Shown in pieces: positions 1 through 64,000 of a DNA stretch of 64,000 nucleotides; the stretch's first letter is position 1; each line of letters starts with the position of its first letter. The DNA is taken from positions 129,296-193,295 of the forward strand of contig JBBTVB010000002.1 of assembly GCA_038063455.1 (NCBI GenBank), given 5' to 3'. Origin of the DNA: Patescibacteria group bacterium. GTDB lineage: Bacteria; Patescibacteriota; Patescibacteriia; PEXW01. The notes under the pieces are model-generated. The model made no database searches. It was not told the DNA's origin and saw only the letters and a list, made by a program, of their open reading frames with translations. The position numbers were made by a program, and so were the translations under genes.

Positions 1-605
1 CTACAAGGTGTCACTGATGGAGCGGTTTCTGCTTGCGTACCGTTAAGAGCATTGACCACAAGCCATGGTTTGGTTGTGCTCACTGGGCGTTCTAACTCTG
101 TCACGATCACGTAGTTTGGTTCACCAGCTGCTGAGTTAGCCTGTGTTGTAGAACCACCGCCTGCACAAGAGAAATATACATATCTCTGGCTGAAGGCAAA
201 CGTGCCGTTGGCTGGCGGAGTTGGCAAACGAGAAATGTATTTAGCTCCTGCAACAAGAGCGTCATACATTAACTCACCAGCAGTGCTAGCAAAGTCTGAA
301 TCAATACCAGACTGGGTAATAACCACTGCGGCGCCGGCGGCATTCGTAGCGCTCCCAAAGGCTCCAATAGCTGCACCTGTGGTGTGCCCATTACCGAAGT
401 CGAATAATGAGTTCGGGTAGTTATTATTGGTATCATAATACAACGCCAAACCTGTGCGGAGCTGACCGAGGTCGCTCTTGCGTTGGCTGTCGCGTGCTTT
501 TTCACGTGCACCGTTGAGTGCGATGAGGCCCACGGCAGACAGGATACCGATGATGGCAATAACCACCAAAAGTTCAATGAGGGTAAAACCTTTTCGATTT
601 TGCAT
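1..605 (-). CDS. Type IV pilin (major-pilin candidate); 3' end runs off the window
   Basis: Not in the ORF track because no stop lies in the window. Manual translation of the minus strand from ATG 605-603 gives MQNRKGFTLIELLVVIAIIGILSAVGLIALNGAREKARDSQRKSDLGQLRTGLALYYD... This is a prepilin leader ending in G, then F+1 and E+5 with a hydrophobic N-terminal helix. The frame stays open to nt 3 (at least 201 codons). SD-like GGGAGGTGA lies about 5 nt before the ATG. Confidence 0.85.
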   Translation of the reverse strand, partial: MQNRKGFTLIELLVVIAIIGILSAVGLIALNGAREKARDSQRKSDLGQLRTGLALYYDTNNNYPNSLFDFGNGHTTGAAIGAFGSATNAAGAAVVITQSGIDSDFASTAGELMYDALVAGAKYISRLPTPPANGTFAFSQRYVYFSCAGGGSTTQANSAAGEPNYVIVTELERPVSTTKPWLVVNALNGTQAETAPSVTPC

Positions 606-759
606 GTCTGTCACCTCCCTTCGCTTTAATGCGGCGAAGCGGGTCGTCCGTCTGGGGGATCAGTGATCAGTACTGAACCACCCATCCTCCCTTGTCCGCC
701 TAAGCCCAAGGGGCGTAGGTGGACGTAAGTTCCAGGACAACTCGCAGCCACGACAAGAT
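606..759 (-). promoter_or_regulatory. Long structured 5' leader of the pilin gene (about 150 nt)
   Basis: Lies between the predicted -10 box (766-771) and the pilin ATG. Contains an imperfect 14-bp-stem hairpin (693-723), a CTTCGC-N9-GCGAAG hairpin just 5' of the SD, and two copies of AAGGGAGG about 90 nt apart. No riboswitch class recognised. Confidence 0.4.
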
Positions 760-765
760 AGGATT

Positions 766-795
766 ATTATAGCAGCTTTTGGGGGTATGTACCAA
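766..795 (-). promoter_or_regulatory. Sigma70-type promoter for the pilin gene (extended -10)
   Basis: Minus strand reads TTGGTA (795-790), an 18-nt spacer, then TGcTATAAT (-10 at 771-766 with an upstream TG). Confidence 0.45.
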
Positions 796-822
796 CATAG
801 GAACCAGCGCAGTCAGCGTTAT

Positions 823-967
823 CCCCTCCTCTCCCTCTGGGAGAGGTTCGGGTGAGGGGGAAACGAGACTATCCTTTGCTCGATATCACCTCACCTGCCC
901 TTCGGGCATCCTCTCCTGCGAGAGGAGAGGACGTTCTAAGTTCCTTCACTCTCCACTCGCGGGAGAG
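823..967. repeat. Three CT/GA-rich hairpins (cctctcc...ggagagg family) downstream of pilC
   Basis: Hairpin 1: cctctccc-tct-gggagagg (828-846), nested in cccct/agggg (823-859). Hairpin 2: tcctctcct-N5-aggagagga (909-931), preceded by tgccc-ttc-gggca (896-908). Hairpin 3: ctctcc-N7-ggagag (949-967). ORF-track entries 779..997 and 852..1109 are translations of these repeats. Confidence 0.6.
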
Positions 968-977
968 GGTTATGGAG

Positions 978-2186
978 CTAATTCACCGCTTCGCTGATGT
1001 TGTAAATTGGCAGCAAGATAGAAGACACCATAAACCCGACACCCACACCCATAACCAGCAAGATAACTGGCTCGATGAGTGCCACGAGGTTACGAACCAA
1101 GGCATCTAGCTCGTTTTCATAGAATTGCGCCACCTTAATGAGCACTTGGTCCAGCCGGCCAGACTGCTCGCCTACGCTCATCATTTGCGAGAGCATCAGC
1201 GGCACGGCCTTGCTTTTGACGAAGACAGTAGTAATAGAATTGCCGTCTTCGACCTCTTTAATGGTCTTTTCAACAATTTCCCGGTACGTGTAGTTGCCAA
1301 CCACTTCTGCAGTAATTGCCAAGGCATTCGAAATCGGCACCCCGGAGGTGAGCAGGGTAGAAAGCGTGCGCGAGAAACGCGTTAGGTAAATCATGGTAAA
1401 AATCTTGCCGCCAATGGGTATTTTAAGCTTTACAATATCCAAAATGCGTTTGCCACTCTCGGTACGGCGCCACAGCACAAACCCTACAATGATGCCGATA
1501 ACAGCCAAAATGACCACGTACCACTGGTTCTTGGCAAAGTTGCTTACCGCAATAAGGATGCGCGTGCTTAGTGGCAACTCCGCGCCACCTTCGGCAAACA
1601 CTTCTAAGAGCTTGGGCAACACGAATACCACCATCACAAAACCGACGGCGACAACGGCAAAGAGCACGACGGCCGGATAAATGAACGCCCCGCGAACGCG
1701 GCTGATGATGCCGTAATCTTTTTCCCGCTGGTCAGCCAGGTACACGAGCACTTCATCCAACTTCCCCGTGGTTTCACCCGAGCGGATCATGGACACGAAG
1801 AAGTTGTTAAACACCTGCGGGTACCGGCCCATGGCTGCCGAAAGCTTAGCGCCGCCGTCGACTTCGTCCAGCACGTCGGACAGAATCATTTTAAAATGCA
1901 CGTTGTTGGTTTGGCGCACCATAATGCGCAAGGCACGGACAATGGGCACATTCGCCGAAATCATCACCGAGAGCTGGCGAGCAAAAATGACCTGCTCTTT
2001 TACCGTCACACGGTTAAACAGGTTGGCGCCCAAGAACTTGGCGCTCTTGGCCCGCTCGTGCATGCTAATAATCGTCAGCTGCTTCTCGCGAAGGGTATCG
2101 TACGCGCCAGACTCAGTAGGGGCCACCACAGCCCCTTCCACGGTTTGGCCGGCCAGATTCTTCGCACGATAGTCAAAAATTGCCAT
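978..2186 (-). CDS. pilC: Type IV pilus platform protein PilC (GspF/T2SS-F family)
   Basis: 402 aa with two GspF-like halves and three TM segments. Sits directly downstream of the pilT-like gene. Confidence 0.9.
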   Translation of the reverse strand: MAIFDYRAKNLAGQTVEGAVVAPTESGAYDTLREKQLTIISMHERAKSAKFLGANLFNRVTVKEQVIFARQLSVMISANVPIVRALRIMVRQTNNVHFKMILSDVLDEVDGGAKLSAAMGRYPQVFNNFFVSMIRSGETTGKLDEVLVYLADQREKDYGIISRVRGAFIYPAVVLFAVVAVGFVMVVFVLPKLLEVFAEGGAELPLSTRILIAVSNFAKNQWYVVILAVIGIIVGFVLWRRTESGKRILDIVKLKIPIGGKIFTMIYLTRFSRTLSTLLTSGVPISNALAITAEVVGNYTYREIVEKTIKEVEDGNSITTVFVKSKAVPLMLSQMMSVGEQSGRLDQVLIKVAQFYENELDALVRNLVALIEPVILLVMGVGVGFMVSSILLPIYNISEAVN

Positions 2187-2191
2187 ATGGT

Positions 2192-3268
2192 TTAGCCGCG
2201 GCTTACAATGTTGCGAAGACTAGCAGGGTCCAGCGCCACGGCTTCGGCATCTTGCGGCAGGATATCCCCGACGCGGACGAGTTCAGCCAAGGTTCGGTCT
2301 AACGATTCCGTACCATCTTGCCGGCTGGTCTGCATAGCATTGGCTAGCTGCAAGAACTGCCCATCCCGAATAACTGCGCGCGTGGCGGCCGCCGGGGTAA
2401 AGACCTCGGCTACTAATACGCGGCCGCCGCCAACCCGGGGCACTAAACGTAGGTTAAGCACACCCTGGAGCGCATCAGCCAATTCTTTACGAACCGTAGG
2501 CTGGTCGGCTGGGGAAAAGGCGTTCACCAAGCGCTCGATCGCCTGCACTGCCGAGTCTGCAGTGATGGTGGCAATAATAAGCTTGCCGCTGTGCAAAGCG
2601 TGCACGCAGGCACGCATGTCCTCCGTGCTATCCAGCTCGCCAATAGCAATAACGTCTACATCTTCCATATCCGTCAGCGTGAGCGCATGGCCAATAGTCG
2701 GCACGTCCGCACCCACCTCCCGCTGTTCAATCACGCTCTTCTGGCTCACGAATAAAAATTCAATGGGTTGCTCAATGCTAAGAATGTGTGCCACGCGCTC
2801 CAGGTTAATAAGGTTGACCAGCGAGGCTAGCACGGTGGTGCGACCCGCGCCGTACGGGCCAGAAATAAGCACTAACCCGTGCGGCGCACGAGCAAATGCC
2901 TCGGCACTCTTGGGCAGGCCGAGCTCGCGCGGGGTCGGGATGGCATCGGGAATGTAGCGTAGGTCCAAAGAGAGTGTCCCCTTCTGGTACATGGCGGTCA
3001 AACGGAAGCGCAATTTGCCGTCCACCGCCACGGTGGCGTGCACATCACGCTCGCGTTCGAGCGTCGCTTTCTGGCTTTCGGAAAGAATGCCATCAACAAA
3101 GCCCCGCACCACGTCCGCACTCACCACCGGCTCTTGGTCCAGCGGCACCAGCTTGCCGTCAACGCGGAGGAAGGGCGGGTTGCCCGGCACAAGGTGAACA
3201 TCAGACGCGCGGTACTGCGTGGCCTGGGTAAGTATTCGAGTGATAGCTTGCTGCTCGGAGGTTAACAT
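2192..3268 (-). CDS. pilT: PilT-family hexameric ATPase homologue with degenerate catalytic motifs
   Basis: 358 aa with PilT-like length and layout. Walker A is GPYGAGRTT (Lys replaced by Arg). The Asp box is IEQPIEF, Walker B is DVIAIGELD, and the His box is SGKLIIATITADSA (both His lost). An AIRNLIRE-like ATRAVIRDGQ motif is present. Confidence 0.8.
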   Translation of the reverse strand: MLTSEQQAITRILTQATQYRASDVHLVPGNPPFLRVDGKLVPLDQEPVVSADVVRGFVDGILSESQKATLERERDVHATVAVDGKLRFRLTAMYQKGTLSLDLRYIPDAIPTPRELGLPKSAEAFARAPHGLVLISGPYGAGRTTVLASLVNLINLERVAHILSIEQPIEFLFVSQKSVIEQREVGADVPTIGHALTLTDMEDVDVIAIGELDSTEDMRACVHALHSGKLIIATITADSAVQAIERLVNAFSPADQPTVRKELADALQGVLNLRLVPRVGGGRVLVAEVFTPAAATRAVIRDGQFLQLANAMQTSRQDGTESLDRTLAELVRVGDILPQDAEAVALDPASLRNIVSRG

Positions 3269-3284
3269 CGTGTAGGGTTCAAGT

Positions 3285-3377
3285 TTATTCTAACGAAGGC
3301 ACCCTGTACCGGAGCGTAGCGACTGGTACGGGGTGGGTGAGTATTCGAGTAATAGCTTGTTGTTCAGAAGTCAGCAT
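3285..3377 (-). other. 30-codon upstream ORF or gene remnant duplicating PilT codons 1-14
   Basis: Minus strand reads ATGCTGACTTCTGAACAACAAGCTATTACTCGAATACTCACC..., which translates to MLTSEQQAITRILT HPVPVATLRYRVPSLE*. The first 14 aa are identical to PilT (ATGTTAACCTCCGAGCAGCAAGCTATCACTCGAATACTTACC at 3268-3227), with 9 nt differences that are all synonymous. Confidence 0.5.
3300..3335. repeat. Hairpin repeat, copy 1 (ccctgYacc-ggaRcgtagcgact-ggtRcRggg)
   Basis: Stem 3302-3310 pairs with 3325-3333 around a 14-nt loop ggagcgtagcgact. A second copy at 24243-24278 has the same loop and compensatory stem changes. Confidence 0.6.
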
Positions 3378-3393
3378 TGAAAATCTAAAGTGG

Positions 3394-3837
3394 TTACTTC
3401 ATTAAACGTCGGACCTTGGCCACAACTTCGGACGGCATGAAGTGCGCTTTAATAAGGTAGTCGAGGGCGCCCAGGTCTAAGCCTTTTTGTACGTCTTCTT
3501 TTTGGCCCAAATTGGTGAGTAAAATAACTGGTACATTTTTGGTGAGTGCATTGGCTTTTACTTCTTTAAGCACGTCGAAACCGCTCTTCTTGGGCAGCAC
3601 AATATCCAGCAGCATCAGGTCGGGCACTTCACGTAGGGCCAGGGTCACGGCCTGCTCGCCATCGCTGGCCAGCACGACATGAAAACCTTCAAGTTCCAAC
3701 TTCGTTACGTACATGCCAGCCAAAAACGTATCGTCTTCAACCAGCAAAATAGTGTGTTTTTTTTCAGTCGCGGGTTTTGCGGCTGCGGCGGGAACTTTCT
3801 TCTGGAGTGGTCGCTTCGGTGTAGGCATAGGGGGCAA
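3394..3837 (-). CDS. Single-domain response regulator (CheY/PilH-like REC) with a basic N-terminal tail
   Basis: 147 aa. Motifs: ILLVEDD, phospho-acceptor context LLDIVLP, LLTNLG, DYLIK. No output domain. Located between pilB and the pilT-like gene. Confidence 0.85.
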   Translation of the reverse strand: MPPMPTPKRPLQKKVPAAAAKPATEKKHTILLVEDDTFLAGMYVTKLELEGFHVVLASDGEQAVTLALREVPDLMLLDIVLPKKSGFDVLKEVKANALTKNVPVILLTNLGQKEDVQKGLDLGALDYLIKAHFMPSEVVAKVRRLMK

Positions 3838-3846
3838 GTGAGTGGG

Positions 3847-5607
3847 TTATTCTTGAGTAGCGCGTAAGACTTCTTCCACGGTGGTTAGGCCAATAAGGGC
3901 TTTTACAAAACCGTCTTCTTTCATGGTCAGCACGCCCTGGCGCTTAGATTCGGCTTTAATATCCTGCAGGCGTGAGCCGCTGGTGATAATAATTTTCATC
4001 TCATCGGTAATTTCAATGACTTCCGCCACCACCAGGCGGCCTTTGTAGCCGGTGTTGCCACAGCGCACGCAGCCGCGGCCATGAGAGAACTGGAGCTTGT
4101 CGAGCGAGAAGTCTTTCGGGAAGGCGGACTGGGACGCCGCTTTGAGCGTCGTCAGCACAATGTCGCGTGTGGCGTCGGGTACCTCTTGCGGCTCTTTGCA
4201 ATACTCGCAAATGCGGCGCACCAACCGCTGGGCAATGATGGTAGAAAGGGACGATGCAATGAGGAACGGTTCCACTTTCATATCAATAAGCCGCGGCACG
4301 GCGCCAAAGGCATCATTGGTGTGCAAGGTGGAAAATACCAAGTGCCCGGTGAGGGCAGCGTTGACCGCGAGTTCAGCAGTTTCCGTGTCGCGGATTTCAC
4401 CGACCATGACCACGTCAGGGTCTTGGCGCAGAATCGAGCGCAACCCGTTGGCAAAATTGTAGCCCACGTCCGCATTCACCTGGCTCTGGTTCACACCCTC
4501 GGTGTGGTACTCCACCGGATCTTCCAGGGTAACAATGTTCACGTCTTCGGTGTTGATCATGCCGATGAGCGTGTACAGGGTGGTGGACTTACCCGAGCCG
4601 GTCGGGCCGGTGCTGAGCACCATGCCCTGCGTGGAAGAGAGTGATTTGACCAGCACGTCCCGCTCGCGGGCAATAAAGCCCAGGTCGTCGAGCGTGAGGA
4701 TGCGGCTGGACGAGTCGAGAATACGCATCACGACTTTTTCGTTGTTCATCAGCGGCAGGGTGGACACGCGGAGGTCAATGGACTTGCCGTCCACTTCGGT
4801 GTGGAAGCGCCCGTCTTGCGGCAAGCGCGTTTCGTCGAGCTTGAGGTTAGAAATGACCTTGATGCGTGCCACGATAGCGGCGTGCACGTAGGGTGGCAGC
4901 TTGATAGAGGTGTGCAAAATGCCGTCCACGCGGTAGCGGACGCGCGACCCCTCGACCGTGGGCTCAATGTGGATGTCGGACGCGCCGCCTTCAATAGCAT
5001 GGCGCAAAATGACCGCCACCATCTTGGACACCGGTGCGGTTTTAATAACTTCTTCAATGCCTTTATCGGCTAAGCTAATTTCGTCCAGCGCGCTAACTGT
5101 GGGGCGATCTGAGGGCTGGGTGGCGGCCAGTGCTTCTTGTACCTCAGCGCTCAAGCTAGCGTACTGCTTCAGAATGCCGCCCATCGAGTCGGACGACGCA
5201 ATGTGGTAGTCGATTGTAAAGTTGTTGTTGCGCGCTATAAATTCAATAGCTTCGAGCGCTCGGAAGTTTGTCGGGTCTACCAAGGCCACGCTCAACTTGC
5301 CTTTGTCCTTGGCAAAGGCCACCATTTGGTAGTTGCGGGCAATATCACGGGGGATAAGGTTGAGCAAGTCGGGGCCAATAACCCGTCCTTGCAGCTCGAC
5401 GTAGGGAATTTGAAAAACGTCGGCCCGGACCTTGGCCAGGTCGTCAGATTTTACAATGCCCTGCTCTTCCAGCACGCTAATGGTCGGCACACGCTTCTGG
5501 CGCGCCTGCTGTTCCGCGGCGGTAAACTGGGCGGGGGTAATGACTTTTCGCTCCAGCAGCACGCTCGCTAAGTCGCGAACGTCAGTTTTCACAAAGCTTG
5601 GGCTCAT
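3847..5607 (-). CDS. pilB: Type IV pilus extension ATPase PilB (GspE family)
   Basis: 586 aa. Canonical motifs: Walker A GPTGSGKSTT, Asp box LEDPVEY, Walker B DVVMVGEIRD, His box TGHLVFSTLHTNDA, and a tetracysteine CEYC...CVRC. Confidence 0.93.
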   Translation of the reverse strand: MSPSFVKTDVRDLASVLLERKVITPAQFTAAEQQARQKRVPTISVLEEQGIVKSDDLAKVRADVFQIPYVELQGRVIGPDLLNLIPRDIARNYQMVAFAKDKGKLSVALVDPTNFRALEAIEFIARNNNFTIDYHIASSDSMGGILKQYASLSAEVQEALAATQPSDRPTVSALDEISLADKGIEEVIKTAPVSKMVAVILRHAIEGGASDIHIEPTVEGSRVRYRVDGILHTSIKLPPYVHAAIVARIKVISNLKLDETRLPQDGRFHTEVDGKSIDLRVSTLPLMNNEKVVMRILDSSSRILTLDDLGFIARERDVLVKSLSSTQGMVLSTGPTGSGKSTTLYTLIGMINTEDVNIVTLEDPVEYHTEGVNQSQVNADVGYNFANGLRSILRQDPDVVMVGEIRDTETAELAVNAALTGHLVFSTLHTNDAFGAVPRLIDMKVEPFLIASSLSTIIAQRLVRRICEYCKEPQEVPDATRDIVLTTLKAASQSAFPKDFSLDKLQFSHGRGCVRCGNTGYKGRLVVAEVIEITDEMKIIITSGSRLQDIKAESKRQGVLTMKEDGFVKALIGLTTVEEVLRATQE

Positions 5608-6770
5608 AGCGGCACGAAAGGGTTTGCCCGGCCGGCTTTCCCGAGTTCCTGCCCGCTGGACTGGTTGCCCGCCCGGTCAACGGCGATGACGGTGTAGTAC
5701 AAAGTTTTTCCAGGGATCAGGTTTTTGTTCTCGATGCACAGCTCTTTGCTGCAGTCGCCGGTCGTGGTGGCAGCCTGATCGAGCGTGGCCACATCTTGCA
5801 CATTTTTCTGGCCCACCAGCGTGCCCAGCAACAGCGCCGCATCAGACCGAAACACGTCGTAGCGCACCACGTCGGCCGACGGTGAGGGCACCCAGGACAC
5901 CCGGACCAGATTGTTCTGGCCGTCGTAGGCGGTGGTCACGAAATCTGGCGCGTCGGGCATAGTGGCGTCGGTGCTGGTAATTTTTCCAGTCCAGGTTAGG
6001 CCGCCAATAGAGTCGGTCAGCCACACGACGGTGTAAAAATGCATGTCCGCTTTTCCACCGGCGTCATTAAAATTGGTAGTGCTGGCGTCCAGCGCTGCGA
6101 CCCGGCGACCGAGCAGGCCGGCAGCATCAGAGCGGTACACCTCAACTTTTTTGCCTTCCGCAGCACCAGGGGTTACCCACTGCAAGCGCACGCCGGCGGC
6201 ATCTGCCGCTTCGATGGTGAGCCCACCGCCGCTGGCCCCCACCTTGGCCGCAATTTGTGCCGATTGCGCGGCGCCTACCTGCTTCACGTAGTTAATGACA
6301 TAGGTCGCTGCCTGGCCGTCCACCGCCTGGGTGTAGAGGTACGACGTTGCGGTCGCGGGCAGCGTCACCAGGTTCTCATTGGTATCGCCCACCGCGCGGC
6401 TAACCCGGACCAGCGTGGCATCAAGTTTTGCCGGCGGTTTCCAGGTAAACAGAATTGCGCCGCCAGTTTGCACGTTAAAAGCTTCAACCGTGGGGGCGGC
6501 CACTTCGGTAGCCGGAATCTCGGCCGTCGCTTGGGTAATAAGCTCGGTGCCGCCTTTGGGCGAGAGCGCGTAGAACCGCGGGTCACGAAAAATTGCCTGC
6601 CCAAAATCTTTCGCTACGGTTTTGGTCTGCGTGGGGGTGCTGCCGGTGCTGGCCCCGCCGCTGCTCGACATGTTCAAGTACAGCACGTACCCGCCCAAGA
6701 GCAGGATGGGAATGCCGCCGAAGAGCAGGATTTTTTTAAGACGTTCGGGAGTTTGCTTCTGGACGAGCAT
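5604..6770 (-). CDS. Membrane-anchored protein with three FN3-like repeats (pilus-operon accessory)
   Basis: 388 aa with an N-terminal TM. Three modules of the type xLxWxxP...V(R/E)VYRS...YTV (AILFTWKPP..., GVRLQWVTP...VEVYRSD..., LVRVSWVPS...YDVFRSD...YYTVIAVD). Its stop overlaps the pilB start (ATGA at 5604-5607). Confidence 0.6.
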   Translation of the reverse strand: MLVQKQTPERLKKILLFGGIPILLLGGYVLYLNMSSSGGASTGSTPTQTKTVAKDFGQAIFRDPRFYALSPKGGTELITQATAEIPATEVAAPTVEAFNVQTGGAILFTWKPPAKLDATLVRVSRAVGDTNENLVTLPATATSYLYTQAVDGQAATYVINYVKQVGAAQSAQIAAKVGASGGGLTIEAADAAGVRLQWVTPGAAEGKKVEVYRSDAAGLLGRRVAALDASTTNFNDAGGKADMHFYTVVWLTDSIGGLTWTGKITSTDATMPDAPDFVTTAYDGQNNLVRVSWVPSPSADVVRYDVFRSDAALLLGTLVGQKNVQDVATLDQAATTTGDCSKELCIENKNLIPGKTLYYTVIAVDRAGNQSSGQELGKAGRANPFVPL

Positions 6771-6775
6771 GGCGG

Positions 6776-7363
6776 TTAGCTTTCAAAATAGTACGAGCGG
6801 AAACTAAAGCTGTAGCTATTTGGCTGGCTGGAAGATGAGGGTGAGTGAGAAATGGAAGTGAGGTCGAGCAAGGGGGCTTGGCGGGACACGACGTTCAAAA
6901 AATTCTTGAGTCCGTTGTAGTCGAGTGCGCCGCTGAGGATAACCGAGACGGTTACCGTGCGCAGGCCACCGACGCTGGCTGAGCCAGCCGCCGAGCCGCC
7001 ATCCGACACTGCGACCGAGGACAGGTCCATATTCGCATCCTTGGCAAAAGCTTGCATCTGCCGAAAAATCCCGGGCACATCGCGGCCCCGCGGCACAATG
7101 GCATTCAGGCGGGCAATATCGTCCGGCGAGACCGCATTCACCTCGTCACGCAAGCCGCGTAGCTGCTCCAGGTAGCTTTGCTGGGCCGCCAGCTGGGCTT
7201 GCTTCTGGGTATAGTCCAACCCGCCCAGCGCACGCACTTCTTTCACCCGCGGGGCGACGAACAAGAACCCGCCGATAATCAGGACCAGGGCGGAAACGCC
7301 TATGCCGAACACCAGGACATGTCGTTCGACGAAGTGTGTGAGTGAGGTAAGGGAGATGCGCAT
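6776..7363 (-). CDS. pilO: PilO-like pilus alignment protein
   Basis: 195 aa: N-terminal TM, a coiled-coil segment, then an alpha/beta domain. Position directly after pilN. Confidence 0.6.
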   Translation of the reverse strand: MRISLTSLTHFVERHVLVFGIGVSALVLIIGGFLFVAPRVKEVRALGGLDYTQKQAQLAAQQSYLEQLRGLRDEVNAVSPDDIARLNAIVPRGRDVPGIFRQMQAFAKDANMDLSSVAVSDGGSAAGSASVGGLRTVTVSVILSGALDYNGLKNFLNVVSRQAPLLDLTSISHSPSSSSQPNSYSFSFRSYYFES

Positions 7364-7364
7364 A

Positions 7365-8654
7365 CTAGCGGCTATGGTAGAAAACTTTGGGGTTCACCCG
7401 CAGGGACACGCTAAACGACACTTGTGATTTTGGGGCAGCTGCAGCTTGCCCCGGGGGGGTGTCGGTGGCTGCCGCGCTGCTCACTTTGGTGGCGCTGAGA
7501 ATAGTGGCTTGCAAAATGAAGTCGGTGGCTTTTTGGTAGGTGAGCAACTGCTTGCCAACTTCGTCAAACGTTGTGGCCGTGGCCGACATGCTCACGCTCC
7601 CGGCTACATCCACGCTTATATTACCGTAGCTCACCGTTGGCAGCGTGACCCCTTCAATCTGGGTGAAAAATTGATCCCAGTACACGTGCTGGTCCAGCGC
7701 CTTGGTAATGTCGGCTGTTCGCTGGCGCAGCACGCTGGCTTGCTGCAGCGGGCCACTTTCCAGCACAGACACCTGCTGCCCCAGTGCTGCAATTTCGGTG
7801 TCGAGGTCGGCAATCTTCGCATCCAGTGACCGTTGGTAGATGCCCAGGCCAATGGTGGTGCCCGCAACCAGCACAACCGCAGCCGCGACGATGATAGCGG
7901 CAATCAACCGATTCCTTGACGGACCTTCGGGCTGGTACTCTTGGGGCACCAAGTTGACGTTCAAGCCGGCGCCGAGAATTGGCGCGGCCTCAGAAAGTCG
8001 GTTTTGCGTTTTACCCGTTGCGGCTGGCGGGGTAAAGCCGAACGATGGAGGCGGCGGTGGCACAACCTGAGCTGGCTTCGTGCTCCAGGCAGGGGTTGGA
8101 GCCGCCGGGACTCCGGCTGGGCTTGGTGGTGCCCAGGCTGGCCGTCGCACGGGTGGCGGCGGCACAGGGGGCAAGCTCGCTGACGGCACCGACGTTACTG
8201 GTGAAGCTAGCTTTGGTGCTGGGGGCGGTGGCAGTGGTGTTGCACTTGCGTGCACTGGAGGTGTTGCCGCTATCGGGGCTGCTGGAACTTTGGGTTTTGC
8301 CTGCCCGAACATCTTGCGCAAAAAACCTTTTGCTTGCGGCGGAGCGGGCGGTGGTGCCAAACGGTCTGGCATGGTTTGCACGCGCGTCACCGGCCCAGAG
8401 GCAATGGTTGGTTTAGGTGCCGGGTACTGGACGGCTGGGTCTGACGCGGCAACGGCAGGTTTCGTCTTTGGCAAGGCAGTGGGCTTGCGCTTGAAAAGGG
8501 TCTTAAAAAATTCCAGCACCCCGCCAATGCGGTCTACCCGTTCCTGAAAAATCCGATCCTGCGGCGTGCTCATTTCCACCACATCTTTCGGCGCTTTTAC
8601 TTCGCGCTTCAGTTGCTTGTCTTTTTCCGGGAGTAGGTTGATATTCGATTCCAT
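7365..8654 (-). CDS. pilN: PilN-like protein with a Pro-rich N-terminal extension of about 220 aa and two INLLP-type motifs
   Basis: 429 aa. NINLLPE at residues 4-10 and LNVNLVPQE at residues 231-239, about 12 aa before the single TM (residues 250-273). A PilN-like periplasmic domain follows. Confidence 0.75.
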   Translation of the reverse strand: MESNINLLPEKDKQLKREVKAPKDVVEMSTPQDRIFQERVDRIGGVLEFFKTLFKRKPTALPKTKPAVAASDPAVQYPAPKPTIASGPVTRVQTMPDRLAPPPAPPQAKGFLRKMFGQAKPKVPAAPIAATPPVHASATPLPPPPAPKLASPVTSVPSASLPPVPPPPVRRPAWAPPSPAGVPAAPTPAWSTKPAQVVPPPPPSFGFTPPAATGKTQNRLSEAAPILGAGLNVNLVPQEYQPEGPSRNRLIAAIIVAAAVVLVAGTTIGLGIYQRSLDAKIADLDTEIAALGQQVSVLESGPLQQASVLRQRTADITKALDQHVYWDQFFTQIEGVTLPTVSYGNISVDVAGSVSMSATATTFDEVGKQLLTYQKATDFILQATILSATKVSSAAATDTPPGQAAAAPKSQVSFSVSLRVNPKVFYHSR

Positions 8655-8657
8655 ACC

Positions 8658-9770
8658 CTAGGTTCCCAGTTGGCGCAAAGCGAGCCCGACGGACACGGCA
8701 AAGCGCGGCCCAATTTCGTCCCACACCGGCTTCAGCTCCACCGGATACGACACGCGTGCCCAGGGGTCGCCAATGTAGGTTTTAATATTCAGCAGTTTCG
8801 TAAAGTACTCGGGCAAATTGGTAAGGTATGCCGAGCCGCCCGAGAGAATAACCTTCTCGATGCTGCGGCCTGTCCCCTGGTTTTGGTACAGGTTAAGCAC
8901 GTAGCGAATTTCGTTGGTAATAGAGTTGACCACGAACTCAATAGCTTTCGGGATGTTACTGTCGCTGGCGCCTTGGGTAGCAATAAAGAAGTCGCGCTTG
9001 AACTGCTCGGCCCGGTCGCTGCTAACGCGTAGCGTGCTCGCAATAGTTTTGGTAATAGTGTCGCCGCCCACGTCAATGGAGCGGGTAAGCATGGGAATGC
9101 CCTCGCTAAAGACCACAATATCGGTGGCCACCGCCCCAATGTCCACAATCATAATTGGTGCCTTGTCGTGGCCAATGAGTGACCGTTCCAGGGCAAAAGC
9201 TTCGGTCTCCAAGGCGACCAGCTGCAAATCGGCGGCTTTAAAAATTTCCATGTAGCGCTGCACCAAGTTCTTCGGCGCAGCCGTCAGCAGCACCTTCATG
9301 TCTTTTTGTGGCGCTTTGCTTGCATCGGGCGCTTTTTCCTGCGTGTTCTTGGCATTGGCCCCAGCCACCTTGGCGGCCAGGGAATCTTCTTTGAGCACTT
9401 CCCAATCCAAAATCATTTCGTCCACCGGCATGGGCACGAACTTCTTCGCTTCCCACTTTACCGCGGACATCAGCTCTTTGCGCGACATCTGTGGCAAAGA
9501 AATAATCGAGCTAAAAACGGTGAAGCTCGGCAAAGCGGTGACGGCGTACTTTGTGGTTACCCGCGACGCCTTGACCACCTGCTTCAGTGCTTCGCTAATA
9601 GCGCGCATTTCTTCGCCCACGCTGCCCTTCAGCAAGTCACTACGTTTTTCGGCAAAGCCGTAGGTGGTCAGCGTCGGGCGGCCGTTCAGCGCTTTTAGCT
9701 CTACGAGTTTAATCGAGGATCCGCCCACGTCGACACCGAGGTAGCTTTGTTTGGAAGAAAAAATTGCCAT
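8658..9770 (-). CDS. pilM: PilM, actin-like pilus assembly ATPase
   Basis: 370 aa. N-terminus YLGVDVGGSSIKLVELK and the overall PilM/FtsA-like pattern. Directly upstream of pilN. Confidence 0.9.
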   Translation of the reverse strand: MAIFSSKQSYLGVDVGGSSIKLVELKALNGRPTLTTYGFAEKRSDLLKGSVGEEMRAISEALKQVVKASRVTTKYAVTALPSFTVFSSIISLPQMSRKELMSAVKWEAKKFVPMPVDEMILDWEVLKEDSLAAKVAGANAKNTQEKAPDASKAPQKDMKVLLTAAPKNLVQRYMEIFKAADLQLVALETEAFALERSLIGHDKAPIMIVDIGAVATDIVVFSEGIPMLTRSIDVGGDTITKTIASTLRVSSDRAEQFKRDFFIATQGASDSNIPKAIEFVVNSITNEIRYVLNLYQNQGTGRSIEKVILSGGSAYLTNLPEYFTKLLNIKTYIGDPWARVSYPVELKPVWDEIGPRFAVSVGLALRQLGT

Positions 9771-9778
9771 GTGGGTGT

Positions 9779-12700
9779 TTACGGAAGAGTTCGGGTTGGG
9801 TTGGGTAAAGCTTTCGTAACGTCTTCTAGGCCCGGGGGTGGGTTGAGGAAGAGCCGTTCGTCAGCTATGACGCGCTCGGCAGCAGTGGTGTTCTCGCGCA
9901 AGCTGCCAATACGCTGGAAGCTCAATTGGCGGGCAAAGAGCAAACCAATAATCGTTAATGGTCGGCACGTCGGGCTGGTGACCGTACAGAGCGCTGCGTC
10001 GTTGTCATTACCGGTTTTAAAGGCCCCACCACAGTTGTTGCCGTAATTAGCTGCATTTGGGCAAGCAGCAGTGTCTGGATCGTGGCCAGCCGAAGTATCA
10101 CGACTGGTAACAATGAAAGCACCGGTTACCTTGTTTACTTCTTTGGCAATGGTCACATTGCCTTTGACGATGAACGCAATCGTCGGCAGGTCGCGGATAG
10201 AATCAGCAGCAACCATACCACTAAGGTCTGCGTCTTTCGCACGGTCTGCAGCAATAATATTATACTGAATATCTAGGTCACCGTCTACTACGACGGTCAC
10301 GCGTTGAGCGATATTATCAGTACCATTGTCTGCATATGGCAAACGCCACACCCAACGGATCTTCTCACCAGTAGTGTGCGTAGGGCACGAGCCCCCACAA
10401 GCCTTTATACGCTTCACATTAGTAAACTGGTTTGTGGCATAGCCGGTGTAAGAAAAGTACTCCTCGCTACTGCCACCGGGGTTTACCACAATGGCGCAGC
10501 CCGAGCAGGATGGGTAATGACTTGAAGCACCCGGTATAGCCACTGTGCTGGTTGGGAAAGTACCCGCGCCGGTGGCGTTTATGGTTCCGCCGGTGTTCAG
10601 GTCGCCTGTGGAGTTGCCCCAACTCGCTTCTGCGCCATCTACAGTCAGGTTGCCTTGCACGTGCACCACCTGACTTCGGAGTGGTGCCAGTTCATTAGGA
10701 ACAGGCGCGAGCAAACTGTTTAAGGGAAAAACGGGCGGGACGGTGGAACCTGTCCATTCTGGCGTCTTCCACCCGGCAAGCTCATTTATGGTCCATTCGG
10801 GTGAGATTGCATACGTCGCGGGCTTAGTCTTGTACACCATGTTGCCGAAACGGTTAACATCAAATTTTGCCGTGCCCGAATACCCTTTGACGCCATTGAC
10901 TGCGTTAGGGTAACCAGCTGCAGCGGTGTTCAATATATTCGTCAGCCCACCTACATCTAACTTCCCAAGTGCATTACGGTACGATACGGTGGTGCTACCA
11001 ACGGTCGGGAAAGGGATGGGGTCAACAACCCGATTAAGAAAACCAGCAACAGGACCCTGTAATACGCAGAACACAGAATCTGTGGCGCATGTACCCGTGC
11101 CCTTATTAATATCTTCGCCCGCGCTGGTGGGTGGGGTCCCAATAAACCCTGTTCCGGAAGATTGCACGGCACTAATTGCGTTGTTCGCCTCTATACGATA
11201 CGTGGCAACGTAACATGGTTCTAGTATGCCATCGTCATTGGGGTCGCATTCGTTATAACGAACGTTTGATAAATTTTCCGGGCTGGGCAGCTTTACATCG
11301 CCGCCGCTATACACGTTGCCAAAAAGTGTTTCGAGCCACGCAAAACCCACAAAAATAAGCGGGTTAAAGCGGATCCAGCCATAGTTACTGCTCCAGGCCC
11401 AGCCGGCCAGTTCGTAATGGTCACCGGTCCAAAAAGCATCCAGGCCATACTCTTTGCCGGTAACATTGTACACAGTTACTGCCCCACTACTTACGCTCAA
11501 CGGCATGGCCAAAGTAATAACCGTGCCGCTGCAATTAGAAACCACCGAATAGTCATTACCAATGGCAACCACTTGCCCGGCCACAATGCTACAGCTAGGC
11601 GCCACATTTACGTGCGTTGCGTCGGTGAGCGTGCCATTCTGCGACGGCGCACCGGTTAGGTAGTACCCGCGTAGCCGCACCCAGCCTTCGTCTCTATCTT
11701 TGCAATGTAGGGCAACGCTGTCGTAGTTGCACAGGTTAATAAACCGCCCCCAGCCATACACGTGCTGGCTGGCCGTGTCGTACTTGGCGGTGGGAATATT
11801 CGCCGTTGCCGCTGGGGCATTGTGGTAGGCCGCGCCGGGGGGGTTGCCGTAGTCATTATCATCTGTGTACGGGTCGGCATCGCTGCAATCAGCCAAACCA
11901 CCGCAATTGTAGATGCTATCTCGCCGTTCAAAACTCAAAAAACCTGAAAGGTTCGACCACGCGTACCCGCCAATGGGGAAGGTTTTAGCTGTCGTGGGGG
12001 ATATGGCAATGCCGCTGGCCGTAAGGTCTGGCAATTCGGTGGTGTTGCTGTGGGCTGTAGCCCCAATGCCCAAGCCAAAAAGGTTGGTACAATCCTGGTC
12101 GGGTTTGTTAATGCAGTTCAAGCTTAACCAACCAAAATTCGACGCCCAGCCATAGCCCAGAATCGGGCTAGAGCTATAGGGGGGGCTTGTGCCAATGGTT
12201 GCCCCGCCGCTATTTGCGCCAAATGCCACCCGGCTTCCGTCCAGGTGAGACCAAATAGTTGGAATTTTATCCAGCCCTGTCTGCAACGTGCCAGCTGGGA
12301 TATACGCGGTTGTTGACGGCGAAGCAACCCCGTAGGTTGTCGTAAAATCCGCATCCACTGGGTTCCACTCCCAGGGCGCGGTGCCAAGCTTCTCGGAAAA
12401 AAGCGCTAGGTGGCCGTTACCGGAATTCTTTGCGGCAACCCAGGCTTTGCCTTCGTAAAAACCAATCGATGGACTGGTGTAGGTGGTGCCAAGCTGAATA
12501 TTTTTTTGGTTTGCGTTGCAGGTTAAACTTGACGCCGCGGGCAGGCCGGTACCCACGGTGGCCGTACAGTTGGAGACGCGGAGTTTGTTGGTATACGCGG
12601 TATTAACTGAGTCTGCGCCGCCTTCATATGCGAACACCAGACGGCTGGTATTTGGACCGGTTGGCATACTAGCTACCGAAAAACTTAATGGGTACGCCCC

Positions 12701-13924
12701 AGTTGGGGTCGTAACAATAAGCGGTTCGTTTGGGGTAAGAAAACCAGGCTCGTCATACGCATTTTTGGTGCCGCCCGAACAGTTCGGCGTCGCGCCACCG
12801 GTAGTATTGTAATAGAATGGGAATACATCGACGATGCCGGTTTGGTAGCCGCCGCCCCATGTCGTAGATTCTGTTGCTGTTAAGGTATTAAAAGATATTC
12901 CCAAGGGGTAGGGAATCCCGCTCGTATCCAGCACCCTGCATGCTTGTATGCGCCGTGGCGGGATAGTGAGCAGACCGGGTATTTTTTTATCGCCAATGGG
13001 AAAAAATACCACTTTTGGCAAAGCGCCATTTTGCAAGGGGCTTGTCTCATTTGTTTTAATGATTGTATTTGCCGAACCCACAAACCCGCCACTTGCAATC
13101 CACGTTGGAGTGGAAGAAAAATTATCGGTGTACACAATACCAAGTTCGCGGTAGGGAAAAAGTGGATTCGCATTTTTTTGTACTCGGGAAGTCAAGCCCC
13201 ACACGCGTTCAGTAGAATCAGCCAAAATCTGCACGGCAACGCCAGTAATGCCAACACAATTTCTCGTATTGTTCCCGTCACAGGTTAACTTGGGTTCGCT
13301 CGCAGCGTCAGGTATCCAGGTCGTCGGGGTTTGGGATTTTAACTTTTGTATCCTGCTTTTGGTTAGCGGCTTTGTTGGCTCGTATGAGGATGCTTCCATG
13401 TCATACACGTACGACACCCAGATATCTTTCTCATTAGGGCTGACGTAAAGTGTGTAATCAAATTTTGAAACCCCGCCCGTGGTAACATTCGCAATTGAGA
13501 TGTAGGGCGTGGAGCCTTCAAGCGCATGTTGCCAAGTGAGTCCGTTATTCTCGCTAACCCGGAATTCTAAGCGATGTATGGTGCAATTGCCCCCGCAACC
13601 TGCGGTACTTACATTTTTGTTCACAAATCCAGCAACAAGCAGTTTTCTTCCACCCGCCCCTTCGGGCGTGATGTACACCATTCGTCGGTTTTGCGAAACG
13701 TCGCTCGACCAAGCAAAAGCATCTTCGTCAGTTGCGACGCTACTTCGTACGCCTAATGTATCAGTATTCCCATACTGACTCCCCGTAACCACCGGCACTG
13801 GGCTGGTGAGCTGCGCGTGAGCAACAACCGGCAAAAAAATAGTGATGCTAAAAAAGAGCCCAAAGCCGTACCAGGCTCTGGCCTTCGAAATGTTTCGCAG
13901 GAGTTTGGGTGCGTAGCTTTTCAC
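9779..13924 (-). CDS. Large secreted protein (about 1380 aa), first gene of the pilus operon; candidate pilus-associated adhesin
   Basis: The ORF track extends to 13993, but that part contains a terminator and a promoter. A GTG at 13924 gives MKSYAPKLLRNISKARAWYGFGLFFSITIFLPVVAHA/QL, a Sec signal peptide. Four G(W/Y)(A/G)WSxxxG(W/F)(I/L) motifs lie at about 11360-12160. No family recognised. Confidence 0.7.
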   Translation of the reverse strand: MKSYAPKLLRNISKARAWYGFGLFFSITIFLPVVAHAQLTSPVPVVTGSQYGNTDTLGVRSSVATDEDAFAWSSDVSQNRRMVYITPEGAGGRKLLVAGFVNKNVSTAGCGGNCTIHRLEFRVSENNGLTWQHALEGSTPYISIANVTTGGVSKFDYTLYVSPNEKDIWVSYVYDMEASSYEPTKPLTKSRIQKLKSQTPTTWIPDAASEPKLTCDGNNTRNCVGITGVAVQILADSTERVWGLTSRVQKNANPLFPYRELGIVYTDNFSSTPTWIASGGFVGSANTIIKTNETSPLQNGALPKVVFFPIGDKKIPGLLTIPPRRIQACRVLDTSGIPYPLGISFNTLTATESTTWGGGYQTGIVDVFPFYYNTTGGATPNCSGGTKNAYDEPGFLTPNEPLIVTTPTGAYPLSFSVASMPTGPNTSRLVFAYEGGADSVNTAYTNKLRVSNCTATVGTGLPAASSLTCNANQKNIQLGTTYTSPSIGFYEGKAWVAAKNSGNGHLALFSEKLGTAPWEWNPVDADFTTTYGVASPSTTAYIPAGTLQTGLDKIPTIWSHLDGSRVAFGANSGGATIGTSPPYSSSPILGYGWASNFGWLSLNCINKPDQDCTNLFGLGIGATAHSNTTELPDLTASGIAISPTTAKTFPIGGYAWSNLSGFLSFERRDSIYNCGGLADCSDADPYTDDNDYGNPPGAAYHNAPAATANIPTAKYDTASQHVYGWGRFINLCNYDSVALHCKDRDEGWVRLRGYYLTGAPSQNGTLTDATHVNVAPSCSIVAGQVVAIGNDYSVVSNCSGTVITLAMPLSVSSGAVTVYNVTGKEYGLDAFWTGDHYELAGWAWSSNYGWIRFNPLIFVGFAWLETLFGNVYSGGDVKLPSPENLSNVRYNECDPNDDGILEPCYVATYRIEANNAISAVQSSGTGFIGTPPTSAGEDINKGTGTCATDSVFCVLQGPVAGFLNRVVDPIPFPTVGSTTVSYRNALGKLDVGGLTNILNTAAAGYPNAVNGVKGYSGTAKFDVNRFGNMVYKTKPATYAISPEWTINELAGWKTPEWTGSTVPPVFPLNSLLAPVPNELAPLRSQVVHVQGNLTVDGAEASWGNSTGDLNTGGTINATGAGTFPTSTVAIPGASSHYPSCSGCAIVVNPGGSSEEYFSYTGYATNQFTNVKRIKACGGSCPTHTTGEKIRWVWRLPYADNGTDNIAQRVTVVVDGDLDIQYNIIAADRAKDADLSGMVAADSIRDLPTIAFIVKGNVTIAKEVNKVTGAFIVTSRDTSAGHDPDTAACPNAANYGNNCGGAFKTGNDNDAALCTVTSPTCRPLTIIGLLFARQLSFQRIGSLRENTTAAERVIADERLFLNPPPGLEDVTKALPNPTRTLP

Positions 13925-13949
13925 TTTTTTGTATCGAACAAGCAAAAAT

Positions 13950-13978
13950 ATTGTACCACCAAAATGCCAAAAAGTCAA
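13950..13978 (-). promoter_or_regulatory. Promoter of the pilus assembly operon
   Basis: Minus strand reads TTGACT (13978-13973), a 17-nt spacer, then TACAAT (13955-13950). Confidence 0.5.
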
Positions 13979-14007
13979 ACCAAAAATCCTCACCGCGCGG
14001 TGAGGAT
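13979..14007 (-). terminator. Intrinsic terminator of the 554-aa gene
   Basis: On the minus strand, a 9-bp stem AATCCTCACC-GCGC-GGTGAGGATT is followed by TTTTGGTTTGACTTTTT. A 14-bp perfect palindrome acgtaaatttacgt (14015-14028) lies just 3' of the stop codon. Confidence 0.6.
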
Positions 14008-14029
14008 TCTCTCTACGTAAATTTACGTT

Positions 14030-15694
14030 TTAATCCAGTGGCAAACCCCCGCCTCCGCCACCGAGTATACAGTACCCTGCAGGAGCGCATACATCAGAAG
14101 CACAATCTTGAACTTGGCTAGCAATGGTACAGAGTTCAAAAGTTGTACTAATTGTTGAATAATCTCCGCTACCTTTTTTAACCCGTAGATTTACCGTTTT
14201 ATTGCCGCCAAAAGGTGGAGAACCTACTGAAGCATAATTGTAACTCATTGGGGTTGAGCAAGCAGCATCTGCGCTGTAACCACTTCCATTCCCAAAATCC
14301 CAACCACACAAGTGCCCTGTCAACGATGGGGTAGTTGTATTGTTAAACGAAACTACATAGCCATTCGCGGGGCTGCGCGGGCTTACCTGAGCCATGTTTG
14401 CTTTATAGGTATCGACATCATTGGTTTTAACCGTCGGGTGGGCTGTATTTAATTTAATTGTGTGTGTCGCGACGGTTTTAAGAACAAACCTCGGATTCGC
14501 AAGTGTGTTGCTTACATTTACTGTACTATCGTTGTACGTACACGTTGCGCTAGGGCTAGTGCCGCTGCACACCACTGTTGAGCCAACTGTCCAAGTCCAG
14601 GTCTCGCCAGATGCAACGTTGCTGGTCTGAGTCGTTATGGGTTGATTGGTCGCTTGAACGCTATGGGAAAGAGTAAAAGCTGGTTGTGTGGCAGCACCAG
14701 GGCAAGCAAAGGTTTGCGTAGGGTCAATTGAGTATGTTACACGGTAAATCGGACTGGCAATGGGGTTGGTTATTTCCAAGAGACTCGACCACGCCGATAA
14801 AGTGCACTCTTTGTACGTATACGCGGTGGTGGCGAGGGGCTTCCAGTGCCTATCCGTTGCCGATGCATTGTCTGCATACATAACGCGAACATCTGTAACG
14901 ACGTACTGGTTGGAACCAAGTGCATTTTTAATGTCGGGGTATTCGACCGCGACACCATTGCCGCCGGTTCCCGTTAGGTTAAAGGTTTTCTGTCCAGCGC
15001 CAACTGAGGTACCATTGACAGTTAAACCCTTACCGGCAACAGACGTCTGAATATTTATATTACCGGTACTATCCACGCTAAAGGTTGCCGTCTCGCTGCC
15101 GCCACCGCGAACAAACTTTACTGGGCCGGTAAACTGTGCTGCGTTGCCCGCCGAACCGCCATCGGCAAAGAGTGCGAAACTCGATGAGCTATTAATAGTA
15201 TTTTGTGCATAGACACCATAAGCATTCACGTTCGATGCTACGCCTTTTAATGCGGCTTTTGTTGCACCACTTGTTCCTCCACGGGTAGTAGCAAAAATTG
15301 CATCATTGCCCTCGCTGGTTACATTTATTGCAACGTCGTTAAAGGTCCCTTGTGTTTGCAACTTCGAACCCGGCTGCAGGTTGGTATTTCCAAACAAATC
15401 TAACTCCTTGGCGTTGCCCGCGTAGCCAATTTGGACTGGTGTTCTCACAATTTGGCCACCTGTCGTCGTTGGACTTACCGTGGTGGAATCGTCATTCGGA
15501 TTCAAAAATAATGGTGCGCTGGGGTTACAGTTTGGGTCATCAACTGGGTTACAACCCGGGTTGGTGAAAACGCCGTTCGCTGCGGACACCATTTGGTAGG
15601 TAGTAAAACCCGCGAATGCCAAAACCACAGCTACGAAGCTGGCCATAGCCCACCGCGGCACAAGTATGACTGCTGATTTTTGTCCTTTTTTCAT
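14030..15694 (-). CDS. Secreted fibre-like protein, function unknown
   Basis: 554 aa. The signal anchor ends VSA/ANG. A Gly/Ser/Ala-rich repetitive stretch (…GVASNVNAYGVYAQN…ALFADGGSAGNAAQFTGPVKF…) resembles the beta-helical fibre heads of tail-fibre/adhesin proteins. The C-terminus is Cys-containing and ends GGGGGLPLD. Confidence 0.55.
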   Translation of the reverse strand: MKKGQKSAVILVPRWAMASFVAVVLAFAGFTTYQMVSAANGVFTNPGCNPVDDPNCNPSAPLFLNPNDDSTTVSPTTTGGQIVRTPVQIGYAGNAKELDLFGNTNLQPGSKLQTQGTFNDVAINVTSEGNDAIFATTRGGTSGATKAALKGVASNVNAYGVYAQNTINSSSSFALFADGGSAGNAAQFTGPVKFVRGGGSETATFSVDSTGNINIQTSVAGKGLTVNGTSVGAGQKTFNLTGTGGNGVAVEYPDIKNALGSNQYVVTDVRVMYADNASATDRHWKPLATTAYTYKECTLSAWSSLLEITNPIASPIYRVTYSIDPTQTFACPGAATQPAFTLSHSVQATNQPITTQTSNVASGETWTWTVGSTVVCSGTSPSATCTYNDSTVNVSNTLANPRFVLKTVATHTIKLNTAHPTVKTNDVDTYKANMAQVSPRSPANGYVVSFNNTTTPSLTGHLCGWDFGNGSGYSADAACSTPMSYNYASVGSPPFGGNKTVNLRVKKGSGDYSTISTTFELCTIASQVQDCASDVCAPAGYCILGGGGGGLPLD

Positions 15695-15710
15695 ATCGGG
15701 TTTACCTTAT

Positions 15711-15785
15711 TTGCTGGAGCGCGTCGCTTGGACTATACTCTGTACAAAGCACGTAGAGTATACATATTTACCAACCTCCTGGCTA
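15711..15785. promoter_or_regulatory. Overlapping face-to-face promoters for the divergent genes at 15694(-) and 15808(+)
   Basis: Plus strand: TTGCTG (15711-16), 17 nt, TATACT (15734-39). Minus strand: TAGCCA (15785-80), 17 nt, TATACT (15762-57). The two -10 boxes are the arms of the inverted repeat tatactct-N13-agagtata. Confidence 0.35.
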
Positions 15786-15807
15786 GCACCAGGGCACAGA
15801 CAAAACT

Positions 15808-16284
15808 ATGGCTACCACCCCTGCGGCCAGCACGCACACCCCCCAACAGAAAGCAATCATCGGCACGGCTGTTGTGCTGGCACTGCTGCTGGTTTTTGGC
15901 TTTGTGGGCTACTGGTATGGCAAAAAGGGCGCGGATGTAACCAAAACAGCCACAACGAACACCAACACCAATGCTGCTAGCACAGAAAATGCCACCCCAG
16001 GGCAAAAAACCGTCTTTGCCGGTAAAGTAACCAAAGTGCTTGGGCAAGCCATCGAAGTTTCTTCGGGCAGCGGCGACACCACGCAAACCATTACCGCAAA
16101 AATTGCTGATGCGACGGTTTTTCGAAAGTTAGATCTACGCACCATCCCCAAGAACGGCGTGGGCGATGGTACGTCAATCTCGTTTGCAGAATTCAAGGTT
16201 GGTAACCAAGTGGTGGTGGCCAGCGCAGATACCAGTGCCAGCACGGTTACGGCCAGCAAAATAAGTTTGGTCATTTACCCCTGA
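15808..16284 (+). CDS. Small membrane-anchored protein with a TNTNT linker, function unknown
   Basis: 158 aa: N-terminal TM (AIIGTAVVLALLLVFGFVGYW), a Thr/Asn-rich linker, then a beta-rich domain of about 90 aa. Confidence 0.6.
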   Translation: MATTPAASTHTPQQKAIIGTAVVLALLLVFGFVGYWYGKKGADVTKTATTNTNTNAASTENATPGQKTVFAGKVTKVLGQAIEVSSGSGDTTQTITAKIADATVFRKLDLRTIPKNGVGDGTSISFAEFKVGNQVVVASADTSASTVTASKISLVIYP

Positions 16285-16382
16285 ACCACTCGCTTCTCCG
16301 CCATAGGCGGAGGCTCGGGTACAGGGCTTCGCCCATCCCTTTTTAAAAGTTTCGTATCTTTCGTTCGTAATTCGTAAAAGCT

Positions 16383-16946
16383 ATGTCTATTCTCTGGATT
16401 CTCATCGCCATCGTCGCCATCGGTCTTATTTGGGTGTGGGGCGGGTACAACCGCTTGGTCAAGCTTAAAAACCAGTCCGAAGAAGCCTGGTCAGACATTG
16501 ACGTGCAGCTCAAACGCCGTTACGACTTGATCCCGAACCTGGTAAGCACGGTAAAAGGTTATGCCAGCCACGAGCAATCGGTTTTTGAAAACGTGACCAA
16601 GGCCCGCACAGCTGCTATGGGCGCCACTGGCTTTGCCGAAAAAGGCCAGGCCGAAAACATGCTCTCCCAAACCCTCAAGAGCTTGTTCGCGGTTTCGGAA
16701 AATTACCCAACGCTCAAAGCAGACCAGAACTTTGCCAAGCTGCAAGATGAACTTTCGGACACGGAAAACAAAATCCAGGCTTCCCGCCGCTTCTACAACG
16801 GCAATGTGCGAGATTTGAACACTGCAATTGAGCAGTTCCCCACCAACATGCTGGCTGGCTGGTTCAAGTTTATAAAACGCGAATTCTTTGAGCTCGAGGA
16901 AGACCAGAAAGCTGCGGCTAAAGAGCCAGTTGAAGTTAAGTTTTAA
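16383..16946 (+). CDS. lemA: LemA family protein
   Basis: 187 aa. N-terminal TM followed by YNRLVKLKNQSEEAWSDIDVQLKRRYDLIPNLV..., which is typical of LemA. Confidence 0.88.
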   Translation: MSILWILIAIVAIGLIWVWGGYNRLVKLKNQSEEAWSDIDVQLKRRYDLIPNLVSTVKGYASHEQSVFENVTKARTAAMGATGFAEKGQAENMLSQTLKSLFAVSENYPTLKADQNFAKLQDELSDTENKIQASRRFYNGNVRDLNTAIEQFPTNMLAGWFKFIKREFFELEEDQKAAAKEPVEVKF

Positions 16947-16964
16947 ATTTGCAGTTCAGACGCT

Positions 16965-16988
16965 AGCGCGGGCAGAGATGCCCGCGCT
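16965..16988 (+). terminator. GC-rich hairpin after lemA (possible terminator, no U-tract)
   Basis: agcgcgggc-agagat-gcccgcgct, a 9-bp stem. Confidence 0.3.
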
Positions 16989-17005
16989 GTGTTATATATA
17001 CATAC

Positions 17006-17902
17006 ATGACTACCTACACCCAAATTGCTAGCAACAAGCGCCGCAGCATCATTCTGGTTGCTGTTTTTATAATCATCATCGTCGGCTTGGCCTATGTGTT
17101 TAGTAAAGCCTACGAAGCCGGCCCGGGCGCTGTGGGGCTTGCCATACTCTTCTCTATCGGCATGACGCTGGTGGGCTACTACAGCGGCGACAAAGTGGCG
17201 TTGTGGACAGCGGGCGCCGTGGAAATAACCAAGGAACAAAACCCGTACCTGGTGCGGATGGTGGAAAACCTTTCGATTACTGCCGGGCTGCCCATGCCGC
17301 GCGTGCACGTAATGCAGGACGAAATGATAAACGCCTTTGCCACCGGCCGCGACCCCAAGCATGCATCTATTGCCGTGACTACCGGCGCGCTAGAAAAACT
17401 GGAGAACGAAGAATTGGAAGGTGTGCTGGCGCACGAACTCTCGCACGTCGGGAACTACGACGTACGCTTCATGACGCTCGTGGCCGTACTGGTCGGCATC
17501 ATTAGCCTGCTCGCCCACTGGTTTATCCGCTTCAACTTTTTTGGCGGCCGTCGCTCTAATAGCGACCGAGGTGGGAATGCTGCCGGCATTCTTATGATCG
17601 TTGGTATTGTACTCTCTATTCTTGCGCCCATTGCCGCTACGCTCATCCAGCTGGCCGTCTCTCGCAAACGAGAATTCCTGGCCGACGCCAGCGCCGCGCA
17701 ACTCACGCGCTTCCCCGAAGGGCTGGCCCGCGCTTTGGAAAAAATTGCAGCGCAAGACGGCAAGCTCCGCACTGCCAGCAATGCCACCGCCCACCTGTTT
17801 ATTGCGAGCCCCTTTGGTGCGGTGCATGGCCATGGCTTGAGCAAAATGTTCTCCACTCACCCGCCGGTGGAAGAGCGCATTAGTCTTTTAAGGAAAATGT
17901 AG
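17006..17902 (+). CDS. htpX: HtpX-like M48 zinc metalloprotease
   Basis: 298 aa with four TM segments, an HELSHV zinc motif, and a C-terminal STHPPVEERI. Confidence 0.9.
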   Translation: MTTYTQIASNKRRSIILVAVFIIIIVGLAYVFSKAYEAGPGAVGLAILFSIGMTLVGYYSGDKVALWTAGAVEITKEQNPYLVRMVENLSITAGLPMPRVHVMQDEMINAFATGRDPKHASIAVTTGALEKLENEELEGVLAHELSHVGNYDVRFMTLVAVLVGIISLLAHWFIRFNFFGGRRSNSDRGGNAAGILMIVGIVLSILAPIAATLIQLAVSRKREFLADASAAQLTRFPEGLARALEKIAAQDGKLRTASNATAHLFIASPFGAVHGHGLSKMFSTHPPVEERISLLRKM

Positions 17903-17906
17903 TCTC

Positions 17907-17974
17907 GCGCACCCACAGAGAGGTGCGCTCGGGTACATACCCAAACTCAAGCGCAGGTCTCTGTGCCTGCGCTT
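17907..17974 (+). terminator. Two tandem hairpins after htpX
   Basis: gcgcacc-N8-ggtgcgc (17907-17928) and aagcgcagg-N8-cctgcgctt (17949-17974). No clear U-tract. Confidence 0.35.
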
Positions 17975-18000
17975 GGTAGTGTGGGGGCGCCTAACGTTGG

Positions 18001-18039
18001 CCCAGCACCACTTTTCATAAACAGAAAAGTGGTGCTGGG
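18001..18039. repeat. Perfect 15-bp-stem inverted repeat abutting a -35 box
   Basis: cccagcaccactttt-cataaacag-aaaagtggtgctggg, immediately followed by TTGACA at 18040. Confidence 0.6.
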
Positions 18040-18068
18040 TTGACAAAACCGCTTTTTTACGCTATACT
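18040..18068 (+). promoter_or_regulatory. Consensus-like promoter of the candidate small RNA or clpC leader
   Basis: TTGACA (18040-45), a 17-nt spacer, TATACT (18063-68). Confidence 0.55.
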
Positions 18069-18074
18069 GTGTTT

Positions 18075-18209
18075 AGAAGATGAGCTTTACTGCTACATCT
18101 TAAAAAATAAAAAGTAAAATTGGCAGTTTGATACTTTATCAATTCTGCTTCAAAAATAGCTGTTTGCTTACGGACTCGTGACTCACCATAGTGCGAGTCC
18201 TGTTTTTTT
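18075..18209 (+). ncRNA. Candidate small RNA of about 135 nt, or a terminated leader (attenuator) upstream of clpC
   Basis: Bounded by the promoter above and the intrinsic terminator at 18172-18209. AT-rich, unlike its surroundings. The only ORF is 7 codons without an SD. No known RNA family recognised. Confidence 0.4.
18172..18209 (+). terminator. Rho-independent terminator
   Basis: ggactcg-N15-cgagtcc, followed by tg and then seven T (18203-18209). Confidence 0.65.
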
Positions 18210-18226
18210 ATATCCAAAAATATGGA

Positions 18227-18255
18227 TTGACGTGGTAGACTTGGGCTGCTAGTAT
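18227..18255 (+). promoter_or_regulatory. clpC-proximal promoter (near-leaderless transcript)
   Basis: TTGACG (18227-32), 17 nt, TAGTAT (18250-55). The clpC ATG at 18267 lies only 11 nt after the -10 box. Confidence 0.45.
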
Positions 18256-18266
18256 CCTTAGAACCT

Positions 18267-20744
18267 ATGCAACCTATCCTGAACAAGTTCACCACCCACC
18301 TGCGCGAAGTGCTGCAGAAGGCCACGAACTTCGCCACGGGCAACCGCGCCACCACTGTTGGCCCGGAGCATTTGCTGTACGCGCTCGGGGTGCAGAAAGG
18401 CTCGATTGCCTACGAAATCCTGCAGAAAGCCGGGGTGCACTTGGACACCATCCGCCAGACCATTCAAACGCGCGATGGCGTAACGGATGTAACCACGCTA
18501 ACTGCCAAACCGACGCTGTCGGCCGAGAGCAAGGCTGCCATTCAAAAAGGCGCGCTCATTGCCGCCAAGTACCACCACCGCTACATTGGTACCGAGCACA
18601 TGCTGTACGGCTTACTCAAGCTGGAAAGCGCCTTTGTGGCGCGCATGTGGCGCGAGCAAAAAGTGGACGCCGGCGAAATGCTCAACCAAGTCGTCCTCGT
18701 CCTGCGCTCCACCACGAAGTTCCCAGATATCACCGAACTCTTTGAAGAAGAAAAAGAGGAAGGCAAAGAAAAGAAGCGTGATTCCAAAACCCCGGCCCTC
18801 GACTTCTTCGCCACCGACCTAACCAACGCCAAACTCCAGGCTGGCATTGATCCGGTTATCGGCCGCGGTAACGAACTGGAACGCCTCATCCACATTCTTT
18901 CCCGCCGCACCAAGAACAACCCGGTGCTGCTGGGCGACCCGGGCGTGGGCAAAACTGCGATCGTGGAAGGCTTAGCCAAAAAAATTCTTGCTGGCACCGT
19001 GCCGGACGTTTTACTCGGGAAGCGCATCCTGCGGCTCGACCTATCCTTAATTGTTGCGGGTACCATGTACCGCGGCGAGTTTGAATCGCGCCTCAAGCAA
19101 ATTATTGACGAGATTACCGCAGATACAAATTTAATTGTGTTCATCGACGAAATCCATACCATTATTGGTGCGGGCTCGGCTTCCGGCTCCATGGACGCTG
19201 CCAACATTCTGAAGCCGGCTTTGGCGCGGGGTGAGCTGCGGGTCATTGGCGCCACGACGCTGGACGAGTACCGCAAGCATATTGAGTCTGACGCGGCGTT
19301 AGAACGCCGCTTCCAGCCGATTATCGTAAACGAGCCGTCAACCGAAGAAACCGTAAAAATCCTGCAGGGCCTAAAGAGCAACTACGAAAAATTCCACCGC
19401 GTGCATATTACCGACGAGGCCATTACTGCGGCCGTGGAATTTTCCGAACGGTACATCCAGGATAAATTCCTACCCGATAAAGCCATTGACCTAATCGACG
19501 AAGCCGCGGCCAAGCGCAAGGTGGAGCTAGGTAACTCCCCGGAAATCCGGAAGCAGCGGGATTTGGAAACGCAAATTGCCGAACTGGACCAGCAAAAGCA
19601 CCAGGCTGTGCTCGACGAACGCTTTGACGATGCTTTGCAGCTCAAGGCCAGCAGCGACAAGCTGGTTGAACGCTTGCACCAGGCTAGCCAAACCAAGGCC
19701 AACCAGAAGCCACTAGGGGCAATTACCCGACAAGACATTGCCGATGTGGTGCACCGCATGACCAACGTCCCGCTGAAAGACCTGGTGAGTGCCGAGCGCG
19801 ACCGTTTGCTGAAGCTGGAAACTAGCCTCCGCCAACACGTGGTGGGGCAGGAAGAAGCCATCGCTGCCATAGCGGATGCTATTCGGCGCTCCCGCGTTGG
19901 CTTGCGCAACCACAACCGGCCCATTGGCTCGTTTATCTTTATGGGCCCTAGCGGCGTGGGCAAAACCGAGACCGCCAAAGTACTGGCGCGCGAAATATTC
20001 GAAGACGAGAGCGCGCTCATACGCATCGACATGTCCGAGTTTGGCGAGAGCTTTAACACCTCCAAACTCATTGGCGCGCCGGCAGGGTATGTGGGCTACA
20101 AAGAAGGGAACAAGCTCACCGAGCCCGTCCGCCGCAAGCCCTACTCCGTGGTGCTGTTTGACGAGGTCGAGAAGGCCCACCCCGACGTGTTCAACTTGCT
20201 GCTGCAAGTGCTGGAAGACGGCCACCTGACTGATGCCAGCGGCAAGCAGGTCAACTTTAAGAACACCATCATTATCTTCACCAGCAACGTCGGTTTGGAA
20301 AGTTTGAACCAGAATGCCAAACTCGGTTTTGATACGGCTTCGCAGGACGTGCAGAAGAAAGCAGCTGAAGAATTCGCCGAAGTGAGCAAACAGGTCACCA
20401 GCCAGCTGCACGAGCAGTTCCGGCCTGAGTTCTTGAATCGTATCGACAAAATCGTGGTGTTCCGCCCGCTCACGGCCAAGGATGTAAAAAAGATTGTCCT
20501 GCTGCAAGTGGCTGAACTCCAAAAACTGGCCGCAGCCCAAGGCTATAAACTCACGGTCACGCCCTCGGCGATGCAACGCATTGCCGAGCTGGGTTTCTCG
20601 CCCGAACAAGGCGCGCGCGCTATCCGCAAGGTTATTCAGGATGACGTGGAAAACCCCCTGGCTCGTGCCCTACTAGAGGGCAAGTTTGCCAAGGGTGCCA
20701 ACGTGAAAGTCCACGCCGGCAAAAAGGGGTTTACTATTTCCTAA
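18267..20744 (+). CDS. clpC: ClpC-type AAA+ chaperone (Clp ATPase subunit)
   Basis: 825 aa: two Clp_N repeats, D1 Walker A GDPGVGKT, a UVR-like linker, D2 Walker A GPSGVGKTE, and an LGF loop. Confidence 0.92.
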   Translation: MQPILNKFTTHLREVLQKATNFATGNRATTVGPEHLLYALGVQKGSIAYEILQKAGVHLDTIRQTIQTRDGVTDVTTLTAKPTLSAESKAAIQKGALIAAKYHHRYIGTEHMLYGLLKLESAFVARMWREQKVDAGEMLNQVVLVLRSTTKFPDITELFEEEKEEGKEKKRDSKTPALDFFATDLTNAKLQAGIDPVIGRGNELERLIHILSRRTKNNPVLLGDPGVGKTAIVEGLAKKILAGTVPDVLLGKRILRLDLSLIVAGTMYRGEFESRLKQIIDEITADTNLIVFIDEIHTIIGAGSASGSMDAANILKPALARGELRVIGATTLDEYRKHIESDAALERRFQPIIVNEPSTEETVKILQGLKSNYEKFHRVHITDEAITAAVEFSERYIQDKFLPDKAIDLIDEAAAKRKVELGNSPEIRKQRDLETQIAELDQQKHQAVLDERFDDALQLKASSDKLVERLHQASQTKANQKPLGAITRQDIADVVHRMTNVPLKDLVSAERDRLLKLETSLRQHVVGQEEAIAAIADAIRRSRVGLRNHNRPIGSFIFMGPSGVGKTETAKVLAREIFEDESALIRIDMSEFGESFNTSKLIGAPAGYVGYKEGNKLTEPVRRKPYSVVLFDEVEKAHPDVFNLLLQVLEDGHLTDASGKQVNFKNTIIIFTSNVGLESLNQNAKLGFDTASQDVQKKAAEEFAEVSKQVTSQLHEQFRPEFLNRIDKIVVFRPLTAKDVKKIVLLQVAELQKLAAAQGYKLTVTPSAMQRIAELGFSPEQGARAIRKVIQDDVENPLARALLEGKFAKGANVKVHAGKKGFTIS

Positions 20745-20747
20745 CCT

Positions 20748-21401
20748 ATGCCAGTGCTTACTGCATTCCGCCGTGCCCTGCACACGAGTGGTAGATTTTT
20801 GCTAGACGCGCTGGCGCCGCTGCGCTGCGTGGGCTGCAATCGCATTGGCACTATTGCCTGCCCCGACTGCTTGGCAAAAGCGCAAACCACGGTAACCACC
20901 ACACCTGGGCCAGAACTACTGGTGAGCATTACCTCGGCCGTGGAATATCAAAATGATTTTGCGCAGCGGCTGGTGCACGCCCTAAAGTACGACCACATCC
21001 GTGACGCAGTGGTGCCACTTGCCAACTGGCTGATTCCGGCAGTACAAACCGTGCACCAACCAGGTGACGTACTGGTGCCAGTCCCTTTGCATGCTCGTCG
21101 CCTGCGCCAGCGCGGGTTTAATCAGAGTGAAGAGCTGGCGAAAAAAGTGAGCGTCGCACTAAACATTCCAATCGTCTATGCCGTCCAGCGCAACCTAAAC
21201 ACCAAACCGCAGGTGGAGTGTGATGGTGAGGAGCGCCGCAAGAACCTGCACGAAGCCTTTACCGCGACTCGAGTTGATGCAAAGCGAATAATCCTTATTG
21301 ATGACGTGACAACCACGGGCTCAACCTTTGTAGAAATTGCTAAGGCAATCAAAAAAGCTAGCAACGTGCCGGTGCTTGGCGTAGCTGTGGGGCGGGGGTA
21401 A
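20748..21401 (+). CDS. comFC: ComF family protein (ComFC, PRTase-like competence protein)
   Basis: 217 aa with an N-terminal CVGC...CPDC zinc finger and a PRTase motif ILIDDVTTTGST. Confidence 0.85.
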   Translation: MPVLTAFRRALHTSGRFLLDALAPLRCVGCNRIGTIACPDCLAKAQTTVTTTPGPELLVSITSAVEYQNDFAQRLVHALKYDHIRDAVVPLANWLIPAVQTVHQPGDVLVPVPLHARRLRQRGFNQSEELAKKVSVALNIPIVYAVQRNLNTKPQVECDGEERRKNLHEAFTATRVDAKRIILIDDVTTTGSTFVEIAKAIKKASNVPVLGVAVGRG

Positions 21402-21411
21402 GACTCACATT

Positions 21412-21990
21412 TTAAGCTAACCGCTTTTTCACCCGCACATAGTACAAAATGCCGAGGAAGGAGATAGTCGCAAAAACCACCATGAAAGAGATCAGGGCTT
21501 TAAATCCAAAGGTAGCGGCAACAACACCGCCAACTATTGCAGCGACACCAGCAAAAATATCCTGTAGGGCTTCAAAAATCCCCCATTCGTAAGATTTAAT
21601 CTTTTTATCAGTATGGTCGTCGAGTTCGGCGTCAAAGGCTGGGTTTGCAATTGCATTACCCAAAGCAACAATAACTTGAGCAACAAAGAGTGTTAGGGTA
21701 TTGGAAATAAAGAAATAAAATGCCACGCCCACAACCCAAAGCAACCAGCCGTAAACGAGCAGTTGCATGCGGTGGGTTTGGCTCCATCTCGTCCGGTGGA
21801 TAAATATGGTTGTTACCCCGCTCACCACTAAAAATATAGCTATAGCACCGGATGCTTCGAGTATGTCACCGCCAATCTGCTGAACAAAAACAGCGTAAAT
21901 GGGCAGAATAATTCCCTCCGAAAACGTCGAGAGCGCGTATGAAGATACGAGAACCCTAAACAGTCGGTTGGTTTTAATTTTCGGTTTCAT
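21412..21990 (-). CDS. Six-TM membrane protein (resembles half of an MFS transporter)
   Basis: 192 aa and strongly hydrophobic, with loose similarity to the N-terminal half of the MFS protein at 53878-55074. Lies in an AT-richer patch. Confidence 0.55.
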   Translation of the reverse strand: MKPKIKTNRLFRVLVSSYALSTFSEGIILPIYAVFVQQIGGDILEASGAIAIFLVVSGVTTIFIHRTRWSQTHRMQLLVYGWLLWVVGVAFYFFISNTLTLFVAQVIVALGNAIANPAFDAELDDHTDKKIKSYEWGIFEALQDIFAGVAAIVGGVVAATFGFKALISFMVVFATISFLGILYYVRVKKRLA

Positions 21991-22123
21991 GAAAATATAA
22001 ATTTAGAAACGTACCTAAAAAGTATACCATTCTTTGGTGGCGCCATAAGTAAAAAATGAAAGCTCGAAGAACGTCTCACTTAGTATAAACAATTTTGAAG
22101 AAGTCCGATCCTTGGTGACACAC

Positions 22124-22579
22124 CTAGTTTTCAGCCCTAATTTTCATGAGGATTGCACAAAAAGTTTTCGCTGGTAAGCATGTAGTGCTTGGTTCTGGAT
22201 CTGGAAGAATATGAGTTAACCTAAGACCTTTACTTGCAACTAATGCTTTTTGTGCATCAGGATTCTGTTTAAATTTTGCCCTTAAGGCTCGTTCAATAAG
22301 CGCATGTTCTTGTGGGGAGCCAAAGATTATTTCTTTTCCTTGCCACCAAACGAATTTCTTGTCCTGCTCCTCTCCGAACTTTTTTGCTTCACTGCCCCAG
22401 GCTTTAAATGCAGCTACTCTTCTCCGGTCACCTTCTGGAAATGCTATCCCTTGAATGAAGCCTTCAACGCTTGCAAAATTTTGACCATCAAGAGTAAAAG
22501 GATGGTGAGAAAAATTACTCAAAAGACGTCCACGTGGATCGTCAGACTTGCTATACACATTGAGGGTATTATTTTCCAT
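22124..22579 (-). CDS. NADAR (YbiA/DUF1768-like) domain protein
   Basis: 151 aa. LSNFSHHPFTLDGQNFASVEGFIQGIAF ... RALRAKFKQNPDAQKALVASKGLRLTH matches the NADAR pattern from memory. Confidence 0.55.
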   Translation of the reverse strand: MENNTLNVYSKSDDPRGRLLSNFSHHPFTLDGQNFASVEGFIQGIAFPEGDRRRVAAFKAWGSEAKKFGEEQDKKFVWWQGKEIIFGSPQEHALIERALRAKFKQNPDAQKALVASKGLRLTHILPDPEPSTTCLPAKTFCAILMKIRAEN

Positions 22580-22662
22580 AACAGGTCTTATTTCTATCTA
22601 CCTGAAGCATGGGTCACATCCGATAAATAAGTTCTCTTGGCGGTGGGGGCAACAAGTTAGAT

Positions 22663-23214
22663 CTACTTACTTTTAAGCCCATTCTTACCAAGTATGCGCT
22701 TCCTAAATTCGCTCACAGTCATGAGGGTTTTCATGTCTTTCATTCTATCCACGAAAACCACGCCATTGAGATGGTCAATTTCGTGCTGAAAAACCCGCGC
22801 CTGAAAGCCGGTAAACTTTTTTACCTGTAACTTCCCGAGGGCATCGTAGTAGCGAACGGTAATTTCGGTAGACCGTGGTACCAACCCTCGTACGCCATCA
22901 AGACTTAGACACCCTTCCCAGTCGTAGGCAACTTTTCTGGAGTAACGAGTAATCTTAGGATTAATGATTACCTGCGGGGCGAGTGGATTCACTTGCGGCC
23001 GAACGGTGCTTTTCTGTATCTCGATAACCGCCAGCTGCCATGGCTGGTTGATTTGCGGAGCCGCCAGCCCCACACCCTGGGATTCCCGCATAGTAAAAAA
23101 CATGTTCGCAATCAATTGCTGGAACTTTATCGTCTTCACTTTCTGCAGATTAACTATTGCCGCCTTTTTTCTTAGGATAGGGTTTCCAAACTGGGTCTTC
23201 TGCAAGAGTTTCAT
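22663..23214 (-). CDS. def: Peptide deformylase
   Basis: 183 aa with the three PDF motifs GVGLAAPQI, EGCLS and HEIDHL. Confidence 0.92.
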   Translation of the reverse strand: MKLLQKTQFGNPILRKKAAIVNLQKVKTIKFQQLIANMFFTMRESQGVGLAAPQINQPWQLAVIEIQKSTVRPQVNPLAPQVIINPKITRYSRKVAYDWEGCLSLDGVRGLVPRSTEITVRYYDALGKLQVKKFTGFQARVFQHEIDHLNGVVFVDRMKDMKTLMTVSEFRKRILGKNGLKSK

Positions 23215-23253
23215 GGGGTATACGTTGTGTCCATATAGTCCATAGTATCACCT

Positions 23254-23347
23254 TGGCGGAGAGGGAGAGATTCGAACTCTCGATAAGGCTTTAACACCCT
23301 ATAACAGGTTAGCAACCTGCCGCCTTCAGCCACTCGGCCACCTCTCC
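23254..23347 (-). tRNA. tRNA-Ser (anticodon GCT), CCA encoded
   Basis: Manual fold: acceptor GGAGAGG/CCTCTCC, anticodon loop TTGCTAA, long variable arm, T-loop TTCGAAT. Confidence 0.9.
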
Positions 23348-23394
23348 TCCAAGGTAATACTAAAGGGACTAAACCATGATATACTGAGTCGCGT

Positions 23395-23898
23395 ATGGCC
23401 CAGAATACCAGCGAAACCGAAACCCTACAAGGCCAGACACTCCTCAGCTGGGAGTTTCCGTCTTTTGAGGTGCACGACCGCCGCCTGGGTTGGTACGTTG
23501 GGATGGTAACTTTAGGCGTGGGACTCATTGTCTACGGCCTGCTACAACGGAATTTTTTGCTACCAGTTATTGTCCTGCTTATAGCAATTATTATCGTTTC
23601 GCGGCAATACGTGCAGCCGCAGCGGGTGCATTTTAGCGTCACCGAAGACGGCGTGATCATTGGCGAACGATCTTTCCGCTTTCGAGAATTCGGGCAATTT
23701 TGGATTGCCTACGAACCGCCGAAAGTAAAACTGCTGTACCTAGAGTTTAAAAGCGGGGTCCGACCGAGCTACGCCATCCCACTTTTGGAGCAAAACCCAC
23801 TACGCATCCGAACAGTACTCCAGAAGTACATTCGGGAAGACCTGGAGCGGGAAGCTGAGGACCTGACAGACCGTTTAGGACGATATTTCAAGATTTAG
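23395..23898 (+). CDS. Two-TM membrane protein, function unknown
   Basis: 167 aa: a TM hairpin, then a domain of about 90 aa with a charged C-terminus. No family recognised. Confidence 0.6.
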   Translation: MAQNTSETETLQGQTLLSWEFPSFEVHDRRLGWYVGMVTLGVGLIVYGLLQRNFLLPVIVLLIAIIIVSRQYVQPQRVHFSVTEDGVIIGERSFRFREFGQFWIAYEPPKVKLLYLEFKSGVRPSYAIPLLEQNPLRIRTVLQKYIREDLEREAEDLTDRLGRYFKI

Positions 23899-24044
23899 CC
23901 TTGCCAACCTCTGCCTAGGTATGGTACGCAGAGTAGGTTCTCTTTGTGCGCGCCCGTAGTCCCGGCTGGCATTAGAAACTAGTCCATCAGGAAAAGTTTG
24001 AAAATATCCGCCTGGCCTACGCTCGAGAAAAAGAGTTAAAGGCC

Positions 24045-24073
24045 TTGAAGAAACGCGCAGCAATTGAGAGAAT
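24045..24073 (+). promoter_or_regulatory. Possible promoter for the tRNA-Arg / tRNA-Ser / recG unit
   Basis: TTGAAG, 17 nt, GAGAAT. The predicted start falls 1-3 nt before the mature tRNA 5' end. Confidence 0.3.
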
Positions 24074-24081
24074 TATCTTGC

Positions 24082-24158
24082 GCGCTCGTAGCTCAGCTGG
24101 ATAGAGCGCAAGCTTGCGGAGCTTGAGGTCGCAGGTTCAACTCCTGCCGAGCGCACCA
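24082..24158 (+). tRNA. tRNA-Arg with anticodon GCG, CCA encoded
   Basis: Manual fold: acceptor GCGCTCG/CGAGCGC, D-arm GCTC/GAGC, anticodon stem CAAGC/GCTTG, loop TTGCGGA, T-loop TTCAACT. Confidence 0.85.
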
Positions 24159-24242
24159 TGAACCACTCACGTTGTTCGAGTTCATGGCGAGCCACGTCTT
24201 AAAACACGTAGCGCCCGCCAAACCAATAAGGAAAGTGGTTCA

Positions 24243-24278
24243 TGCCCTGAACCGGAACGTAGCGACTGGTTCAGGGCA
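24243..24278. repeat. Hairpin repeat, copy 2
   Basis: tgccctgaacc-ggaacgtagcgact-ggttcagggca. The loop matches copy 1 at 3300-3335 apart from one R position. Confidence 0.6.
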
Positions 24279-24365
24279 CTTTACCCCACGAACGCGTGCT
24301 CCTCACTGCGTTCGTCCGCGCCACGTTCGCGGGGACCCCAGGGTGTATCATCATCATTTACATTT

Positions 24366-24454
24366 GGTGGGATGGCGGAGTGGTCTATCGCGCTGGTCTT
24401 GAAAACCAGAAGGGTGAATAGCCCTCGGAAGTTCGAATCTTCCTCCCACCGCCA
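24366..24454 (+). tRNA. tRNA-Ser (anticodon TGA), CCA encoded
   Basis: Manual fold: acceptor GGTGGGA/TCCCACC, anticodon loop CTTGAAA, long variable arm, T-loop TTCGAAT. Confidence 0.9.
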
Positions 24455-24480
24455 TTCCTGCATAGTGTATCCTTACAGAT

Positions 24481-26628
24481 ATGCTGACTTTAGCTACACC
24501 CCTCACTTCCCTGTCCGGCGTCGGGCCAACTGCGGCTACCCGACTCAAACGGCTTGGCTTGGAAACCGTCCAGGACCTTTTGTGGCACTTACCCTTCCGC
24601 TACGAAGACCTGACACGCGTGGAGCGCATTGGCGACGTACGCGGCAACACTACCGTTTCCATCAAAGGCAAACTCCAGCTCATCAGTTCCCGTCGTGCTG
24701 CCCGGCGCAAGCACATGCTGGTGCTCGAGGCGATTATTGCCGATGACAGCGGCTCGATAAAAGCCGTGTGGTTTAACCAGCCGTTCCTGGCAAAAATCTT
24801 GCACCCGGGCGATGAACTCTGGCTCGCTGGCAAAGTAGAGACGAACCACTTCGGCATTAGCCTGATGAACCCGACCTGGGAAAAACGCGACAACCCGCTG
24901 AATGCCGCGCGGCTGCTGCCAATATACCCACTGACCGATGGTCTGACGCAAAAGCAACTACGCTTGTGGCTGCACCACAGTGCCGTAGCCAGCGCGCAGC
25001 TCCCCGAGACGTTACCAGCGCCGTTCCGCGACCAGCACACGTTGCTGCCTCTGGCCGCTGCCCTGGGGCATCTGCACGAACCAACGAACATGACCGACGT
25101 TCAGGCCGGCCGACGGCGCATTGGTTTCGAAGAGCTCCTGGTTGTCCACCTAGCCGTCCAGCAGGAGCGGGCTGCCATGGAGGCGCAACCCAGCATTCAT
25201 ATTCCGTTTAGCCAGGAAGATACAGTATCGTTCGTCCAGCGGCTGCCGTTTACGCTTACCCCGGGCCAGAAGCGCTCGGCCTGGGACATTTTGCAGGACA
25301 TGGACAAAGGCGCGCCTATGAACCGCCTGCTGGAAGGCGACGTCGGCTCGGGAAAAACCGTGGTGGCCGCCATTGCGATTTTGAATGTGGCCAAAGCCGG
25401 GCACCAAACTGCGTACCTGGCGCCGACCGAAATTTTGGCCCGGCAGCATTACGAAAAAATAACCAAACTACTCAAACCCTTTGGCACGCGGGTGGCACTT
25501 ATGACGCAGGCGGTTCGCTTGCTCTCAACGGAAAACAAACCAGTTACCCAGCACCACCGCCCAGTTACGCGGGATACAAATACCAACAATGCACAAACAG
25601 AGTTCGGTGGTAGCGGTGGTGCTGGGCTGACACGCCCGGCCATGCTCAAAGCGCTGGCCGATGGTAAGGTAGATCTAGTGATTGGCACGCACGCGCTCAT
25701 TGCTAAAGGTGTAACATTTTCGAACCTTGCGCTGGTGATTGTGGACGAACAGCACCGCTTTGGCGTGGAGCAACGCAAGGTCCTCCGCGTTGCCGGCAGC
25801 CAAGGCATTCCGCACTTCCTTTCTCTAACGGCCACGCCAATTCCCCGCACGCTTGCGCTCACCGTCTGGGGCGACCTTTCCGTATCGCGTATCCCCCACC
25901 TGCCAACTGAACGCAAGCCTATTACTACTACACTCTTGGACGCACGTAACCGCGATGTAGCCTACACCGCAATTCGGGAACGCGTTGCTGCCGGCGAGCA
26001 AGCGTTTATAATTTGCCCGCGCATCGAAGGCGACGAGACCGGGGCAAAATCAGTTATTGCGGAGCATGCAAAACTCAGCACCGGGGTGCTGCGTAGCCTG
26101 CGCCTTGGCTTGCTCCATGGGCGGTTAAAAAGCCAAGACAAAGAAAAAGTCATGGCCGAATTTGCCAACGGCAAAATTGACGTGCTCGTCGCTACTGCGG
26201 TTGTGGAAGTCGGCATTGACGTGCCCAATGCCACGGTCATGCTTATCGAAGGTGCCGACAGCTTTGGCCTAGCCCAGCTACACCAGTTCCGCGGCCGCAT
26301 TGGCCGCAGCAGCAAAGCCAGCACCTGCTACCTGACCACCGAAGCCACTGACACAGAAACGCTGGATCGCTTGCGCATCCTGGAAAAGCTCAATGATGGC
26401 TTTGCCCTAGCCGAAGAAGACCTCAACCGCCGCGGCCCGGGCGAACTGTGGGGCCAGCTCCAAAGCGGCTTCCAGCCGTTTAGGGTGGCTCGGCTTACGG
26501 ACAGGGCCTTGGTGGAAGAGACCCGGGCTGCCGCAGCTGCCCTGCTGCAGGCTGATCCTACCCTGGCCACCACCCCAGAAATTGCGCTTATTGTAGCGGA
26601 AAAACGAAAGCGCTTACATCCAGAATAG
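24481..26628 (+). CDS. recG: ATP-dependent DNA helicase RecG
   Basis: 715 aa: wedge domain, helicase motifs GDVGSGKT and DEQHRFG, and C-terminal QLHQFRGRIGR. A low-complexity insert of about 35 aa lies at about 25530-25640. Confidence 0.92.
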   Translation: MLTLATPLTSLSGVGPTAATRLKRLGLETVQDLLWHLPFRYEDLTRVERIGDVRGNTTVSIKGKLQLISSRRAARRKHMLVLEAIIADDSGSIKAVWFNQPFLAKILHPGDELWLAGKVETNHFGISLMNPTWEKRDNPLNAARLLPIYPLTDGLTQKQLRLWLHHSAVASAQLPETLPAPFRDQHTLLPLAAALGHLHEPTNMTDVQAGRRRIGFEELLVVHLAVQQERAAMEAQPSIHIPFSQEDTVSFVQRLPFTLTPGQKRSAWDILQDMDKGAPMNRLLEGDVGSGKTVVAAIAILNVAKAGHQTAYLAPTEILARQHYEKITKLLKPFGTRVALMTQAVRLLSTENKPVTQHHRPVTRDTNTNNAQTEFGGSGGAGLTRPAMLKALADGKVDLVIGTHALIAKGVTFSNLALVIVDEQHRFGVEQRKVLRVAGSQGIPHFLSLTATPIPRTLALTVWGDLSVSRIPHLPTERKPITTTLLDARNRDVAYTAIRERVAAGEQAFIICPRIEGDETGAKSVIAEHAKLSTGVLRSLRLGLLHGRLKSQDKEKVMAEFANGKIDVLVATAVVEVGIDVPNATVMLIEGADSFGLAQLHQFRGRIGRSSKASTCYLTTEATDTETLDRLRILEKLNDGFALAEEDLNRRGPGELWGQLQSGFQPFRVARLTDRALVEETRAAAAALLQADPTLATTPEIALIVAEKRKRLHPE

Positions 26629-26634
26629 GCACAA

Positions 26635-26663
26635 TTGACGAGCCTATCTACCGGGCGTAGAAT
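26635..26663 (+). promoter_or_regulatory. Promoter of the orphan AT-rich unit
   Basis: TTGACG (26635-40), 17 nt, TAGAAT (26658-63), immediately after the recG stop. Confidence 0.5.
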
Positions 26664-26863
26664 AAGATATTCGCTCATTGCGAAGCTCTTTCCAAAATAT
26701 ATGCGCCTCTTGGCACATACTGGTACGGTCTTCTCGGTGAGCGTGTAACCACACGTAAACCCAAAACAATGCAGGAGGCATATGAACAAGAGCCCGTAAC
26801 CAATACACTCCAGGTCATCATGGAAATGGAATAAAAGATAACCTCACACCATGGAGTGCTCTA

Positions 26864-27226
26864 ATGGTAATAGTACGAGGTGACAATTCTCATAAAATTG
26901 TCACGGATCTCAATCTCTGTATTCGTGGAAACGGTGCGGAAAAAAGCTCCATCACTGAATCAACAATTCGGTGCTGTACCAAACCGGACATTGTTTTTGT
27001 TGGTGGATTGACTCTTCCGACAAAAATCAAAAATGAACCTCGATCAAAACACTTGTATGCCTGCAAGAACTGCGGCCAGGCGCACAAGGATGAGGCAGGC
27101 AATATTGTACAAATATATGGCACTATGCCGGATTACTTCGATCGGCTTGTTGAAAAGCACACAGAGTTTGGCATTACTCTTGGTAGTAATGCAAAAAGCA
27201 TGGGTGTGCCTCTAGCACATCGATAG
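26864..27226 (+). CDS. Orphan 120-aa Cys-containing protein, function unknown
   Basis: Has its own promoter, a leader of about 190 nt and a strong terminator, in an AT-richer segment. Includes a CKNC pair plus three further Cys. The palindrome gtgacaatt-N7-aattgtcac lies at 26879-26903, inside codons 6-14. Confidence 0.5.
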   Translation: MVIVRGDNSHKIVTDLNLCIRGNGAEKSSITESTIRCCTKPDIVFVGGLTLPTKIKNEPRSKHLYACKNCGQAHKDEAGNIVQIYGTMPDYFDRLVEKHTEFGITLGSNAKSMGVPLAHR

Positions 27227-27252
27227 ACTTCAAGGAAGGGCAAACATACTCT

Positions 27253-27282
27253 GGAAGCAACCACTGGTTGCTTCCTTTTTTT
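27253..27282 (+). terminator. Rho-independent terminator
   Basis: ggaagcaacc-act-ggttgcttcc followed by seven T. Confidence 0.75.
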
Positions 27283-28636
27283 ATTTACCGAGGCTGGCCT
27301 TGAGCAAGGCTTCGTGTACCGTGCGGACTTGAACAATAGCTAGCCCCTTAGTTGCAACCACTTTGGTGTGCGGCGGGCACAGCACGGTGGTAAAGCCGAG
27401 CTTCGCACATTCGGCCAGGCGGCGGTCCATATTGCTCGTGCCGCGAATCTCGCCGCCAAGACCAACTTCGCCGACGGCAGCCATGCGCTCCGGTAAAGCC
27501 TTGTCCTGCAACGATGACGCTACTGCTAAGCACACGCCCAGGTCGGCAGCGGGCTCTTCGATACGGAAACCGCCAACGACATTTAGGTGTACGTCTTGGT
27601 TACCCAGACCCAGCCCAGCGCGCTTGCCAAGCACAGCAAGCAAGAGTTGCAAGCGTTTGCCGTCGAAACCCGCGCTTACCCGCTGCGGGTAGCCGAACAC
27701 GGTGGTCGAAACCAGCGCTTGAATATCTAACAGAAAGACACGCGTGCCCTCGATAACCGGCACCACAGCCGAGCCGCTGGCGCTGGTTGGCCGTTCGGCG
27801 AGGAAGCGTTCGGAAGGGTTGGGAACATCCACCAGGCCGGTACTGACCATATCAAAGACTCCTACTTCGTCCGTGGCGCCAAAACGGTTCTTGGTGGCGC
27901 GCAGGATGCGGTAGGCGTGGTGCGGGTCGCCTTCCATGGTCAGGACGCAGTCCACCAGGTGCTCCAGCATGCGGGGGCCGGCAATAGTGCCGTCTTTGGT
28001 CACGTGGCCAATGAGCAGGATGGGAATGTGGAGCTGCTTGGCCAAGGCCATGAGCTTGACGGTGACGACCCGGATTTGCACCACGGACCCAGCTTCGGAA
28101 GGCAGTGTCGGGTCGAACAAGGTCTGGACAGAGTCAACCACCACCAGGGCCGGCTTCTCCGCCGCAATGGTAGCCAGCACGGTCGGCACATCGGTTTCGG
28201 ACAAGAAGCGCACGTGCGGTGCCTTGAGGCCCAAGCGTTCGTAACGCAATTTCACTTGACTGCCAGATTCTTCGCCCGAAATGTACAGGACAGGTTTTTT
28301 GAGACCTGCCGTAACCTGTAACGCCAACGTCGACTTGCCAATGCCCGGCTCCCCGCCCAACAAAATGAGCGAACCCGGTACAATGCCGCCGCCCAGCGTG
28401 CGGTCAAACTCTGCCGACGTGGTTGCCACGCGCGCGACCGGATCGCCGGAGATGTCGGTAAAGCCAATAGTCTTGCCGGGTTTGCCTTGCACCGTTGGTC
28501 GCGCTGATTTTATGGTTGGGGCGCCAGCCTCAATGGTGCCCCACTGGCCGCAGGTGCCACAGCGGCCCTGCCACTTGGGGAATTGGCTATCACAGTTGCT
28601 GCAGGTAAAGATTGTTTCGATTAGCTTCCTGGACAT
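27281..28636 (-). CDS. radA: DNA repair protein RadA/Sms
   Basis: Zinc finger CSNC...CGTC, Walker A GGEPGIGKST, a KNRFG motif and a Lon-like C-terminus. The ORF track starts at 28675, but the ATG at 28636 puts the first Cys at residue 12, as in reference RadA. Confidence 0.9.
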   Translation of the reverse strand: MSRKLIETIFTCSNCDSQFPKWQGRCGTCGQWGTIEAGAPTIKSARPTVQGKPGKTIGFTDISGDPVARVATTSAEFDRTLGGGIVPGSLILLGGEPGIGKSTLALQVTAGLKKPVLYISGEESGSQVKLRYERLGLKAPHVRFLSETDVPTVLATIAAEKPALVVVDSVQTLFDPTLPSEAGSVVQIRVVTVKLMALAKQLHIPILLIGHVTKDGTIAGPRMLEHLVDCVLTMEGDPHHAYRILRATKNRFGATDEVGVFDMVSTGLVDVPNPSERFLAERPTSASGSAVVPVIEGTRVFLLDIQALVSTTVFGYPQRVSAGFDGKRLQLLLAVLGKRAGLGLGNQDVHLNVVGGFRIEEPAADLGVCLAVASSLQDKALPERMAAVGEVGLGGEIRGTSNMDRRLAECAKLGFTTVLCPPHTKVVATKGLAIVQVRTVHEALLKASLGK

Positions 28637-30000
28637 TTGGTAAGAGTGGGATCGAGAAATAAGAGCTGCAAGCATTTGCGAGCCGCTTCGACTTTTACAA
28701 CGTAATTTCGTGTTTCCTGGTAGCCACTATTCTTTGAACACTCCCACCACGTACTCCCCGGACAATCCCGGCTACCGCAATTTGCACCAGGGCCGCCATT
28801 GTAGGCTGCGGCCACATAGTATAAATCCCCACTTCTGCAGGTGGTGGATTGTACTGCGGGTGGCCTGCACTCAGCAACTGTTCCGTTTATTCGGTATGCC
28901 TTCTCAGGGCAAGTGTCATTGGCAAGCTGTTTGAGGTAGGCCACGCCAGCCTCAATGCCCACCTGTGGATTTTTGAGTTGCTCGCAGGTCTTGTTAGCAG
29001 TGGCTGGCTTCAACTGCATCAGACCGCAAGCCAGAGGGTCTCCCTTTTCATCTTCTGATTGGGCGTTTGGGTTGCCACCTGACTCCACATACATAATTGC
29101 GTAAATCATATCCTCGGGCACTTGCGGGGTTTGCAAGCTGCGGATGAGGCTGCCGTACTTTGTCCGTACCCCGCTGGATGCATTGTCGAGCCATTCCCGC
29201 GTGAGGATAACCGAACCTTGCGTCCGTCCACGGGCCCCGAAAGCTATTTCACCGGCATTAAATGTCTCCTCTACACCCACCACCGTTTTCAAGGATAAAC
29301 TTCTAAAACGAACTAGTTTTGGACTTATAGCTAAGAGGAATAGGTATGCGGTAAGCGCCAGGATGAGGCCAACGATTGCCGAACTAATAGTTTCTTTGGC
29401 CGCCTGTATTTTACCCCGGTCACCGGCCGCCAGCATCCATTGCATGCCGCCAAATGCAACCATAACTGTAGCCAAAATGCCAATGGCGCCAACGCCAAAT
29501 GCATAGAGCGCAGCTATGTACTCACCCAGTGTGGAACCAGTAATAATTATTTCCTGACCATTAAAGAGTGTGGAGCCCGGCAGGGCCACTTGGGGTTTAA
29601 ACTTGATGTTCAAGGTTGGTGCTGTGGCTGTGATAGCTGGTCGCCGGCAGGATAGTTCCGTGCACGCTTTTGCAGAAGGGGCGGCAAAAGGCCCGCTGCA
29701 CTGGCCCTGCGCATTCGGTTGCTGGCACGTACCATCTAAAAGAATGCAGCACTGGGTTGCGGACCCAGGTTGGGCTGGGCACGTACAGCTTGCGTCGTAG
29801 TTCCCGCCGGGTAGTGAAGATCCACAAATGTTCGACTTGGTCCAACCACCAGGCGGCTCGATAGTGGACGGAGGCAGCAATTCAGACTCGTTGAGGCAAC
29901 TTTTCGTAAGTTGAGAGGTGCAGCAACCCGCCATGGCTGCGCGGGGAGCAAGTAAGCCAACTAAGAACAGTGCAAAAATAAATACGAGTACTCGCTTCAC
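28621..30000 (-). CDS. Secreted Cys-rich protein: VirB2/TrbC-type T4SS pilin domain fused to an SLT lytic transglycosylase (VirB1-like)
   Basis: 459 aa. Signal peptide MKRVLVFIFALFLVGLLAPRAAMA. A stretch of about 95 aa holds 12 Cys. A two-TM pilin-like hairpin AIGILATVMVAFGGMQWMLAAGDRGKIQAAKETISSAIVGLILAL lies at about nt 29305-29529. SLT motifs YVESGGNPNAQS, GLMQL and AYNGG lie at about nt 28741-29208. Confidence 0.75.
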   Translation of the reverse strand: MKRVLVFIFALFLVGLLAPRAAMAGCCTSQLTKSCLNESELLPPSTIEPPGGWTKSNICGSSLPGGNYDASCTCPAQPGSATQCCILLDGTCQQPNAQGQCSGPFAAPSAKACTELSCRRPAITATAPTLNIKFKPQVALPGSTLFNGQEIIITGSTLGEYIAALYAFGVGAIGILATVMVAFGGMQWMLAAGDRGKIQAAKETISSAIVGLILALTAYLFLLAISPKLVRFRSLSLKTVVGVEETFNAGEIAFGARGRTQGSVILTREWLDNASSGVRTKYGSLIRSLQTPQVPEDMIYAIMYVESGGNPNAQSEDEKGDPLACGLMQLKPATANKTCEQLKNPQVGIEAGVAYLKQLANDTCPEKAYRINGTVAECRPPAVQSTTCRSGDLYYVAAAYNGGPGANCGSRDCPGSTWWECSKNSGYQETRNYVVKVEAARKCLQLLFLDPTLTKCPGS

Positions 30001-30611
30001 AAGTGTTGCTCAATAATCCGGCGAAGGTCGGCTTCTTCAAGAATGCCAGTTAGCTGCGTGTCACCAACGAACATGGTCGGCACTTCCGTAATAGTCAGTC
30101 GCTTGCCTTCAGCAATTGCGGCATTGACGCGGGCCACGGCCTGGCCGCTATCCAGGCATTGCTGGAGCCTGGCCGCATCAGTCCCGCTTTCTTTTGCCAG
30201 AGTTTCCAGCGGTACGGTGCCTAGCTCATCCTGGTGAGCGAAGAGCACATCGTGCATTTGCCAAAATTTACCTTGATCCTGAGCGCAGCGCGCAATTTGA
30301 CTAGCCCGATTACTATTAGGATGGATTGGCAATGGAAAATCTTTAAACACCAAGGTTACCTGCTTTTGGTAACCCGCCAGGACGTTCTTCAAAATCGGCA
30401 CTTCGGCTTTGCAAAACTCGCATTCAAAGTCTGTAAAAACGACTACGTTAACCTTGCCTCGTTCTGCCCCGAGCTTGGGGTCAGTGCTCTCTACCCGTGG
30501 CCGGACCGCCGCGGTACTTCCCGCCCCAATAAGCGTGAGGCCGTAGGTAACAATAACCAGCACGGCAAAACCGCCGATAATCGACAGGAGGACATTCTCG
30601 TGCCGGTGCAT
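29997..30611 (-). CDS. DsbA-like thiol:disulfide oxidoreductase (membrane-anchored thioredoxin fold)
   Basis: 204 aa with an N-terminal TM, CxxC motif FECEFCK and a DsbA-like layout. Start and stop overlap the neighbouring genes. Confidence 0.75.
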   Translation of the reverse strand: MHRHENVLLSIIGGFAVLVIVTYGLTLIGAGSTAAVRPRVESTDPKLGAERGKVNVVVFTDFECEFCKAEVPILKNVLAGYQKQVTLVFKDFPLPIHPNSNRASQIARCAQDQGKFWQMHDVLFAHQDELGTVPLETLAKESGTDAARLQQCLDSGQAVARVNAAIAEGKRLTITEVPTMFVGDTQLTGILEEADLRRIIEQHL

Positions 30612-30613
30612 GG

Positions 30614-31873
30614 TTAGCGCAGCTTTAACGTCAGCACGCGGCCGGTTGGCGCATCGGTGAAGTAGAGGGTCTTCTCGTCCGGCGAGAGAGTCATGTTCAC
30701 TGCCGAGAACCGACGACTGCCGTCAGTACCCACCGGGTTGGCAAGCAAAGACTTTGCCCCAGTCGTCAGGTCTACCACGTAGAAGCTGTCTGGCGCGCTG
30801 GCGGCTTGGTTGCGGTAGATGCCACTGCCCGATGGCAGCGTACCAGCATCGGGCACGGCACAATAGAGGGTTGTGCCAGCTTTGCTAAAGGTGCACTTGT
30901 CTGACCAGGTAGCAATGTCCAAGGGGCGATTGTTTCCACCCACGCTGTCGCCCTGCGCGTCCACAATGTGCAAGCTAGGATTGTAGCTGGAACCGGCAGA
31001 GTAGGTGCTGTACAACATGCGTTGGCCATCCGGTGACCACGACCCTTCAAACCCGCGACCGTCGGTGACGGTGGACTTAAAATTCTCGCCATTTTTCCCG
31101 ACGAAAAATACTTCTTGCGTGCCCCCATCCAGCCCGGGTGCATAGGTGGCAACAACTTGATTGTTGGGTGACCATTGTACGTCCACCTTATTCCCGTTCT
31201 CCCCCAGCGGCTCAACCGGCGTTATGCTGGTGCCATCGGGGTTGCTGACCACCAAGAAACGGTCGTTGGCGTTTTTCGCATTGAACTTAAAAGCAATTTG
31301 CCCGCCGGCTGGGGCAAAGCTGAAATCTTCACCTTCTTTGGGTAGCGTCGCTTGCTTCTTCGTATCAAAGTTGTAGTAGACTTTGGAATCGTCAGGGAAG
31401 CTGACAATGACTTCATTTTTCTGGCCCGACCAGACAACTGCTTCAGCCTCAGGGAATTTCACGCCCGAAAGCGGCACGACTGTGCCATTGGCATCAAGTT
31501 TGTAAAACTGGCCTGTGGCTTTATCGTAGTAGCGCACATTCCCACTGGCATCCACAACAATGTCGCTGGCATTACCGGAAACCAAGGTGTCGACATTGGT
31601 ATCACCGCCGCCAGCGATGGCGGCAGGTGCGGTGTTGGTGGCAACACCCGAACGATTGGCATTGGAGCCATTGATGGTCGGGAGCACCCCATTCGTGTTC
31701 GATCCCCGATTCACATTGCCGTTAAGGTCTGGGAATGTGCCATTCACATTCTGGTTTTGCTGGCTATTGGTATTCGTCACTATCGACCCACGAAAAAACA
31801 TGACGTACAGCAAAACCCCCAGGGCCAAAACCCCAAGGATAAATGCACCAATGAGAAGGAGGTGGCGATTCAT
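30614..31873 (-). CDS. Membrane-anchored TolB-like beta-propeller protein (PD40/WD40-like repeats)
   Basis: 419 aa: N-terminal TM, an Asn-rich linker, and repeated WSPxxQ / SPDGxxxxY-type blades (WSPNNQVVA, WSPDGQRMLY, LSPDEKTLYF). Confidence 0.6.
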   Translation of the reverse strand: MNRHLLLIGAFILGVLALGVLLYVMFFRGSIVTNTNSQQNQNVNGTFPDLNGNVNRGSNTNGVLPTINGSNANRSGVATNTAPAAIAGGGDTNVDTLVSGNASDIVVDASGNVRYYDKATGQFYKLDANGTVVPLSGVKFPEAEAVVWSGQKNEVIVSFPDDSKVYYNFDTKKQATLPKEGEDFSFAPAGGQIAFKFNAKNANDRFLVVSNPDGTSITPVEPLGENGNKVDVQWSPNNQVVATYAPGLDGGTQEVFFVGKNGENFKSTVTDGRGFEGSWSPDGQRMLYSTYSAGSSYNPSLHIVDAQGDSVGGNNRPLDIATWSDKCTFSKAGTTLYCAVPDAGTLPSGSGIYRNQAASAPDSFYVVDLTTGAKSLLANPVGTDGSRRFSAVNMTLSPDEKTLYFTDAPTGRVLTLKLR

Positions 31874-31907
31874 ACGCTACAAGTTTACAGCAACGCACTC
31901 ATTCATG

Positions 31908-33122
31908 CTACCTGCGGTCAGCATAATCATCCCCAACCTGAACTGATTGCAAGTAGTTGGTTATGTACTGCAGATTCCCGCTGCTATTTTGGCAACAAAT
32001 ACTTCGGTACTTACCATTACTTTCTTCCCGGGCATAAACCGAGGTTTCTGAAGTTGCTGTACAAGAAATCTGACTGATGTCTGACATGCGTACACCAAGC
32101 CCTTCAGAATCCACTGTAAAAGCTTCAATTGGAGTGGTGGAATTCGCCGTGTTACAAGTACCGCATCCGACCTGAGTATACCCAGGATTGCACTGCACTT
32201 TGGCATACCAAAAGCATTGATCATCGTCGATCAGTGGGGCGTGCCACGCGCACTTACCGAACTCGGGTTTTGTATATCGGGGACAATCGCTGGCCACACC
32301 ATCGATGTCATCCGTAATTTTCTCGCAGATTGCCTCCGGTAAGACGCACGTTGCATCCGGACCAATACCGCCTTGCAGTGGGGCATTAATGTTGCCGCAG
32401 ATATCCACTGAGCTCTCGCACTCAGCGCCGTAGCATGACGTTGCAGTCGATAAACCGTTAGCAATCTCAACACCGCTCCGATAATTATACTGCTTGCCGC
32501 ATTTTGGATAGCTATCGCTACCCAACTCTTGGGTGTAGCCGCAAATGCCGCTGCCTCCGCCTTGGCAGTCTGCATCAGCAACGCATTTTTTTCCTGCTGA
32601 GGGGCCACTCAGGCATATCCTAGTAGTTAGGCAGGAATCGCCGAAACTCTGAAATACGGGCTGGACTACGGATAGTGTTGGGGGCCGCAGGTTTACCAAA
32701 TTTGGATTGATGACGTAGAGCAGCAGGTACGAACCCAAAGTGATAACAATGGCAATGAGTGCGGAAAAAATTATTTCCTTGGCGGCCTTTATTCTGCTGG
32801 CATTACCAGCAGCGGCAATCCACTGGATGCCGCCGTAAAAAACCATAACGGTAGCGAGGATGCCGATGGCCCCGGCGAGAAATTTATAGAGCCCGCCGAT
32901 ATACGCCCCCACATCTTCAATGTAGTCATAACTTTTGCCATTCTCATCAGTACATACCATAGTTACGCCCGGGATAGGGACCCCCACACGTATCCAATCA
33001 CGCTCAATATCGCCCACCCGCAACCCTGCGGGCTGATTTTCGCAGCTCACCAACACTGCCTGTGCGGGCAGCGCGGTAAAGCAGGCAAGGAGCAAAAAAA
33101 CGATGATGAGCACTCGTTTCAT
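31908..33122 (-). CDS. Secreted protein: VirB2/TrbC-type T4SS pilin domain followed by a Cys-rich domain of about 250 aa
   Basis: The ORF track starts at 33191. The ATG at 33122 gives signal peptide MKRVLIIVFLLLACFTALPAQA with GGAGGA 8 nt upstream. The pilin hairpin AIGILATVMVFYGGIQWIAAAGNASRIKAAKEIIFSALIAIVITL (about nt 32688-32909) is roughly half identical to the paralogue at 28621-30000. About 20 Cys lie in the C-terminal part. Confidence 0.7.
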   Translation of the reverse strand: MKRVLIIVFLLLACFTALPAQAVLVSCENQPAGLRVGDIERDWIRVGVPIPGVTMVCTDENGKSYDYIEDVGAYIGGLYKFLAGAIGILATVMVFYGGIQWIAAAGNASRIKAAKEIIFSALIAIVITLGSYLLLYVINPNLVNLRPPTLSVVQPVFQSFGDSCLTTRICLSGPSAGKKCVADADCQGGGSGICGYTQELGSDSYPKCGKQYNYRSGVEIANGLSTATSCYGAECESSVDICGNINAPLQGGIGPDATCVLPEAICEKITDDIDGVASDCPRYTKPEFGKCAWHAPLIDDDQCFWYAKVQCNPGYTQVGCGTCNTANSTTPIEAFTVDSEGLGVRMSDISQISCTATSETSVYAREESNGKYRSICCQNSSGNLQYITNYLQSVQVGDDYADRR

Positions 33123-33123
33123 A

Positions 33124-33843
33124 CTATAGTCCTCCAGCAGCCCCGGTACTATCAGGGCTACCAGCGCCAAAAGCTTTGAGGAAAGCCCCAAAAGAAGAAC
33201 TCAAAATATCCAAAAAAAACTTGGACTGTGTAATAGGATCGTTAGTTACGTACCAGACAACCAGCGCCACAATTATGAAAATGAAAAAGAGGAAGGCGAT
33301 AATGCCACAAAAAGCAGTAGTATGCCAAATGAATATGCCAATGTCTGCTTGTGTTCGAAAACCATAGCTGGGAATCAAGTTTAATCGGTTTGGATTTGTG
33401 CGGAACGCCCCGCGCACAACTCGCAAAAAATACATCGAAATAAAAACCCAAGGCGAGACCACAACCTCAAGCGCCATTGTTTGAGTAATGAGTTGTGTTT
33501 GAAAAGAATTTAGTAGAAACTTGTACTTCTTATTTGTGGCATCTACCAGCATGTTACCCGCCTCATTATACGTACGCGCGTTTCGTCGTAATATTTTCAG
33601 GCGCTCTAAAAGTCGCTGCGAGGTGTCACTTTCGTAGGTCGCACCCATCGGCGCAGTGTTTGCTTGCCGTGCACTTGTTGCTTCCGCACTTGAAAGTTGC
33701 GCTCCATCTACCAAGCCCACCCCGGCAGTTTGTCGACGGATGTAGTCAGCAGGCTCAGTTTGCCGTACCTGCCGCTCGGCAAACCTACCGGCATCAAGCG
33801 CTCGGCGATTTTGGAGTTCAAGGGTAGAGGCCGATTCGGCCAT
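33124..33843 (-). CDS. Polytopic membrane protein of the T4SS-like operon, function unknown
   Basis: 239 aa: a soluble N-terminal region of about 100 aa, then 3-4 TM segments. Its stop is 1 nt from the next start. Confidence 0.55.
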   Translation of the reverse strand: MAESASTLELQNRRALDAGRFAERQVRQTEPADYIRRQTAGVGLVDGAQLSSAEATSARQANTAPMGATYESDTSQRLLERLKILRRNARTYNEAGNMLVDATNKKYKFLLNSFQTQLITQTMALEVVVSPWVFISMYFLRVVRGAFRTNPNRLNLIPSYGFRTQADIGIFIWHTTAFCGIIAFLFFIFIIVALVVWYVTNDPITQSKFFLDILSSSFGAFLKAFGAGSPDSTGAAGGL

Positions 33844-33849
33844 AGAGGT

Positions 33850-34455
33850 TTATTGCTTAGCGCCCCAGGCAATGCGCTCAACCTTCCAGCCGTCAGCAAG
33901 GCGTTGGAAGCTGAGGGTAATGGGCTGGAAGTACGTTGTGGGTTCGGAGCTGCTCCCGGTGGTTTCGGTGCGCTGCAAAGTGACTTTAATTTCTGCGGTA
34001 CCGGCATTTTCATCAAAAGCGAGCACTTCTGTGGTGCGCGGCTCAGAGCTGGTGCCGCTGTACAGCGAGGTATCGGCGCGTTTGGCTTGCTCGGCAGCCA
34101 CAAAGCTTTCTTGCTGGGCACGTAACGCGGGCGCCATGTAGAAGTACATGTCGGTTATATTCTGGAAGTTGTTCTGCGTTGAAAAGCTGCCGTAAATGCT
34201 GGCAAAATTTTTGGCCAAATTCTGCACCGTGGTCCGGGCATCCGTGGGGCTACCACTTGTTGCGGTGTTCGTATTGGCAGCGTTATTGGTATTGAGCACC
34301 ACCGTGTTCACATTAGGCACAGACCCGGTAGCTGTGTTCGTAGGCGCGTCGGTATTAGCCTGCCGCCGGCCGAACAGCAGGAAGGCTCCCAGCCCGAGGA
34401 GAACGAGGGTGAGTGCGCTGGCAACAAGAAGTAGGAGGCGTCGGGACATAGGCAA
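33850..34455 (-). CDS. Bitopic protein, VirB8-like candidate (N-terminal TM, N/T-rich linker, NTF2-sized domain of about 130 aa)
   Basis: 201 aa. The assignment rests on architecture and position directly after virB4. No sequence motif recognised. Confidence 0.4.
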   Translation of the reverse strand: MPMSRRLLLLVASALTLVLLGLGAFLLFGRRQANTDAPTNTATGSVPNVNTVVLNTNNAANTNTATSGSPTDARTTVQNLAKNFASIYGSFSTQNNFQNITDMYFYMAPALRAQQESFVAAEQAKRADTSLYSGTSSEPRTTEVLAFDENAGTAEIKVTLQRTETTGSSSEPTTYFQPITLSFQRLADGWKVERIAWGAKQ

Positions 34456-34461
34456 AGGGGG

Positions 34462-36360
34462 TTACGCGCCGGGTTGCGAGGCGTTGTTGAACTCTTGCTT
34501 GGCTGCTTCAATTTCTAGCAGCTGCCGCGGGTCAGAAGTAATAATTTGGTCCTCGGTATACGACGCCACCACTTTAATAGCCGCGTGCTTGGGGCCGGCG
34601 AAGAAAATACCCTCGCCCACTGCCGCCTCCAGCAGCAGGTATTTTTCCCCTTGGGTAAGCAAGAACGTCTTGGCCACCATGTCGATGCCCGCCGGCGATT
34701 GTTTCATGAGCAGTTGCAGTGCCGAGTTGGTAACAATGGCTTGGCCGTAGGGGCTCCGCAAGAAGTCATTCACGTCTTGAGTAATAGTCGTCACACCCAA
34801 GTAGTACTTGCGGCAGCGTTTGACCAGCGCGTAAATAAAACGGGCCGAATCTTCGTTCTGCATCAACCACCAGGCTTCGTCAATAACCAGGATGCGCTTC
34901 TTCAGGCTGGAGCGTACCACGTTCCAGATGTACGAAACGATTATCGAAATGCCAATGGGCCGCAGCTCGTCTTCCAGGTCCCGCACCGAGAAGGTGACGA
35001 GTTGGTTGGTTAGCTCGATGTTGGTCGGGCTGTTGAAAAGCCCGGCAAACGTGCCTTCGGTAAATTTCTTCAACCGCTCCACAATGCCTTCCGCCCCGAC
35101 CATGCCTTGGAGCACTTCTTGGAAGTCCGCCATCAGCGGCGGCTCCACCTGGGTTAGGTCGCTTTCGGCGGTAATGTCTTTTTTGTTGTACGTCTCAATA
35201 AGCGCGCGGTCGATGATGGAGTCTTCTTCCGGGCTCAGCGTGCCAAGCATAAGGCGCAGCAAGCTCTTGAGTGTAATAACCGCAGCGCGAATAATATCCG
35301 CTGGTTTCTCGGCCCCGCCCACCGGTCGTGGTAAATCAAACGGATTGATCTTCGATTCGGAGTTGAGGGAAATGTTTATGTACGTGCCGCCGACCGCATC
35401 GGATAAGTACTTGTACTCGCGTTCCGGGTCAATGACGATAACATCAGTGCCGGTCATGAGCGAGCGTAAAATTTCCAGTTTCACCGCATAGCTCTTGCCC
35501 GCACCAGACGTTGCGAAGACCACGTAGTTAGCGTTCTGCAAGCTAAACCGGTCGAATAAAATGAGCGAATTGTTGTGCCGGTTAATGCCGTACAAAATGC
35601 CGTTGTCCGAAGACACGTCGGATGAAATGAAGGGGAAGCTGCTGGCGGCCGGCGAGGAATTCATGTTAAAACTCACCTGAATTTCATCCTTGCCAATGGG
35701 CAGCGTGGAGTTGAAGCCCTGCTCAGACTGGTAGAGCACGCGCTTGCTGAACACCAGTTTCTGGCCGAACATGGATTCTACTTTATCCGAGAGCTTGTCG
35801 AGGGCTTCGCGCGTGTCGGCGTAGAGCGTGACGTAGAGTGCCACCTGGAAGAACTTCTCGGTGCCCTGGGTCAGGTTATCGCGCAGCTGTTCAATGTCGC
35901 GCAGAGCGGTTTCGCGGATAGGGTCGCGCGGCGCGCCTTTTTCGGCATCAGAAAGTATTTGCGCTTCTAGTTGGCCTACCTTGTTGCGCAGCTGCTTGAG
36001 CACCACTTCGGAACCGACCGGGTAGAAAAACATGGAGACGTCCAGCGGCACGTTGAGGTTAATAATCGGCGCAAACCAACCCACTGCAATGTAGCGCGGG
36101 TAGGTGACCACGAACATGGTCCGCGCCAGCTTGCCGCCAATTTCCACTTCTTTGGGCGAGACTTTAAACGACGCCGGTGCAATAAAATCGCGCACCGACA
36201 CGACGCCGCGGCGATAAATGCGTTCGGCTTCTAGCAGCTCGCGTTTCCGCTGCAACTCCAGCGCTGCCTGCTGCTGCTGCTCTTCTGGGGAGAGCACCTG
36301 CAGGGGCGGCGGCGTTTCGACCGACTGGACTTTGGGTTTGCGTGATAAATTTATGGCCAT
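34462..36360 (-). CDS. virB4: VirB4/TrbE-family T4SS ATPase
   Basis: 632 aa with Walker A FATSGAGKSY, Walker B ILVIDEAWWLM and a Gram-positive-type VirB4 layout. Confidence 0.88.
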   Translation of the reverse strand: MAINLSRKPKVQSVETPPPLQVLSPEEQQQQAALELQRKRELLEAERIYRRGVVSVRDFIAPASFKVSPKEVEIGGKLARTMFVVTYPRYIAVGWFAPIINLNVPLDVSMFFYPVGSEVVLKQLRNKVGQLEAQILSDAEKGAPRDPIRETALRDIEQLRDNLTQGTEKFFQVALYVTLYADTREALDKLSDKVESMFGQKLVFSKRVLYQSEQGFNSTLPIGKDEIQVSFNMNSSPAASSFPFISSDVSSDNGILYGINRHNNSLILFDRFSLQNANYVVFATSGAGKSYAVKLEILRSLMTGTDVIVIDPEREYKYLSDAVGGTYINISLNSESKINPFDLPRPVGGAEKPADIIRAAVITLKSLLRLMLGTLSPEEDSIIDRALIETYNKKDITAESDLTQVEPPLMADFQEVLQGMVGAEGIVERLKKFTEGTFAGLFNSPTNIELTNQLVTFSVRDLEDELRPIGISIIVSYIWNVVRSSLKKRILVIDEAWWLMQNEDSARFIYALVKRCRKYYLGVTTITQDVNDFLRSPYGQAIVTNSALQLLMKQSPAGIDMVAKTFLLTQGEKYLLLEAAVGEGIFFAGPKHAAIKVVASYTEDQIITSDPRQLLEIEAAKQEFNNASQPGA

Positions 36361-37040
36361 TAGCGTTCAATGCTTACGTCATCCACGCCCCCGACCTTTT
36401 CCTGGCCCGAGGTTTGCGGATTGTAGGTGGTGTAAAAAAGTTCAATCAGCCCTTGCGTGTCTAGCGGTACAGCCTTCAGGCCCAGGCTGGACAAGCCATC
36501 GGCCACAAAGTCAACGCGTTTTAGCAACTCCTCGCGGTACTCGTCAAAACGCTTTTGCTTAATGTGAATAACATTGGTGGGCGAGAGGACAGCCGTGAGG
36601 CGTTTGAAAAAGCCTTGCCGTTTATTGGAACCCGGCTGGTAGGGCACCACCACGTAGAAATGCTTGGACATAATGTCGGCCAGCTCCACCAGCTCGCGCA
36701 CGTAGGTAATATACTCCTGCGTTTGCATTTTGAGCAGCTCGTTGCTTTGCGCTTTTTCCAACGCTTTCAAGTTTTCCAAGTACGGGTCAATATTCAACTT
36801 GCGGGACTGGATAACAATTTGCAACGGAAAATCTAGGGTGTTCAGAAATTGCGTGTACGCCTGAATCACTGCTGCTTGCTCTTCGTCCGACTTGAGGGCG
36901 AAGTTCATGGACGACACCAGCAGCACGCCGCGGATGGTACCATTGCGCAGGATAACGACGTCATCTTTCACTTCCCACACGTCCATAAATTTCTGGGCGG
37001 AGGGTACGTTGAGCTTCGGTTGGCGGGATTGGTCAGCCAT
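36360..37040 (-). CDS. Stand-alone protein resembling a VirB4 N-terminal domain
   Basis: 226 aa. The pattern VKDDVVILRNGTIRGVLLVSSMNFALKSDEEQAAVIQAYTQFLNTLDFPLQIVIQSR recalls the N-terminal half of monoderm VirB4 proteins. No NTPase motifs. Its stop overlaps the virB4 start. Confidence 0.45.
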   Translation of the reverse strand: MADQSRQPKLNVPSAQKFMDVWEVKDDVVILRNGTIRGVLLVSSMNFALKSDEEQAAVIQAYTQFLNTLDFPLQIVIQSRKLNIDPYLENLKALEKAQSNELLKMQTQEYITYVRELVELADIMSKHFYVVVPYQPGSNKRQGFFKRLTAVLSPTNVIHIKQKRFDEYREELLKRVDFVADGLSSLGLKAVPLDTQGLIELFYTTYNPQTSGQEKVGGVDDVSIER

Positions 37041-37043
37041 ACG

Positions 37044-37496
37044 CTACGGTTTGAGTGAGCCGGCAACCACGTCGCCTTCTTCGGTGTACGCGCCGCCGGT
37101 GTCCACCACCAGCGAGAGCTCGGTAAGGCGGGAAGCGGTGAGGGCTTGCTTGGTGGCCATGGGTGCCTTGGGTTTGGCCGCGGGCGGGGCGGCAAAGCGG
37201 TACTCGTACTCCGTGTCTTCTTTGTGCCACACGCGCAACTTGGGCAGCCGCTGAGTTTGCAGGATAGAGAGGATGAAATAGTGGAACGGCCGACCGTTGA
37301 TTTTAATAAAGGCTAGCATGAAGATAAACGCCGACCACGCAATGGCAAAAAGCACAAAGCTTAAAAAATTAAAAAGTCGAAAGGCTAGAAAACTTATAAC
37401 GCCCCAGAATAAAATCAGGATAAACTGCCGGACGGTGAGGGGCCCAAGAATCTTATCTTCGACATCGATGAATTGTGGGACGACGAATTGCATCAT
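37044..37496 (-). CDS. PrgI-family (VirB3-like) small membrane protein
   Basis: MMQFVVPQFIDVEDKILGPLTVRQFILILFWGVISFL... followed by two TM segments. The start at 37496 is 1 nt after the upstream stop (the ORF track extends to 37529). Confidence 0.7.
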   Translation of the reverse strand: MMQFVVPQFIDVEDKILGPLTVRQFILILFWGVISFLAFRLFNFLSFVLFAIAWSAFIFMLAFIKINGRPFHYFILSILQTQRLPKLRVWHKEDTEYEYRFAAPPAAKPKAPMATKQALTASRLTELSLVVDTGGAYTEEGDVVAGSLKP

Positions 37497-37497
37497 A

Positions 37498-38934
37498 CTA
37501 GAATCTAAATGTGCGCATGAGCGCGCCAATAGCTTCGAATTCTTCAGCGGTGAGTGTGGTGGTCTTCTGTGCCTTAAGCAGGTCGATAATTTCTACCACT
37601 TCTTCTTTGCGTTCCATGGCCATTTGCCCGAGCTGGAGGTAGGCCTTGAACGTTGGTGACTGGCGGAAAGCAGCGATCCCGGCTGCCCGCTGGGCAAAAG
37701 AATCACGAGCTAGGGCATCCATTTCCTCGGAAATTTTTGCCGTGGCGCCAGTGGCTGTGGTGCCTAAGCGGCGAAAATCTTCAATGGAGAGGTTACCGAG
37801 CACTTCAATAGGACCCATGACCTTGGCCGGCGCGCGCACGTCGGTGACCATATCCCGGTAGTTCGGGGCCGGGCGGGCGGTGGGTGATGCTGGCCGCGAG
37901 GCAGCCGGCCGTGCCACTGGGGTGCTGGCCGGACGGACCATAGGAGCAGGTGTCTGCTGTGCTGGGCGCAACCACGGCGGTGGGGCGACTGTTGGTTTGG
38001 CAGCGAGCGCTGGCGTTGGAGGCTTTATTCCTCCCTCTCCCCCTGCGGGAGCCGCAGGCGGGTGCGACCCATCGGAAGCACCCTGGGGAGCCCGAAGGGC
38101 AGGAGAGGGGGTAGCCACTTGTTTTTGTACTTGAGGTGTACTCGATTTTGCAACCACAGCAGGAGCTAGCACCAGAGGTTTAGGCACCACAGGCACAACC
38201 GGCTGCACGGGCGGGGGTGGAGCAACTGGAATTACCGGCTGCGCCTTAGGCATGACCGGACGAGGACGTCGGTGTAACTCTTCAACTACATTTTCAAGCT
38301 CACCCACAATGCGGCTGGCGCGAGGCTCATCAAAGCCCATGCCGCCAATTTTTGTCGGCCGCTGCAGCATGTCGGTAGTTTCCCGTTTGTCCCGCACGTC
38401 TACAATGCGGGCTTCCACAATCTTTTGGAAACGCTTGCTCAGCATGTCATCCAGCGTTAGCTTTTCCAGCTGGAGCAGTTTCACCGCGACGTGCGTGGGG
38501 TCGGTGTCTACCCGTGGGGTAGGCGTCACCTGCAGCGCGGCCACGTGGGGGGCAATATCTTTGTGGTCGTCTGGGTGCACCAAATACTGGGACGCCCCTG
38601 CTTGGGGCTGCAGCGGCGTGGCTGGTTTTTCGGCAGTGAGCACGTCTCGCACATCCGGCATGTCCAGCAAGCGGTACTTAAAAAATAAATCGTCGAGCAG
38701 GTGCTTGGCCAGCTCTTTGCCTTTGCCCGGCGCAACTTTGTACTGCTGCTCCAGTGCTTCGTCCAGCTTTGCCGGCTCGATTTCCTGGACCATCACGCGC
38801 ATAACCACCTCGGCCAGGTTCACCCCAAAATCTTTTTCTAGGTTGTCCAGCGCGCGCATAGCCGACGGATCGGAGGCATGCGCCTTCGCTGCGTCAGGGA
38901 GCTTTTGAAATTTGAGGAGGAGACTATCGGGCAT
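37498..38934 (-). CDS. Pro/Ala-rich protein of the T4SS-like operon, function unknown
   Basis: 478 aa: helical N- and C-terminal domains joined by a Pro-rich centre. That centre contains an in-frame copy of the CT/GA-rich repeat family (about 38020-38110). Confidence 0.55.
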   Translation of the reverse strand: MPDSLLLKFQKLPDAAKAHASDPSAMRALDNLEKDFGVNLAEVVMRVMVQEIEPAKLDEALEQQYKVAPGKGKELAKHLLDDLFFKYRLLDMPDVRDVLTAEKPATPLQPQAGASQYLVHPDDHKDIAPHVAALQVTPTPRVDTDPTHVAVKLLQLEKLTLDDMLSKRFQKIVEARIVDVRDKRETTDMLQRPTKIGGMGFDEPRASRIVGELENVVEELHRRPRPVMPKAQPVIPVAPPPPVQPVVPVVPKPLVLAPAVVAKSSTPQVQKQVATPSPALRAPQGASDGSHPPAAPAGGEGGIKPPTPALAAKPTVAPPPWLRPAQQTPAPMVRPASTPVARPAASRPASPTARPAPNYRDMVTDVRAPAKVMGPIEVLGNLSIEDFRRLGTTATGATAKISEEMDALARDSFAQRAAGIAAFRQSPTFKAYLQLGQMAMERKEEVVEIIDLLKAQKTTTLTAEEFEAIGALMRTFRF

Positions 38935-38942
38935 GTGTATTT

Positions 38943-41900
38943 TTAATTGTTATCTTCGCTGCCGCTGTTAAACATACTCTGCAAATTTCCAAATTCTGTT
39001 TTGAACTCCTCGGCATTTCCATCTCGTACGTGCTTTTCCATCGACCCAATACGCTTCTGGATTTCCGTACGGCCAAGGTCGCCCAGCTTTTCGGATTTTT
39101 GAATTTCGGCAGTGTTATTCTTGATGTAACTCATAAGACCGCGCCAGACAATGCTGTTCTTGAGTGCGCTGTCCAAGACATCCGCGGTTATCCCGTTTAG
39201 TTTACCACGAATTTCTTGCGGCGCGGCTTTAAACGCTTGGCTAATGTTCTGCGTGACGTTGGTAATGTTGGTTACATTGGTAATGCCGCCACCTTGCTCT
39301 GCATCTTCAATAATATCTCCCGTGGGACGGGAACGCTGGGTTTTCGGCGAAGCCGCATTGCTGGTAGGTGCAGGCGTCTGTCCAGATTTTTCCACGCGTT
39401 CTTGCGTCGCAACTTCAGTACGACGGCGGGCCACATCCTGCTCCGCAGCTGCAACAACTTGCCGTTGATTTTTCACATTTTCCGCTTTTTTGGCTATCTC
39501 AGCTTGCAACTCATTCATGCGGGTGGCGGCCAGGCTAGCCGTGGTCTCGCTCGTGGTGGAAGACCGTACTTTCGCATTCGCGTCGTACTCCGCACGCAGC
39601 TTGGCAACATCATTACCCGAGGCTGATTCCAAGCGCTCTAGAGCGGCGCGCTCGGCTTGGGCTGCCTGTTCTGCTTGATCAAAGTCAGCGCGTAATGCTT
39701 CGAGGTCTGGCTTTTGCTCACTCGCATTGATTTCTTTGGAAACAGCTCTATTCCGCCGTACCGTTTGCGCCCCCTCAGCAACTGGCTGCACCATGCGTCG
39801 GCCAAGTGCTTGGAAGCCCGCGGCAACTGGTGATACTTTTTTCGGTACAGCGAAATTCGCTTGCGCCGCAGGTGAAACAGGGCCATCGCCGAAGGTTGGT
39901 TCCTCTAGAGTTTTAAAATCAATATTCCCACCTTTTTGCTGAGCTAAGGTCTTCATTTCTAGCTCGATACCCGATTTCAGTTTCACCGCATCTGGTGATG
40001 TGTCGGCCCAACGTCCGTTGTTCACCAAGCCCTTGGCTAAGTACTCGTCAAAGGCTCGATCCTCGGACATACCAGCATGGTCAGAGCGTTGGCGCATGTC
40101 GCTGACAATCTTTTGGAATTCTTCCGGGGTAAACTGCGCCTTCATGCTGGCGCGGATGGAGCCGTCATCATCTATTGTATCAATGTACTTGTGCATGGCT
40201 TCTTCAGCCAAAATGTTCCGTGCCGCACCACCCGAGCGATCGGCATTAATAAAGGTTAGATCTTTAAGACCTTCCGGATTTTGCAAACGGGCTTGGGTTG
40301 CTTGAATGGTAGCCTGACGTGCCTGCAGCGCTGTACGTCGAGCGGCAATGTCTTGCAGCTTCTGCGGGTCGACTTGGGCCTGCGTCATTGGTCGACCTGA
40401 GGCATCAACAAGTTTGGTTGATGGACTGCTAAGCTGCTTTTCTTCGGTGGCAAGAGTGGCCAGCTCAGTTTCAATTGCATCCACATCGCCTTGTAATTGC
40501 TGGTTGAATACGCCAGCAATGCGCTTGAGAGATTCTGGATTACGCGTGTAGCCACCGGCAGTTGCTTTAACACCTGCTTGGTTGAGCAATGTCTCACTCA
40601 CGGCCAGTGTATTCGACTTACCCCGACTAAACTTGTTCAAGCTGGTAACTTCTGCAACTGCGGCTTTGCCGTCGGCCAGCCGTTCCATAACCCGCTGCTG
40701 CTGGCGGGCATTTTGCTGGTACTGCTGCCGGCTGTAAAAATTGCTCGGGTTTGCTCTGTACTCAGCGCTCGTTTCAAAATCTTCGCCATGCTGCTTTTGC
40801 AAAGCCTCGGTCCGCTGCTGCCGACGGCGGTCGATATCTTCCTGGGCCAGAACTTCTTCATCGCTATCTGAACCGTCACCGGGAATTGCATGACCGCCAG
40901 CATTTGCAATTGCCTCTTGCATGTTTGCGCCCACATCACGATTAAACTTCTTGGCGAATTCAGATGGTACAATTTCGCCATTCTTGTTCGTCGTAACCAT
41001 GCGCTTGTCAAGCTCTGGAAGCGCGTACTTTTGCCAAGTCTTGTTTTTCCAGTCACCCTTTTCCATGTCGTTAATTTCCGCAGTACCCATACTCTTTGCT
41101 AAATCAGTCATCTTTTTTCCATAGAATATCTGCTCATCGCTACCTTTTTCAGCCTTGTCATGCAGTAGAGCCAGCAACGCAGGGGTTTTCTTGAACAAAT
41201 CCTTCCGCGTTTTCAAGCCATCAGAATCAATCGCACCTTCAATGAATTCCCCGGGCTCACCTTCTTTTGACTTCTTCGTGTAGCCAATGCGCTGATCATA
41301 TGCAGATAAAATTTTCATTTTTTCGTCATCGCTGTACCCTGCAAGACCATGCGTCTTCATTGCATTCTCCATTGCTGCTTTTTGGTAGCCCTTGCCGGCA
41401 AGCGTAGCGGGGTTATCGAGCAGTATATTCCGTTCCTGTTGTGCGCCTAAATACTTTACCGAGCTGGTATTTTTATCTTCTGTCTTCATACGCTGTTGCC
41501 GCAACGTAGCGAGCCCTTTGCTGGCAGCGGTGCCAATACCTAGCACGTTAAGTTTTGAGGCAAGCCCGAGTGCACCCTCACTCGCGCCGTACATAAGTGG
41601 TTTTATACGATTACCCGCCGCACTAAGCCCAAACCTCCCTGCGCCTTTTATTGCATCAGTTGGTACGTTGGCGGCGGCACTGCCCCAACGGTTGAGGTTA
41701 CCCAGCCACTTGCTCGCCACATTCCCCGCCGCCCCACTAGCCTTGGTCGCCTGCTGCAAACCGGCAATGAGCATGCCAATGCCGATAATGTAATTAAGCA
41801 CATTAGCCGCGCTCGTTGCCGGCGAGACAAAAATGGGGTCTTGGAATTCGGCACCACCCCCTACAAAAGCCTGCGAGGGGTCGCTGGATTCTATAAGTAC

Positions 41901-42809
41901 ATTAGTTGAAAGTGACATAACCGTAAATGCCAGCCATAAGAAAAACGCGATGACCGGCCCGCGAACGATGTACTGGGTAAAATCTCGCCACCAGGTGCCC
42001 CACCAACTGCCTAGACTGCCCGGGAGTACGGCAACCATGTACGCAGTTGGCGCCAGCACAATATATATCCATAGCATGACAATGCGCTGGGCCAGCAGAA
42101 TGACAAACACCCCAACAACTACCAGTGCCACGAATATCATAATCGCGCCGGCAACAAGCGCGCCAAGCACGGAGAGTAAATTTATATCCCCACCCGCGGC
42201 ATTAGAGGTTTGCGCAAAATCCATGATTTGATCAATGCCAATGGCTTTAGTCAGGTTACCGGCCGCCAGATCTTTAAACGCGTTAACAAACGTGAGCATG
42301 ACCACCTGCGACAAGTCAATGAAAAAAACAGCGATAGTTTTGGAAAAGTTAATCAGAATGGCCATCGCAACAAGTTTTGGTAGCAGCCGGGAGTAGCGAT
42401 ACTCCTGAATGTTAAACACCGTGCCAATGGAAATGAGCAAGAGTGCAATAATGAAAAACATGTTAGACAAGTCACGCGTCACCGCCCAACCGGTCTGCAC
42501 GGCCGGGGCATTAACGAAGTCGTTGTACTGCGCAAGCCATACCAACACCCGTATAAAGAGCAGGAGAATGTTACCGAGCGTGCTCGACACGGCGATCAGC
42601 ACACCGTTCATAAGCGTAAGCATTCCGCTCTCGAATGCAGTCGCGATGCCTTGGGCATGTGTTGCAACTGGAAACGCGGCAACAAGTACACCTACACCAA
42701 TAGCCAGCACCACCCCCTGGCGGGGCCGCGCCCGCCATTGGCTGCGCCAAAGGCGTTGCCGGGCGGGATGTGCTTGAAAGTGTTGCCAAATTTTTCGCAG
42801 GCGTTGCAT
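38943..42809 (-). CDS. Giant polytopic membrane protein, VirB6-like candidate with a charged coiled-coil extension of about 850 aa
   Basis: 1288 aa. The N-terminal region of about 400 aa has many TM helices. The rest is Glu/Lys/Gln/Ala-rich. It sits upstream of the VirB3/VirB4 genes, as prgH/tcpH do in monoderm T4SS loci. Confidence 0.5.
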   Translation of the reverse strand: MQRLRKIWQHFQAHPARQRLWRSQWRARPRQGVVLAIGVGVLVAAFPVATHAQGIATAFESGMLTLMNGVLIAVSSTLGNILLLFIRVLVWLAQYNDFVNAPAVQTGWAVTRDLSNMFFIIALLLISIGTVFNIQEYRYSRLLPKLVAMAILINFSKTIAVFFIDLSQVVMLTFVNAFKDLAAGNLTKAIGIDQIMDFAQTSNAAGGDINLLSVLGALVAGAIMIFVALVVVGVFVILLAQRIVMLWIYIVLAPTAYMVAVLPGSLGSWWGTWWRDFTQYIVRGPVIAFFLWLAFTVMSLSTNVLIESSDPSQAFVGGGAEFQDPIFVSPATSAANVLNYIIGIGMLIAGLQQATKASGAAGNVASKWLGNLNRWGSAAANVPTDAIKGAGRFGLSAAGNRIKPLMYGASEGALGLASKLNVLGIGTAASKGLATLRQQRMKTEDKNTSSVKYLGAQQERNILLDNPATLAGKGYQKAAMENAMKTHGLAGYSDDEKMKILSAYDQRIGYTKKSKEGEPGEFIEGAIDSDGLKTRKDLFKKTPALLALLHDKAEKGSDEQIFYGKKMTDLAKSMGTAEINDMEKGDWKNKTWQKYALPELDKRMVTTNKNGEIVPSEFAKKFNRDVGANMQEAIANAGGHAIPGDGSDSDEEVLAQEDIDRRRQQRTEALQKQHGEDFETSAEYRANPSNFYSRQQYQQNARQQQRVMERLADGKAAVAEVTSLNKFSRGKSNTLAVSETLLNQAGVKATAGGYTRNPESLKRIAGVFNQQLQGDVDAIETELATLATEEKQLSSPSTKLVDASGRPMTQAQVDPQKLQDIAARRTALQARQATIQATQARLQNPEGLKDLTFINADRSGGAARNILAEEAMHKYIDTIDDDGSIRASMKAQFTPEEFQKIVSDMRQRSDHAGMSEDRAFDEYLAKGLVNNGRWADTSPDAVKLKSGIELEMKTLAQQKGGNIDFKTLEEPTFGDGPVSPAAQANFAVPKKVSPVAAGFQALGRRMVQPVAEGAQTVRRNRAVSKEINASEQKPDLEALRADFDQAEQAAQAERAALERLESASGNDVAKLRAEYDANAKVRSSTTSETTASLAATRMNELQAEIAKKAENVKNQRQVVAAAEQDVARRRTEVATQERVEKSGQTPAPTSNAASPKTQRSRPTGDIIEDAEQGGGITNVTNITNVTQNISQAFKAAPQEIRGKLNGITADVLDSALKNSIVWRGLMSYIKNNTAEIQKSEKLGDLGRTEIQKRIGSMEKHVRDGNAEEFKTEFGNLQSMFNSGSEDNN

Positions 42810-42823
42810 GCAGGCAGGAATAT

Positions 42824-45800
42824 TTAGCGGACGATGATAATGTTATGCGGAGCGGGTTCCCAGAACTCTTCGGTGGTGAGGCCTTGCGCTGGGAAACTGG
42901 TGCACCGACCATTCCTCGTGGTGCTAATGGCACCGCGGTAGTTGCACCACTCCCAATTGTCTTGCACTTGCACCTGCGGCGTAGCTACGCAGTACTCCCG
43001 GCCGCTCACCTGCGCGCGGGTGGCGTAGGGCCCCGTGCCACGGGCGTAGCAGTCGCCGGCATTGCTGCCAAAGCGATACACGTGCGAAATGCTGTGCGGG
43101 TCGGCGGGGTCGGTGCGCGGTGCAAAACCCCAGGGCAAAATCTCATCACTCTTCTCATCCCCGTTCCAGTCGATGGCGATATTCTTTAGCGGCAACTGCT
43201 GGCTATCCACGGCCGTGTTAAAGCGCAGCTGAATGAGCTCGCCGCTATTGACCACCACGTCGCTGGTAGCACCTTGGCCAATGCTCACGTTAAGCACTTC
43301 TGGCGTTTCGCCGCAGTAGGCAAACGGCGCATCAGCGATACTAGAAAGGAAGCCGCGATCGGTGGATTTCGTAGTGCCATTGTATGTAAGCGGTTGGCCG
43401 CAACGGACCATACTGTCATAGGCACTTGTCCAAGCGGAAATTTTTGTGCCAAGGGTGCTGCCCGGAATAGGTGTAAAGCCGACATCTGCACCCGGTAATG
43501 TTTGCGTACCTGTAGATGCGGCATAGGCGTTCGTCGCTCGGTTCCACTCCCAGCCTTCATACGCGTCAGCAAACAGCAAACGCAAGCGAGCTATGGTACG
43601 TGAGTCTATGCTGGGTTGCGTTTCTGCGGCATTTGCTTCGGTGGCATACCGCGCGCCTGGCTGGCCCACATAGCCACCCGAGGCATTGGCGTAGTCGCAC
43701 ACGCCGCCGGTACCGCATTCGGTGTTCTGGGTGCAGGCTTTGCCGACGTCTGTGCTCGGCGCTGCCGAGATGCAGACTTTCACCGGAGCCGAGCCGATGC
43801 AGTACCCGCCGTCGCCACCCACGCTGGTTGCATTGCCGCACTTGATAATATCCGCTTGCGTTGCGCATGTATTGGCGTAGTTGGTGCTGCAGTAGCGTTT
43901 GCTGCAATCGCGGCCGTCAAGACAACTAAAGGTGGAACCCGCGCGGGCATCGGTGGTGCCAAATTTGAGCTGCATGGGCCCACCCAAACCGCCATCCCAG
44001 CCAGTGGGCCGGTCAAAGTTGGCTTCGGGCTGGTTTATAGTGCCAAAAGGTTTGGCGTCTTGGTACAGGCCATAGCCAAAGTTGGGCAAGGTAAAGGTAT
44101 TGCTAGAAATATTTTTTGACCACGCAGCATTGGTTGTGCCGTCAGCCACTTTTACCACCTGCGTGCACCACTCTTTGAGGTGGACAATACCCGCGACCAT
44201 GGCGCCGCCAAGGCCATCGCTACCATCATTTACGTAGCCCGTAAATGAAACAATGCGTCGTGGCGTAGTATTACTGAAATTCACTTGCGCGCGAATCTCA
44301 TTATTCCCTGCGCTCCAATAATTATTCCAATTGTTTGCAGCACTTGTGGTGAATGTGGTATTTACAGGCCAGTCAACATTTGAGCCAAGTGTAATAGTCC
44401 AGTCAATCTTTTCAATTTCATATTCGTAGTACTGATCTTCCACACGAGCAGGTACAGTGGTTTCCAAACTTATATTTTCCGCACATCCACAAATACCAGG
44501 CATGCCAGAAGAGCCATCTGGTAAGGCATCTTTATCTCTGCTACAAAAAGCATTACCGATAACATCGCATTCTCCATTATTATCATTATTCGCACCATTG
44601 ATGCGTGTCGTAATTGGGCGACGGTAACCTTGCGTCTGGTTTGTTAATGACGACGTAAGTGTGTACGAATTGCCATCAAATAGAGTTGAACTATAATTCC
44701 CCGACGATTGCACGCACGCATACAGCGGCGTGCGGTCTTGGTAGCCCGCCGCTTCCACTTTGCCAAAGACGTTGCGGTCGCCGGCCAGCACATCAATTGG
44801 GTACCAGCTTAAGCACAAGCTGGGGTTGCGCGGGTCAGGCTCCAAGCAGTAGCCCTGCCAGCCGGCATAGCGTTTGCCGGTGTCGTCTTGGTAGCTGCAG
44901 TCGAGCGCTGTGGAATTGGGGTATGCCCGGCAGGTACGTGGAATTTGGGTGGTGCCAGCGAGCTGACCTTGCAGCGTTGTGGTTACTGTCGGCGCATCTT
45001 CTACATTCAACGTAGGCAGGACAGAGACGTTGTCGATGGCAAAGGCATTACGGTTGGTAGCCCCGACGCTGAAGAAGACAAAGCCTTGATCGGCCTGGTA
45101 GCCCAGGTGGTTTAGGCCCACGCTATTGCCCTGGGCAGGCGTGGAGCCAGCGCCAGCAGTGAGCTTGAGCGGCCCAACCGTGTAGCGTTGCCATTGCGCC
45201 GTGGGCACGACGGTGCCAGACCACGCCACTGGCGCGTCGACGCTATTGCCCGAAGAAATGCCAGCGGTTAAACGCGTGTCACTGCCAGCAACCTGATCCG
45301 GGGCTTGCACGTAGCGGGCCGAGAAGCTAAGGGTGTACGAGCGGCCGGGCGTCAAACGGTTGGCAAGAGTGGCGGTAGAAGTGCGCACTGCCACCACGGC
45401 ACCAGCCGCAGGGGTGACGGTAATGAATGGATTGACTGTGACAGGTGCAGAGGTGTTCTTGCCCGCATCGCGCACTTCACTAGTAACCAGGCTGAGCTTG
45501 CTGCCATTCGGGCTGGTGGCGGGGTCGGCGTCTGTGGCGCCAAACATTTTCCAGCCGCTGGTGCTGAGTATTTTAGATTTGCTAAAGGTGCCATTAAGCA
45601 CATCGTCCGCAACGGCAATGCCGTCATTGCCTACCTGCGGCGCGGCGCCAAACAGGTACTTACCTTTTACCAATTGGTCGCTGGCCCACTGCATGCCCGC
45701 AACCACCAAACCGCTCTTGTTACGCAAATCTTCGATACTGTAGGGCGCGGTGTTGCCGGTAAACTGCATGGGCTTGCACACGCCCCCGCCACAGTCGCTG

Positions 45801-48800
45801 TCTTGCACGCAAGTTTGCTTGGGCTTGTTGCTGCAGCGCAGCTCGTCTACAAAGTGGTTGCACTGGCCGCTGGGGCTAAAACTGTCGCAGGTGGCCAAGC
45901 CCAGGGTCAAATTTTCTTTTTGTCCGTTGGGTTTGGTGCTTTCAATAACCGTGCTCGGGGCCAGCCACTGGCTGCACTGACGGTCACGCTGCACCTTGAG
46001 TAAGGTGTTGCTGTCGCACAGTTCCGGGTGGTCGGCACAGGCTGACGGGCTGCCGGAAACGTCGGGATTGGTGGGTGAGCCGCCAACCGGGCTTTGGTCT
46101 GCATCGTAGGCCAGTGAGGTGTTGGATAGGTCGTTGAAAAGGCGGCAACCCAGCTTGTCTCCCACTTGGCCGTTGCAGGTGTTGGCGTCAACACTCTGGC
46201 GAATCACCGACGTGCTGGTGGTGGGGGTGACGGCGAAATTATCCAGCCAGTAGCCCGCAGTTCCCGCCACTGCACCGCCAATGATGCTGCAGGTAACGGC
46301 ATTGCCCGAGAAGAACCGGCTACTCACGCGTAGGGCTTTGTCCGAGAAGCGATCGGCCGGGATGCGTGCGTTCGCGCCGCTGGTGTCTGGCACCATACTG
46401 GCGTCCGGCGAGCTTACGGCAACGGCTGCGCCTTGGGCGTTCTTACAGCTGACCACGCCCATGCGGAAGATGTCTGTCATGGCCACATCACCTTTAGTCA
46501 CATCGGCGCTAAGAACGTAATAGGTATTCGCATCGAGGCTGATAGATTGCGAGAACGTGCCTTGGCCGGTGATAACCGCGCGCACGGCTTGCGAGCCGAG
46601 GTTTTGGCTATAGGCTTTCACGCTGCCGCTGAGCGTGCACAGTGCGCCGTTGCAGTCTGCATTGCTGCCACACTGAATGCCATTGGAACAGGTACCGGCA
46701 GTCCAACCTTGCGGCAATGTATTCGGTGCGGCACTGCCGTTGTCCACTTCGAGCGAGCTGTTGCGGCTGAGGCTGGCACCGGTGCCAATGGGGTCGAGGA
46801 AATTGCCGCAGCCATTTTGCTCGGCTGGGCACAAGCCGGCATAGCCACCATTCGGCACTGCGGGCGGGATATTATTGAGCGTGCGCGTGGGGCAAGGTGT
46901 GTCGGTGCCGTCGATGTACCATCCTGCTGCTTTGTTGCCAGACACGTCGCGGTAGCTGCAGACTTTGCTGCCTGGGTTGCGGAAGTACGCTTTGCCACCT
47001 TCGGACGTGGTGTACTCTTCGCAAAACAGCGTGCCGCGGCCGCACATTATGGTCGGGTACGCATCGGGCGTGTCCAGCAGGTAGGTCGTTGCGGTGCTCT
47101 GCACCCCACCCGTGGCATCAAAGGTTTGCTTACCCAGTGCGCGGCAACCTTTTTCTTCACCGCGGCAGGCTTTGGCCGGGTCATTTACCCAGTACTCCAC
47201 CACGTCACCTGGGGTGGTTACGGTGTCACCCGGATAGGGTGCCGCGCTTACCTGGCCACCCAGGTTGAGGAAATTTACCAGAGCGTTTACATCGCTAATA
47301 TCGACGCCGCCGTCGGCATCGACATCGCCAGCATCCATTGGGCTGGGGGCGGGGCCGCTGGTAAAGAGGTAGGCCGAAAGGTAGTCGCGGTCAGCATTAT
47401 CCACGCGGCCACTGCCGTCCACGTCGCCACGTTGGCTGGGGAAACTGGTAGTGGCACTGTACGCACTGGCTGTGTTGCGCGTGTTGATGAGCGCTTCACA
47501 ACCCACCACTTCGGACTTACACAACCGGGTGAAGCCTGCGTAGGTGTTTACCTGGTTGCTGCGGTTGCGATACTCCTGGCAACCTTCAAACCCGCCGCAC
47601 GCAGTTTGCGATGCTTTGACGCGGTAAATGCTGTCCGTAATTTCGGTAAGGGTAATATTGTCCAAGAAGTACGCCACACCCGCCGTGCCCGAAATGGTCA
47701 GCGCGTTGGTCCCGGTTGTATCAAAGTCCACCAGCCCAGGCCCCAAGGTGTACACGTTCCATTCCGTGCCAACACTCACGTTGCCAAGCTGCGCCGTACC
47801 CGCGCCTGTCCCGACGTTGGCGCTGAGGATGGTGGCGCTGGCAGCTTTGGCCCAGAAATTGAGGACGTATGACTTCCCGCGGGTAAGCGCCACGCTTTGG
47901 TTTTGCGCGGTCGGCGTGCCGCTGACGTGGAGCGAGTGGCCGCCAAAGTTCACACTCTCGGTGCTGGGATTAACTGGGTTGCTCACCACCCACGGTGCGT
48001 ACGAACCGTTCTCAAACTCGCTGGTGAGCAGGGTACGCGTATTGCTGCCGGTGTTGCCCACGTACTCGCGGCAACCCACAGCGGCCGCCGAGCACGAAAG
48101 CGATCGCGTGCCATCGGCGTAGTACACGTTGTTGTCTGCCGTGTTCCGGAAGGGGTGGCAATCTGCCGTGCCTTCGATAAGCCGCGAGCGCAAACGGTAG
48201 TAGACTTGGCCAGCATCATCGTAGTACTGCCCGCAGTCGGGGTTGGTGCCAAAGCTGGCTTGGCAGTCGATCACCGCAGTTTGCGGGCTGCTGTTGTCGA
48301 TACAATTCAGCGGCAATGTTTGGCCGGTGGCCAAATTGGTGCACGGCCCAGTGCCTACGTTGCTCTGCTTCAAGCGGTACTGTTTTAACTGGTAGCCGGT
48401 TTCGTTGTCCCCTGTCCAGGCGTAGTAGTTTTTCAGGCCGGGGTCGTTGGGCTGCACGCAGAGTTGGAGTTTGGTAAATTGTGCCTTGCCTTCGCCGCCC
48501 TGCGCCACCTGGTCCAGGTTGGTAAAGGCCTCACAGCCTACATCCTGCGCCGTGCACTGCACGCCGGTCTTCGCAATAAACGAGACGAGCGGCTGGCAGT
48601 CGCCGGCCACCCCGCCGCACTGGCTATCATCGGAGCAGGAAACAAAGCTGTTCACCAGCTTAGACTTGCAGTATTTGCCGGTGCGCGTCTCGTGGGCAGC
48701 CAGCACGCTTGCAATGGGTTGCTCGCGGAACGTGGCGCAGCCCACTTTGTCGGCCGGGCAGCTAATGCCGCCTTTGGCCGGCACGTTGCTCCCACCAGCA

Positions 48801-51800
48801 AGCGGGGTAAAGAGGTCGCAGCCCACATCGTTGGCTGTACACTTGGTAATAAACTTGCTGCACGCTGCCGGGTCCGTAGCCACATTGCCCGTGCAGGCCA
48901 GCCCATCAGCCGGCCGCTTGAGGTGCACTTGGTTGACGGCACCGTAATCTTTGTAGTCGGTTAGCTGGCTGCCTTCTTCAACCTGGACATTATCAAGCAG
49001 GTACGTACATGCCGTGCTGGGGCGAAAAACCAGATTCACATCTGACCGCGCCTGGCTGCTGAGGAAGGTGTACGCGTAGCTAAAGCGCTGCCACCCTGGC
49101 GTAATCGTGGGGTTTGCCGAAGGGCTAAACTCTGTGCCGCTACCGAGTGTGGTGTCGACAACGCAGGATATGCTTTCGGATTTTGCGTAGAACGAGACGG
49201 TAAACGTCCGGTCGCGCAATGGCACGCCGGTATCCCGGATGGTAGTGAACGTATGCGCGGCATTCCCGCCCCCGCAGTCTGGCAGGTACTGAATGCGCGC
49301 CGACTGGCCGCCGGCAAACGCTTGGGTCGAGGCGAACGACTGCGCGCCACAGGCCTGCGAACCATCGCCGGTGACCCAGCCGCTGAAGTTGGCGTTCTGC
49401 GCGGGGTTGGCCACAGCCGACTCTTCGAAGTTGCCGTTGGCCACCAGGTTCGTGCCGGTGCTCATCCGCAAAAACTGCGTGCAGCCTTCGGCGCTTGCAT
49501 CGCACTCTTGCGCGTCACGGTCAAAACGCACGGTATTGGCTGTTGAACCACTAGCACACATCCATTTGCCCGCCGTGTAGTCATAGGCGGTGCAGTATTG
49601 CTGGCAGCCGGCATTGTCGGCCCCGCAGCTGTCGGGTTGCAAGGTATTCTGCAGGTAGCTGGCCGACTGGCCCGCACTGTCCGTAAACGTCTGGCAGGAT
49701 GCGTACACGTTATTACAGCTCTGGCCGTTGAAGCGCCAGGTGTCTTTTTCTTCGGTGCAGGTACCAAATTGCTTGCAGGTGCCGTCGTCGTTCTCTAGCA
49801 CGCAGGTGCGTTCGTCCACGCAGGCTTCACGCCGCTGAATTTGCTCTTGGCGTGGTGTAATAAAGGCGCAGGTTTTTTGTGTGGAAAGGGTCGTGGCGTT
49901 GGTGTTGTTCACGCACCCAGTTTTGGTATCCGTATCTGGGCTGGAAGCAGCACACGTTGGATCATCTGCGCCGCCGCCATCCGTACACTCGCATACCTTA
50001 CCCACATTTTTATCCGACTCGTTATTACAGTAGCGCAGTGCATAATCAATATTCTTACGCCCGCCCTCGTCGCCATCATCATCCAAATACTCTTGAGACA
50101 CTATGTCGGCAGTAAAACCAGTGCGCAGGCAAATATTTTCTGGGGCCTTCAGCACCCAACTGGGGTCAATAAGTCGGTAGTACGGTGAATCTGGGTTGTC
50201 GAACTGCCCGACAATCGCACCCAAGTTCACATTCTGCCGCTCAAAGTCACGGATGTACTGGGCGGCCAGCTCCCACCCTACAGGAATAATGCGGTACTTC
50301 CGCAAAATCTTGAGGCTGCGGTATGGGTAGCCACTGCGGAAGTCTGGCTCACGGCCGTTGGCATCGAAACCAAACACCTTTTGGTCGGTGAGTAATTTTC
50401 GATCTATAGCTTGCTGTACGGTAAGTTTCTCCTCTACTGCTTGGCGAAAATTTGATTCGAGCACGCAGTTATTCGAGGTTATCGAATTTGGTGACTGCAA
50501 AGATACGGACGACGGTTCAACCGGGCATGAGGATAGCTCGGTCAAAATATCTATGCCCCCGCCAGTGCCCAGGTTTACTTGGCCCAAGCTGGCAAAACGC
50601 TCTTTTGCGGCTGCCACCCCCCCAGTCGCGCCACCTAGGTTTCCGCTCTTAAAAGCCAAGCTCTTGGCTTTGGGGTCGGCTATGCCCTTGCTAAAAATAC
50701 GCTCGATGAGTTTGTTGGTAAGCGTGTTGGTAAAAATGCCAAACGCATCAGCGATGGGCGAACCGGTTTGCTTGAGCTCGGCTTCGGTAGAATTTTTTAC
50801 GCTGAGAGCTTCTTCGGATCCGCTCTGTGTCAGGAACGCGGGGGTTTTTACTTGACCACTAATAAGCGCGGTAATTGGCAGTGACCCGCCAAAAATTTGC
50901 AGGGTCTTTGCATCATCTTCTTTTTTCTTGGCTTCTTGCTGCGCCTGGTTGTAAAAAGTGAGGTATTGGCCAATGGGATTTTCCGTAGGCTTAAAGATGT
51001 TTGGCAGATCACCAGAATCAAAGGCTTGTTGCAACGAAGCTGCCGTAGCCCCACCCGAACCAAAAGGGGTGTTTACCGAAATACCACTTTGCGACAAGCT
51101 GTTCTGCACGTTGTTGCTAATGGCAGTAAGCGTGCAAGACGTGGTGCGGCGCGTCTTGGCACTGGTGCAACGGTTAACACAGAGCTTGAGATCGGCTTGG
51201 AGTTTTTGCTCCGCAGTCGTGACCAGCTTTTGCAATTCTGTTAAGCACTCGGCAGGGCGGTCTTTCAGACCAATTGTTGTACATGTGGGAGAAACAAAGG
51301 TAGAGCCCGAACCTTTGGTAATTCCTTCTTGCAGGTTTTTTATTTCAATTCGAAGCTGCGAAGCACTTGCAGTCCCAACAGTACCAATACTCGTCGTAAG
51401 TGGCACCTGCATGCTGTCTTTACCATCCTCAAAGTTCTTTTGGCAGTTCTCCTGACAAAAATTTGGGTTCAGGTTGGCACGCAACGCTAAATCGATTTGG
51501 ATTTTTGCAATACCGGGGTCACAAATGCTTACGCCAAATTCCGATTTAGAAAGGGTATCCAAAAAATCCCCGGCCGCAGCATTACCCAGGTCTCGAAAGT
51601 AATTCGGATCCGTTATAAATAGCGGGCTCTGCCCTTGACCACCAGATGCAACCCACGTTGCGGTATCTTCAGCAATTTTGCCTAAGAAAACCCGTAATCC
51701 ACTCTTGTACGCTACATCGCCTGCCTTTTTGGCAACTTTAATCGCAACATCGGCAATCCTATCAAAAATTGTTTTGGCTCGTTCCCGTGCTTCTTGCGCT

Positions 51801-51985
51801 AGTTTTAGGGATTCAAGAAGCGGCGCACTAATTACCCACTGTGCTTGAGCTGGGGCTGGTCGAATGAGAATGCCAATAATACTTGCCGCCAGAAGGACGG
51901 TAGCTAAACCAGAAAGAAACGCACGGCGCGGCGATGGTGCGCGGCGCTGTATTTTGCGGAAAAATTTTCCGAGCTTACGAGCCAT
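42824..51985 (-). CDS. Giant (3053-aa) Cys-rich secreted surface protein with four jelly-roll (CBM4_9-like) modules, a dockerin-type EF-hand pair and a PKD-like C-terminus
   Basis: The N-terminal signal anchor ends PAPAQA/QW. Four modules open with NGxFE/NGxF and close with (L/I)DN(V/I/F)x(V/L), at about 48960-49450, 47640-48030, 46230-46765 and 45010-45610. GDVDGSGRVDNADRDYLSAYLF plus GDVDADGGVDISDVNALVNFLN lie at 47264-47428. Confidence 0.75.
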   Translation of the reverse strand: MARKLGKFFRKIQRRAPSPRRAFLSGLATVLLAASIIGILIRPAPAQAQWVISAPLLESLKLAQEARERAKTIFDRIADVAIKVAKKAGDVAYKSGLRVFLGKIAEDTATWVASGGQGQSPLFITDPNYFRDLGNAAAGDFLDTLSKSEFGVSICDPGIAKIQIDLALRANLNPNFCQENCQKNFEDGKDSMQVPLTTSIGTVGTASASQLRIEIKNLQEGITKGSGSTFVSPTCTTIGLKDRPAECLTELQKLVTTAEQKLQADLKLCVNRCTSAKTRRTTSCTLTAISNNVQNSLSQSGISVNTPFGSGGATAASLQQAFDSGDLPNIFKPTENPIGQYLTFYNQAQQEAKKKEDDAKTLQIFGGSLPITALISGQVKTPAFLTQSGSEEALSVKNSTEAELKQTGSPIADAFGIFTNTLTNKLIERIFSKGIADPKAKSLAFKSGNLGGATGGVAAAKERFASLGQVNLGTGGGIDILTELSSCPVEPSSVSLQSPNSITSNNCVLESNFRQAVEEKLTVQQAIDRKLLTDQKVFGFDANGREPDFRSGYPYRSLKILRKYRIIPVGWELAAQYIRDFERQNVNLGAIVGQFDNPDSPYYRLIDPSWVLKAPENICLRTGFTADIVSQEYLDDDGDEGGRKNIDYALRYCNNESDKNVGKVCECTDGGGADDPTCAASSPDTDTKTGCVNNTNATTLSTQKTCAFITPRQEQIQRREACVDERTCVLENDDGTCKQFGTCTEEKDTWRFNGQSCNNVYASCQTFTDSAGQSASYLQNTLQPDSCGADNAGCQQYCTAYDYTAGKWMCASGSTANTVRFDRDAQECDASAEGCTQFLRMSTGTNLVANGNFEESAVANPAQNANFSGWVTGDGSQACGAQSFASTQAFAGGQSARIQYLPDCGGGNAAHTFTTIRDTGVPLRDRTFTVSFYAKSESISCVVDTTLGSGTEFSPSANPTITPGWQRFSYAYTFLSSQARSDVNLVFRPSTACTYLLDNVQVEEGSQLTDYKDYGAVNQVHLKRPADGLACTGNVATDPAACSKFITKCTANDVGCDLFTPLAGGSNVPAKGGISCPADKVGCATFREQPIASVLAAHETRTGKYCKSKLVNSFVSCSDDSQCGGVAGDCQPLVSFIAKTGVQCTAQDVGCEAFTNLDQVAQGGEGKAQFTKLQLCVQPNDPGLKNYYAWTGDNETGYQLKQYRLKQSNVGTGPCTNLATGQTLPLNCIDNSSPQTAVIDCQASFGTNPDCGQYYDDAGQVYYRLRSRLIEGTADCHPFRNTADNNVYYADGTRSLSCSAAAVGCREYVGNTGSNTRTLLTSEFENGSYAPWVVSNPVNPSTESVNFGGHSLHVSGTPTAQNQSVALTRGKSYVLNFWAKAASATILSANVGTGAGTAQLGNVSVGTEWNVYTLGPGLVDFDTTGTNALTISGTAGVAYFLDNITLTEITDSIYRVKASQTACGGFEGCQEYRNRSNQVNTYAGFTRLCKSEVVGCEALINTRNTASAYSATTSFPSQRGDVDGSGRVDNADRDYLSAYLFTSGPAPSPMDAGDVDADGGVDISDVNALVNFLNLGGQVSAAPYPGDTVTTPGDVVEYWVNDPAKACRGEEKGCRALGKQTFDATGGVQSTATTYLLDTPDAYPTIMCGRGTLFCEEYTTSEGGKAYFRNPGSKVCSYRDVSGNKAAGWYIDGTDTPCPTRTLNNIPPAVPNGGYAGLCPAEQNGCGNFLDPIGTGASLSRNSSLEVDNGSAAPNTLPQGWTAGTCSNGIQCGSNADCNGALCTLSGSVKAYSQNLGSQAVRAVITGQGTFSQSISLDANTYYVLSADVTKGDVAMTDIFRMGVVSCKNAQGAAVAVSSPDASMVPDTSGANARIPADRFSDKALRVSSRFFSGNAVTCSIIGGAVAGTAGYWLDNFAVTPTTSTSVIRQSVDANTCNGQVGDKLGCRLFNDLSNTSLAYDADQSPVGGSPTNPDVSGSPSACADHPELCDSNTLLKVQRDRQCSQWLAPSTVIESTKPNGQKENLTLGLATCDSFSPSGQCNHFVDELRCSNKPKQTCVQDSDCGGGVCKPMQFTGNTAPYSIEDLRNKSGLVVAGMQWASDQLVKGKYLFGAAPQVGNDGIAVADDVLNGTFSKSKILSTSGWKMFGATDADPATSPNGSKLSLVTSEVRDAGKNTSAPVTVNPFITVTPAAGAVVAVRTSTATLANRLTPGRSYTLSFSARYVQAPDQVAGSDTRLTAGISSGNSVDAPVAWSGTVVPTAQWQRYTVGPLKLTAGAGSTPAQGNSVGLNHLGYQADQGFVFFSVGATNRNAFAIDNVSVLPTLNVEDAPTVTTTLQGQLAGTTQIPRTCRAYPNSTALDCSYQDDTGKRYAGWQGYCLEPDPRNPSLCLSWYPIDVLAGDRNVFGKVEAAGYQDRTPLYACVQSSGNYSSTLFDGNSYTLTSSLTNQTQGYRRPITTRINGANNDNNGECDVIGNAFCSRDKDALPDGSSGMPGICGCAENISLETTVPARVEDQYYEYEIEKIDWTITLGSNVDWPVNTTFTTSAANNWNNYWSAGNNEIRAQVNFSNTTPRRIVSFTGYVNDGSDGLGGAMVAGIVHLKEWCTQVVKVADGTTNAAWSKNISSNTFTLPNFGYGLYQDAKPFGTINQPEANFDRPTGWDGGLGGPMQLKFGTTDARAGSTFSCLDGRDCSKRYCSTNYANTCATQADIIKCGNATSVGGDGGYCIGSAPVKVCISAAPSTDVGKACTQNTECGTGGVCDYANASGGYVGQPGARYATEANAAETQPSIDSRTIARLRLLFADAYEGWEWNRATNAYAASTGTQTLPGADVGFTPIPGSTLGTKISAWTSAYDSMVRCGQPLTYNGTTKSTDRGFLSSIADAPFAYCGETPEVLNVSIGQGATSDVVVNSGELIQLRFNTAVDSQQLPLKNIAIDWNGDEKSDEILPWGFAPRTDPADPHSISHVYRFGSNAGDCYARGTGPYATRAQVSGREYCVATPQVQVQDNWEWCNYRGAISTTRNGRCTSFPAQGLTTEEFWEPAPHNIIIVR

Positions 51986-52769
51986 TCGTGTTGGTAGATT
52001 CTTTAAGGGTTTCGTCTAAAGCTTGGTTGTAGACTGCGCGCAACGTGGCATCGTCATAACCGTTGAGTGTTGTCTCCTCAACGCCGCCAGATTTTAGGAA
52101 CTCGCGAATTTCTGGTATCGACAGGTTCTTCAGTTGGTCCACCGTCAGGCTGCTGGTTGTGCTGGTATTCGTGTTTGTAGCCGCAGAGGTGTTGGTATTG
52201 CTCGTGGCCACGACACTTTGATAATTGGCCAGCAGTGTCGCATCATCAACTGCATCAACTTCGGCTTGCGACACACCGGCTGCAAGTAAGGCTTGGCGGA
52301 GCTGGGCTGCAGTAACTGCACTATTCCCGCTAACGGGCGCGGTATTTGTGTTTGCATTAGCCGCGGCACTGTTGGTTGCGCTTACCACCCCGCAGGTCTG
52401 CCCAGAAGGGCAATTGGGGTCGGTATTGCTGTCAACTTCCTGCTTATCGGTCTGCCCGTCGCTATCCGAGTCGGCAATATAGGGGCTGGTGTTATAGCTG
52501 TAGAGCTCTTCGTAATCACTCAAACCATCTTTGTCGGCATCTTTGGCCTGTAAAGCAAGTAGTTCCGTATCTTGCGGCTGCACTTGGTTCTGAAGCCGAG
52601 CAATTCCTGCAGAGGTAAAGGGCTGCTTGAGGTTGTTCCGAAGCTGAAAGCCGCCAAGGATGAGCGCAGAAACTCCTAACCCAAAAAACAGCCACGCTAC
52701 CCGCCGCTCGCGCTGTTTTTGTTCCGGACCACTTGGCTGTGCATTCCCACCTGCGGTTTCGTTATCCAT
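51975..52769 (-). CDS. Membrane-anchored protein with thrombospondin type-3-like Ca-binding repeats; first gene of the T4SS-like operon
   Basis: The ATG at 52769 is preferred because the promoter lies inside the longer ORF (track start 52895). One TM, DADKDGLSDYEE and DSDSDGQTDKQE repeats (about 52420-52545), and N/T-rich linkers. The stop overlaps the giant gene's start by 11 nt. Confidence 0.6.
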   Translation of the reverse strand: MDNETAGGNAQPSGPEQKQRERRVAWLFFGLGVSALILGGFQLRNNLKQPFTSAGIARLQNQVQPQDTELLALQAKDADKDGLSDYEELYSYNTSPYIADSDSDGQTDKQEVDSNTDPNCPSGQTCGVVSATNSAAANANTNTAPVSGNSAVTAAQLRQALLAAGVSQAEVDAVDDATLLANYQSVVATSNTNTSAATNTNTSTTSSLTVDQLKNLSIPEIREFLKSGGVEETTLNGYDDATLRAVYNQALDETLKESTNTNGS

Positions 52770-52830
52770 GTTTCTGTATGTGTTCCGCTCGCTGCGAATA
52801 CCTTCATGCGACAAGCTTTGGATAGTGCAA

Positions 52831-52859
52831 AGTGTAGCAGAAAAAAGTGCCAATGTCAA
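52831..52859 (-). promoter_or_regulatory. Promoter of the 25-kb T4SS-like operon
   Basis: Minus strand reads TTGACA (52859-54), a 17-nt spacer, then TACACT (52836-31). Confidence 0.5.
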
Positions 52860-52920
52860 AACATATTCTTGGGCATACGTCAACCCTATACACAATTTAA
52901 AACTAAATTTGCTTTACTGA

Positions 52921-53007
52921 ACGTAGGGGCAGAGCTTGCTCTGCCCAGCCATCCACGGCGGCTTTGCCAAGACTCTCGTGGGTCGAGCAAGCTCGACCCC
53001 TACGTAG
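52921..53007. repeat. Compound inverted repeat: two hairpins enclosed by a 9-bp outer stem
   Basis: acgtagggg [gcagagc-ttgc... gggcagag/ctctgccc] ...32 nt... [gggtcgag-caag-ctcgaccc] cctacgt. The two 26-nt arms are reverse complements of each other, with compensatory internal changes. Confidence 0.6.
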
Positions 53008-53029
53008 GTACATCCGACGAAAAGTTAAC

Positions 53030-53881
53030 TTATAACCTCCCCACCAACCCCGCCCACTGCTCCAGGGTCAACTCTTGCGCGCGGACGGTCGGTTTGAGGC
53101 CAATTGGCGTAAGCTTTCCCAGAATCTCTGGCCGGGGCAAGCGCAAACCCGCGCTCAAGGCATTTGCAAGGGTCTTGCGCCGGTTAGCAAAGCCAATTTT
53201 TGCCAGCCGAAAGATTTGCTCACGCACGTGCGTACCAAAAAGTGGCGAGGTATGGCGTGCAATGTGCAAAATTGCCGATTCCACCTTCGGCGCTGGCCAA
53301 AAGGCATCGGCAGGCACAATGGCGCACACCTGCGGCGCACCAAAAAGCTGCACGCTCAGGGCGAGCAGGCTCAAATCCCCGGGTACCGCTGCCACGCGCT
53401 CGGCAACTTCGCGCTGCACCAACACGGTCAAGCTGGTTGGACCATCTTCGGTGTCGAGAAACCGTTGCAAAAAGTGCGACGTAAGGTGGTACGGTAAATT
53501 GGCCACCACTTTATAGGGCGAGGTGGGCGGCGTAAAAAGTGCGCGAAGTTCGGCCACAGACGTGCGCAGAATGTCGGCATGGACGATGCTAACATTTGCA
53601 AGCTGTTGGGTAACTTCGCGAAGCAATGGCAAAATACGATCATCCACTTCCACTGCAACCACCGTCCCCGCGTGGGTAGCCAACGTTTGCGTAAGCACGC
53701 CTGTGCCAGCACCGACTTCCAGCACATTGTCCGTCGGCTCTAACCCTGCAGCAGAAACCATTTCTTCCAATACGTCCGGCTCAAGTAAAAAATTTTGACT
53801 CAGCTTCTTGCTCGGATGCACCCCAAAACGCTGCAGCAAATTTTGTAACGTCCGAAAATCGGTCAGGTCGTAGGTTGTCAT
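53030..53881 (-). CDS. rsmA: 16S rRNA (adenine1518/1519-N6)-dimethyltransferase RsmA/KsgA
   Basis: 283 aa with SAM motif VLEVGAGTGVLT and a KsgA-like N-terminus LSQNFL. Confidence 0.9.
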   Translation of the reverse strand: MTTYDLTDFRTLQNLLQRFGVHPSKKLSQNFLLEPDVLEEMVSAAGLEPTDNVLEVGAGTGVLTQTLATHAGTVVAVEVDDRILPLLREVTQQLANVSIVHADILRTSVAELRALFTPPTSPYKVVANLPYHLTSHFLQRFLDTEDGPTSLTVLVQREVAERVAAVPGDLSLLALSVQLFGAPQVCAIVPADAFWPAPKVESAILHIARHTSPLFGTHVREQIFRLAKIGFANRRKTLANALSAGLRLPRPEILGKLTPIGLKPTVRAQELTLEQWAGLVGRL

Positions 53882-55074
53882 GCCGAATGCACTTGGCCCA
53901 ATGGCCCAGGGGGTTTAAGCAGTGCGTATAAGCCGCTTGCCACGGCCGCGGTGAGGAATGCGGCTACCCAAATGTCCATAAACGATGCCAGGACAATAAG
54001 AAGCAATGCCACCCCACACTTGCCAATAGCCAAGGCTTGCTCAAAGAACACGGCTATGGCCAGCGGGTCTTCTCGCACGCCGTGCTCGTAGGTCATGGCC
54101 ATAAGCGGTATAACGACCAGGTTTTTACTGGTGCGGCCAGCCGTGTCTAACCAAATAAAGCGTAAAGGCGTAAGCGTAAGTATCGCCCGCAGCACCCACA
54201 CGAATGCTGCGGCTAAGCTCCCAAACCGTAATATATTCAGCTTTGGTACATGGTCCGAAAGCTTCCCAATGCCGAGCACCACCACACTGGTGATCAATGT
54301 TGAAAGGGCAACGAGCAAACCGAGCTTGCTGTACTCTGAGACAACCAGGTAAATGAACACTGGCCACAGCACCAGGGCCACAAGCTCTTCAGCAAAACCG
54401 AGGTACGCAATTGCGCTGCGACGATGCGAGGGCTTCCATAACAGCTTCCAGTACGTTCGATACGAAAATGGTGCAGGGTCGTACACCTCTTTCAGCTGGA
54501 ACAGTGGAACCGTGGATGCTAAAAGCAAAATCGCCACAATGACAAACAGCGGGCCGAAACCAAAAAACTTCAACACCAAACCGCCAACAATAGGGCCAAT
54601 CGTGGTAACCGCCGCATTTACGGTAAGCATGCCCGATACTTCGGACCCTCGTTGTTCGCGTGCAGAAAACGTGGCGAAGTCAGCGTGGTATGCTGGCCAG
54701 TACAGCGACTTCTGGATGGCAAAAATAATTGGCGCTACAAAAATAAGCCAGGGGGCGTAGGGCAAGGCAAACAGCGCGAGGTAGTACGCAATGTATGCAA
54801 ACTGGCTATAGAGAATGGTGTGCTCAAAACCAAAATGTGCAGCTATGCGGCCACCGAAAGGAATGAGTACCGTGTATCCAAAATACACGGCCGCGTAGAA
54901 AAACAGTATTTCCGTAATGCTATAGCCCCGTGTAAACAAGTAGATGGGCTCAAACAGCGCAATCGCCGAGGTGGCAAAATCCTGCAGCCCGACAGACCAG
55001 TACAACTCTTTTAATTCTCGCGAAGGGTGCTTCGAAAAGTAGTGCGGCAGGTTTGCTCGAAAAGTATTAAACAT
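53878..55074 (-). CDS. MFS-type transporter
   Basis: 398 aa with about 12 TM segments. Overlaps rsmA by 4 nt. Confidence 0.7.
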   Translation of the reverse strand: MFNTFRANLPHYFSKHPSRELKELYWSVGLQDFATSAIALFEPIYLFTRGYSITEILFFYAAVYFGYTVLIPFGGRIAAHFGFEHTILYSQFAYIAYYLALFALPYAPWLIFVAPIIFAIQKSLYWPAYHADFATFSAREQRGSEVSGMLTVNAAVTTIGPIVGGLVLKFFGFGPLFVIVAILLLASTVPLFQLKEVYDPAPFSYRTYWKLLWKPSHRRSAIAYLGFAEELVALVLWPVFIYLVVSEYSKLGLLVALSTLITSVVVLGIGKLSDHVPKLNILRFGSLAAAFVWVLRAILTLTPLRFIWLDTAGRTSKNLVVIPLMAMTYEHGVREDPLAIAVFFEQALAIGKCGVALLLIVLASFMDIWVAAFLTAAVASGLYALLKPPGPLGQVHSA

Positions 55075-55730
55075 TAGCGTTTGGTCCGCAGGGCAGGCTT
55101 TGCAGTAGTGCGCTTGCCAAGCTGCACGCGCACGGCCCCTTGCCGCAAGACCACTGGTGGCCGAGCGACCAGATCAATAATTGTGGATGGTGGCTCTTCG
55201 GGAATATCCCCTGCATCGAGCACCATGTCGGGTTGCATGGGTTGTTGTGCAAAGTGACGCGCAACCTCTTGTCCCGAATAGAAAACCCCTGCTCCCGAAA
55301 GGTTGGCGCTGGTCGAGGTAATCGGCCGACCCAAACCGCGCACCAATGCTTGGGCAATTGGCTGGTCTGCTTGACGCACGCCTAAACCAGGCTTGCCCAA
55401 CAGCAGCGCGGGTGGCAACGTTTTTTTGTGCGGCAAAATAAAGGTTACCGCGCCTGGCCAGTAGGTTTTCATTAACGCATGGGCAACCGGATCAACTTCA
55501 ACCAACTGCTTGGCCATAAGCATGCCAGTGACGAGCACGGGCAAGGCCTTTTGCGCGCGTCGTTTTATAACAAAAAGTTTGCCAATGGCTTCTTCGTTGG
55601 TGGCATCCACCGCCAGGCCATATGCCGTATCGGTTGGGTATACCACCACGCCACCGGCCATAAGCACGGCCAGCGCTTGGTTAATAATCGCCGGGCTTGG
55701 CTTCTTGAGGTCAATGCTTAAGAGTTGCAT
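55074..55730 (-). CDS. tsaC: L-threonylcarbamoyladenylate synthase (TsaC/YrdC family)
   Basis: 218 aa with VVYPTDTAYGLAVDA, a KRR..K.LP motif and SANLSG. Confidence 0.88.
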   Translation of the reverse strand: MQLLSIDLKKPSPAIINQALAVLMAGGVVVYPTDTAYGLAVDATNEEAIGKLFVIKRRAQKALPVLVTGMLMAKQLVEVDPVAHALMKTYWPGAVTFILPHKKTLPPALLLGKPGLGVRQADQPIAQALVRGLGRPITSTSANLSGAGVFYSGQEVARHFAQQPMQPDMVLDAGDIPEEPPSTIIDLVARPPVVLRQGAVRVQLGKRTTAKPALRTKR

Positions 55731-55734
55731 GTGC

Positions 55735-56259
55735 TTATTTTTTTTCTAGATAGTGTTTTGCGGTATTCGTGCGCAGGTCCCAGTCGACAGGCTGGGTGTC
55801 GACACCGTATTTCTCGCGGATGGCCAGGTCGGTGGCCGCCACGGCATCCACCAAGGTAAGCTCGGCGCGCGCGGCAACTGCTTCCGCAATCGCTAACAAA
55901 ATATGATCGCGTCGTTCTGCAGAAGGGAAACCGGTTTGCAGGTTGACCCGCGCCAATAGCTGGATGAGCTCGAAGAGGGTGCCTTCCACATCGGTAGTCA
56001 CTGCTAGCGTGAGCGGGGCGGCAAAGCTCTCGCCATCCGCAATCATGTAGATAGGCAGCACGGCATGGTCTGCAGACCAGTCGAGGCCAGTTACCTGCGG
56101 GATCGCCTGCAGGATAGGCACAATTGCCTGGTCAAAAACCCGTTCAAATACCTCGCCACGAAAAACTAAATCTTGCCAGGCTTCTTTAAATGTACCCTGG
56201 CCGCGGTACAGCCGCTCGGCGTAATCGTGGTTGTAGATAATCTCCGCGCGAGGAATCAT
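55735..56259 (-). CDS. Hypothetical protein
   Basis: The ORF track extends to 56427 and would overlap the leuS 3' end. The ATG at 56259 (MIPRAEIIYNHDY...) is preferred. No family recognised. Confidence 0.5.
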   Translation of the reverse strand: MIPRAEIIYNHDYAERLYRGQGTFKEAWQDLVFRGEVFERVFDQAIVPILQAIPQVTGLDWSADHAVLPIYMIADGESFAAPLTLAVTTDVEGTLFELIQLLARVNLQTGFPSAERRDHILLAIAEAVAARAELTLVDAVAATDLAIREKYGVDTQPVDWDLRTNTAKHYLEKK

Positions 56260-56357
56260 GGAATAAATGTAGCATACGTCTAGGTTTAAGGAGCCCCAGC
56301 TACGCAAGATATATACACCCCCGCGTAGGCGGGAATCCCTATCCCCGCCGAAGCAAT

Positions 56358-59321
56358 CTACACCACAATACTCACCAATTTCCCCTTCACCACGATTACC
56401 TTCTTCGGGGCTTTGCCGTCTAACCACTTTTGAATTTTGTCCGAGGCGAGGGCTTTGGATTTAAGCGCTTCATCATCGGTATTCGCAACAACCGTGAACT
56501 TGTCACGGACTTTGCCGTTAATCTGCACAACCACCTCAACATTTTCCGCGATGACTTTTGCGGCATCAAAGGTTGGCCACTGCTGGCTGTGCACTTGGTC
56601 CGAATGTCCGAGCTGACCCCAAAGCTCTTGCGCAAGGTGCGGGGCAAAAGGCGAAAGTAGAATAATAAATTTTTCTGCCGCTTCTAAATCAATTGCTAAA
56701 CCGGTTTCACTAACCCGCTCCCATTCTTCGCTGCTATTCAGTTTTGGTCGCCAGTCTGGTTGGTTTTCTTCACCGTTAAAAAATTTCATGAATGAAGAAA
56801 TGCATGTGTTCAACTCAAACGCTTGGATACCATTTGTAATATCTTTAACCAACTTATGAATGGAGCGAGATTTTCCGTTAGCTAACGATAATTTCCCATT
56901 TTGATTTTCAGAAGAAATTTTCATGAATACTGCCCAGGCGCGATCTAAAAACCTTTTTACCCCCACAATGCCGCGCGTATTCCATGGCTTCGTATCGTTG
57001 AGCGGCCCCATGAACATCTCGAACATGCGTAGACTGTCCGCACCGTATTCGCGCACCACAAGGTCGGGGTTAACAACATTGCCGCGAGACTTGCTCATTT
57101 TCTGGCCATCCTCCGCCAGAATCAAACCTTGATTAATGAGTTTGGTAAATGGTTCATCGGGCAATGTGTTGGGCACGGACCCAATATCGCGCAGGAACTT
57201 GTAGATAAACCGCGCATAGAGAAGATGGAGCACAGCATGTTCCGCGCCGCCGATATAGGTGTCCACGGGCAACCAGACTTTGAGTTTTTCCGGGTCGGCT
57301 AGTTGCTTGCTGTTGTGCGGGTCGCAGTAGCGCAAAAAATACCAGTTGGATCCCGCCCACTGGGGCATAGTGTTCGTCTCTCTCTTAGCCGGGCCGCCGC
57401 ACTTAGGGCAGGTGGTATTGACCCACTCTTCTATGTTAGCCAACGGCGATTCACCCGTGCCAGTGGGTTCATACTTTTTCACGTCGGGCAACATAACTGG
57501 TAAGTCTTCTTCTGGTACGGCCACATTGCCATCTTTAGGGCAATGCACAATCGGAATTGGTTCGCCCCAGTAGCGCTGGCGGCTGAAGACCCAGTCGCGG
57601 AGTTTGTAGTTGACTGCTGACTTGCCTTTTCCTTGCTTTTGCAACCAAGCAACAATCTGCTTGCTGGCTTCGGCAGAATCTAACCAATCATACTGGCCGG
57701 AATTCGCCAATACACCCGCGGCCGTGTGGATGTAGTTAGGATTCTTGATAAAATTCAGGATAAATTCACCTTCAATAACCGAGAAAAAACCTGTGAGCTC
57801 GTCTTCGCGTTTCCACACAATGTCCATGAGCTTTTTATCCTCTTCGGTCCTTAGGTCTTGCTCTTCGTTTTCCAGTTCAAAGAAAAGGTAGTTGAATCTG
57901 CCCCAACGATTCACTTTTTTTACGCGATGATAGAACAGACTATGAATAGCAAATTCCGGATTCCGGACTAACCGTACATTTTTATAACCGGTTTCTTCAT
58001 GGATTTCTCGCAGTGCCGCTTGGACCATATCTTCGCCTTCCTCTAGTCCACCGGTAATCAAACCGTGCATATGCACTGGCTTCCATTCCACACACAGGTA
58101 CTTACCATCTTTGGGGTTCCGAATAATGGCGCAAATGACATTGCGTTTTACAAAATCTTGTCCCTCTTTCACCGCTGACTCACCGGAGGTAGCTACGAAC
58201 TTTGGTTCCACAACTCGGCGAACAGGCAACTCATACTTCTTCGCAAAGGCAAAATCCCGTTCATCATGCCCCGGCACAGCCATAATCGCCCCGGTGCCAT
58301 AGCCGCCCAGTACGTAATCTGCCACCCACACTGGAATTGCTTCGCCGTTCGCCGGGTTCATCGCCCGAATGCCGGTATCCACGCCGGTTTTTTCTTTGCT
58401 GTCGTTCTGGCGATCAATGTCTGAAGTCGCCAGCGCTTTCGCAACATAGTCCGTAACCTGTGACGAAGCTTTCCAACCTATAGAAAGCCAGCTCTTCGCC
58501 AGCTCTGGAGAAATAACCAAAAAAGTTGCACCGAAAATCGTATCGGGTCGGGTGGTGAACACTTGTACCGAATGTTTATCTTCATCTTGCCCGGTGATGC
58601 CGCGCAACGCAAAGGTAATATGCGCGCCTTCGCTTTTCCCAATCCAGTTCCGTTGCGACTGCTTGATGCTTTCGGGCCAGTCGAGCGTGTCCAGATCGTT
58701 GAGCAAGCGCTCGATGTATTTTGGATCGGTAATTTTTACCAACCACTGGCGGATATTTTTTTTCTCCACCGGTGTACCGCAACGCTCGCACTTGCCGCCG
58801 ACGACTTCTTCATTGGCCAAGCCGGTCTGGTCTTTGGGGCACCAATTTATGGGCGCCTCGGCTTCGTACGCCAAACCGTGTTCGAAGAGCTTGAGGAATA
58901 TCCACTGCGTCCACTTATAGTATTCCGGGTCCGTAGTATTCACCTCCCGCGACCAGTCGTAACTAAAGCCCAACGATTGGATTTGGCGCTTGAACGTGGC
59001 GATGTTGGTCTTGGTCGTTTCGCTTGGGTGCGTGCCGGTTTTGATGGCGTAATTCTCGGCGGGCAAGCCAAACGCATCCCAACCCATGGGGTGGAGCACG
59101 GTTTTGCCGGTCATGCGCAGGTAACGGCTAAAAATATCTGACGCAGTGTAGCCCTCTGGGTGGCCAACGTGCAAACCGTCGCCGGACGGGTACGGGAACA
59201 TGTCCAAGATGTAGGCTTTGGGCTTGGCAGATTGTTCCGAGGCCACAAAATCTTGCCCTGCGTACCAGATATCCTGCCACTTTTTTTCTACTGCTTGATG
59301 ATTGTAGCGTTCTTGCACCAT
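56358..59321 (-). CDS. leuS: Leucyl-tRNA synthetase carrying an inserted Nudix hydrolase domain
   Basis: 987 aa with HVGH and KMSKS motifs and CP1 editing motifs TTRPDT and GTGAIMAVPGHDERD. Residues about 385-532 (nt 57726-58169) form a Nudix fold with a perfect box GGLEEGEDMVQAALREIHEETGY. Confidence 0.93.
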   Translation of the reverse strand: MVQERYNHQAVEKKWQDIWYAGQDFVASEQSAKPKAYILDMFPYPSGDGLHVGHPEGYTASDIFSRYLRMTGKTVLHPMGWDAFGLPAENYAIKTGTHPSETTKTNIATFKRQIQSLGFSYDWSREVNTTDPEYYKWTQWIFLKLFEHGLAYEAEAPINWCPKDQTGLANEEVVGGKCERCGTPVEKKNIRQWLVKITDPKYIERLLNDLDTLDWPESIKQSQRNWIGKSEGAHITFALRGITGQDEDKHSVQVFTTRPDTIFGATFLVISPELAKSWLSIGWKASSQVTDYVAKALATSDIDRQNDSKEKTGVDTGIRAMNPANGEAIPVWVADYVLGGYGTGAIMAVPGHDERDFAFAKKYELPVRRVVEPKFVATSGESAVKEGQDFVKRNVICAIIRNPKDGKYLCVEWKPVHMHGLITGGLEEGEDMVQAALREIHEETGYKNVRLVRNPEFAIHSLFYHRVKKVNRWGRFNYLFFELENEEQDLRTEEDKKLMDIVWKREDELTGFFSVIEGEFILNFIKNPNYIHTAAGVLANSGQYDWLDSAEASKQIVAWLQKQGKGKSAVNYKLRDWVFSRQRYWGEPIPIVHCPKDGNVAVPEEDLPVMLPDVKKYEPTGTGESPLANIEEWVNTTCPKCGGPAKRETNTMPQWAGSNWYFLRYCDPHNSKQLADPEKLKVWLPVDTYIGGAEHAVLHLLYARFIYKFLRDIGSVPNTLPDEPFTKLINQGLILAEDGQKMSKSRGNVVNPDLVVREYGADSLRMFEMFMGPLNDTKPWNTRGIVGVKRFLDRAWAVFMKISSENQNGKLSLANGKSRSIHKLVKDITNGIQAFELNTCISSFMKFFNGEENQPDWRPKLNSSEEWERVSETGLAIDLEAAEKFIILLSPFAPHLAQELWGQLGHSDQVHSQQWPTFDAAKVIAENVEVVVQINGKVRDKFTVVANTDDEALKSKALASDKIQKWLDGKAPKKVIVVKGKLVSIVV

Positions 59322-59327
59322 GACCGC

Positions 59328-59356
59328 AGAATATCATGGTTTTAATGCAAGAGCAA
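59328..59356 (-). promoter_or_regulatory. Possible leuS promoter giving a leaderless mRNA
   Basis: Minus strand reads TTGCTC, 17 nt, TATTCT. Only 6 nt separate the -10 box from the A of the ATG. Confidence 0.35.
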
Positions 59357-59398
59357 ACTGTTTTTTGGCTAACCTTAGCCTAAAAAACTCGATAACCG

Positions 59399-59427
59399 TT
59401 GACAGGGAGTGGTTGGGATGCTACCTT
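59399..59427 (+). promoter_or_regulatory. Possible promoter of the LysM-M23 gene
   Basis: TTGACA (59399-404), 17 nt, TACCTT. Confidence 0.35.
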
Positions 59428-59642
59428 GAAGACTCGAAAAATCTCTTGGTACATGCCGGAGATTTTTTGCTATCCAGCCTCCTGACTGGTTGTGGCCTGG
59501 CTGACATGCCTGCGCTTGCCAACTACCGCCACGCGGAGGAACGAAAGTAACCCGTATTTCTACCCGTCTTACCCAACTCGCGATTCGCACCGCACTCACG
59601 ACGCTTCGTGGGTTTGCCAAGCTCTTCACGGCCCTGGGCCGG

Positions 59643-60872
59643 TTGGCCTGGTTCGTGCTCTTGCCTCTTCGCTGGGTGGTGCGCACCGCGCTCCCAGGTG
59701 TGGCCCGGCCGCTGTACCGCGTGTACCGGCTGACACGAAGCTCACTCAATCGTGTGCTGGCGCCAGCAAAAAATCGCTGGGCGTACTTCTTGCTGCACCG
59801 CAACACTATGACCGGCGTCATTGCCGTTATTGCCCTACTCATTGGTTTTAATAACGTGCAGGCCCGCGGCCAGCAGAGTGATACCATCGGCCAGCACAGT
59901 TTGTTCGCCAGCTTCTTCCCTACTGACCTTTCGGAAGATGTCGAAGTTGTGGAAGGTGCGGTTGCCCCGGCCAGCCACGAAGACAAATTGGCACTCACGC
60001 CCACCACGCAGCAAGCTCGGCCAAACACTGGGACGACCGTGGACCCAGGCAACGCTGAAGAACGCCAGCTGGCGCTCGGCATTGGCGGCGCGGGCGAAGA
60101 ACAAAACGAAGATGTCCGCTACTACATTGTAGAGGGCGGCGACACGTTGAGCACCATTGCCCAGCAATTTGGCATTTCCACAACCACTATTCAATGGGAA
60201 AATAATCTATCTGATACGGACTTTATTAAGCCCGGCCAAAAACTTACCATTCTGCCAGTGGATGGCGTCACCCACACGGTAAAGAAAGGCGACACGGTGG
60301 ATGCCATTGCGAAAAAATACAAAGCTGAGGGCGAAAAAATCCTGAGCTTCAACCGCCTGGCCAGCACCGAAGCACTCAACGAGGGTGAAGAGCTGATTGT
60401 ACCTGGCGGCGTTGTGGAGTCTGCTGCACCGCGCCAGCAGCCACAAAATCCCAGCTCGGCTTCCCGCCGCATTGCAATCTTTAACATTCCGCCCCCTGCT
60501 CGGAGCACCACGGGCAAGCGCCTGCAATGGCCAGCCCCCAGCCGCCGCGTCAACCAGTACTTCAGATTCCGCCATACCGGCATCGACATTGATGGCAATG
60601 TGGGCCAGCCAATTTACGCTGCCGATAGCGGCGTGGTAGAAAGCGTTACGTACGCGCGCTACGGCTATGGTTTCCACGTGGTTATTAACCACGGCGGGGG
60701 CCGAGAAACGCTCTACGCCCATGCCAGCCGCATCTTCGTGCGGCCGGGCCAGTCGGTGAAACGTGGCCAGAGCATTGCCGTAATCGGGCTCACCGGCCGC
60801 ACCACTGGCGCACACCTGCACTTCGAGGTCATCCAAAACGGCGCTAAGCGGAATCCGCTGAGCTACCTGTAA
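59643..60872 (+). CDS. LysM-domain M23 family peptidoglycan endopeptidase
   Basis: 409 aa (TTG start as in the ORF track; the true start is uncertain). One TM, two LysM repeats (YYIVEGGDTLSTIAQQFG and HTVKKGDTVDAIAKKY), and M23 motifs HTGIDI and HLHFEV. Confidence 0.88.
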   Translation: MAWFVLLPLRWVVRTALPGVARPLYRVYRLTRSSLNRVLAPAKNRWAYFLLHRNTMTGVIAVIALLIGFNNVQARGQQSDTIGQHSLFASFFPTDLSEDVEVVEGAVAPASHEDKLALTPTTQQARPNTGTTVDPGNAEERQLALGIGGAGEEQNEDVRYYIVEGGDTLSTIAQQFGISTTTIQWENNLSDTDFIKPGQKLTILPVDGVTHTVKKGDTVDAIAKKYKAEGEKILSFNRLASTEALNEGEELIVPGGVVESAAPRQQPQNPSSASRRIAIFNIPPPARSTTGKRLQWPAPSRRVNQYFRFRHTGIDIDGNVGQPIYAADSGVVESVTYARYGYGFHVVINHGGGRETLYAHASRIFVRPGQSVKRGQSIAVIGLTGRTTGAHLHFEVIQNGAKRNPLSYL

Positions 60873-60935
60873 AACCTAGCGCGGCCCGCCGTGGCCGTGA
60901 ATATACCCCGCGGGCACAGCCGTGTATGCTAATTA

Positions 60936-61754
60936 CTACTTACTTCCCTGCTCGGGCAAAAACTGTCGAATTTTTTTGATGATCTCGTCGATCGTCAGGT
61001 TGGACTTAATGAGGTAGTCGGTGGCACCCAGGGCTTTGCCTTTTTGCACGTCAGTATCTTGGCCCAAGTTCGAAAGCAGCACAATGGGCACGCGTGATAC
61101 TTTTTGGTCACCCGAGGCACGCACCTGTTGCAGCACGTTGAAGCCATCTAACCCGGGCAAGATGACATCGAGTAACACGATGTCCGGCCTCACGGTTTGA
61201 ATCATTTGTAAGCCTTCCCGCCCATCCATGGCCACGTGTACTTCAAACCCTTCCCGCTTGAGCTTGGTGGACATGAGCTCGCGCAAGAATTGCTCATCTT
61301 CCACCAGCAGAATGCTGATGCCATTTGCGTCGACCACTGGGGCATTTGCCGGTTTGGTCACTGGGGCAGGCGCGACTACGGCAGCTGGCAGTTGGAGCAA
61401 GGCGCGCACTTTGGCCACAACTTCTTCGGGCGTAATCTGCGCCTTCACAATGTAGTCACGTGCGCCCAGGCTAGCGGCCTTATCAACTTCTACACCCTGC
61501 CCAGAGTTGGAAATGATGATGATGGGCGGCATGGGTTTGGCTTCCGCTTGCAATGCTTGCAGCACGTCGTAACCGTTCAGAATGGGCATGACAATATCCA
61601 GCAAGACAATGTTGGGGTGCTTCTCACGGATGAGGGTGAGCCCGGCCGCCCCGTCGGCAGCGGCATGCACGGTAAAACCTTCGCTGGTAAACTTTTTTAC
61701 CAAGACTTCGCGCAGAACGTTTTCATCTTCGATAATTGCGATGCTAGATGGCAT
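60936..61754 (-). CDS. Dual-receiver response regulator (REC-REC, no output domain)
   Basis: 272 aa with two complete REC domains (IAIIEDE...LLDIVMP...DYIVK and ILLVEDE...LLDVILP...DYLIK) joined by a Pro/Ala linker. Confidence 0.88.
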   Translation of the reverse strand: MPSSIAIIEDENVLREVLVKKFTSEGFTVHAAADGAAGLTLIREKHPNIVLLDIVMPILNGYDVLQALQAEAKPMPPIIIISNSGQGVEVDKAASLGARDYIVKAQITPEEVVAKVRALLQLPAAVVAPAPVTKPANAPVVDANGISILLVEDEQFLRELMSTKLKREGFEVHVAMDGREGLQMIQTVRPDIVLLDVILPGLDGFNVLQQVRASGDQKVSRVPIVLLSNLGQDTDVQKGKALGATDYLIKSNLTIDEIIKKIRQFLPEQGSK

Positions 61755-62460
61755 GGGGCGGGGTTATAAGCGGGAGTTGTTTCGGGCGGTGGTAGGCGGC
61801 GCCTAAAAAGATAACCAGCATGCCGCCGCTGGAAAAAAAATCGCTGGTAACGGCGAGTACTTCGCTGGTGGCAAGAAATACCATGACTGCCGAGGCCGCC
61901 AAGAATGCACTCCCTAACCCAATGGTGATGGAACGTACCCGAACAATGTGGTTGCTTTTGGCTTGTATGGCCTGGCGTACAAAAAGTATGGCACCCGGGA
62001 CAAGCACCAGCAAGAACAGGGCGCTGGCGAGGATGCCCACCCCTGGGTCTGGATTCCAATTGGTTATGCCGGTTGCGGTATCCACAATTGGCGCGGCGGG
62101 CGAAAGGAGCGACCAGACAAAGGCGAAGCCAGCAAGCCCCAGGTAGATAGGGAAGAAAGGTCGAGCCCAGCGGGGCAAAGTATAGGCCAGAATAACCCGG
62201 CTAAAAAAAGCTGCCGCAACCAAAAAGCAGAGCGTGGCAATGCTAAATGTCACTCCTAGCAGCTCTACCTCTTGACTAGAGAAAACTCTTGGCACGGTTT
62301 GGAAAACATACGCCACGGTAAGTGCGCAGTAGGTATAGAAAAAGTATCGCAGCATGCGGCTCGCAGGGTCTTGGTGCATGGCGCGCGCCAGCCGAATAGC
62401 CAGGTACGCGCTAACCCCGGCGTTGACCAAATCGACAGTAGTGGATATTGGGAGCAGCAT
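61744..62460 (-). CDS. Seven-TM membrane protein between the kinase and regulator genes
   Basis: 238 aa with about 7 hydrophobic helices. Overlaps the REC-REC gene by 11 nt. No family recognised. Confidence 0.55.
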   Translation of the reverse strand: MLLPISTTVDLVNAGVSAYLAIRLARAMHQDPASRMLRYFFYTYCALTVAYVFQTVPRVFSSQEVELLGVTFSIATLCFLVAAAFFSRVILAYTLPRWARPFFPIYLGLAGFAFVWSLLSPAAPIVDTATGITNWNPDPGVGILASALFLLVLVPGAILFVRQAIQAKSNHIVRVRSITIGLGSAFLAASAVMVFLATSEVLAVTSDFFSSGGMLVIFLGAAYHRPKQLPLITPPHAI

Positions 62461-62465
62461 GGGGG

Positions 62466-63881
62466 TTAGTATTTTTGCAGCATTTGATCGAGCGCTTCGG
62501 GCTTGCCGGCAAGCTGGCTACGATGGCCCACCAGCGGCAGGCTAACGAAGAACGTCGTGCCCTGGCCCTCGTGACTCTCAAACCATACCCGGCCATGGTG
62601 TTTCTGTACAATGCTGTAGGTTATGAACAAACCCAAGCCCGTACCCTCGGTTTGCATGCGGATGACGTTATCGCCGCGAAAAAATTTGGAGAAGACGTGG
62701 GTCTGCTGGTGGACTGGAATACCCACACCCGAGTCTTGCACGCTCAGGACCATATCATCGCGTTCGGCCCGGAAGCGAATGGTAATGAGGCCGCCCACAG
62801 GGGTATACTTGAGCGCGTTGTCGAGCAAGTTTTGCACGGCCAGGTGCATTTTCTGCGCATCGATGCGCACCACGGGGAAGGGCGGTGAGCCTGGGTCGTA
62901 GGTTAGGGCAATGTGCTTCTCTTGGGCCGTGTGCTGCATTTCATCAATAAGCTCGCGCAAGATGGGGTCGAGCGATTCTTCTACAAAGGTGTACGAGAAC
63001 CGGTTCTCCTCAATGCGCGAGACATCGAGCAAATCGTTAATCAGGATAATCATGCGCTCGTTGCTCTGGTAGCTCTTACTGACCATATCTTCTTGGGCTT
63101 TGTTCAGCGGGCCCACGTCTTTATCCATGAGCATCTTTAACGACCACTTAATAGCCGAAAGCGGCGTGCGCAACTGGTGGCTGGCCACGGAGATAAACTC
63201 GGTTTTCAGTTGGTCTAGCTCTTTCAGACGTTGGTTAGCGGTTTGAAATGCTTTGTTGGCGTTGACTAAATCTTCGTTCGACTTGGCCAGCTGCGCTTCG
63301 ACCGCTTGCAGACTCCGGACTACGTAGCCCGAGCGGTACGTCGACACGGCCATGAGTACGACGAGCGTCACGCCGGTGGCGGCAATGTAGGCAAAATTCT
63401 GGTGCAAGTCTGGAGCGACTTCAAACGGCGTGTAATGCGTGAATATCTCCTGCTGCTCAAGCAGAAAGACTAACCCGAACATCCCGGTGCCGATAAAAAA
63501 GTTTATCGGGCCGGCCCAGCGCGAGAATTGTACGTTCGTCCCCACAATCTGCAGCAGGTACAGAGGCAGGAAGACACTGGTTATGCCACCTGTAAAGTGC
63601 ACGATGGTGGTAATGACTGCCATGTCGATGAGAATGCCCAAATAGGGAAACAAGTTGCTAATCCGGTCACGGCTATACAGGTAGCTGAAGGCTAAATTGA
63701 AACCCAGCGCCATGGCCACCGAGAACAAAATACCCGGCAAATAAAAAGCCGCGCCAAATTGCGACCCGAGCCACGAGAGCAGGACGACGATGAAGATGAC
63801 GAGGTAGCGGATGATGACCGACCACTGCAAACGTTTCAGGCGCTCCTGGTTTTGCAGAGCTTCCAAATCTTCAGCACGCAT
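62466..63881 (-). CDS. Membrane sensor histidine kinase (multi-TM sensor, HisKA, HATPase_c)
   Basis: H-box SHQLRTPL, N-box, and G-boxes DSGVGI / GTGLGL. The ORF-track start (63938) is the TTG of a -35 hexamer, so the ATG at 63881 is preferred. Confidence 0.88.
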   Translation of the reverse strand: MRAEDLEALQNQERLKRLQWSVIIRYLVIFIVVLLSWLGSQFGAAFYLPGILFSVAMALGFNLAFSYLYSRDRISNLFPYLGILIDMAVITTIVHFTGGITSVFLPLYLLQIVGTNVQFSRWAGPINFFIGTGMFGLVFLLEQQEIFTHYTPFEVAPDLHQNFAYIAATGVTLVVLMAVSTYRSGYVVRSLQAVEAQLAKSNEDLVNANKAFQTANQRLKELDQLKTEFISVASHQLRTPLSAIKWSLKMLMDKDVGPLNKAQEDMVSKSYQSNERMIILINDLLDVSRIEENRFSYTFVEESLDPILRELIDEMQHTAQEKHIALTYDPGSPPFPVVRIDAQKMHLAVQNLLDNALKYTPVGGLITIRFRAERDDMVLSVQDSGVGIPVHQQTHVFSKFFRGDNVIRMQTEGTGLGLFITYSIVQKHHGRVWFESHEGQGTTFFVSLPLVGHRSQLAGKPEALDQMLQKY

Positions 63882-63909
63882 AGTGTTACTTTCTATTTTT
63901 GATATGTAT

Positions 63910-63938
63910 ATTCTAGCATTTTTTTCAACTTCTGTCAA
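63910..63938 (-). promoter_or_regulatory. Promoter of the kinase / 7TM / REC-REC operon
   Basis: Minus strand reads TTGACA (63938-33), a 17-nt spacer, then TAGAAT (63915-10). Confidence 0.5.
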
Positions 63939-64000
63939 AGAAATGCTTACTGTGCTAACTTCGTCCGATGACCACTGATTGAGGAACTTCTCTATTGCAT

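What the first reader, a model, noticed from the sequence alone, without database searches (positions are those of the whole stretch)
2192..3268. The only PilT-like ATPase in the locus has degenerate catalytic motifs
| Motif | PilT-like protein | PilB, 600 bp upstream |
|---|---|---|
| Walker A | GPYGAGRTT (invariant Lys replaced by Arg) | GPTGSGKSTT |
| Asp box | IEQPIEF | LEDPVEY |
| His box | SGKLIIATITADSA (both His lost) | TGHLVFSTLHTNDA |
| Walker B | Glu retained | canonical |

This looks like a pseudo-ATPase. It might regulate or cap the motor rather than power retraction.
Basis: partly seen in the sequence, partly recalled or inferred. Interest (0 to 1): 0.6.

Follow-up and report, generated by a model that had tools for sequence, protein, structure and literature searches.

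The report
Conserved catalytically degenerate PilT in Patescibacteria
The only pilus-retraction-motor gene in this ultra-small groundwater bacterium's pilus operon has lost the residues that burn ATP, yet it is strongly conserved across a whole branch of related bacteria, so it probably works as a switch or plug, not as a motor.

Summary
ORF 2192-3268 (-) is a full-length PilT homologue (E 5e-67 to Aquifex PilT; AF2 model TM 0.91 to Geobacter PilT4). It reads Walker A GPYGAGRTT (K->R), Asp box IEQPIEF (D->Q), GELDS for GEMRD (catalytic Glu kept, Arg lost) and His box SGKLIIATITADSA (H->K, H->T).

It is neither an error nor a decaying gene:
- The gene is identical in three assemblies.
- dN/dS is 0.05-0.08, the same as pilB and pilC.
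- The same substitutions define a clade of 108 Patescibacteria sequences that is monophyletic in 100/100 bootstraps with the catalytic columns masked.
- The clade occupies the same pilB-RR-pilT-pilC slot that holds a canonical PilT in other Patescibacteria.
- P-loop glycines, the Mg-binding glutamates, the first arginine finger and both terminal regions stay conserved. 21 positions near-invariant in active PilTs are lost, and some relatives lose the P-loop or the catalytic Glu altogether.

Most likely it is a nucleotide-binding PilT hexamer with no or very slow hydrolysis. It would act on the pilus platform as a switch or plug, not as a motor. No second PilT lies within 74 kb here or within 10 kb in 36 related loci. 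The whole genome could not be scanned and activity is untested. I found no prior description.

The parts
2192..3268 (-). pilT-like gene, 358 aa: a catalytically degenerate PilT orthologue
   Evidence: PF00437, 80.6 bits; PDB PilTs, E 1e-67 to 1e-57, gap-free; AF2 pLDDT 90.8; TM 0.91 to 6ojx; TIGR01420 295.5 bits, below the 319.1 cut-off.
2834..2860 (-). Walker A / P-loop, GPYGAGRTT (Lys -> Arg143)
   Evidence: In the degenerate clade: G137 100%, P138 91%, G140 92%, S141 94%, G142 99%, R143 85% (K 14%), S/T144 100%.
2756..2779 (-). Asp box, SIEQPIEF (Asp -> Gln167; Glu166 and Glu170 kept)
   Evidence: An Asp-box Glu coordinates Mg in PilB (PMC5424180).
2621..2662 (-). Atypical Walker B, DVDVIAIGELDSTE (catalytic Glu211 kept; Arg of GEMRD -> Asp213)
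   Evidence: R206S naturally inactivates V. cholerae MO10 PilT.
2549..2590 (-). His box, SGKLIIATITADSA (His -> Lys229, His -> Thr236; Thr of ETGH -> Ser227)
   Evidence: H229 coordinates the gamma-phosphate, and H229A abolishes twitching (PMC6858323).
2363..2386 (-). Equivalent of the PilT-specific AIRNLIRE motif, ATRAVIRD
   Evidence: I300 87%, R301 79% (+K 14%), D/E302 95% and G303 93% in the degenerate clade.
3394..3837 (-). Stand-alone response-regulator receiver gene between pilB and pilT-like
   Evidence: PF00072, 78 bits. Present in most Patescibacteria loci, whether their PilT is degenerate or canonical.
3847..5607 (-). pilB, extension ATPase with canonical Walker A, Asp box, Walker B and His box
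   Evidence: (T2SSE 418.7 bits plus MshEN).
978..2186 (-). pilC, platform protein, 6 nt downstream of pilT-like
   Evidence: (T2SSF 193 bits).
5604..9770 (-). Upstream part of the operon: pilM (8658-9770), pilN-like (7365-8654) and pilO-like (6776-7363), both named by position only with no Pfam hit, and an FN3-domain protein (5604-6770)
3336..3377 (-). Duplicated copy of the first 14 codons of pilT-like, in the RR-pilT spacer
   Evidence: 34/42 nt identical and all 8 differences synonymous. Absent from the orthologous loci L084 and L086.

Best explanation
The gene encodes the orthologue of the type IVa pilus retraction ATPase PilT. In an ancestor of a large Patescibacteria lineage it lost its catalytic machinery and was then kept for another job.

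Shown here:
- It is full-length, has the PilT fold and sits in the ancestral pilB-RR-pilT-pilC slot.
- It is under purifying selection as strong as on pilB and pilC.
- It carries substitutions at the Walker A Lys, the Asp-box Asp, the Arg after the catalytic Glu, both His-box His and about 15 further positions near-invariant in active PilTs.
- The P-loop glycines and Ser/Thr, both Asp-box Glu, Walker B Asp, the first arginine finger, the N-terminal domain and the C-terminal PilT-specific region remain conserved.

Inferred:
- The protein still binds nucleotide (Arg for Lys, Arg/Lys for the first His) and still forms a hexamer that docks on the PilC/PilM platform.
- It hydrolyses ATP not at all or orders of magnitude more slowly, so it cannot run the rotary power stroke.
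- It therefore acts as a nucleotide-dependent switch or plug. By occupying the platform it excludes PilB and ends extension. It then either lets the thin pilus depolymerise without a motor (low-force retraction, for example for DNA uptake) or holds it.
- The adjacent CheY-like response regulator possibly biases which hexamer engages.
For: Homology and fold.

Motif changes.

Not an artefact: the gene is identical in three assemblies.

Purifying selection: dN/dS is 0.045-0.075 for this gene, 0.073 for pilB and 0.054-0.071 for pilC.

Bimodality: of 196 non-redundant PilT-family sequences, 82 have 0 of 6 core positions changed, 6 have 1-3 changed and 108 have 4-6 changed.

Single clade: all 108 degenerate sequences group together in the NJ tree. 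This holds in 100/100 bootstraps after masking 25 catalytic columns.

Same syntenic slot as canonical PilT in other Patescibacteria.

Selective relaxation: column entropy rises only in the ATPase core (1.18 -> 1.68). It does not rise in the N-terminal domain (1.98 -> 1.88) or the C-terminus (1.86 -> 1.78).

Further erosion in relatives: P-loop GTANAEQST in L056; catalytic Glu lost in L042/L047/L068 and in 32% of the clade.

P-loop, Mg-binding Glu and R87 retained.

Literature:
- K136A, E204A, H229A and the natural R206S each inactivate PilT.
- ATPase-dead PilT still has a structural role at the machine.
- A Walker A K->R in the RecA-fold ATPase Rad51 keeps ATP binding, abolishes hydrolysis and gives hyper-stable assemblies.
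Against: - No biochemical data exist for any member of the clade.
- In the window's own subclade the catalytic Glu211, an Arg at 143 and an Arg/Lys at 229 are 100% fixed. That would also fit a re-wired but working site.
- I could not scan the rest of the genome (only about 74 kb of the locus region on a 418-kb contig). A second, active PilT/PilU that uses this protein as an adaptor is therefore not excluded.
- Hexamer formation and platform binding are inferred from conservation only.
- dS is saturated (1-2), so dN/dS values are approximate. pN of about 0.09 against pS of 0.6-0.7 is robust.
- The entropy comparison uses two sets of unequal phylogenetic depth.
Confidence: 0.55

Rival explanations
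1. It is still a working retraction motor with a re-wired active site. Arg143 replaces the Walker A Lys and Arg/Lys229 replaces the first His as the phosphate ligand. The retained Glu211 remains the catalytic base, so ATP is hydrolysed, perhaps slowly, and drives retraction.
For: - In the 27-member subclade containing the window protein, R143, E211 and R/K229 are 100% conserved and position 213 is always D/E.
- The replacements are specific and not random. Across the clade R143 is 85% and R229 78%.
- The P-loop, the Mg-binding Glu and the first arginine finger are intact.
- The gene is retained in the motor's operon slot.
Against: - Each of K136A, H229A and R206S alone abolishes PilT function in model organisms. 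Here five such positions are changed together.
- Walker A K->R abolishes hydrolysis in a related RecA-fold ATPase.
- The gamma-phosphate His (H229 in Pa) is never replaced by a basic residue; it becomes N/T/D/S.
- Sublineages lose the catalytic Glu or the whole P-loop yet keep the gene in place, so catalysis is not what is being preserved across the clade.
- The ATPase core is the only region with relaxed constraint.
Confidence: 0.2
2. It is a dead adaptor for a second, active ATPase. As with ATPase-dead PilT plus PilU in Vibrio cholerae, it docks on the platform and transmits the work of a PilU-like (or other PilT-like) hexamer encoded elsewhere in the genome.
For: - ATPase-defective PilT supports PilU-driven retraction, and PilT bridges PilU to the machine.
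- V. cholerae MO10 naturally carries an inactive PilT (R206S) and depends on PilU.
- A few tandem PilT-PilT fusions in the representative library pair a degenerate N-terminal half with a canonical C-terminal half (P0250, P0290).
Against: - No other T2SSE-family gene besides pilB lies in the 64-kb window or in 10 kb to its left.
- None of the 36 related loci with a degenerate PilT has a second PilT within +-10 kb.
- The genome scan retrieved 44 loci with canonical or near-canonical PilTs using the same patterns, yet none of the 80 loci share an assembly.
- Closed class-ABY1 genomes are reported with a single pilT hit. I could not check that protein's motifs.
- All of this is indirect.
Confidence: 0.15
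3. It is a sequencing or assembly artefact, or a pseudogene in decay.
For: None beyond the unusual motifs.
Against: - The ORF is intact and identical in three assemblies.
- Orthologues at 59-87% identity from other samples carry the same substitutions.
- dN/dS is 0.05-0.08.
- The AF2 model is confident, with pLDDT 90.8.
Confidence: 0.01

Closest known systems
PilT, the type IVa pilus retraction ATPase (P. aeruginosa PilT 3jvv; G. metallireducens PilT4 6ojx; A. aeolicus PilT 2ewv)
   Same: Same length and two-domain fold (TM 0.91), with 33-36% identity and no gaps. Same operon neighbourhood with pilB and pilC. Retains the P-loop shape, Asp-box glutamates, Walker B Asp, the catalytic Glu, the first arginine finger and most of the AIRNLIRE region.
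   Different: Lacks the Walker A Lys, the Asp-box Asp, the Arg of GEMRD, both His-box His, the Thr of ETGH and about 15 other positions near-invariant in active PilTs. Scores below the curated TIGR01420 cut-off.
Engineered or natural ATPase-dead PilT in Vibrio cholerae (K136A, E204A; MO10 R206S)
   Same: PilT proteins that cannot hydrolyse ATP yet still function at the machine as a scaffold. The R206 position is also changed here.
   Different: Those are single substitutions in strains that also have PilU, which does the work. Here five or more catalytic positions are changed, the state is ancient and fixed in a whole clade, and no PilU-like partner is seen nearby.
[quoted passage not shown]
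   Same: A PilT paralogue of the same fold (9n32, E 2e-50; TM about 0.8).
   Different: PilU has canonical Walker A/B, and its function as a retraction motor requires them. The window protein has degenerate motifs, keeps an AIRNLIRE-like motif and sits in the pilT slot.
Canonical PilT of other Patescibacteria (Saccharibacteria TM7x PilT; Kaiser-, Yanofsky-, Moranibacteria loci L025-L083)
   Same: Same conserved operon, pilM-pilN-pilO-pilB-RR-pilT-pilC. These are the closest canonical relatives in the tree.
   Different: They keep all six core catalytic positions. TM7x PilT is reported to have conserved Walker A/B boxes and is linked to twitching.
Walker A Lys->Arg variants of RecA-fold ATPases (Rad51-K191R)
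   Same: A biochemical analogy: Arg in the P-loop keeps ATP binding (Kd 52 versus 9 uM), abolishes hydrolysis and gives hyper-stable assemblies.
   Different: It is a laboratory mutant of a different family, not a naturally fixed state.

Membership tests
PilT/PilU family type IVa pilus ATPase (TIGR01420; PF00437 T2SSE) | Full-length sequence homology to PilT: an N-terminal PAS-like domain plus a RecA-like ATPase domain, about 350 aa, without the PilB N-terminal domains or Zn finger | tested here: met
   (E 4.8e-67 to 2ewv, residues 8-356 aligned with no gaps). (PF00437, 80.6 bits against a cut-off of 24.9).
PilT/PilU family type IVa pilus ATPase (TIGR01420; PF00437 T2SSE) | Score above NCBI's curated cut-off for TIGR01420 pilT_fam | tested here: not met
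   295.5 bits against a cut-off of 319.1, matching positions 2-341 of 343. A canonical Patescibacteria PilT (L025) scores 442. This would explain the generic GenBank name 'ATPase, T2SS/T4P/T4SS family'.
PilT/PilU family type IVa pilus ATPase (TIGR01420; PF00437 T2SSE) | PilT three-dimensional fold | tested here: met
   AF2 pLDDT 90.8. The best Foldseek hit is 6ojx_A (PilT4 with ATP): E 1.7e-38, TM 0.91, rmsd 2.0.
PilT/PilU family type IVa pilus ATPase (TIGR01420; PF00437 T2SSE) | Walker A GxxGxGK[ST] with the invariant Lys (K136 in Pa) | tested here: not met
   GPYGAGRTT. K is 100% in 82 canonical sequences. The degenerate clade has R 85% and K 14%.
PilT/PilU family type IVa pilus ATPase (TIGR01420; PF00437 T2SSE) | Asp box (I-E-D-P-I-E) | tested here: not met
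   IEQPIE. The Asp (100% in canonical) becomes Gln. Both Glu are retained.
PilT/PilU family type IVa pilus ATPase (TIGR01420; PF00437 T2SSE) | Atypical Walker B followed by the catalytic Glu (Dh4GE) | tested here: met
   DVDVIAIGE, with E211 present. The following Arg (R206 in Pa, 100% in canonical) is Asp.
PilT/PilU family type IVa pilus ATPase (TIGR01420; PF00437 T2SSE) | His box with two histidines (H222, H229 in Pa) | tested here: not met
   K229 and T236.
PilT/PilU family type IVa pilus ATPase (TIGR01420; PF00437 T2SSE) | PilT-specific C-terminal AIRNLIRE motif | tested here: inconclusive
   ATRAVIRD. A, R, I, R and an acidic residue match, and the region is conserved in the clade. The motif's function is not defined at residue level.
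PilT/PilU family type IVa pilus ATPase (TIGR01420; PF00437 T2SSE) | Encoded with pilB and pilC in a type IV pilus gene cluster | tested here: met
   pilM-pilN-pilO-FN3-pilB-RR-pilT-pilC, followed by pilins and pilD.
PilT/PilU family type IVa pilus ATPase (TIGR01420; PF00437 T2SSE) | ATP hydrolysis and powering of pilus retraction | not testable with these tools
   Needs purified protein or genetics.
Pseudoenzyme (pseudo-ATPase) derived from PilT | Clear homologue of an enzyme family that lacks residues essential for catalysis | tested here: met
Pseudoenzyme (pseudo-ATPase) derived from PilT | Maintained by purifying selection and conserved in a lineage, so not a decaying pseudogene | tested here: met
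   (dN/dS 0.05-0.08, equal to pilB and pilC). (monophyletic clade of 108 sequences). (56 degenerate single-domain clusters at 50% identity among the best 150 representatives).
Pseudoenzyme (pseudo-ATPase) derived from PilT | Demonstrated absence of catalytic activity | not testable with these tools
   Inferred only.
PilU (PilT-dependent accessory ATPase) | Canonical Walker A/B required for function, and co-occurrence with a PilT | tested here: not met
   The motifs are degenerate. No other PilT-like gene lies within 74 kb.

The most novel reading that the evidence does not exclude
A class-level branch of Patescibacteria has no catalytically competent retraction ATPase at all. By the record labels the branch includes Kerfeld-, Komeili-, Buchanan- and Uhrbacteria and relatives, and from my own knowledge of GTDB it is probably class ABY1. 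Its single PilT orthologue would be a nucleotide-binding pseudo-ATPase that works as a passive switch or plug on the pilus platform. Pilus retraction in these episymbiont-like bacteria would then be unpowered, or absent. PilT would have a conserved, separable, non-motor function.
Probability: 0.35. Interest if true: 0.75.

Novelty: new variant of a known kind. Interest (0 to 1): 0.62.

Why it matters
Type IV pili are treated as central to how Patescibacteria/CPR cells attach to hosts and take up DNA. Genome papers routinely list their 'PilT' as a retraction ATPase. If a large branch of the phylum carries only a catalytically dead PilT, those annotations over-state what the machine can do. Inferences about twitching, forceful retraction or retraction-driven DNA uptake in these lineages would then need revisiting.

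For pilus mechanics, a naturally fixed and strongly conserved dead PilT is a ready-made separation-of-function allele. It isolates whatever PilT does besides hydrolysing ATP, such as platform docking, competition with PilB or gating of depolymerisation. It also gives graded natural variants (Arg P-loop, Glu-less, P-loop-less) for structural and biochemical comparison with canonical PilTs from sister lineages that share the same operon.

Tried and rejected
1. Is there a canonical PilT elsewhere in the same genome? I searched the protein database with a profile of canonical Patescibacteria PilTs (A2). The best 120 hits were saturated by Saccharimonadia- and Berkelbacteria-type PilTs and none matched, so the test is inconclusive. 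The tools give at most 10 kb beyond window genes.

2. Patescibacterium danicum (closed class-ABY1 genomes): supplementary Table S5 gives one pilT hit per genome. I could not retrieve that protein to check its motifs.

3. Sequencing error or pseudogene: rejected.

4. PilU identity: rejected, because the motifs are degenerate and no PilT partner lies nearby.

5. Promoter/terminator scan and RNA folding of the RR-pilT spacer containing the duplicated 5' stub found nothing above background (z = -0.59).

6. Literature searches for a prior description of degenerate PilT in Patescibacteria/CPR found none. The library covers open-access papers and bioRxiv only.

7. Tandem PilT-PilT proteins from Myxococcales- and Verrucomicrobia-labelled MAGs (L030-L035, L046, L080) were checked as possible dead-plus-active fusions. 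Both halves are canonical.
Full report
**What is there.** The window is part of contig CAYIMS010000001.1 (417,908 bp) of GCA_964364675.1, a Patescibacteria MAG. An ENA contig carrying the same locus is named Hain_H32_02um, and a paper on Hainich groundwater Patescibacteria describes such 0.2-um fractions. Bases 978-9770 on the minus strand form one tightly packed type IV pilus operon:
- pilM (8658-9770)
- two genes that I call pilN-like and pilO-like by position only (7365-8654 and 6776-7363; no Pfam hit)
- an FN3-domain protein (5604-6770)
- pilB (3847-5607)
- a stand-alone response-regulator receiver (3394-3837)
- the gene in question (2192-3268)
- pilC (978-2186)

Beyond the left edge of the window the cluster continues with two pilins, a TPR protein, the prepilin peptidase PilD and minor pilins.

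**Checking the observation.** The 358-aa product aligns over its whole length and without gaps to every solved PilT (A. aeolicus 2ewv E 4.8e-67; Geobacter PilT4; P. aeruginosa 3jvu). There is therefore no ambiguity of register.
- Walker A is GPYGAGRTT (Lys -> Arg143).
- The Asp box is IEQPIEF (Asp -> Gln167).
- Walker B keeps the catalytic Glu211, but the following Arg of GEMRD is Asp213.
- The His box is SGKLIIATITADSA (His -> Lys229 and His -> Thr236).

tblastn with PilT, PilB and the protein itself finds only these two T2SSE-family genes in the 64 kb. None lies in the extra 10 kb to the left. The further changes are listed under "What is lost and what is kept".

**Not an artefact and not a dying gene.** The gene is base-for-base identical in the NCBI MAG, a Logan assembly and an ENA assembly. 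Orthologues at 85-87% identity from other samples (P0002-P0004) and at 59-69% (P0005-P0025) carry the same substitutions. I compared the window with two orthologous loci, L084 and L086. This gene has pN of about 0.09 against pS of 0.6-0.7, giving dN/dS of 0.045-0.075. That is indistinguishable from pilB (0.073) and pilC (0.054-0.071). dS is saturated, so the ratios are approximate, but the direction is unambiguous. AlphaFold2 with the clade alignment gives a confident model (pLDDT 90.8). Its best structural match is ATP-bound G. metallireducens PilT4 (TM 0.91, rmsd 2.0 A).

**A clade, not a one-off.** I pooled 196 non-redundant PilT-family sequences. They came from 120 database hits and 80 genome loci. 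I scored six core catalytic positions: the Walker A Lys, the Asp-box Asp, the catalytic Glu, the Arg of GEMRD and the two His. The distribution is bimodal:
- 82 sequences have none changed.
- 6 have one to three changed.
- 108 have four to six changed.

All 108 fall in one neighbour-joining clade that contains no canonical member. This remains true in 100 of 100 bootstrap replicates after masking 25 catalytic or lost columns, so the grouping is not circular. A profile search of 1.84 billion 50%-identity representatives returned 56 single-domain degenerate clusters among the best 150 hits. The family is therefore large and diverse. NCBI's PilT/PilU model TIGR01420 scores the window protein at 295.5 bits, below its 319.1 cut-off. 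A canonical Patescibacteria PilT scores 442. That would explain the inconsistent GenBank names.

**Same slot as the real motor.** The 80 genome loci show one conserved operon order, pilM-pilN-pilO-(FN3)-pilB-RR-pilT-pilC, across Patescibacteria.
- In genomes labelled Kaiser-, Yonath-, Yanofsky-, Moranibacteria and Paceibacterota the pilT slot holds a fully canonical PilT.
- In genomes labelled Kerfeld-, Komeili-, Buchanan- and Uhrbacteria, and in the window's relatives, it holds the degenerate form.
- From my own knowledge, GTDB places the latter group largely in class ABY1. I did not test that placement.

The degenerate protein is therefore the orthologue of the motor, changed in place, and not an extra paralogue. 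Saccharibacteria TM7x PilT is reported to have conserved Walker boxes and to be linked to twitching.

**What is lost and what is kept.** Twenty-one positions that are at least 95% conserved in canonical PilTs are different or variable in the clade. They include:
- K143 -> R (85%)
- D167 -> Q/K/R
- R201
- G210 -> S
- R213 -> E/D/S
- T217
- E226
- T227 -> S/A
- H229 -> R (78%) or K
- H236 -> N/T/D/S
- T237
- R246
- D249
- Q256 and Q258
- in the N-terminal domain, D77, R89 -> K/R and N91

The second arginine finger, R104, drops to 69%. The following positions remain conserved in both groups at 89-100%:
- the P-loop glycines, proline and Ser/Thr
- both Asp-box glutamates
- the QRE motif
- the Walker B aspartates
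- R35
- the first arginine finger, R87

Mean column entropy rises only in the ATPase core (1.18 to 1.68). It does not rise in the N-terminal domain (1.98 to 1.88) or the C-terminal region (1.86 to 1.78). The two sets differ in phylogenetic depth, which limits this comparison.

Erosion continues inside the clade:
- The catalytic Glu survives in only 68% of members.
- It is lost in L042, L047 and L068.
- One Kerfeldbacteria protein (L056) has no recognisable P-loop (GTANAEQST), yet keeps its place between pilB and pilC.
- In the window's own 27-member subclade R143, E211 and R/K229 are fixed and position 213 is always acidic.

**How it most likely works.** The published roles of the changed residues are clear.
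- The Walker A Lys is required for PilT's ATPase function, and the Glu after Walker B polarises the attacking water.
- An Asp-box Glu coordinates Mg.
- The second His coordinates the gamma-phosphate. The Thr of ETGH contacts it across the closed subunit interface.
- K136A, E204A, H229A and the natural R206S each abolish PilT function.

Five such positions are changed together here. Powerful ATP turnover is therefore very unlikely. This is an inference and was not measured. The intact and even tightened P-loop (S141 94% against 44% in canonical PilTs), the Mg ligands and R87 argue that nucleotide binding is still selected. Arg for Lys in a RecA-fold P-loop is a documented way to keep ATP binding while losing hydrolysis, and it yields unusually stable assemblies (Rad51-K191R).

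I therefore favour a nucleotide-bound, non-cycling PilT hexamer. The conserved N- and C-terminal surfaces suggest that it still docks on the PilC/PilM platform. There it would exclude PilB and stop extension. It would then either permit unpowered depolymerisation of the pilus or hold it. The CheY-like regulator encoded between pilB and pilT may influence which hexamer engages. It is present with both kinds of PilT, so it is not specific to the degenerate form. Steps shown: homology, fold, synteny, substitutions, selection and clade structure. Steps inferred: loss of hydrolysis, retained binding, hexamer docking and antagonism of PilB.

**Rivals.**
1. *A re-wired but active site.* The fixed Arg143, Glu211 and Arg/Lys229 in the window's subclade keep this alive. 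The loss of the gamma-phosphate His without a basic replacement argues against it. So does the further loss of the Glu or the P-loop in relatives that retain the gene.
2. *A dead adaptor for an active partner.* This is the situation in V. cholerae, where ATPase-dead PilT (including the natural MO10 R206S allele) lets PilU do the work and PilT bridges PilU to the machine. Several results argue against it. No partner lies within 74 kb here or within 10 kb in 36 related loci. None of the 80 loci share an assembly, although the same patterns retrieved 44 loci with canonical or near-canonical PilTs. Closed class-ABY1 genomes are reported to have a single pilT hit. All of this is indirect.
3. *Artefact or pseudogene.* Refuted.

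**Novelty.** Papers on CPR/Patescibacteria pili list PilT as the retraction or twitching ATPase without comment. The one study that looked at motifs examined Saccharibacteria, whose PilT is canonical. Six full-text searches found no description of a catalytically degenerate PilT clade. The protein is clearly of a known kind (PilT family) but represents a new, conserved, non-catalytic variant of it.

**Verdict.** It now rests on conservation, selection, synteny and graded erosion, not on a single sequence. Whether it is truly inactive, and whether it is the only PilT in the genome, remain to be shown.

Noticed in passing
window 3336..3377 (-), within the short ORF 3285..3377 (-): The first 14 codons of the pilT-like gene (MLTSEQQAITRILT) are repeated about 70 nt upstream, at the start of a 30-codon ORF. 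34/42 nt are identical and all 8 differences are synonymous. The stub therefore looks like the 5' end of a diverged pilT allele, perhaps a recombination scar. It is present in all three assemblies of this genome and absent from orthologous loci L084 and L086.
   Followed up: partly
window 3394..3837 (-); loci L004-L083: A stand-alone CheY-like receiver gene sits between pilB and pilT in most Patescibacteria pilus operons retrieved, whether their PilT is canonical or degenerate. In the window copy I read a likely acidic pocket and phospho-acceptor Asp (VEDD...LLDIVLP) by eye. Its partner kinase and target are unknown.
   Followed up: partly
L056 (Kerfeldbacteria, JACPGJ010000008.1) 9956..11059; L042, L047, L068: More extreme members of the clade. 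L056 has Walker A GTANAEQST, so there is no P-loop signature at all. L042/L047/L068 keep the Asp-box Asp but lack the catalytic Glu. All remain between pilB (or the RR) and pilC.
   Followed up: partly
L018, L019, L021, L022 (match at about 10001..11074, or 654..1727 in L018): A subgroup of PilT-like genes keeps the Walker A Lys but has lost the Asp-box Asp, the GEMRD Arg and both His. These genes lie directly upstream of a pilM, with no pilB or pilC detected in the stretch retrieved. They may belong to a second, differently organised pilus locus.
   Followed up: no
proteins P0250, P0290, P0274, P0282; L030-L035, L046, L080: Tandem PilT-PilT fusion proteins of about 700 aa exist. In MAGs labelled Myxococcales, Deltaproteobacteria, Chthoniobacteraceae and Opitutus both halves are canonical. 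In a few unnamed representatives the N-terminal half is degenerate and the C-terminal half canonical.
   Followed up: partly
window 56358..59321 (-): A leucyl-tRNA synthetase of 987 aa has a NUDIX hydrolase domain (PF00293, residues 393-509, E 1.2e-11) just after the match to the editing domain (residues 224-376).
   Followed up: no
window 28621..36360 (-): A type IV secretion-like cluster. It has a protein combining a T4SS_pilin domain with an SLT lytic transglycosylase domain (28621-30000), a second weak T4SS_pilin match (31908-33191) and a VirB4/TraG-type P-loop ATPase (34462-36360). No VirB11-like ATPase is present.
   Followed up: no
window 38943..51985 (-) and 9779..13993 (-): Very large proteins. 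One of 3053 aa has a CBM_4_9 and a dockerin match only. Next to it is one of 1288 aa with no Pfam hit. A 1404-aa protein with no Pfam hit lies immediately upstream of pilM, and a protein of similar size (1370 aa) occupies the same position in L084.
   Followed up: no
window 62466..63938 (-): A histidine kinase (HisKA plus HATPase_c) with a weak match to the PilS-like six-helix membrane domain (E 7.6e-5, below the cut-off). It is a candidate partner for the operon's response regulator but lies about 59 kb away.
   Followed up: no
record titles (e.g. L006, L008, L010, L014, L026, L029): Many 'MAG TPA_asm' records titled 'uncultured Gammaproteobacteria' or 'Candidatus Saccharibacteria' carry the typical Patescibacteria pilus operon and PilT types. 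The organism labels of these records look unreliable.
   Followed up: no

Follow-up and report, generated by a model that had tools for sequence, protein, structure and literature searches.

What does a second start of pilT, placed upstream of the gene and differing from its first codons only at synonymous sites, stand for in the genome of a Patescibacteria group bacterium: a peptide under selection, the remains of a lost gene, or the trace of a recombination event? The window (the whole stretch of DNA analysed, 64,000 nucleotides long) contains pilT at 2192..3268 on the minus strand, which encodes a PilT-like T2SSE ATPase of 358 amino acids (Pfam T2SSE). Codons 1-14 of this gene plus 2 nt, at 3225..3268 on the minus strand, form the functional copy (or L copy), which is continuous with pilT, and the same codons plus 2 nt are found again at 3334..3377 on the minus strand as an orphan upstream copy (R copy). 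The direct repeats are 44 nt each, with a start-to-start distance of 109 nt and 65 nt between the copies, and the orphan adjoins a hairpin directly (0-2 nt overlap), which is separated from the functional pilT ATG by a spacer (3269..3298, minus strand).

Reading on through the hairpin, the orphan forms a 30-codon upstream ORF (uORF) at 3285..3377 on the minus strand, which begins with the ATG at 3377, encodes MLTSEQQAITRILTHPVPVATLRYRVPSLE and stops within the spacer at a TAA (3285-3287), 16 nt before the pilT ATG at 3268. An equal gap of 16 nt lies between the orphan ATG and the stop of the response-regulator gene found directly upstream (3394..3828, minus strand). The sequence-only reading of this DNA, which had described the upstream copy as running into a hairpin repeat and its frame as ending after 30 codons, 16 nt before pilT, was accurate on both points, the hairpin being a 13-bp stem-loop at 3299-3336. 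An extended duplication was considered because a TAA stands 16 nt before the ATG in both copies, in which case the spacer would be a diverged 3' end of the response regulator plus its 16-nt intergenic region, and the alignment is too weak to claim this.

The two copies differ at eight positions in seven codons, and all eight differences are both synonymous and transitions. The earlier reading had placed the duplicate correctly, on the minus strand, and had recognized the synonymy, although it counted nine differences instead of eight. When eight random transitions were placed on the functional copy in 20,000 trials, none of the trials kept the peptide unchanged (P<5e-5). The logic of that reading, by which purely neutral decay would not spare all the non-synonymous sites, is sound. 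A diversity-generating retroelement was discarded as a source of these differences, given that the C/T and A/G transitions run in both directions and are not adenine-specific. Programmed translational bypass, as in T4 gene 60 and the mitochondrial byps, where matched take-off and landing codons are combined with a stop directly behind the take-off codon inside a hairpin, was also rejected: ACC is shared by the two sites, yet the take-off codon is not followed by a stop, and bypass is not needed, since the 109-nt gap contains a complete second start.

An assembly artefact is ruled out by three independent assemblies in which the sequence of the duplicate locus is identical (GCA_964364675.1, an NCBI MAG; ERR3858126, from Logan; and ERZ1292631, from ENA), and a k-mer chimera is unlikely because the longest exact match between the orphan and the functional copy has just 11 nt, which is too short. 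No comparable short-range duplicate was found elsewhere in the 64-kb window. The spacer contains no Shine-Dalgarno-like motif and has no counterpart in the relatives, and a promoter and terminator scan around the insert returned no terminator and a single weak promoter-like site, located on the plus strand, antisense to pilT. The fold of the whole region as RNA is no more stable than that of shuffled sequences (z = 0.2).

In a comparison with related type IV pilus loci, which the earlier reading had proposed as a check, both the duplicate and the hairpin are missing from all four of them (L124, L123, L008 and L004), each of which has a single pilT start preceded by an unrelated intergenic region of 69-197 nt. 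Even in the closest relative, L124, PilT is 93% identical in amino acids, yet neither the duplicate nor the hairpin is present. Aligned with L124, a block at 2220..3385 (minus strand) reaches only 77-78% nucleotide identity and 46% identity at third codon positions, whereas the flanking pilB, response-regulator and pilC genes reach 87-90% and 72-74%, respectively, and the response regulator is 89% identical right to its stop. The 5' edge of this low-identity pilT block falls at the duplicate and the hairpin. The third-position identity between the two pilT copies (about 50%) fits the value observed for pilT between the window and L124, and not that of the flanking genes.

Over codons 1-11, the orphan has three differences from L124 and the functional copy six, while the two copies differ from one another at seven. 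All codon states of the orphan are also seen in one relative or another, and the functional copy has five private synonymous states (TTA, GAG, CAG, ATC). The GC content at third positions (GC3) of pilT in the window matches that of its neighbour pilC (0.663 vs 0.665), as it does in the outgroups, and it is L124 that is the odd one (0.526 in pilT vs 0.603 in pilC), so the mosaic block possibly arose from a swap in the L124 lineage. The tract imported in the window may be just about 109 nt long. As to which lineage swapped its pilT, GC3 and the pairwise identities point both ways.

The hairpin at 3299..3336 (plus strand) belongs to a family, here called type A, which was defined by the invariant core CCGGAGCGTAGCGACTGG and a covarying stem of at least 7 bp that closes it. 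The copy upstream of pilT has a 13-bp stem around this core and scores 55.4 bits with the covariance model; as RNA, its plus strand, antisense to pilT, is the more stable one (-25.1 vs -16.1 kcal/mol). A second locus of the family was found in the window between tRNA-Arg and tRNA-Ser (24153..24279, plus strand), where a hairpin of another type, type B, starts in the CCA of tRNA-Arg (24153-24190) and is followed by a linker and then by a type-A hairpin (24242-24279; 54.7 bits), which shows a compensatory stem change relative to the copy at 3299-3336.

About 37 copies of the type-A hairpin were found, mostly in Patescibacteria and often paired with a type-B hairpin, and they are located in gene ends and also inside a variable region of the 23S rRNA (L024, L079). 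The family has a conserved hairpin of 36 nt with an invariant core of 18 nt and a stem that covaries, given that 92.9% of the cells are paired, 19 cells are compensatory and five stem positions have compensatory changes, which was equalled by none of 500 shuffles. No match was obtained for either hairpin of the window in Rfam 15 at the gathering threshold, and permissive thresholds returned chance-level matches alone (E>1); a full-text search of the literature for the core sequence returned no paper. In viral contigs there was a single weak match with a poor stem, and on this basis no link to phages is drawn.

The architecture observed at pilT recurs at other gene ends. In 11 of the roughly 37 hairpins, an intact gene is followed by a spacer of 15-102 nt, the hairpin and, 0-2 nt after it, an orphan gene end, with the intact gene on the same side of the hairpin in all 11. 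Orphans are found at lepA, ileS, a serine hydrolase gene, glyA, sodA, an MGMT-like gene and the tRNA-His, -Lys, -Ser and -Gly genes, and ileS and glyA are among the weaker cases, with significance at the protein and positional level only. The repeated gene ends have 12-47 nt, are 67-100% identical and have their limits at start codons, stop codons or the ends of tRNAs. The amino acid is kept in 29 of the 37 differing codons across the cases, and the swaps that preserve an amino acid or a stop include AGA/CGT, TTA/CTG, TTA/CTC, CTT/TTA, TTG/CTT and TAA/TAG. In both of the long 5' cases, the similarity ends exactly at the ATG and peaks beside the hairpin, and this is expected if the non-coding flanks stem from diverged lineages. 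The 3' halves of tRNAs are duplicated at L046 and L040, and L040 also has a case in which the hairpin alone (37 nt) was inserted without a target duplication.

The only recurrent ORF in the vicinity of the hairpins, in an all-against-all clustering of the ORFs within 4 kb on each side of 35 of them, is a small GIY-YIG found at three loci (L088, L094 and L112), where GIY-YIG-only ORFs of about 90 amino acids start 10-14 nt past the hairpin within tRNA clusters. No integrase, transposase or reverse transcriptase is recurrent in these same regions, and no partner copy was detected at kilobase distances, so nothing indicates a full-size element. At the pilT site there is no GIY-YIG ORF, and this small type is also missing from the 64-kb window.

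Since the same scar is found beside the same conserved hairpin at other genes of other Patescibacteria, a recurrence indicative of a mobile or recombinogenic element not described so far, the upstream copy of the pilT start is most likely a recombination scar and not a selected leader peptide, and the functional copy probably arrived on a segment bounded by the hairpin. Such a segment would have carried the conserved hairpin at its end and, 30 nt beyond it, the start of a diverged pilT allele, and would have been fused to the resident pilT directly behind codon 14, with a seamless join by homology on the side of the gene and a non-homologous join on the side of the hairpin. At a minimum, it would comprise 109 nt (hairpin, spacer and codons 1-14), and it may reach through the whole gene. 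The resident codons 1-14 would have been left stranded upstream, still joined to the resident upstream region, and the orphan is accordingly best read, from its codons, as the displaced resident start of pilT. Before their union, each copy would have been a working pilT start in a separate lineage under purifying selection, which would account for the differences being synonymous only, a pattern that would thus be inherited and not the product of selection on the peptide.

We infer the direction of the transfer, the extent of the imported tract and the agent, for which the candidates would be the homology-facilitated illegitimate recombination (HFIR) of transformed DNA or a homing-like event mediated by a structure-specific nuclease. 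The third of the explanations advanced in the sequence-only reading, a small mobile insertion that carried a replacement 5' end, is the one supported, given the same hairpin at similar junctions in other genes and genomes. A donor-like allele, that is, the same pilT with the hairpin upstream and no orphan, was not found. The counts over 33-42 nt are small, and the position of the junction exactly at the foot of the hairpin lacks an explanation; these points, like the missing donor allele, recombinase and partner copies, speak against an imported allele. All of the orphans have 47 nt or less, which suggests a mechanistic constraint, and plain illegitimate recombination predicts none. As a side effect of the scar, ribosomes may be relayed from the orphan start through the 30-codon ORF to pilT by termination and reinitiation, which the arrangement of starts and stops would permit because the orphan ATG keeps the geometry of the operon (a stop, 16 nt and an ATG) and the uORF ends 16 nt before the pilT ATG.

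The other readings of this locus have to account for the same features. A duplication in situ, either through transposition of the hairpin with a target-site duplication of about 44 bp or through replication slippage at the hairpin, with later divergence in place, would produce the geometry observed, which formally matches an insert between the two halves of a target duplication, and it is consistent with the duplicate lengths of 41-47 nt in three cases and with the spacing of 109 nt shared by pilT and lepA. The functional copy would then have changed synonymously, perhaps in adapting to its new 5' context, while the orphan was fixed for the relay of ribosomes, and the private changes are indeed all on the functional copy and concentrated in codons 2-6, the region that affects initiation, with the uORF stop 16 nt from the pilT ATG. 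Nevertheless, copies identical at birth would require all eight changes to have hit the roughly 13 sites of the functional copy that are synonymous, with the 42 free sites of the orphan left untouched, the probability of which is estimated at roughly 1e-5, or else third positions more constrained in the uORF than in pilT itself. The mostly synonymous pattern, with swaps between stop codons, is also present at the 3' ends of glyA, sodA and the MGMT-like gene, where a relay is irrelevant, the hairpin at L040 was inserted with no target duplication, and a symmetric event does not predict an intact gene that is always found on one side (11 of 11), so that we regard this origin as unlikely. A transposon target-site duplication as such, for which the flanking repeats should have a fixed length, full identity at the time of insertion and no relation to gene boundaries, was rejected, given that the repeats vary in length and identity and end at gene boundaries, and given the case of L040.

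Selection on the upstream frame, by which either the 14-residue PilT-like peptide or the 30-codon ORF would control the translation of pilT (as a leader peptide, by attenuation or by coupling), would fit an intact frame with an ATG start and no amino-acid change relative to PilT, equal gaps after the uORF and after the upstream gene, and the three other 5' cases in which the orphan ORF ends at the real ATG or within a few nucleotides of it. The position of the uORF stop has no statistical signal, however, because the tail formed by the hairpin and the spacer has stops near the ATG in all three frames, and a coupling device would not require the amino-acid sequence to be preserved. Similar duplicates affect unrelated genes, 3' ends and tRNAs as well, and the absence of the duplicate from all four related loci, including the one with the 93% identical PilT, an outcome that the earlier reading had itself named as a refutation, contradicts the selected peptide, which had been the first explanation of the earlier reading and is now very improbable. 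The second of those explanations, a tandem pilT/pilU paralogue of which, after deletion of its body, the first 14 codons remain as a relic, would equally explain the synonymous differences as those of a once-functional gene, and type IV pilus loci often contain PilT/PilU pairs. Against this, no relative has tandem pilT genes at the pilT position, the N-termini of PilU normally differ from those of PilT, and the orphan ends exactly at the hairpin, as is the case elsewhere at the single-copy lepA, ileS, glyA and sodA. This explanation is correct only in the loose sense that the orphan is a relic of another pilT allele, and with no sign of a tandem pair, a lost paralogue is hardly to be expected.

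A recombination scar of this kind has parallels among known systems. When e14 or phage 21 is integrated in the icd gene of E. coli, as with the integrases that target tRNAs, an intact gene is likewise rebuilt with the incoming gene end, and the displaced icdC fragment at e14 differs from icd mostly at synonymous sites (PMC13626634). The displaced resident end likewise persists beyond the insert as an orphan direct repeat, which is also found at pilT, as are the mainly synonymous differences (8/8 at pilT; 29/37 codons across the cases), and the duplicated 3' halves at L046 and L040 resemble the products of tRNA-targeting integrases. Unlike these systems, the insert described here has only 65 nt (109 nt with the gene end) with no prophage, and no integrase gene is found inside it or consistently near the hairpins. 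A fixed attP/attB pair cannot explain the hairpin, since the same hairpin accompanies many different target genes.

In natural transformation, HFIR likewise yields one homologous and one non-homologous junction, the latter at a microhomology of 3-10 bp with the donor, and it has been documented for donor DNA diverged by 15-23% (PMC6382021). At pilT, the junction on the gene side is seamless and that on the hairpin side has only a 2-nt overlap (TG/CA), and the host has genes for a type IV pilus and for competence-type machinery. We know of no HFIR joints at a specific conserved hairpin, nor of any restricted to a terminal stretch of a gene of 47 nt or less. Intronless homing offers another likeness, given that SegB of phage T4, a free-standing GIY-YIG located in a tRNA gene cluster, promotes the non-reciprocal transfer of a segment and its flanks from a diverged genome (PMC2330249). 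The GIY-YIG ORFs after the hairpin at L088, L094 and L112 recall this arrangement, whereas the pilT site has none, and the role of a nuclease here is only a candidate one. Classical homing, to our knowledge, leaves no orphan duplicate.

Short hairpin repeats in intergenic DNA, in variable regions of the rRNA and even in coding regions are formed by REP/BIME, the Rickettsia palindromic elements, the Correia elements and, in mitochondria, GC clusters, double-hairpin elements and 'byps'. The type-A hairpin resembles these small palindromic mobile elements in its copies within the 23S rRNA variable region and at gene ends, and differs from them in that the 18 nt at its apex show no variation across phyla, whereas its stem covaries, and in a copy number per genome that appears low (two in 64 kb). 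As far as we know, diverged gene-end duplicates have not been described for these families. The likeness to regulatory uORFs and translational coupling lies in a short ORF that terminates 16 nt upstream of the main start in a compact operon, but the pilT uORF is not conserved among the relatives, and its peptide would copy the N-terminus of PilT for historical and not functional reasons.

More tentatively, and with greater doubt than attaches to the scar itself, the type-A hairpin, often with type B, could be the business end of undescribed and very small mobile elements of the Patescibacteria and neighbouring phyla. Such elements would spread between genomes on conserved gene ends (tRNAs, rRNA, lepA, ileS, glyA, sodA and pilT), with the gene end serving as the homology anchor for invasion and the hairpin as the other junction, perhaps cut by the stand-alone GIY-YIG nucleases occasionally found after it. 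With each invasion, the end of the host gene would be exchanged and the old end left behind as an orphan, and serial invasions would build arrays, such as that found after tRNA-Gly in L049.

For the annotation of this genome, the 30-codon ORF should not be named as a gene or a leader peptide, given that a signature of synonymous differences only, which is usually taken as proof of selection, here marks the junction between two alleles. The presence of the hairpin at such junctions in many genomes and housekeeping genes suggests either an undescribed mechanism of recombination or mobility, or a so far unrecognized function of a structured element. The Patescibacteria have tiny genomes and depend on the uptake of DNA, and very little is known of how they exchange genes. 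Should the hairpin prove to be the active agent, it would provide a sequence handle for tracing allele replacement in uncultured bacteria, as well as a testable substrate for the small GIY-YIG proteins that are abundant in the Patescibacteria.

On the minus strand of the window, a 30-codon ORF whose ATG lies at 3377 (MLTSEQQAITRILTHPVPVATLRYRVPSLE*) has as its residues 1-14 the N-terminus of a 358-aa PilT-like ATPase (Pfam T2SSE; start 3268, minus). A direct repeat of 44 nt, with a spacing of 109 nt, places an orphan copy of the pilT start (3334-3377) upstream of the functional one (3225-3268). The sequence-only reading of a duplicate altered only at synonymous sites holds in all but its count, as there are eight differing positions rather than nine, all eight of them synonymous transitions. 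When eight transitions were placed randomly on the functional copy, the peptide remained unchanged in none of 20,000 trials (P<5e-5). The ORF stops at 3285-3287, 16 nt before the pilT ATG, and the gap between the stop of the upstream response-regulator gene and the ATG of the ORF is also 16 nt. The sequence of the locus is identical in three separate assemblies (NCBI GCA_964364675.1, Logan ERR3858126, and ENA ERZ1292631) of a Patescibacteria MAG from Hainich groundwater.

The orphan copy and the spacer are separated by a hairpin of 36-38 nt with a 13-bp stem (3299-3336), here called type A, of which a second copy, with a compensatory T-A to A-T stem change, is found at 24242-24279, between tRNA-Arg and tRNA-Ser. 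A scan of the GTDB species genomes and JGI metagenomes with its 18-nt core (CCGGARCGTAGCGACTGG) matched 41 and 70 loci, respectively; about half of the matches are chance occurrences with no stem, and in about 35 non-redundant loci the core is closed by a covarying stem of at least 7 bp, the variants of which include CCCTGTA/TACAGGG, CCATGCA/TGCATGG, and CCCTAAA/TTTAGGG. Most of them belong to Patescibacteria, Peribacteria, and Desantisbacteria, and two alphaproteobacteria are also represented. Across 20 sequences, 92.9% of the cells are paired and 19 cells have compensatory changes, which was equaled in none of 500 shuffles. The G-T wobbles favour the strand reading CCGGAGCG..., which in the window is antisense to pilT (-25.1 vs -16.1 kcal/mol).

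The type-A hairpin is often preceded by a partner, type B, and the pair sits after tRNA genes, the CCA of which is sometimes part of the stem, and within a variable region of the 23S rRNA. In the window, three consecutive hairpins (24153-24340) lie between tRNA-Arg (24082-24158) and tRNA-Ser (24366-24454), these being a type B whose stem begins with the CCA of tRNA-Arg (CCATGAAC...GTTCATGG), a type A, and a third, CCCCACGAACG...CGTTCGCGGGG. In two Moranbacteria-like lineages (L024, about 2560-2680, and L079, of which L082, L106, L108, and L111 are duplicates), the 23S rRNA gene carries type B, a linker, and type A, in sense orientation, as an insertion in a variable helix, directly upstream of the conserved ...ACAGTGYCTGGTGGGTAGTTT segment. 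The linker often includes CACCAGTCG (L028, about 5830-5850, and the equivalent positions of L031 and L120), whose complementarity to CGACTGGTG, a part of the 3' half of type A, would permit either an alternative pairing or a pseudoknot. A 43-nt hairpin of the window at 17998-18042 (GGCCCAGCACC...GGTGCTGGGTT), following an ORF that ends at 17902, has the stem consensus of the family with another loop, and scores weakly (17 bits) against the type-A model. The identical core, with a CCCTCCC/GGGAGGG stem, is also found just downstream of genes in alphaproteobacterial MAG contigs (L037, 541-558; L042, 1602-1619), and this apical sequence is thus common to very distant phyla.

Once the loci had been oriented by the strand of the core, and the genes identified using Pfam and ARAGORN, 11 of about 37 hairpins were found to be followed, after 0-2 nt, by a copy of the sequence that ends 15-102 nt before the hairpin, with the left copy always being the one continuous with the intact gene. 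Gene starts on the opposite strand are involved in pilT (44 nt, identical peptides), lepA (L034; 44-47 nt, intact MSNCIRNFCIIAHI vs orphan MSNFIRNFCIIAHI), a serine hydrolase (L090; 27-33 nt, MKQRVYIIH vs MKQRVFIIH), ileS (L029; 17-20 nt, MFDSV vs MFDPV), and the 5' end of tRNA-Ser (L103; 14 nt), while gene ends on the same strand are those of glyA (L051; RYPLYPKLNYI* vs KYPLYPGLKYI*), sodA (L059; NILKLI* vs NVLKLI*), an MGMT-like gene (L018; VDLSKYLWK vs VDLEKYLWK), tRNA-His (L046; 41 nt, one mismatch), tRNA-Lys (L040), and tRNA-Gly (L049). The lepA copies, spaced by 109 nt as in pilT, differ at 10 nt, including AGA/CGT, with one amino-acid change. Over all the protein cases, the amino acid is kept in 29 of 37 differing codons, including two-step synonymous changes and stop-for-stop swaps, and in the 5' cases the similarity peaks beside the hairpin and stops exactly at the ATG. 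No orphan of the hairpin family exceeds 47 nt, and the foot of the hairpin coincides exactly with the junction. An orphan tRNA half in L040 is interrupted by just the hairpin (37 nt), with no duplication. Downstream of tRNA-Gly(gcc) in L049 (1438-2230) there are five orphan repeats of the 12 nt that end the gene (TTACCCGCTCCA), and directly before each of them stands a strong hairpin; at least three types of hairpin are represented. The L049 array is itself partly duplicated, in units of 198/205 and 77 nt. No Rfam family matches the hairpin, and a full-text literature search with the core sequence returned no paper; neither the family nor its polar link to diverged duplicates of gene ends appears to have been described.

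The possibility that the ORF is a conserved regulatory element, raised from the sequence alone, is not supported, and by the criterion set out there it is refuted by four related type IV pilus loci sharing the gene order pilB, response regulator, pilT, pilC (PilT amino-acid identities of 93% in L124, 87% in L123, 87% in L008, or 86% by direct count, and 85% in L004). All four have a single pilT start encoding an identical or almost identical N-terminus, their intergenic regions (69-197 nt) are mutually unrelated, and the type-A hairpin is found in none of them. The first 14 pilT codons differ almost only synonymously among these orthologues, and the peptide is therefore strongly conserved as part of PilT. 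The PilT Walker A (residues 136-144, about 2845-2870) reads GPYGAGRTT, with arginine in place of the lysine of the canonical GxxGxGK(S/T), as it does in the 93% identical relative in the alignment. The operon genes are 6-19 nt apart without Shine-Dalgarno-like motifs. The orphan retains the original stop-16 nt-ATG context, with its ORF ending 16 nt ahead of the real ATG, so that expression may be affected by a relay of ribosomes to pilT through termination and reinitiation. The orphan ORFs of lepA, the hydrolase gene, and ileS also terminate at the real ATG or no more than a few nt from it. In the pilT tail, each of the three frames has a stop close to the ATG, which deprives the position of this stop of statistical weight, and a relay cannot explain why the amino acids are conserved.

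Such close adherence to the genetic code rules out that the differences accumulated in a dead fragment; they must date from a time when each of the two sequences was a functional gene end. Had the pilT copies been identical at birth, the functional copy would have had to take all eight changes, at ~13 synonymous sites, with the 42 free sites of the orphan taking none, for which we estimate ~1e-5. The orphan, the hairpin, and the functional start are probably a recombination scar, in which the orphan would be the displaced resident start, and the earlier suggestion of a mobile insertion bearing a replacement 5' end is supported. The resident gene start contains a segment that is bounded by the hairpin and carries a gene start of foreign type, the gene-side junction of this segment being homologous and its hairpin-side junction non-homologous. 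The event may have been homology-facilitated illegitimate recombination (HFIR) of transformed DNA, a process documented with donor DNA at 15-23% divergence (PMC6382021), or a homing-like repair, as T4 SegB and other free-standing GIY-YIG endonucleases transfer segments of tRNA regions along with their flanks (PMC2330249). The closest documented outcome is that of e14 in icd, where the differences between the displaced icdC fragment and icd are mainly synonymous (PMC13626634), as between the pilT copies. GIY-YIG-only ORFs of 62 to about 90 aa, with the catalytic domain only, follow type-A hairpins by 10-14 nt, on the same strand and within tRNA gene clusters (L088, 1730-1999; L112, about 1237-1494; L094, 68-256). 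The L094 copy is internally truncated, and further copies occur elsewhere in L028, L040, and L117, beside tRNA genes in L028 and L117. No ORF of this type was found in the window, nor any other recurrent mobility gene near the hairpins, nor a full-size element.

In codons 1-11, three positions separate the orphan from L124, the closest relative; six separate the functional copy from L124, and seven separate it from the orphan. Five synonymous states are private to the functional copy and none to the orphan, every state of which occurs in the relatives. Third-position identity between the copies (about 50%) equals the level of the window and L124 pilT alleles (46%), not that of the flanks (72-74%). 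In a sliding comparison with L124, a sharp mosaic is observed, with nucleotide identities of 87-89% in pilB plus the response regulator, 77-78% in pilT, and 90% in pilC, and with the edges of the pilT block at the duplicate and within the last ~25 nt of the gene. As the GC3 of the window pilT fits its neighbours and that of the L124 pilT does not, the whole-gene swap may have taken place in the L124 lineage, and the window itself may have received no more than 109 nt. The pilN/pilO-like genes are about 75% identical at the nucleotide level between the window (5640-8500 and 1-960 compared) and L124, with flanks of 88%, and the pilin genes downstream of pilC are sharply different or replaced. 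Given the sharp pilT block, with its edges at the duplicate and near the gene end, members of this clade exchange pilT alleles as whole units. With the pilN/pilO-like and pilin differences added, the type IV pilus locus as a whole is a mosaic produced by recombination.

What the first reader, a model, noticed from the sequence alone, without database searches (positions are those of the whole stretch)
9779..13978. A secreted protein of about 1380 aa is the first gene of the pilM-pilC operon and carries a repeated GWAWS...GWI motif
An intrinsic terminator (13979-14007) ends the upstream gene. A TTGACT-17-TACAAT promoter (13950-13978) immediately follows. The large gene therefore heads the pilus assembly operon and ends 8 nt before pilM.

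It has a Sec signal peptide, not a prepilin leader. Four spaced motifs lie at about nt 11360-12160: GYGWASNFGWLSL, GGYAWSNLSGFLSF, VYGWGRFINL and LAGWAWSSNYGWIRF. Co-transcription with the assembly machinery suggests a pilus-associated adhesin or tip/anchor component, in a system that lacks PilY1, PilQ and minor pilins in this window.
Basis: partly seen in the sequence, partly recalled or inferred. Interest (0 to 1): 0.55.

Follow-up and report, generated by a model that had tools for sequence, protein, structure and literature searches.

The report
Unnamed secreted partner of Patescibacteria pili
The large gene in front of pilM encodes a secreted protein from a previously unnamed family that, in every related sequence examined, sits directly in front of the type IV pilus assembly genes of ultrasmall (Patescibacteria/CPR) bacteria, and here it carries an extra, very fast-evolving sugar-enzyme-like propeller domain, which makes it a good candidate for the part of the pilus system that recognises the host cell.

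Summary
A 1382-aa ORF lies on the minus strand at 9779-13927, with a GTG start. It has a Sec-type signal peptide and no prepilin leader. It follows a 13-bp terminator hairpin and a TTGACT-17-TACAAT promoter with an extended -10. It ends 8 nt before pilM. The GW motif is real: 3 strict copies against 0.0008 expected.

The window is a Patescibacteria MAG. Residues about 576-1382 are collinear with a family of mostly ~600-aa secreted proteins. That family has no Pfam or NCBIfam model and no detectable PDB relative. Its signature is GWxWSxNxGWIxF hairpins, WLETxFG, YxNALGKxD and a C-terminal ExIIYDGRLxANPPPGL...LP tail.

A metagenome scan using only the C-terminal signature gave 66 loci. In all 66, pilM follows on the same strand, then pilN-O-B-T-C wherever the flank reaches.

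Residues about 39-575 occur only in a narrow clade. They are predicted to form a six-bladed sialidase-like β-propeller. Against the closest relative this domain is 37% identical, while PilM, PilB and PilC are 97-99% identical.

Best reading: a non-pilin extracellular accessory protein of the pilus, functionally like PilY1, with a conserved docking module and a variable ligand-binding head. Physical pilus association and the actual function are inferred, not shown.

The parts
13982..14011 (-). Intrinsic-terminator-like hairpin (13 pairs, then a T run) ending the upstream 554-aa gene
   Evidence: and the sequence. Relatives each have a hairpin plus T run at the same place.
13950..13978 (-). Sigma-70-type promoter: TTGACT, 17 nt, TG-n-TACAAT (extended -10)
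   Evidence: 10 of 12 matches, TG present. The TGGTA[C/G]AAT -10 is invariant in all six rows of the alignment. TTGACT is present in window, L004, L001 and L014; L008 has TTGCTT, and the L006 row begins downstream of the -35.
9779..13927 (-). CDS of the 1382-aa secreted protein, GTG start, TAA stop at 9781-9779
   Evidence: 100% identical to NCBI 'MAG: hypothetical protein AAB515_01160 [Patescibacteria group bacterium]'.
13814..13927 (-). Signal peptide, aa 1-38 (n-h-c layout, AHA|Q cleavage motif). Not a prepilin leader.
   Evidence: Sequence. No G[FM]TLxE motif. The N-terminal region is conserved in relatives. Rule-based; no predictor was run.
12203..13813 (-). Clade-specific N-terminal domain, aa ~39-575. 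Predicted six-bladed sialidase-like β-propeller with an Asp-box-like FRVSENNGLTW at aa 122-132. Hypervariable.
   Evidence: AF2 pTM 0.79. Foldseek against PDB: 55 hits at E<=1e-3, probability 1.0, to sialidases, GH93, GH117 and polysaccharide lyases. Absent from ~600-aa relatives. 37% identity against 97-99% for PilM/B/C. No nucleotide similarity to L004 across 12232-13758.
11348..12202 (-). GW-hairpin repeat region, aa 576-860, holding the four motifs (591-603, 653-666, 723-732 with 747-754, 841-854). All-β.
   Evidence: AF2 pLDDT about 80-89 for aa ~715-855. The motif occurs in many Patescibacteria secreted proteins. No Pfam model and no PDB sequence match.
10673..11347 (-). Conserved middle region, aa 861-1085: FAWLETLFGNVYSGG, YRNALGKLDVGGL, NRFGNMVYKT
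   Evidence: Invariant among relatives and shared with the ~600-aa forms. AF2 confidence is low here.
9782..10672 (-). Conserved C-terminal β-rich module, aa 1086-1382. Includes the family-defining last ~180 aa and the tail ERVIADERLFLNPPPGLEDVTKALPNPTRTLP.
   Evidence: phmmer: 169 representative clusters, and in nearly all of the best 150 the match reaches the last few residues. Relatives give sub-threshold Pfam DUF7305 hits (12 of 52). No structural match in PDB or BFVD.
8658..9770 (-). pilM, starting 8 nt after the stop of the large gene
   Evidence: Pfam PilM_2, E 8.5e-44; sequence.
978..8654 (-). Rest of the pilus assembly cluster: PilN-like 429 aa (7365-8654), PilO/GspM-like 195 aa (6776-7363), fn3 protein 388 aa (5604-6770), pilB (3847-5607), receiver-only response regulator (3394-3837), pilT (2192-3268), pilC (978-2186)
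   Evidence: The same order appears in all related loci.
1..605 (-). Type IV pilin gene (MQNRKGFTLIELL...), cut by the window edge
   Evidence: TIGR02532, E 1.6e-9.

Best explanation
The gene encodes a Sec-exported, non-pilin accessory protein of the Patescibacteria type IV pilus system. It is the long form of a previously unnamed family that is genomically locked to the pilM-N-O-B-T-C cluster.

**Proposed mechanism (inferred)**
1. The signal peptide is cleaved and the many paired cysteines are oxidised.
2. The conserved C-terminal half (WLET, YxNALGK, a β-rich DUF7305-like core and the NPPPGL...LP tail) docks the protein onto the pilus or its extracytoplasmic assembly parts.
3. The Trp-rich GW hairpins and, in this clade, the added sialidase-like six-bladed propeller form an exposed ligand-binding head, most likely for glycans. 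This head diversifies rapidly and could set which host surface the pilus engages.

Functionally this resembles PilY1/PilC: a Sec signal, a conserved pilus-interacting part and a variable sensing or adhesive part. There is no sequence or fold relationship to PilY1.

**Shown:** gene structure, conserved promoter, family membership, gene-neighbourhood linkage, predicted fold of the N-domain, and the divergence pattern.

**Inferred:** export, physical association with the pilus, and ligand binding.
For: **Linkage to pilus genes**
- 66 of 66 metagenome loci recovered with the pattern [SA]Ex[IV]I[YA]DGR[LI] have pilM on the same strand, starting 34-941 nt after the end of the match.
- pilN-O-B-T-C follow in order wherever the flank allows.
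- The same holds for long-form relatives and for P0010 and P0012.
- P0009 lies beside a prepilin peptidase and three N_methyl (prepilin-type) genes.

**Extracytoplasmic location**
- N-terminal hydrophobic signal in the window protein and in all 40 complete family ORFs.
- 28 Cys in close pairs and G+A+S+T = 37.5%. This is within the range reported for Saccharibacteria pilus proteins (36-39%) and above their cytoplasmic PilB (25-28%) (PMC11623550).

**Modular architecture**
- The last ~180 aa are conserved and C-terminal in nearly all of the 150 listed relatives, which range from about 125 to 1521 aa.

**Variable head**
- The N-domain is a sialidase-like propeller.
- Against the closest relative it is 37% identical, compared with 74-80% for the rest of the protein, 81-85% for PilN, PilO and the fn3 protein, and 97-99% for PilM, PilB and PilC.
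- DNA similarity vanishes exactly over 12232-13758 inside an operon that is otherwise 78-86% identical.

**Own conserved promoter**.
Against: - There is no experimental or structural evidence of contact with the pilus.
- The AF2 model of the C-half is only moderate (pLDDT 66), and its conserved middle part is not modelled.
- PilY1-type genes normally sit with minor pilins, not in front of pilM. A position ahead of pilMNO would equally suit a structural part of the assembly machine.
- The sialidase Arg triad is not conserved across relatives: only R241 is nearly invariant. This argues against sialidase catalysis but proves nothing about binding.
- The family is absent from that position in the one Saccharibacteria T4P locus checked, where pilM is the first gene. 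It is therefore not indispensable for every Patescibacteria pilus.
- Some of the 66 loci are near-duplicates (L042-44, L050/51, L070-73, L075/76).
Confidence: 0.55

Rival explanations
1. It is a structural part of the pilus machine in the cell envelope. In these secretin-less, monoderm-like cells it would act as a wall- or S-layer-spanning collar or anchor, taking over the PilP/PilQ/TsaP role. The GW repeats would bind the cell's own wall, and the C-terminal module would bind the PilN/PilO ectodomains.
For: - It always sits directly in front of pilM-N-O, the alignment subcomplex.
- No PilQ or PilP is found.
- It is single-copy in the window.
- Aromatic-rich β-hairpin repeats resemble wall-binding repeats in general appearance (own knowledge; Pfam CW_binding_1 does not match).
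- The C-half evolves at about the same rate as PilN, PilO and the fn3 protein.
Against: - A hypervariable propeller at 37% identity next to 97-99% identical cytoplasmic parts is unusual for an internal machine part.
- Family lengths range from 527 to 2333 aa with swapped N-terminal modules.
- The Saccharibacteria locus checked lacks a gene at this position.
- There is no membrane anchor after signal cleavage.
Confidence: 0.25
2. It is a cargo or partner protein released or presented by the pilus, in the manner of TcpF or CofJ in type IVb pili. A short terminal peptide (here the NPPPGL...LP tail) would dock onto the tip pilins, and the protein would then act on the host surface, perhaps as a glycan-cleaving enzyme.
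For: - The Sec signal with no anchor suggests a soluble protein once the signal is cleaved; the cleavage site itself is rule-based.
- It is encoded inside the pilus operon, as tcpF and cofJ are (own knowledge).
- An 'LPxWxEVAP'-type tail also ends GW-repeat proteins with a different architecture (Ig/PKD domains), as a portable signal would. One of these lies ~5 kb from pilB-pilC.
- The best fold matches of the propeller are glycoside hydrolases and lyases.
Against: - The whole ~280-aa C-terminal module is conserved, not just the tail.
- No catalytic constellation could be identified.
- The cell has no outer membrane for a cargo to cross.
- The tail similarity is short and could be convergent.
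Confidence: 0.12
3. It is an unrelated surface protein that is merely syntenic with pilM in one narrow lineage, so the linkage carries no functional meaning.
For: Among the long forms the whole neighbourhood (ClpB, M48 peptidase, LemA) is syntenic, so their linkage alone is weak evidence.
Against: - Linkage persists in distant short forms with different neighbourhoods, and in 66 of 66 loci.
- The 8-nt gap to pilM and the conserved promoter placed before this gene, not before pilM, also argue against it.
Confidence: 0.03

Closest known systems
PilY1 / PilC (Pseudomonas, Neisseria, Myxococcus): non-pilin tip-associated adhesin and priming factor of type IVa pili
   Same: - Large protein with a Sec signal rather than a prepilin leader.
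- Encoded within the pilus gene set.
- One conserved part and one variable part.
- Contains a β-propeller.
- A candidate adhesin at the same logical position in the system.
   Different: - No Pfam PilY1/Neisseria_PilC match.
- The propeller is N-terminal, six-bladed, sialidase-like and is the variable part. In PilY1 the C-terminal propeller is the conserved part (own knowledge).
- PilY1 is not among the 50 Foldseek hits listed, of 55 at E<=1e-3.
- The gene sits before pilM, not with the minor pilins.
- The conserved C-terminal module has no known relative.
PilX2 / PilX1 of Nanosynbacter lyticus TM7x (Saccharibacteria): large pilus proteins with lectin-like C-terminal domains (PMC11623550)
   Same: - Patescibacteria pilus-associated proteins with an added β-propeller or lectin-like domain.
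- No recognisable PilD signal.
- Proposed host-glycan adhesins; ΔpilX2 reduces host binding.
   Different: - PilX1 and PilX2 have a pilin-like N-terminal helix and globular pilin domain and are encoded among pilins.
- The PilX2 propeller is seven-bladed and RCC1-like.
- The present protein has a cleavable-looking Sec signal, GW repeats and the NPPPGL module.
- No sequences were available for a direct comparison.
Pfam DUF7305 (PF23981), an uncharacterised domain
   Same: 12 of 52 family members give weak hits (best E 3.2e-4, 21 bits). These cover profile positions ~26-172 of 185, in the β-rich core just before the C-terminal tail.
   Different: - All hits are below the 27-bit gathering score, and the window protein itself gives none.
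- No paper mentions DUF7305, so the hit adds no functional information.
GH33 sialidases and related six-bladed propeller CAZymes (NanC 4yz3, NanH, pseudaminidase 2w38, FoRham1 lyase 7esl, GH93, GH117)
   Same: Predicted fold of aa ~39-575 (Foldseek probability 1.0, E down to 4e-6) and one Asp-box-like motif, SENNGLTW.
   Different: - Only ~7-12% identity and TM-scores of 0.2-0.5.
- No Pfam BNR or sialidase hit.
- The Arg triad is not conserved among relatives.
- The domain is fused to a pilus-linked module.
TcpF / CofJ, secreted partners of type IVb pili
   Same: Sec-exported soluble proteins encoded in the pilus operon that dock on tip pilins through a short terminal peptide (own knowledge).
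   Different: No homology; a type IVa-like system with PilT; monoderm-like envelope; the candidate docking tail is C-terminal and unproven.

Membership tests
Type IV pilin / pseudopilin | Class III signal: short basic leader, G at -1, F/M at +1, E at +5, hydrophobic helix (Pfam N_methyl / TIGR02532) | tested here: not met
   The motif scan finds it only in the gene at 1-605, not in this ORF. No N_methyl hit. The N-terminus has the n-h-c layout with AHA|Q.
PilY1 / PilC | C-terminal PilY1/Neisseria_PilC β-propeller domain | tested here: not met
   No Pfam or NCBIfam hit at E<=0.01 or E<=1. The propeller is N-terminal and sialidase-like, and PilY1 is absent from the 50 Foldseek hits listed.
PilY1 / PilC | Physical association with minor pilins at the pilus tip; needed for piliation or adhesion | not testable with these tools
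   Needs co-folding, pull-downs or genetics.
GH33 sialidase / BNR propeller | Six-bladed β-propeller fold | tested here: met
   AF2 pTM 0.79; 55 PDB hits at E<=1e-3, led by a PL42 rhamnose-glucuronate lyase (7esl) and numerous sialidases. This is a predicted structure from a 16-sequence alignment.
GH33 sialidase / BNR propeller | Catalytic Arg triad, Tyr/Glu nucleophile pair, FRIP motif, several Asp boxes | tested here: inconclusive
   One clean Asp-box-like motif (aa 125-132). In the 16-sequence alignment only R241 is nearly invariant and no FRIP motif is present. No structural superposition of active sites was possible.
Pfam DUF7305 | Score at or above the 27-bit gathering threshold | tested here: not met
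   The window protein gives no hit. Relatives score 12-21 bits.
Sortase (LPXTG) or other C-terminal sorting-signal substrates | Motif followed by a hydrophobic segment and a basic tail | tested here: not met
   The protein ends ...KALPNPTRTLP* with nothing after it. Family members end 0-12 residues after the LPxW/LPVIR motif.
Choline- or cell-wall-binding repeats (CW_binding_1); Listeria-type GW modules | Pfam repeat models | tested here: not met
   No hit at E<=1 for the repeat region or for repeat-rich relatives. No PDB sequence match for the P0009 repeats. The resemblance is only in general appearance.
The unnamed Patescibacteria 'pre-pilM' family defined here | N-terminal signal, GWxWSxNxGWIxF hairpins, WLETxFG, YxNALGKxD and a C-terminal ExIIYDGRLxANPPPGL..LP tail | tested here: met
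   All elements are present and collinear with the ~600-aa members.
The unnamed Patescibacteria 'pre-pilM' family defined here | Gene immediately upstream of, and co-directional with, pilM | tested here: met
   8-nt gap in the window. 66 of 66 metagenome loci. Exception: P0009, which lies beside pilD and pilins.

The most novel reading that the evidence does not exclude
This family would be the Patescibacteria-specific host-recognition subunit of the type IV pilus. It would be a new class of non-pilin tip protein that docks through the DUF7305-like/NPPPGL module. Its interchangeable, hypervariable heads would determine which host cell-wall glycans an episymbiont can attach to, and hence its host range. 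The heads include GW hairpins, the sialidase-like propeller and, in other lineages, other inserts, together with the adjacent 'family A' fibre-like protein. The shared 'LPxWxEVAP' tail would be a portable pilus-docking tag.
Probability: 0.3. Interest if true: 0.8.

Novelty: new variant of a known kind. Interest (0 to 1): 0.62.

Why it matters
Type IV pili are the best-supported attachment and motility organelle of Patescibacteria. In Saccharibacteria they are essential for epibiotic growth (PMC10633639) and for host binding (PMC11623550). Almost all of that knowledge comes from Saccharibacteria.

The present family is unannotated. It has no Pfam or NCBIfam model and no detectable PDB relative by sequence or fold search, and the literature I could search does not mention it. 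Yet it is locked to the pilus operon in many other Patescibacteria lineages.

It gives a concrete candidate for two open questions. How does a secretin-less CPR pilus gain its accessory or adhesive function? Which gene carries host specificity? Its hypervariable propeller cassette, set in an otherwise 97-99% conserved operon, can be tested directly by comparative metagenomics and, once a host-epibiont pair is cultured, by genetics.

It also supplies a signature ([SA]ExIIYDGRLxANPPPGL) that could seed a new protein-family model and improve annotation of thousands of 'hypothetical proteins'.

Tried and rejected
**Searches that gave nothing useful**
- Pfam and NCBIfam on the whole protein and on the repeat region: no hits.
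- PDB sequence searches with three queries: nothing. The queries were the 6-sequence family profile, the 52-sequence profile and the P0009 repeats.
- Foldseek of the C-half model against PDB and BFVD: only noise. The best hit was a phage tailspike at E 4e-3 and TM 0.12, and the BFVD hits had TM below 0.13. I do not claim a β-helix or tailspike relationship.
- tblastn of a family member against plasmids: no match.
- Literature searches for DUF7305 and for CPR pilM-operon descriptions: nothing describing this family.

**Hypotheses tested and rejected**
- The 834-aa gene upstream of a short-form member corresponds to the window's N-domain or to the window's upstream 554-aa gene, that is, a fusion or fission. 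Rejected by BLASTP and by an HMM of 25 such genes.
- Paralogues exist inside the window: none found.
- Sortase-type anchoring: rejected, because nothing follows the C-terminal motif.

**Left open**
- Whether pilM has its own promoter could not be settled by conservation. The promoter-like sites inside the gene lie in strongly conserved coding sequence, so the test is uninformative.
- The second word-indexed homologue search did not return the family's own long forms, and the third did not return the short forms. That tool's recall is therefore patchy. The counts of family size rest on the exhaustive phmmer run.

Full report
**1. What is in the sequence**

The minus strand carries an ORF listed as 9779..13993. 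Its product aligns with relatives from the codon at 13927. That codon is GTG in the window, and in L004 and L006, and ATG in L001. The protein is therefore 1382 aa.

The identical NCBI protein is 'MAG: hypothetical protein AAB515_01160 [Patescibacteria group bacterium]'. It was called 31 codons shorter and so lacks the signal peptide.

The N-terminus has a basic n-region, a 17-residue hydrophobic core and AHA|Q. No prepilin G/FxxxE motif is present.

Upstream lie a 13-pair hairpin with a T run (14011-13982) and TTGACT-17-TACAAT with a TG extension (13978-13950). This site ties with two intragenic sites as the top-scoring promoter match in an 8-kb scan and is the only one with a TG extension.

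The -10 (TGGTA[C/G]AAT), the -35 in the four rows where it can be read, and the start position are conserved in relatives. Those relatives share only 35-59% protein identity, and some have unrelated genes inserted upstream. Each also has its own hairpin plus T run just before the -35.

The gene stops 8 nt before pilM. Downstream follow:
- a PilN-like 429-aa gene
- a PilO/GspM-like 195-aa gene
- an fn3 protein
- pilB
- a receiver-only response regulator
- pilT
- pilC
- a pilin gene cut by the window edge

**2. The motif**

Four motif copies lie at aa 591-603, 653-666, 723-732 and 841-854. Three satisfy a strict pattern, against 0.0008 expected in shuffles. They are invariant among relatives.

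The motif G[YFW]xWSxNxGW[IV]x[FL] recurs in many Patescibacteria secreted proteins. In P0009 it forms tandem arrays with a period of roughly 35 residues. It has no Pfam model and no PDB sequence relative.

In the AF2 model this region is all-β with good confidence.

**3. Family**

Word-indexed and exhaustive searches found 17 long-form clusters (1270-1415 aa, plus fragments). Another ~150 clusters share only the last ~180 residues. In nearly all of these the match reaches the last few residues, and most intact members begin with an N-terminal hydrophobic signal.

The ~600-aa forms are collinear with window residues ~585-1382:

| Element | ~600-aa forms | Window protein |
|---|---|---|
| First GW hairpins | two, at the mature N-terminus | aa 591-666 |
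| Degenerate pair | GWAKV...GIIRF | GWGRF...GWVRLRG |
| Last GW hairpin | present | aa 841-854 |
| WLET block | PWLETQFGSVYS | FAWLETLFGNVYS |
| NALGK block | YKNALGKID | YRNALGKLD |
| NR-GN block | NRYGN | NRFGN |
| β-rich core | present | present |
| C-terminal tail | ERIIYDGRLIANPPPGL...LPVIRDFEF | ERVIADERLFLNPPPGL...LPNPTRTLP |

Twelve of 52 members give sub-threshold hits to Pfam DUF7305 in the β-rich core. Nothing is published on that domain.

The only organism name recovered beyond 'Patescibacteria group' is Candidatus Komeilibacteria.

**4. Linkage to the pilus genes**

This is the decisive test.

Long forms at 32-59% identity all precede pilM wherever the flank reaches that far. Their whole neighbourhood is syntenic, so this alone is weak evidence.

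Distant short forms with other neighbourhoods behave the same way:
- P0010 and P0012 directly precede pilM.
- P0009 lies next to a prepilin peptidase and three N_methyl (prepilin-type) genes.

A metagenome scan with only the C-terminal pattern returned 66 confirmed loci. tblastn with Pil proteins showed pilM on the same strand 34-941 nt after the match end in all 66. pilN-O-B-T-C followed in order wherever the flank allowed. Some loci are near-duplicates, but about 55 are distinct.

Family ORFs in these loci have a median length of 604 aa (range 527-2333), and all complete ones carry an N-terminal hydrophobic segment.

In 25 of 27 loci with enough upstream sequence, a second large secreted-protein gene abuts the family gene. 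This 'family A' is 455-1447 aa and forms one BLAST cluster. So 'first gene of the operon' holds for the window's lineage but not generally.

The window's upstream 554-aa gene is not detectably related to family A.

In the Saccharibacterium Southlakia, pilM is itself the first gene of the T4P1 locus. The family is therefore not universal in the phylum.

**5. The clade-specific N-domain**

Residues ~39-575 are absent from the short forms. AF2 gives pTM 0.79. Foldseek gives 55 PDB hits at E<=1e-3 with probability 1.0. These are six-bladed propellers: sialidases, pseudaminidase, GH93, GH117, and rhamnose-glucuronate and ulvan lyases. Paramyxovirus attachment proteins also appear.

One Asp-box-like motif is present (SENNGLTW). 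The sialidase Arg triad is not conserved among 16 relatives. I therefore read the domain as a binding module, or at least not a sialidase.

Divergence against the closest relative, L004:

| Protein or region | Amino-acid identity |
|---|---|
| PilM, PilB, PilC | 97-99% |
| PilN, PilO, fn3 protein | 81-85% |
| GW, middle and C regions of this protein | 74-80% |
| N-terminal propeller | 37% |

At the DNA level the region is 78-86% identical, except for three blocks with no detectable similarity:
- 12232-13758, the propeller
- 10359-10767, aa ~1054-1190
- 14209-15490, the middle of the upstream 554-aa gene

This cassette-like hypervariability is what one expects of a surface that faces hosts or phages.

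**6. Mechanism**

*Shown:* a Sec-type N-terminus, paired cysteines (28), 37.5% G+A+S+T, modular architecture, linkage, a conserved promoter, and a hypervariable propeller.

*Inferred:* the conserved C-half docks the protein to the pilus or its extracytoplasmic assembly parts. The GW hairpins and the propeller form the exposed, ligand-binding end, which probably binds glycans.

This works like PilY1/PilC, or like the Saccharibacteria PilX2 adhesin. It is not a member of either family (membership table).

Rival readings and my estimates:

| Reading | Confidence |
|---|---|
| Non-pilin extracellular accessory or adhesin (best explanation) | 0.55 |
| Envelope-spanning or anchoring machine part replacing PilP/Q | 0.25 |
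| Pilus-presented cargo docking through the C-terminal tail | 0.12 |
| Meaningless synteny | 0.03 |

**7. Novelty and verdict**

The protein belongs to an unnamed, unmodelled family. Its C-terminal half has no detectable structural relative. No description was found in the searchable literature.

The kind of thing it is, a non-pilin accessory or adhesin of type IV pili, is known. I therefore rate it a new variant of a known kind. It is of solid interest for CPR biology, because it is a testable candidate for host recognition outside Saccharibacteria.

Noticed in passing
window 14030-15694 (minus strand): The upstream 554-aa gene encodes another secreted, Thr/Ser/Gly/Asn-rich protein with no Pfam or NCBIfam hit. 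It keeps its place in all long-form relatives (463-647 aa). Its middle part (14209-15490) has no nucleotide similarity to the closest relative, although both ends do. It is a second hypervariable cassette next to the pilus operon. Its mature N-terminus (FTNPGC..NCN..APLFL.P) is conserved among relatives.
   Followed up: partly
L015-L067 (e.g. L027 4634-7138, L017 4862-7882, L063 2745-7088); L010 7492-9996: In 25 of 27 short-form loci a large (455-1447 aa) co-directional secreted-protein gene abuts the family gene, with a gap of mostly -17 to +39 nt. All 25 fall in one BLAST cluster ('family A'). Many mature N-termini read A-W-Q-G/E-P-T..PP..N, and the body has tail-fibre-like repeats. This is a second unannotated, pilus-operon-linked family. 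It is not detectably related to the window's proteins.
   Followed up: partly
C-termini of P0161, P0162, P0163 and P0165 compared with family members (e.g. P0043, P0065); window 9782-9814: A terminal 'LPxWxE[VI]AP' tail ends many family members. It also ends GW-repeat proteins with a different architecture (Ig_Rha78A_N and PKD domains, no NPPPGL module). P0163 lies ~5 kb from a pilB-pilC pair (L013). It may be a portable C-terminal docking or sorting tag in Patescibacteria. The window protein has the variant KALPNPTRTLP.
   Followed up: partly
window 13835-13927: The public annotation of the identical protein (P0001, 1351 aa, starting MPVVAHAQL...) begins 31 codons downstream of the conserved start and therefore loses the signal peptide. 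This looks like a mis-called start.
   Followed up: yes
L008 (CAZAMC010000003.1): This MAG is titled 'uncultured Gammaproteobacteria bacterium'. Yet the locus has the same ClpB-M48-LemA-...-large gene-pilM...pilC-pilin order as the Patescibacteria relatives, and its large protein is 35% identical to the window's. The label is probably wrong, or the contig was mis-binned.
   Followed up: no
L001 7582-9807; L003 120-1166; L006 8609-9805: In some relatives the gap between the upstream secreted-protein gene and the large gene holds inserted genes: Bro-N and RhuM-family genes in L001, the RhuM-family gene alone in L003 (whose contig starts there), and a 398-aa gene on the opposite strand in L006. 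The promoter in front of the large gene is retained. This spot seems to be an insertion hot spot.
   Followed up: no
window 3394-3837 (minus strand): A receiver-only response regulator (147 aa) sits between pilB and pilT. It keeps that position in every related locus whose gene calls were read, long and short forms alike (L001/L002/L003, L004/L005, L010, L014).
   Followed up: no
window 5604-8654 (minus strand): The PilN-like protein is unusually long (429 aa; weak hit to the Amuc_1101 PilM-like family). The PilO-like protein hits GspM weakly. A 388-aa fn3-containing protein occupies the place where PilP would be. All three diverge faster (81-85% identity) than PilM, PilB and PilC (97-99%) against the closest relative.
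   Followed up: partly
window 10359-10767 (aa ~1054-1190 of the large protein): A second stretch inside the otherwise conserved C-terminal half has no nucleotide similarity to the closest relative. It overlaps the segment with indels in the protein alignment (GNLTVDGAEASWGNSTGDL...SSHYPSCSGC).
   Followed up: no
window 23257-23347 (minus strand), 24082-24155 and 24366-24451 (plus strand): Three tRNA genes are the only Rfam matches in the window.
   Followed up: no
P0029, P0083, P0093 and relatives (N-termini): A subgroup of short-form family members carries a Cys-rich DUF4215 repeat (CGDGxVQxPNE...) right after the signal peptide. This is another example of N-terminal module swapping in the family.
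   Followed up: no
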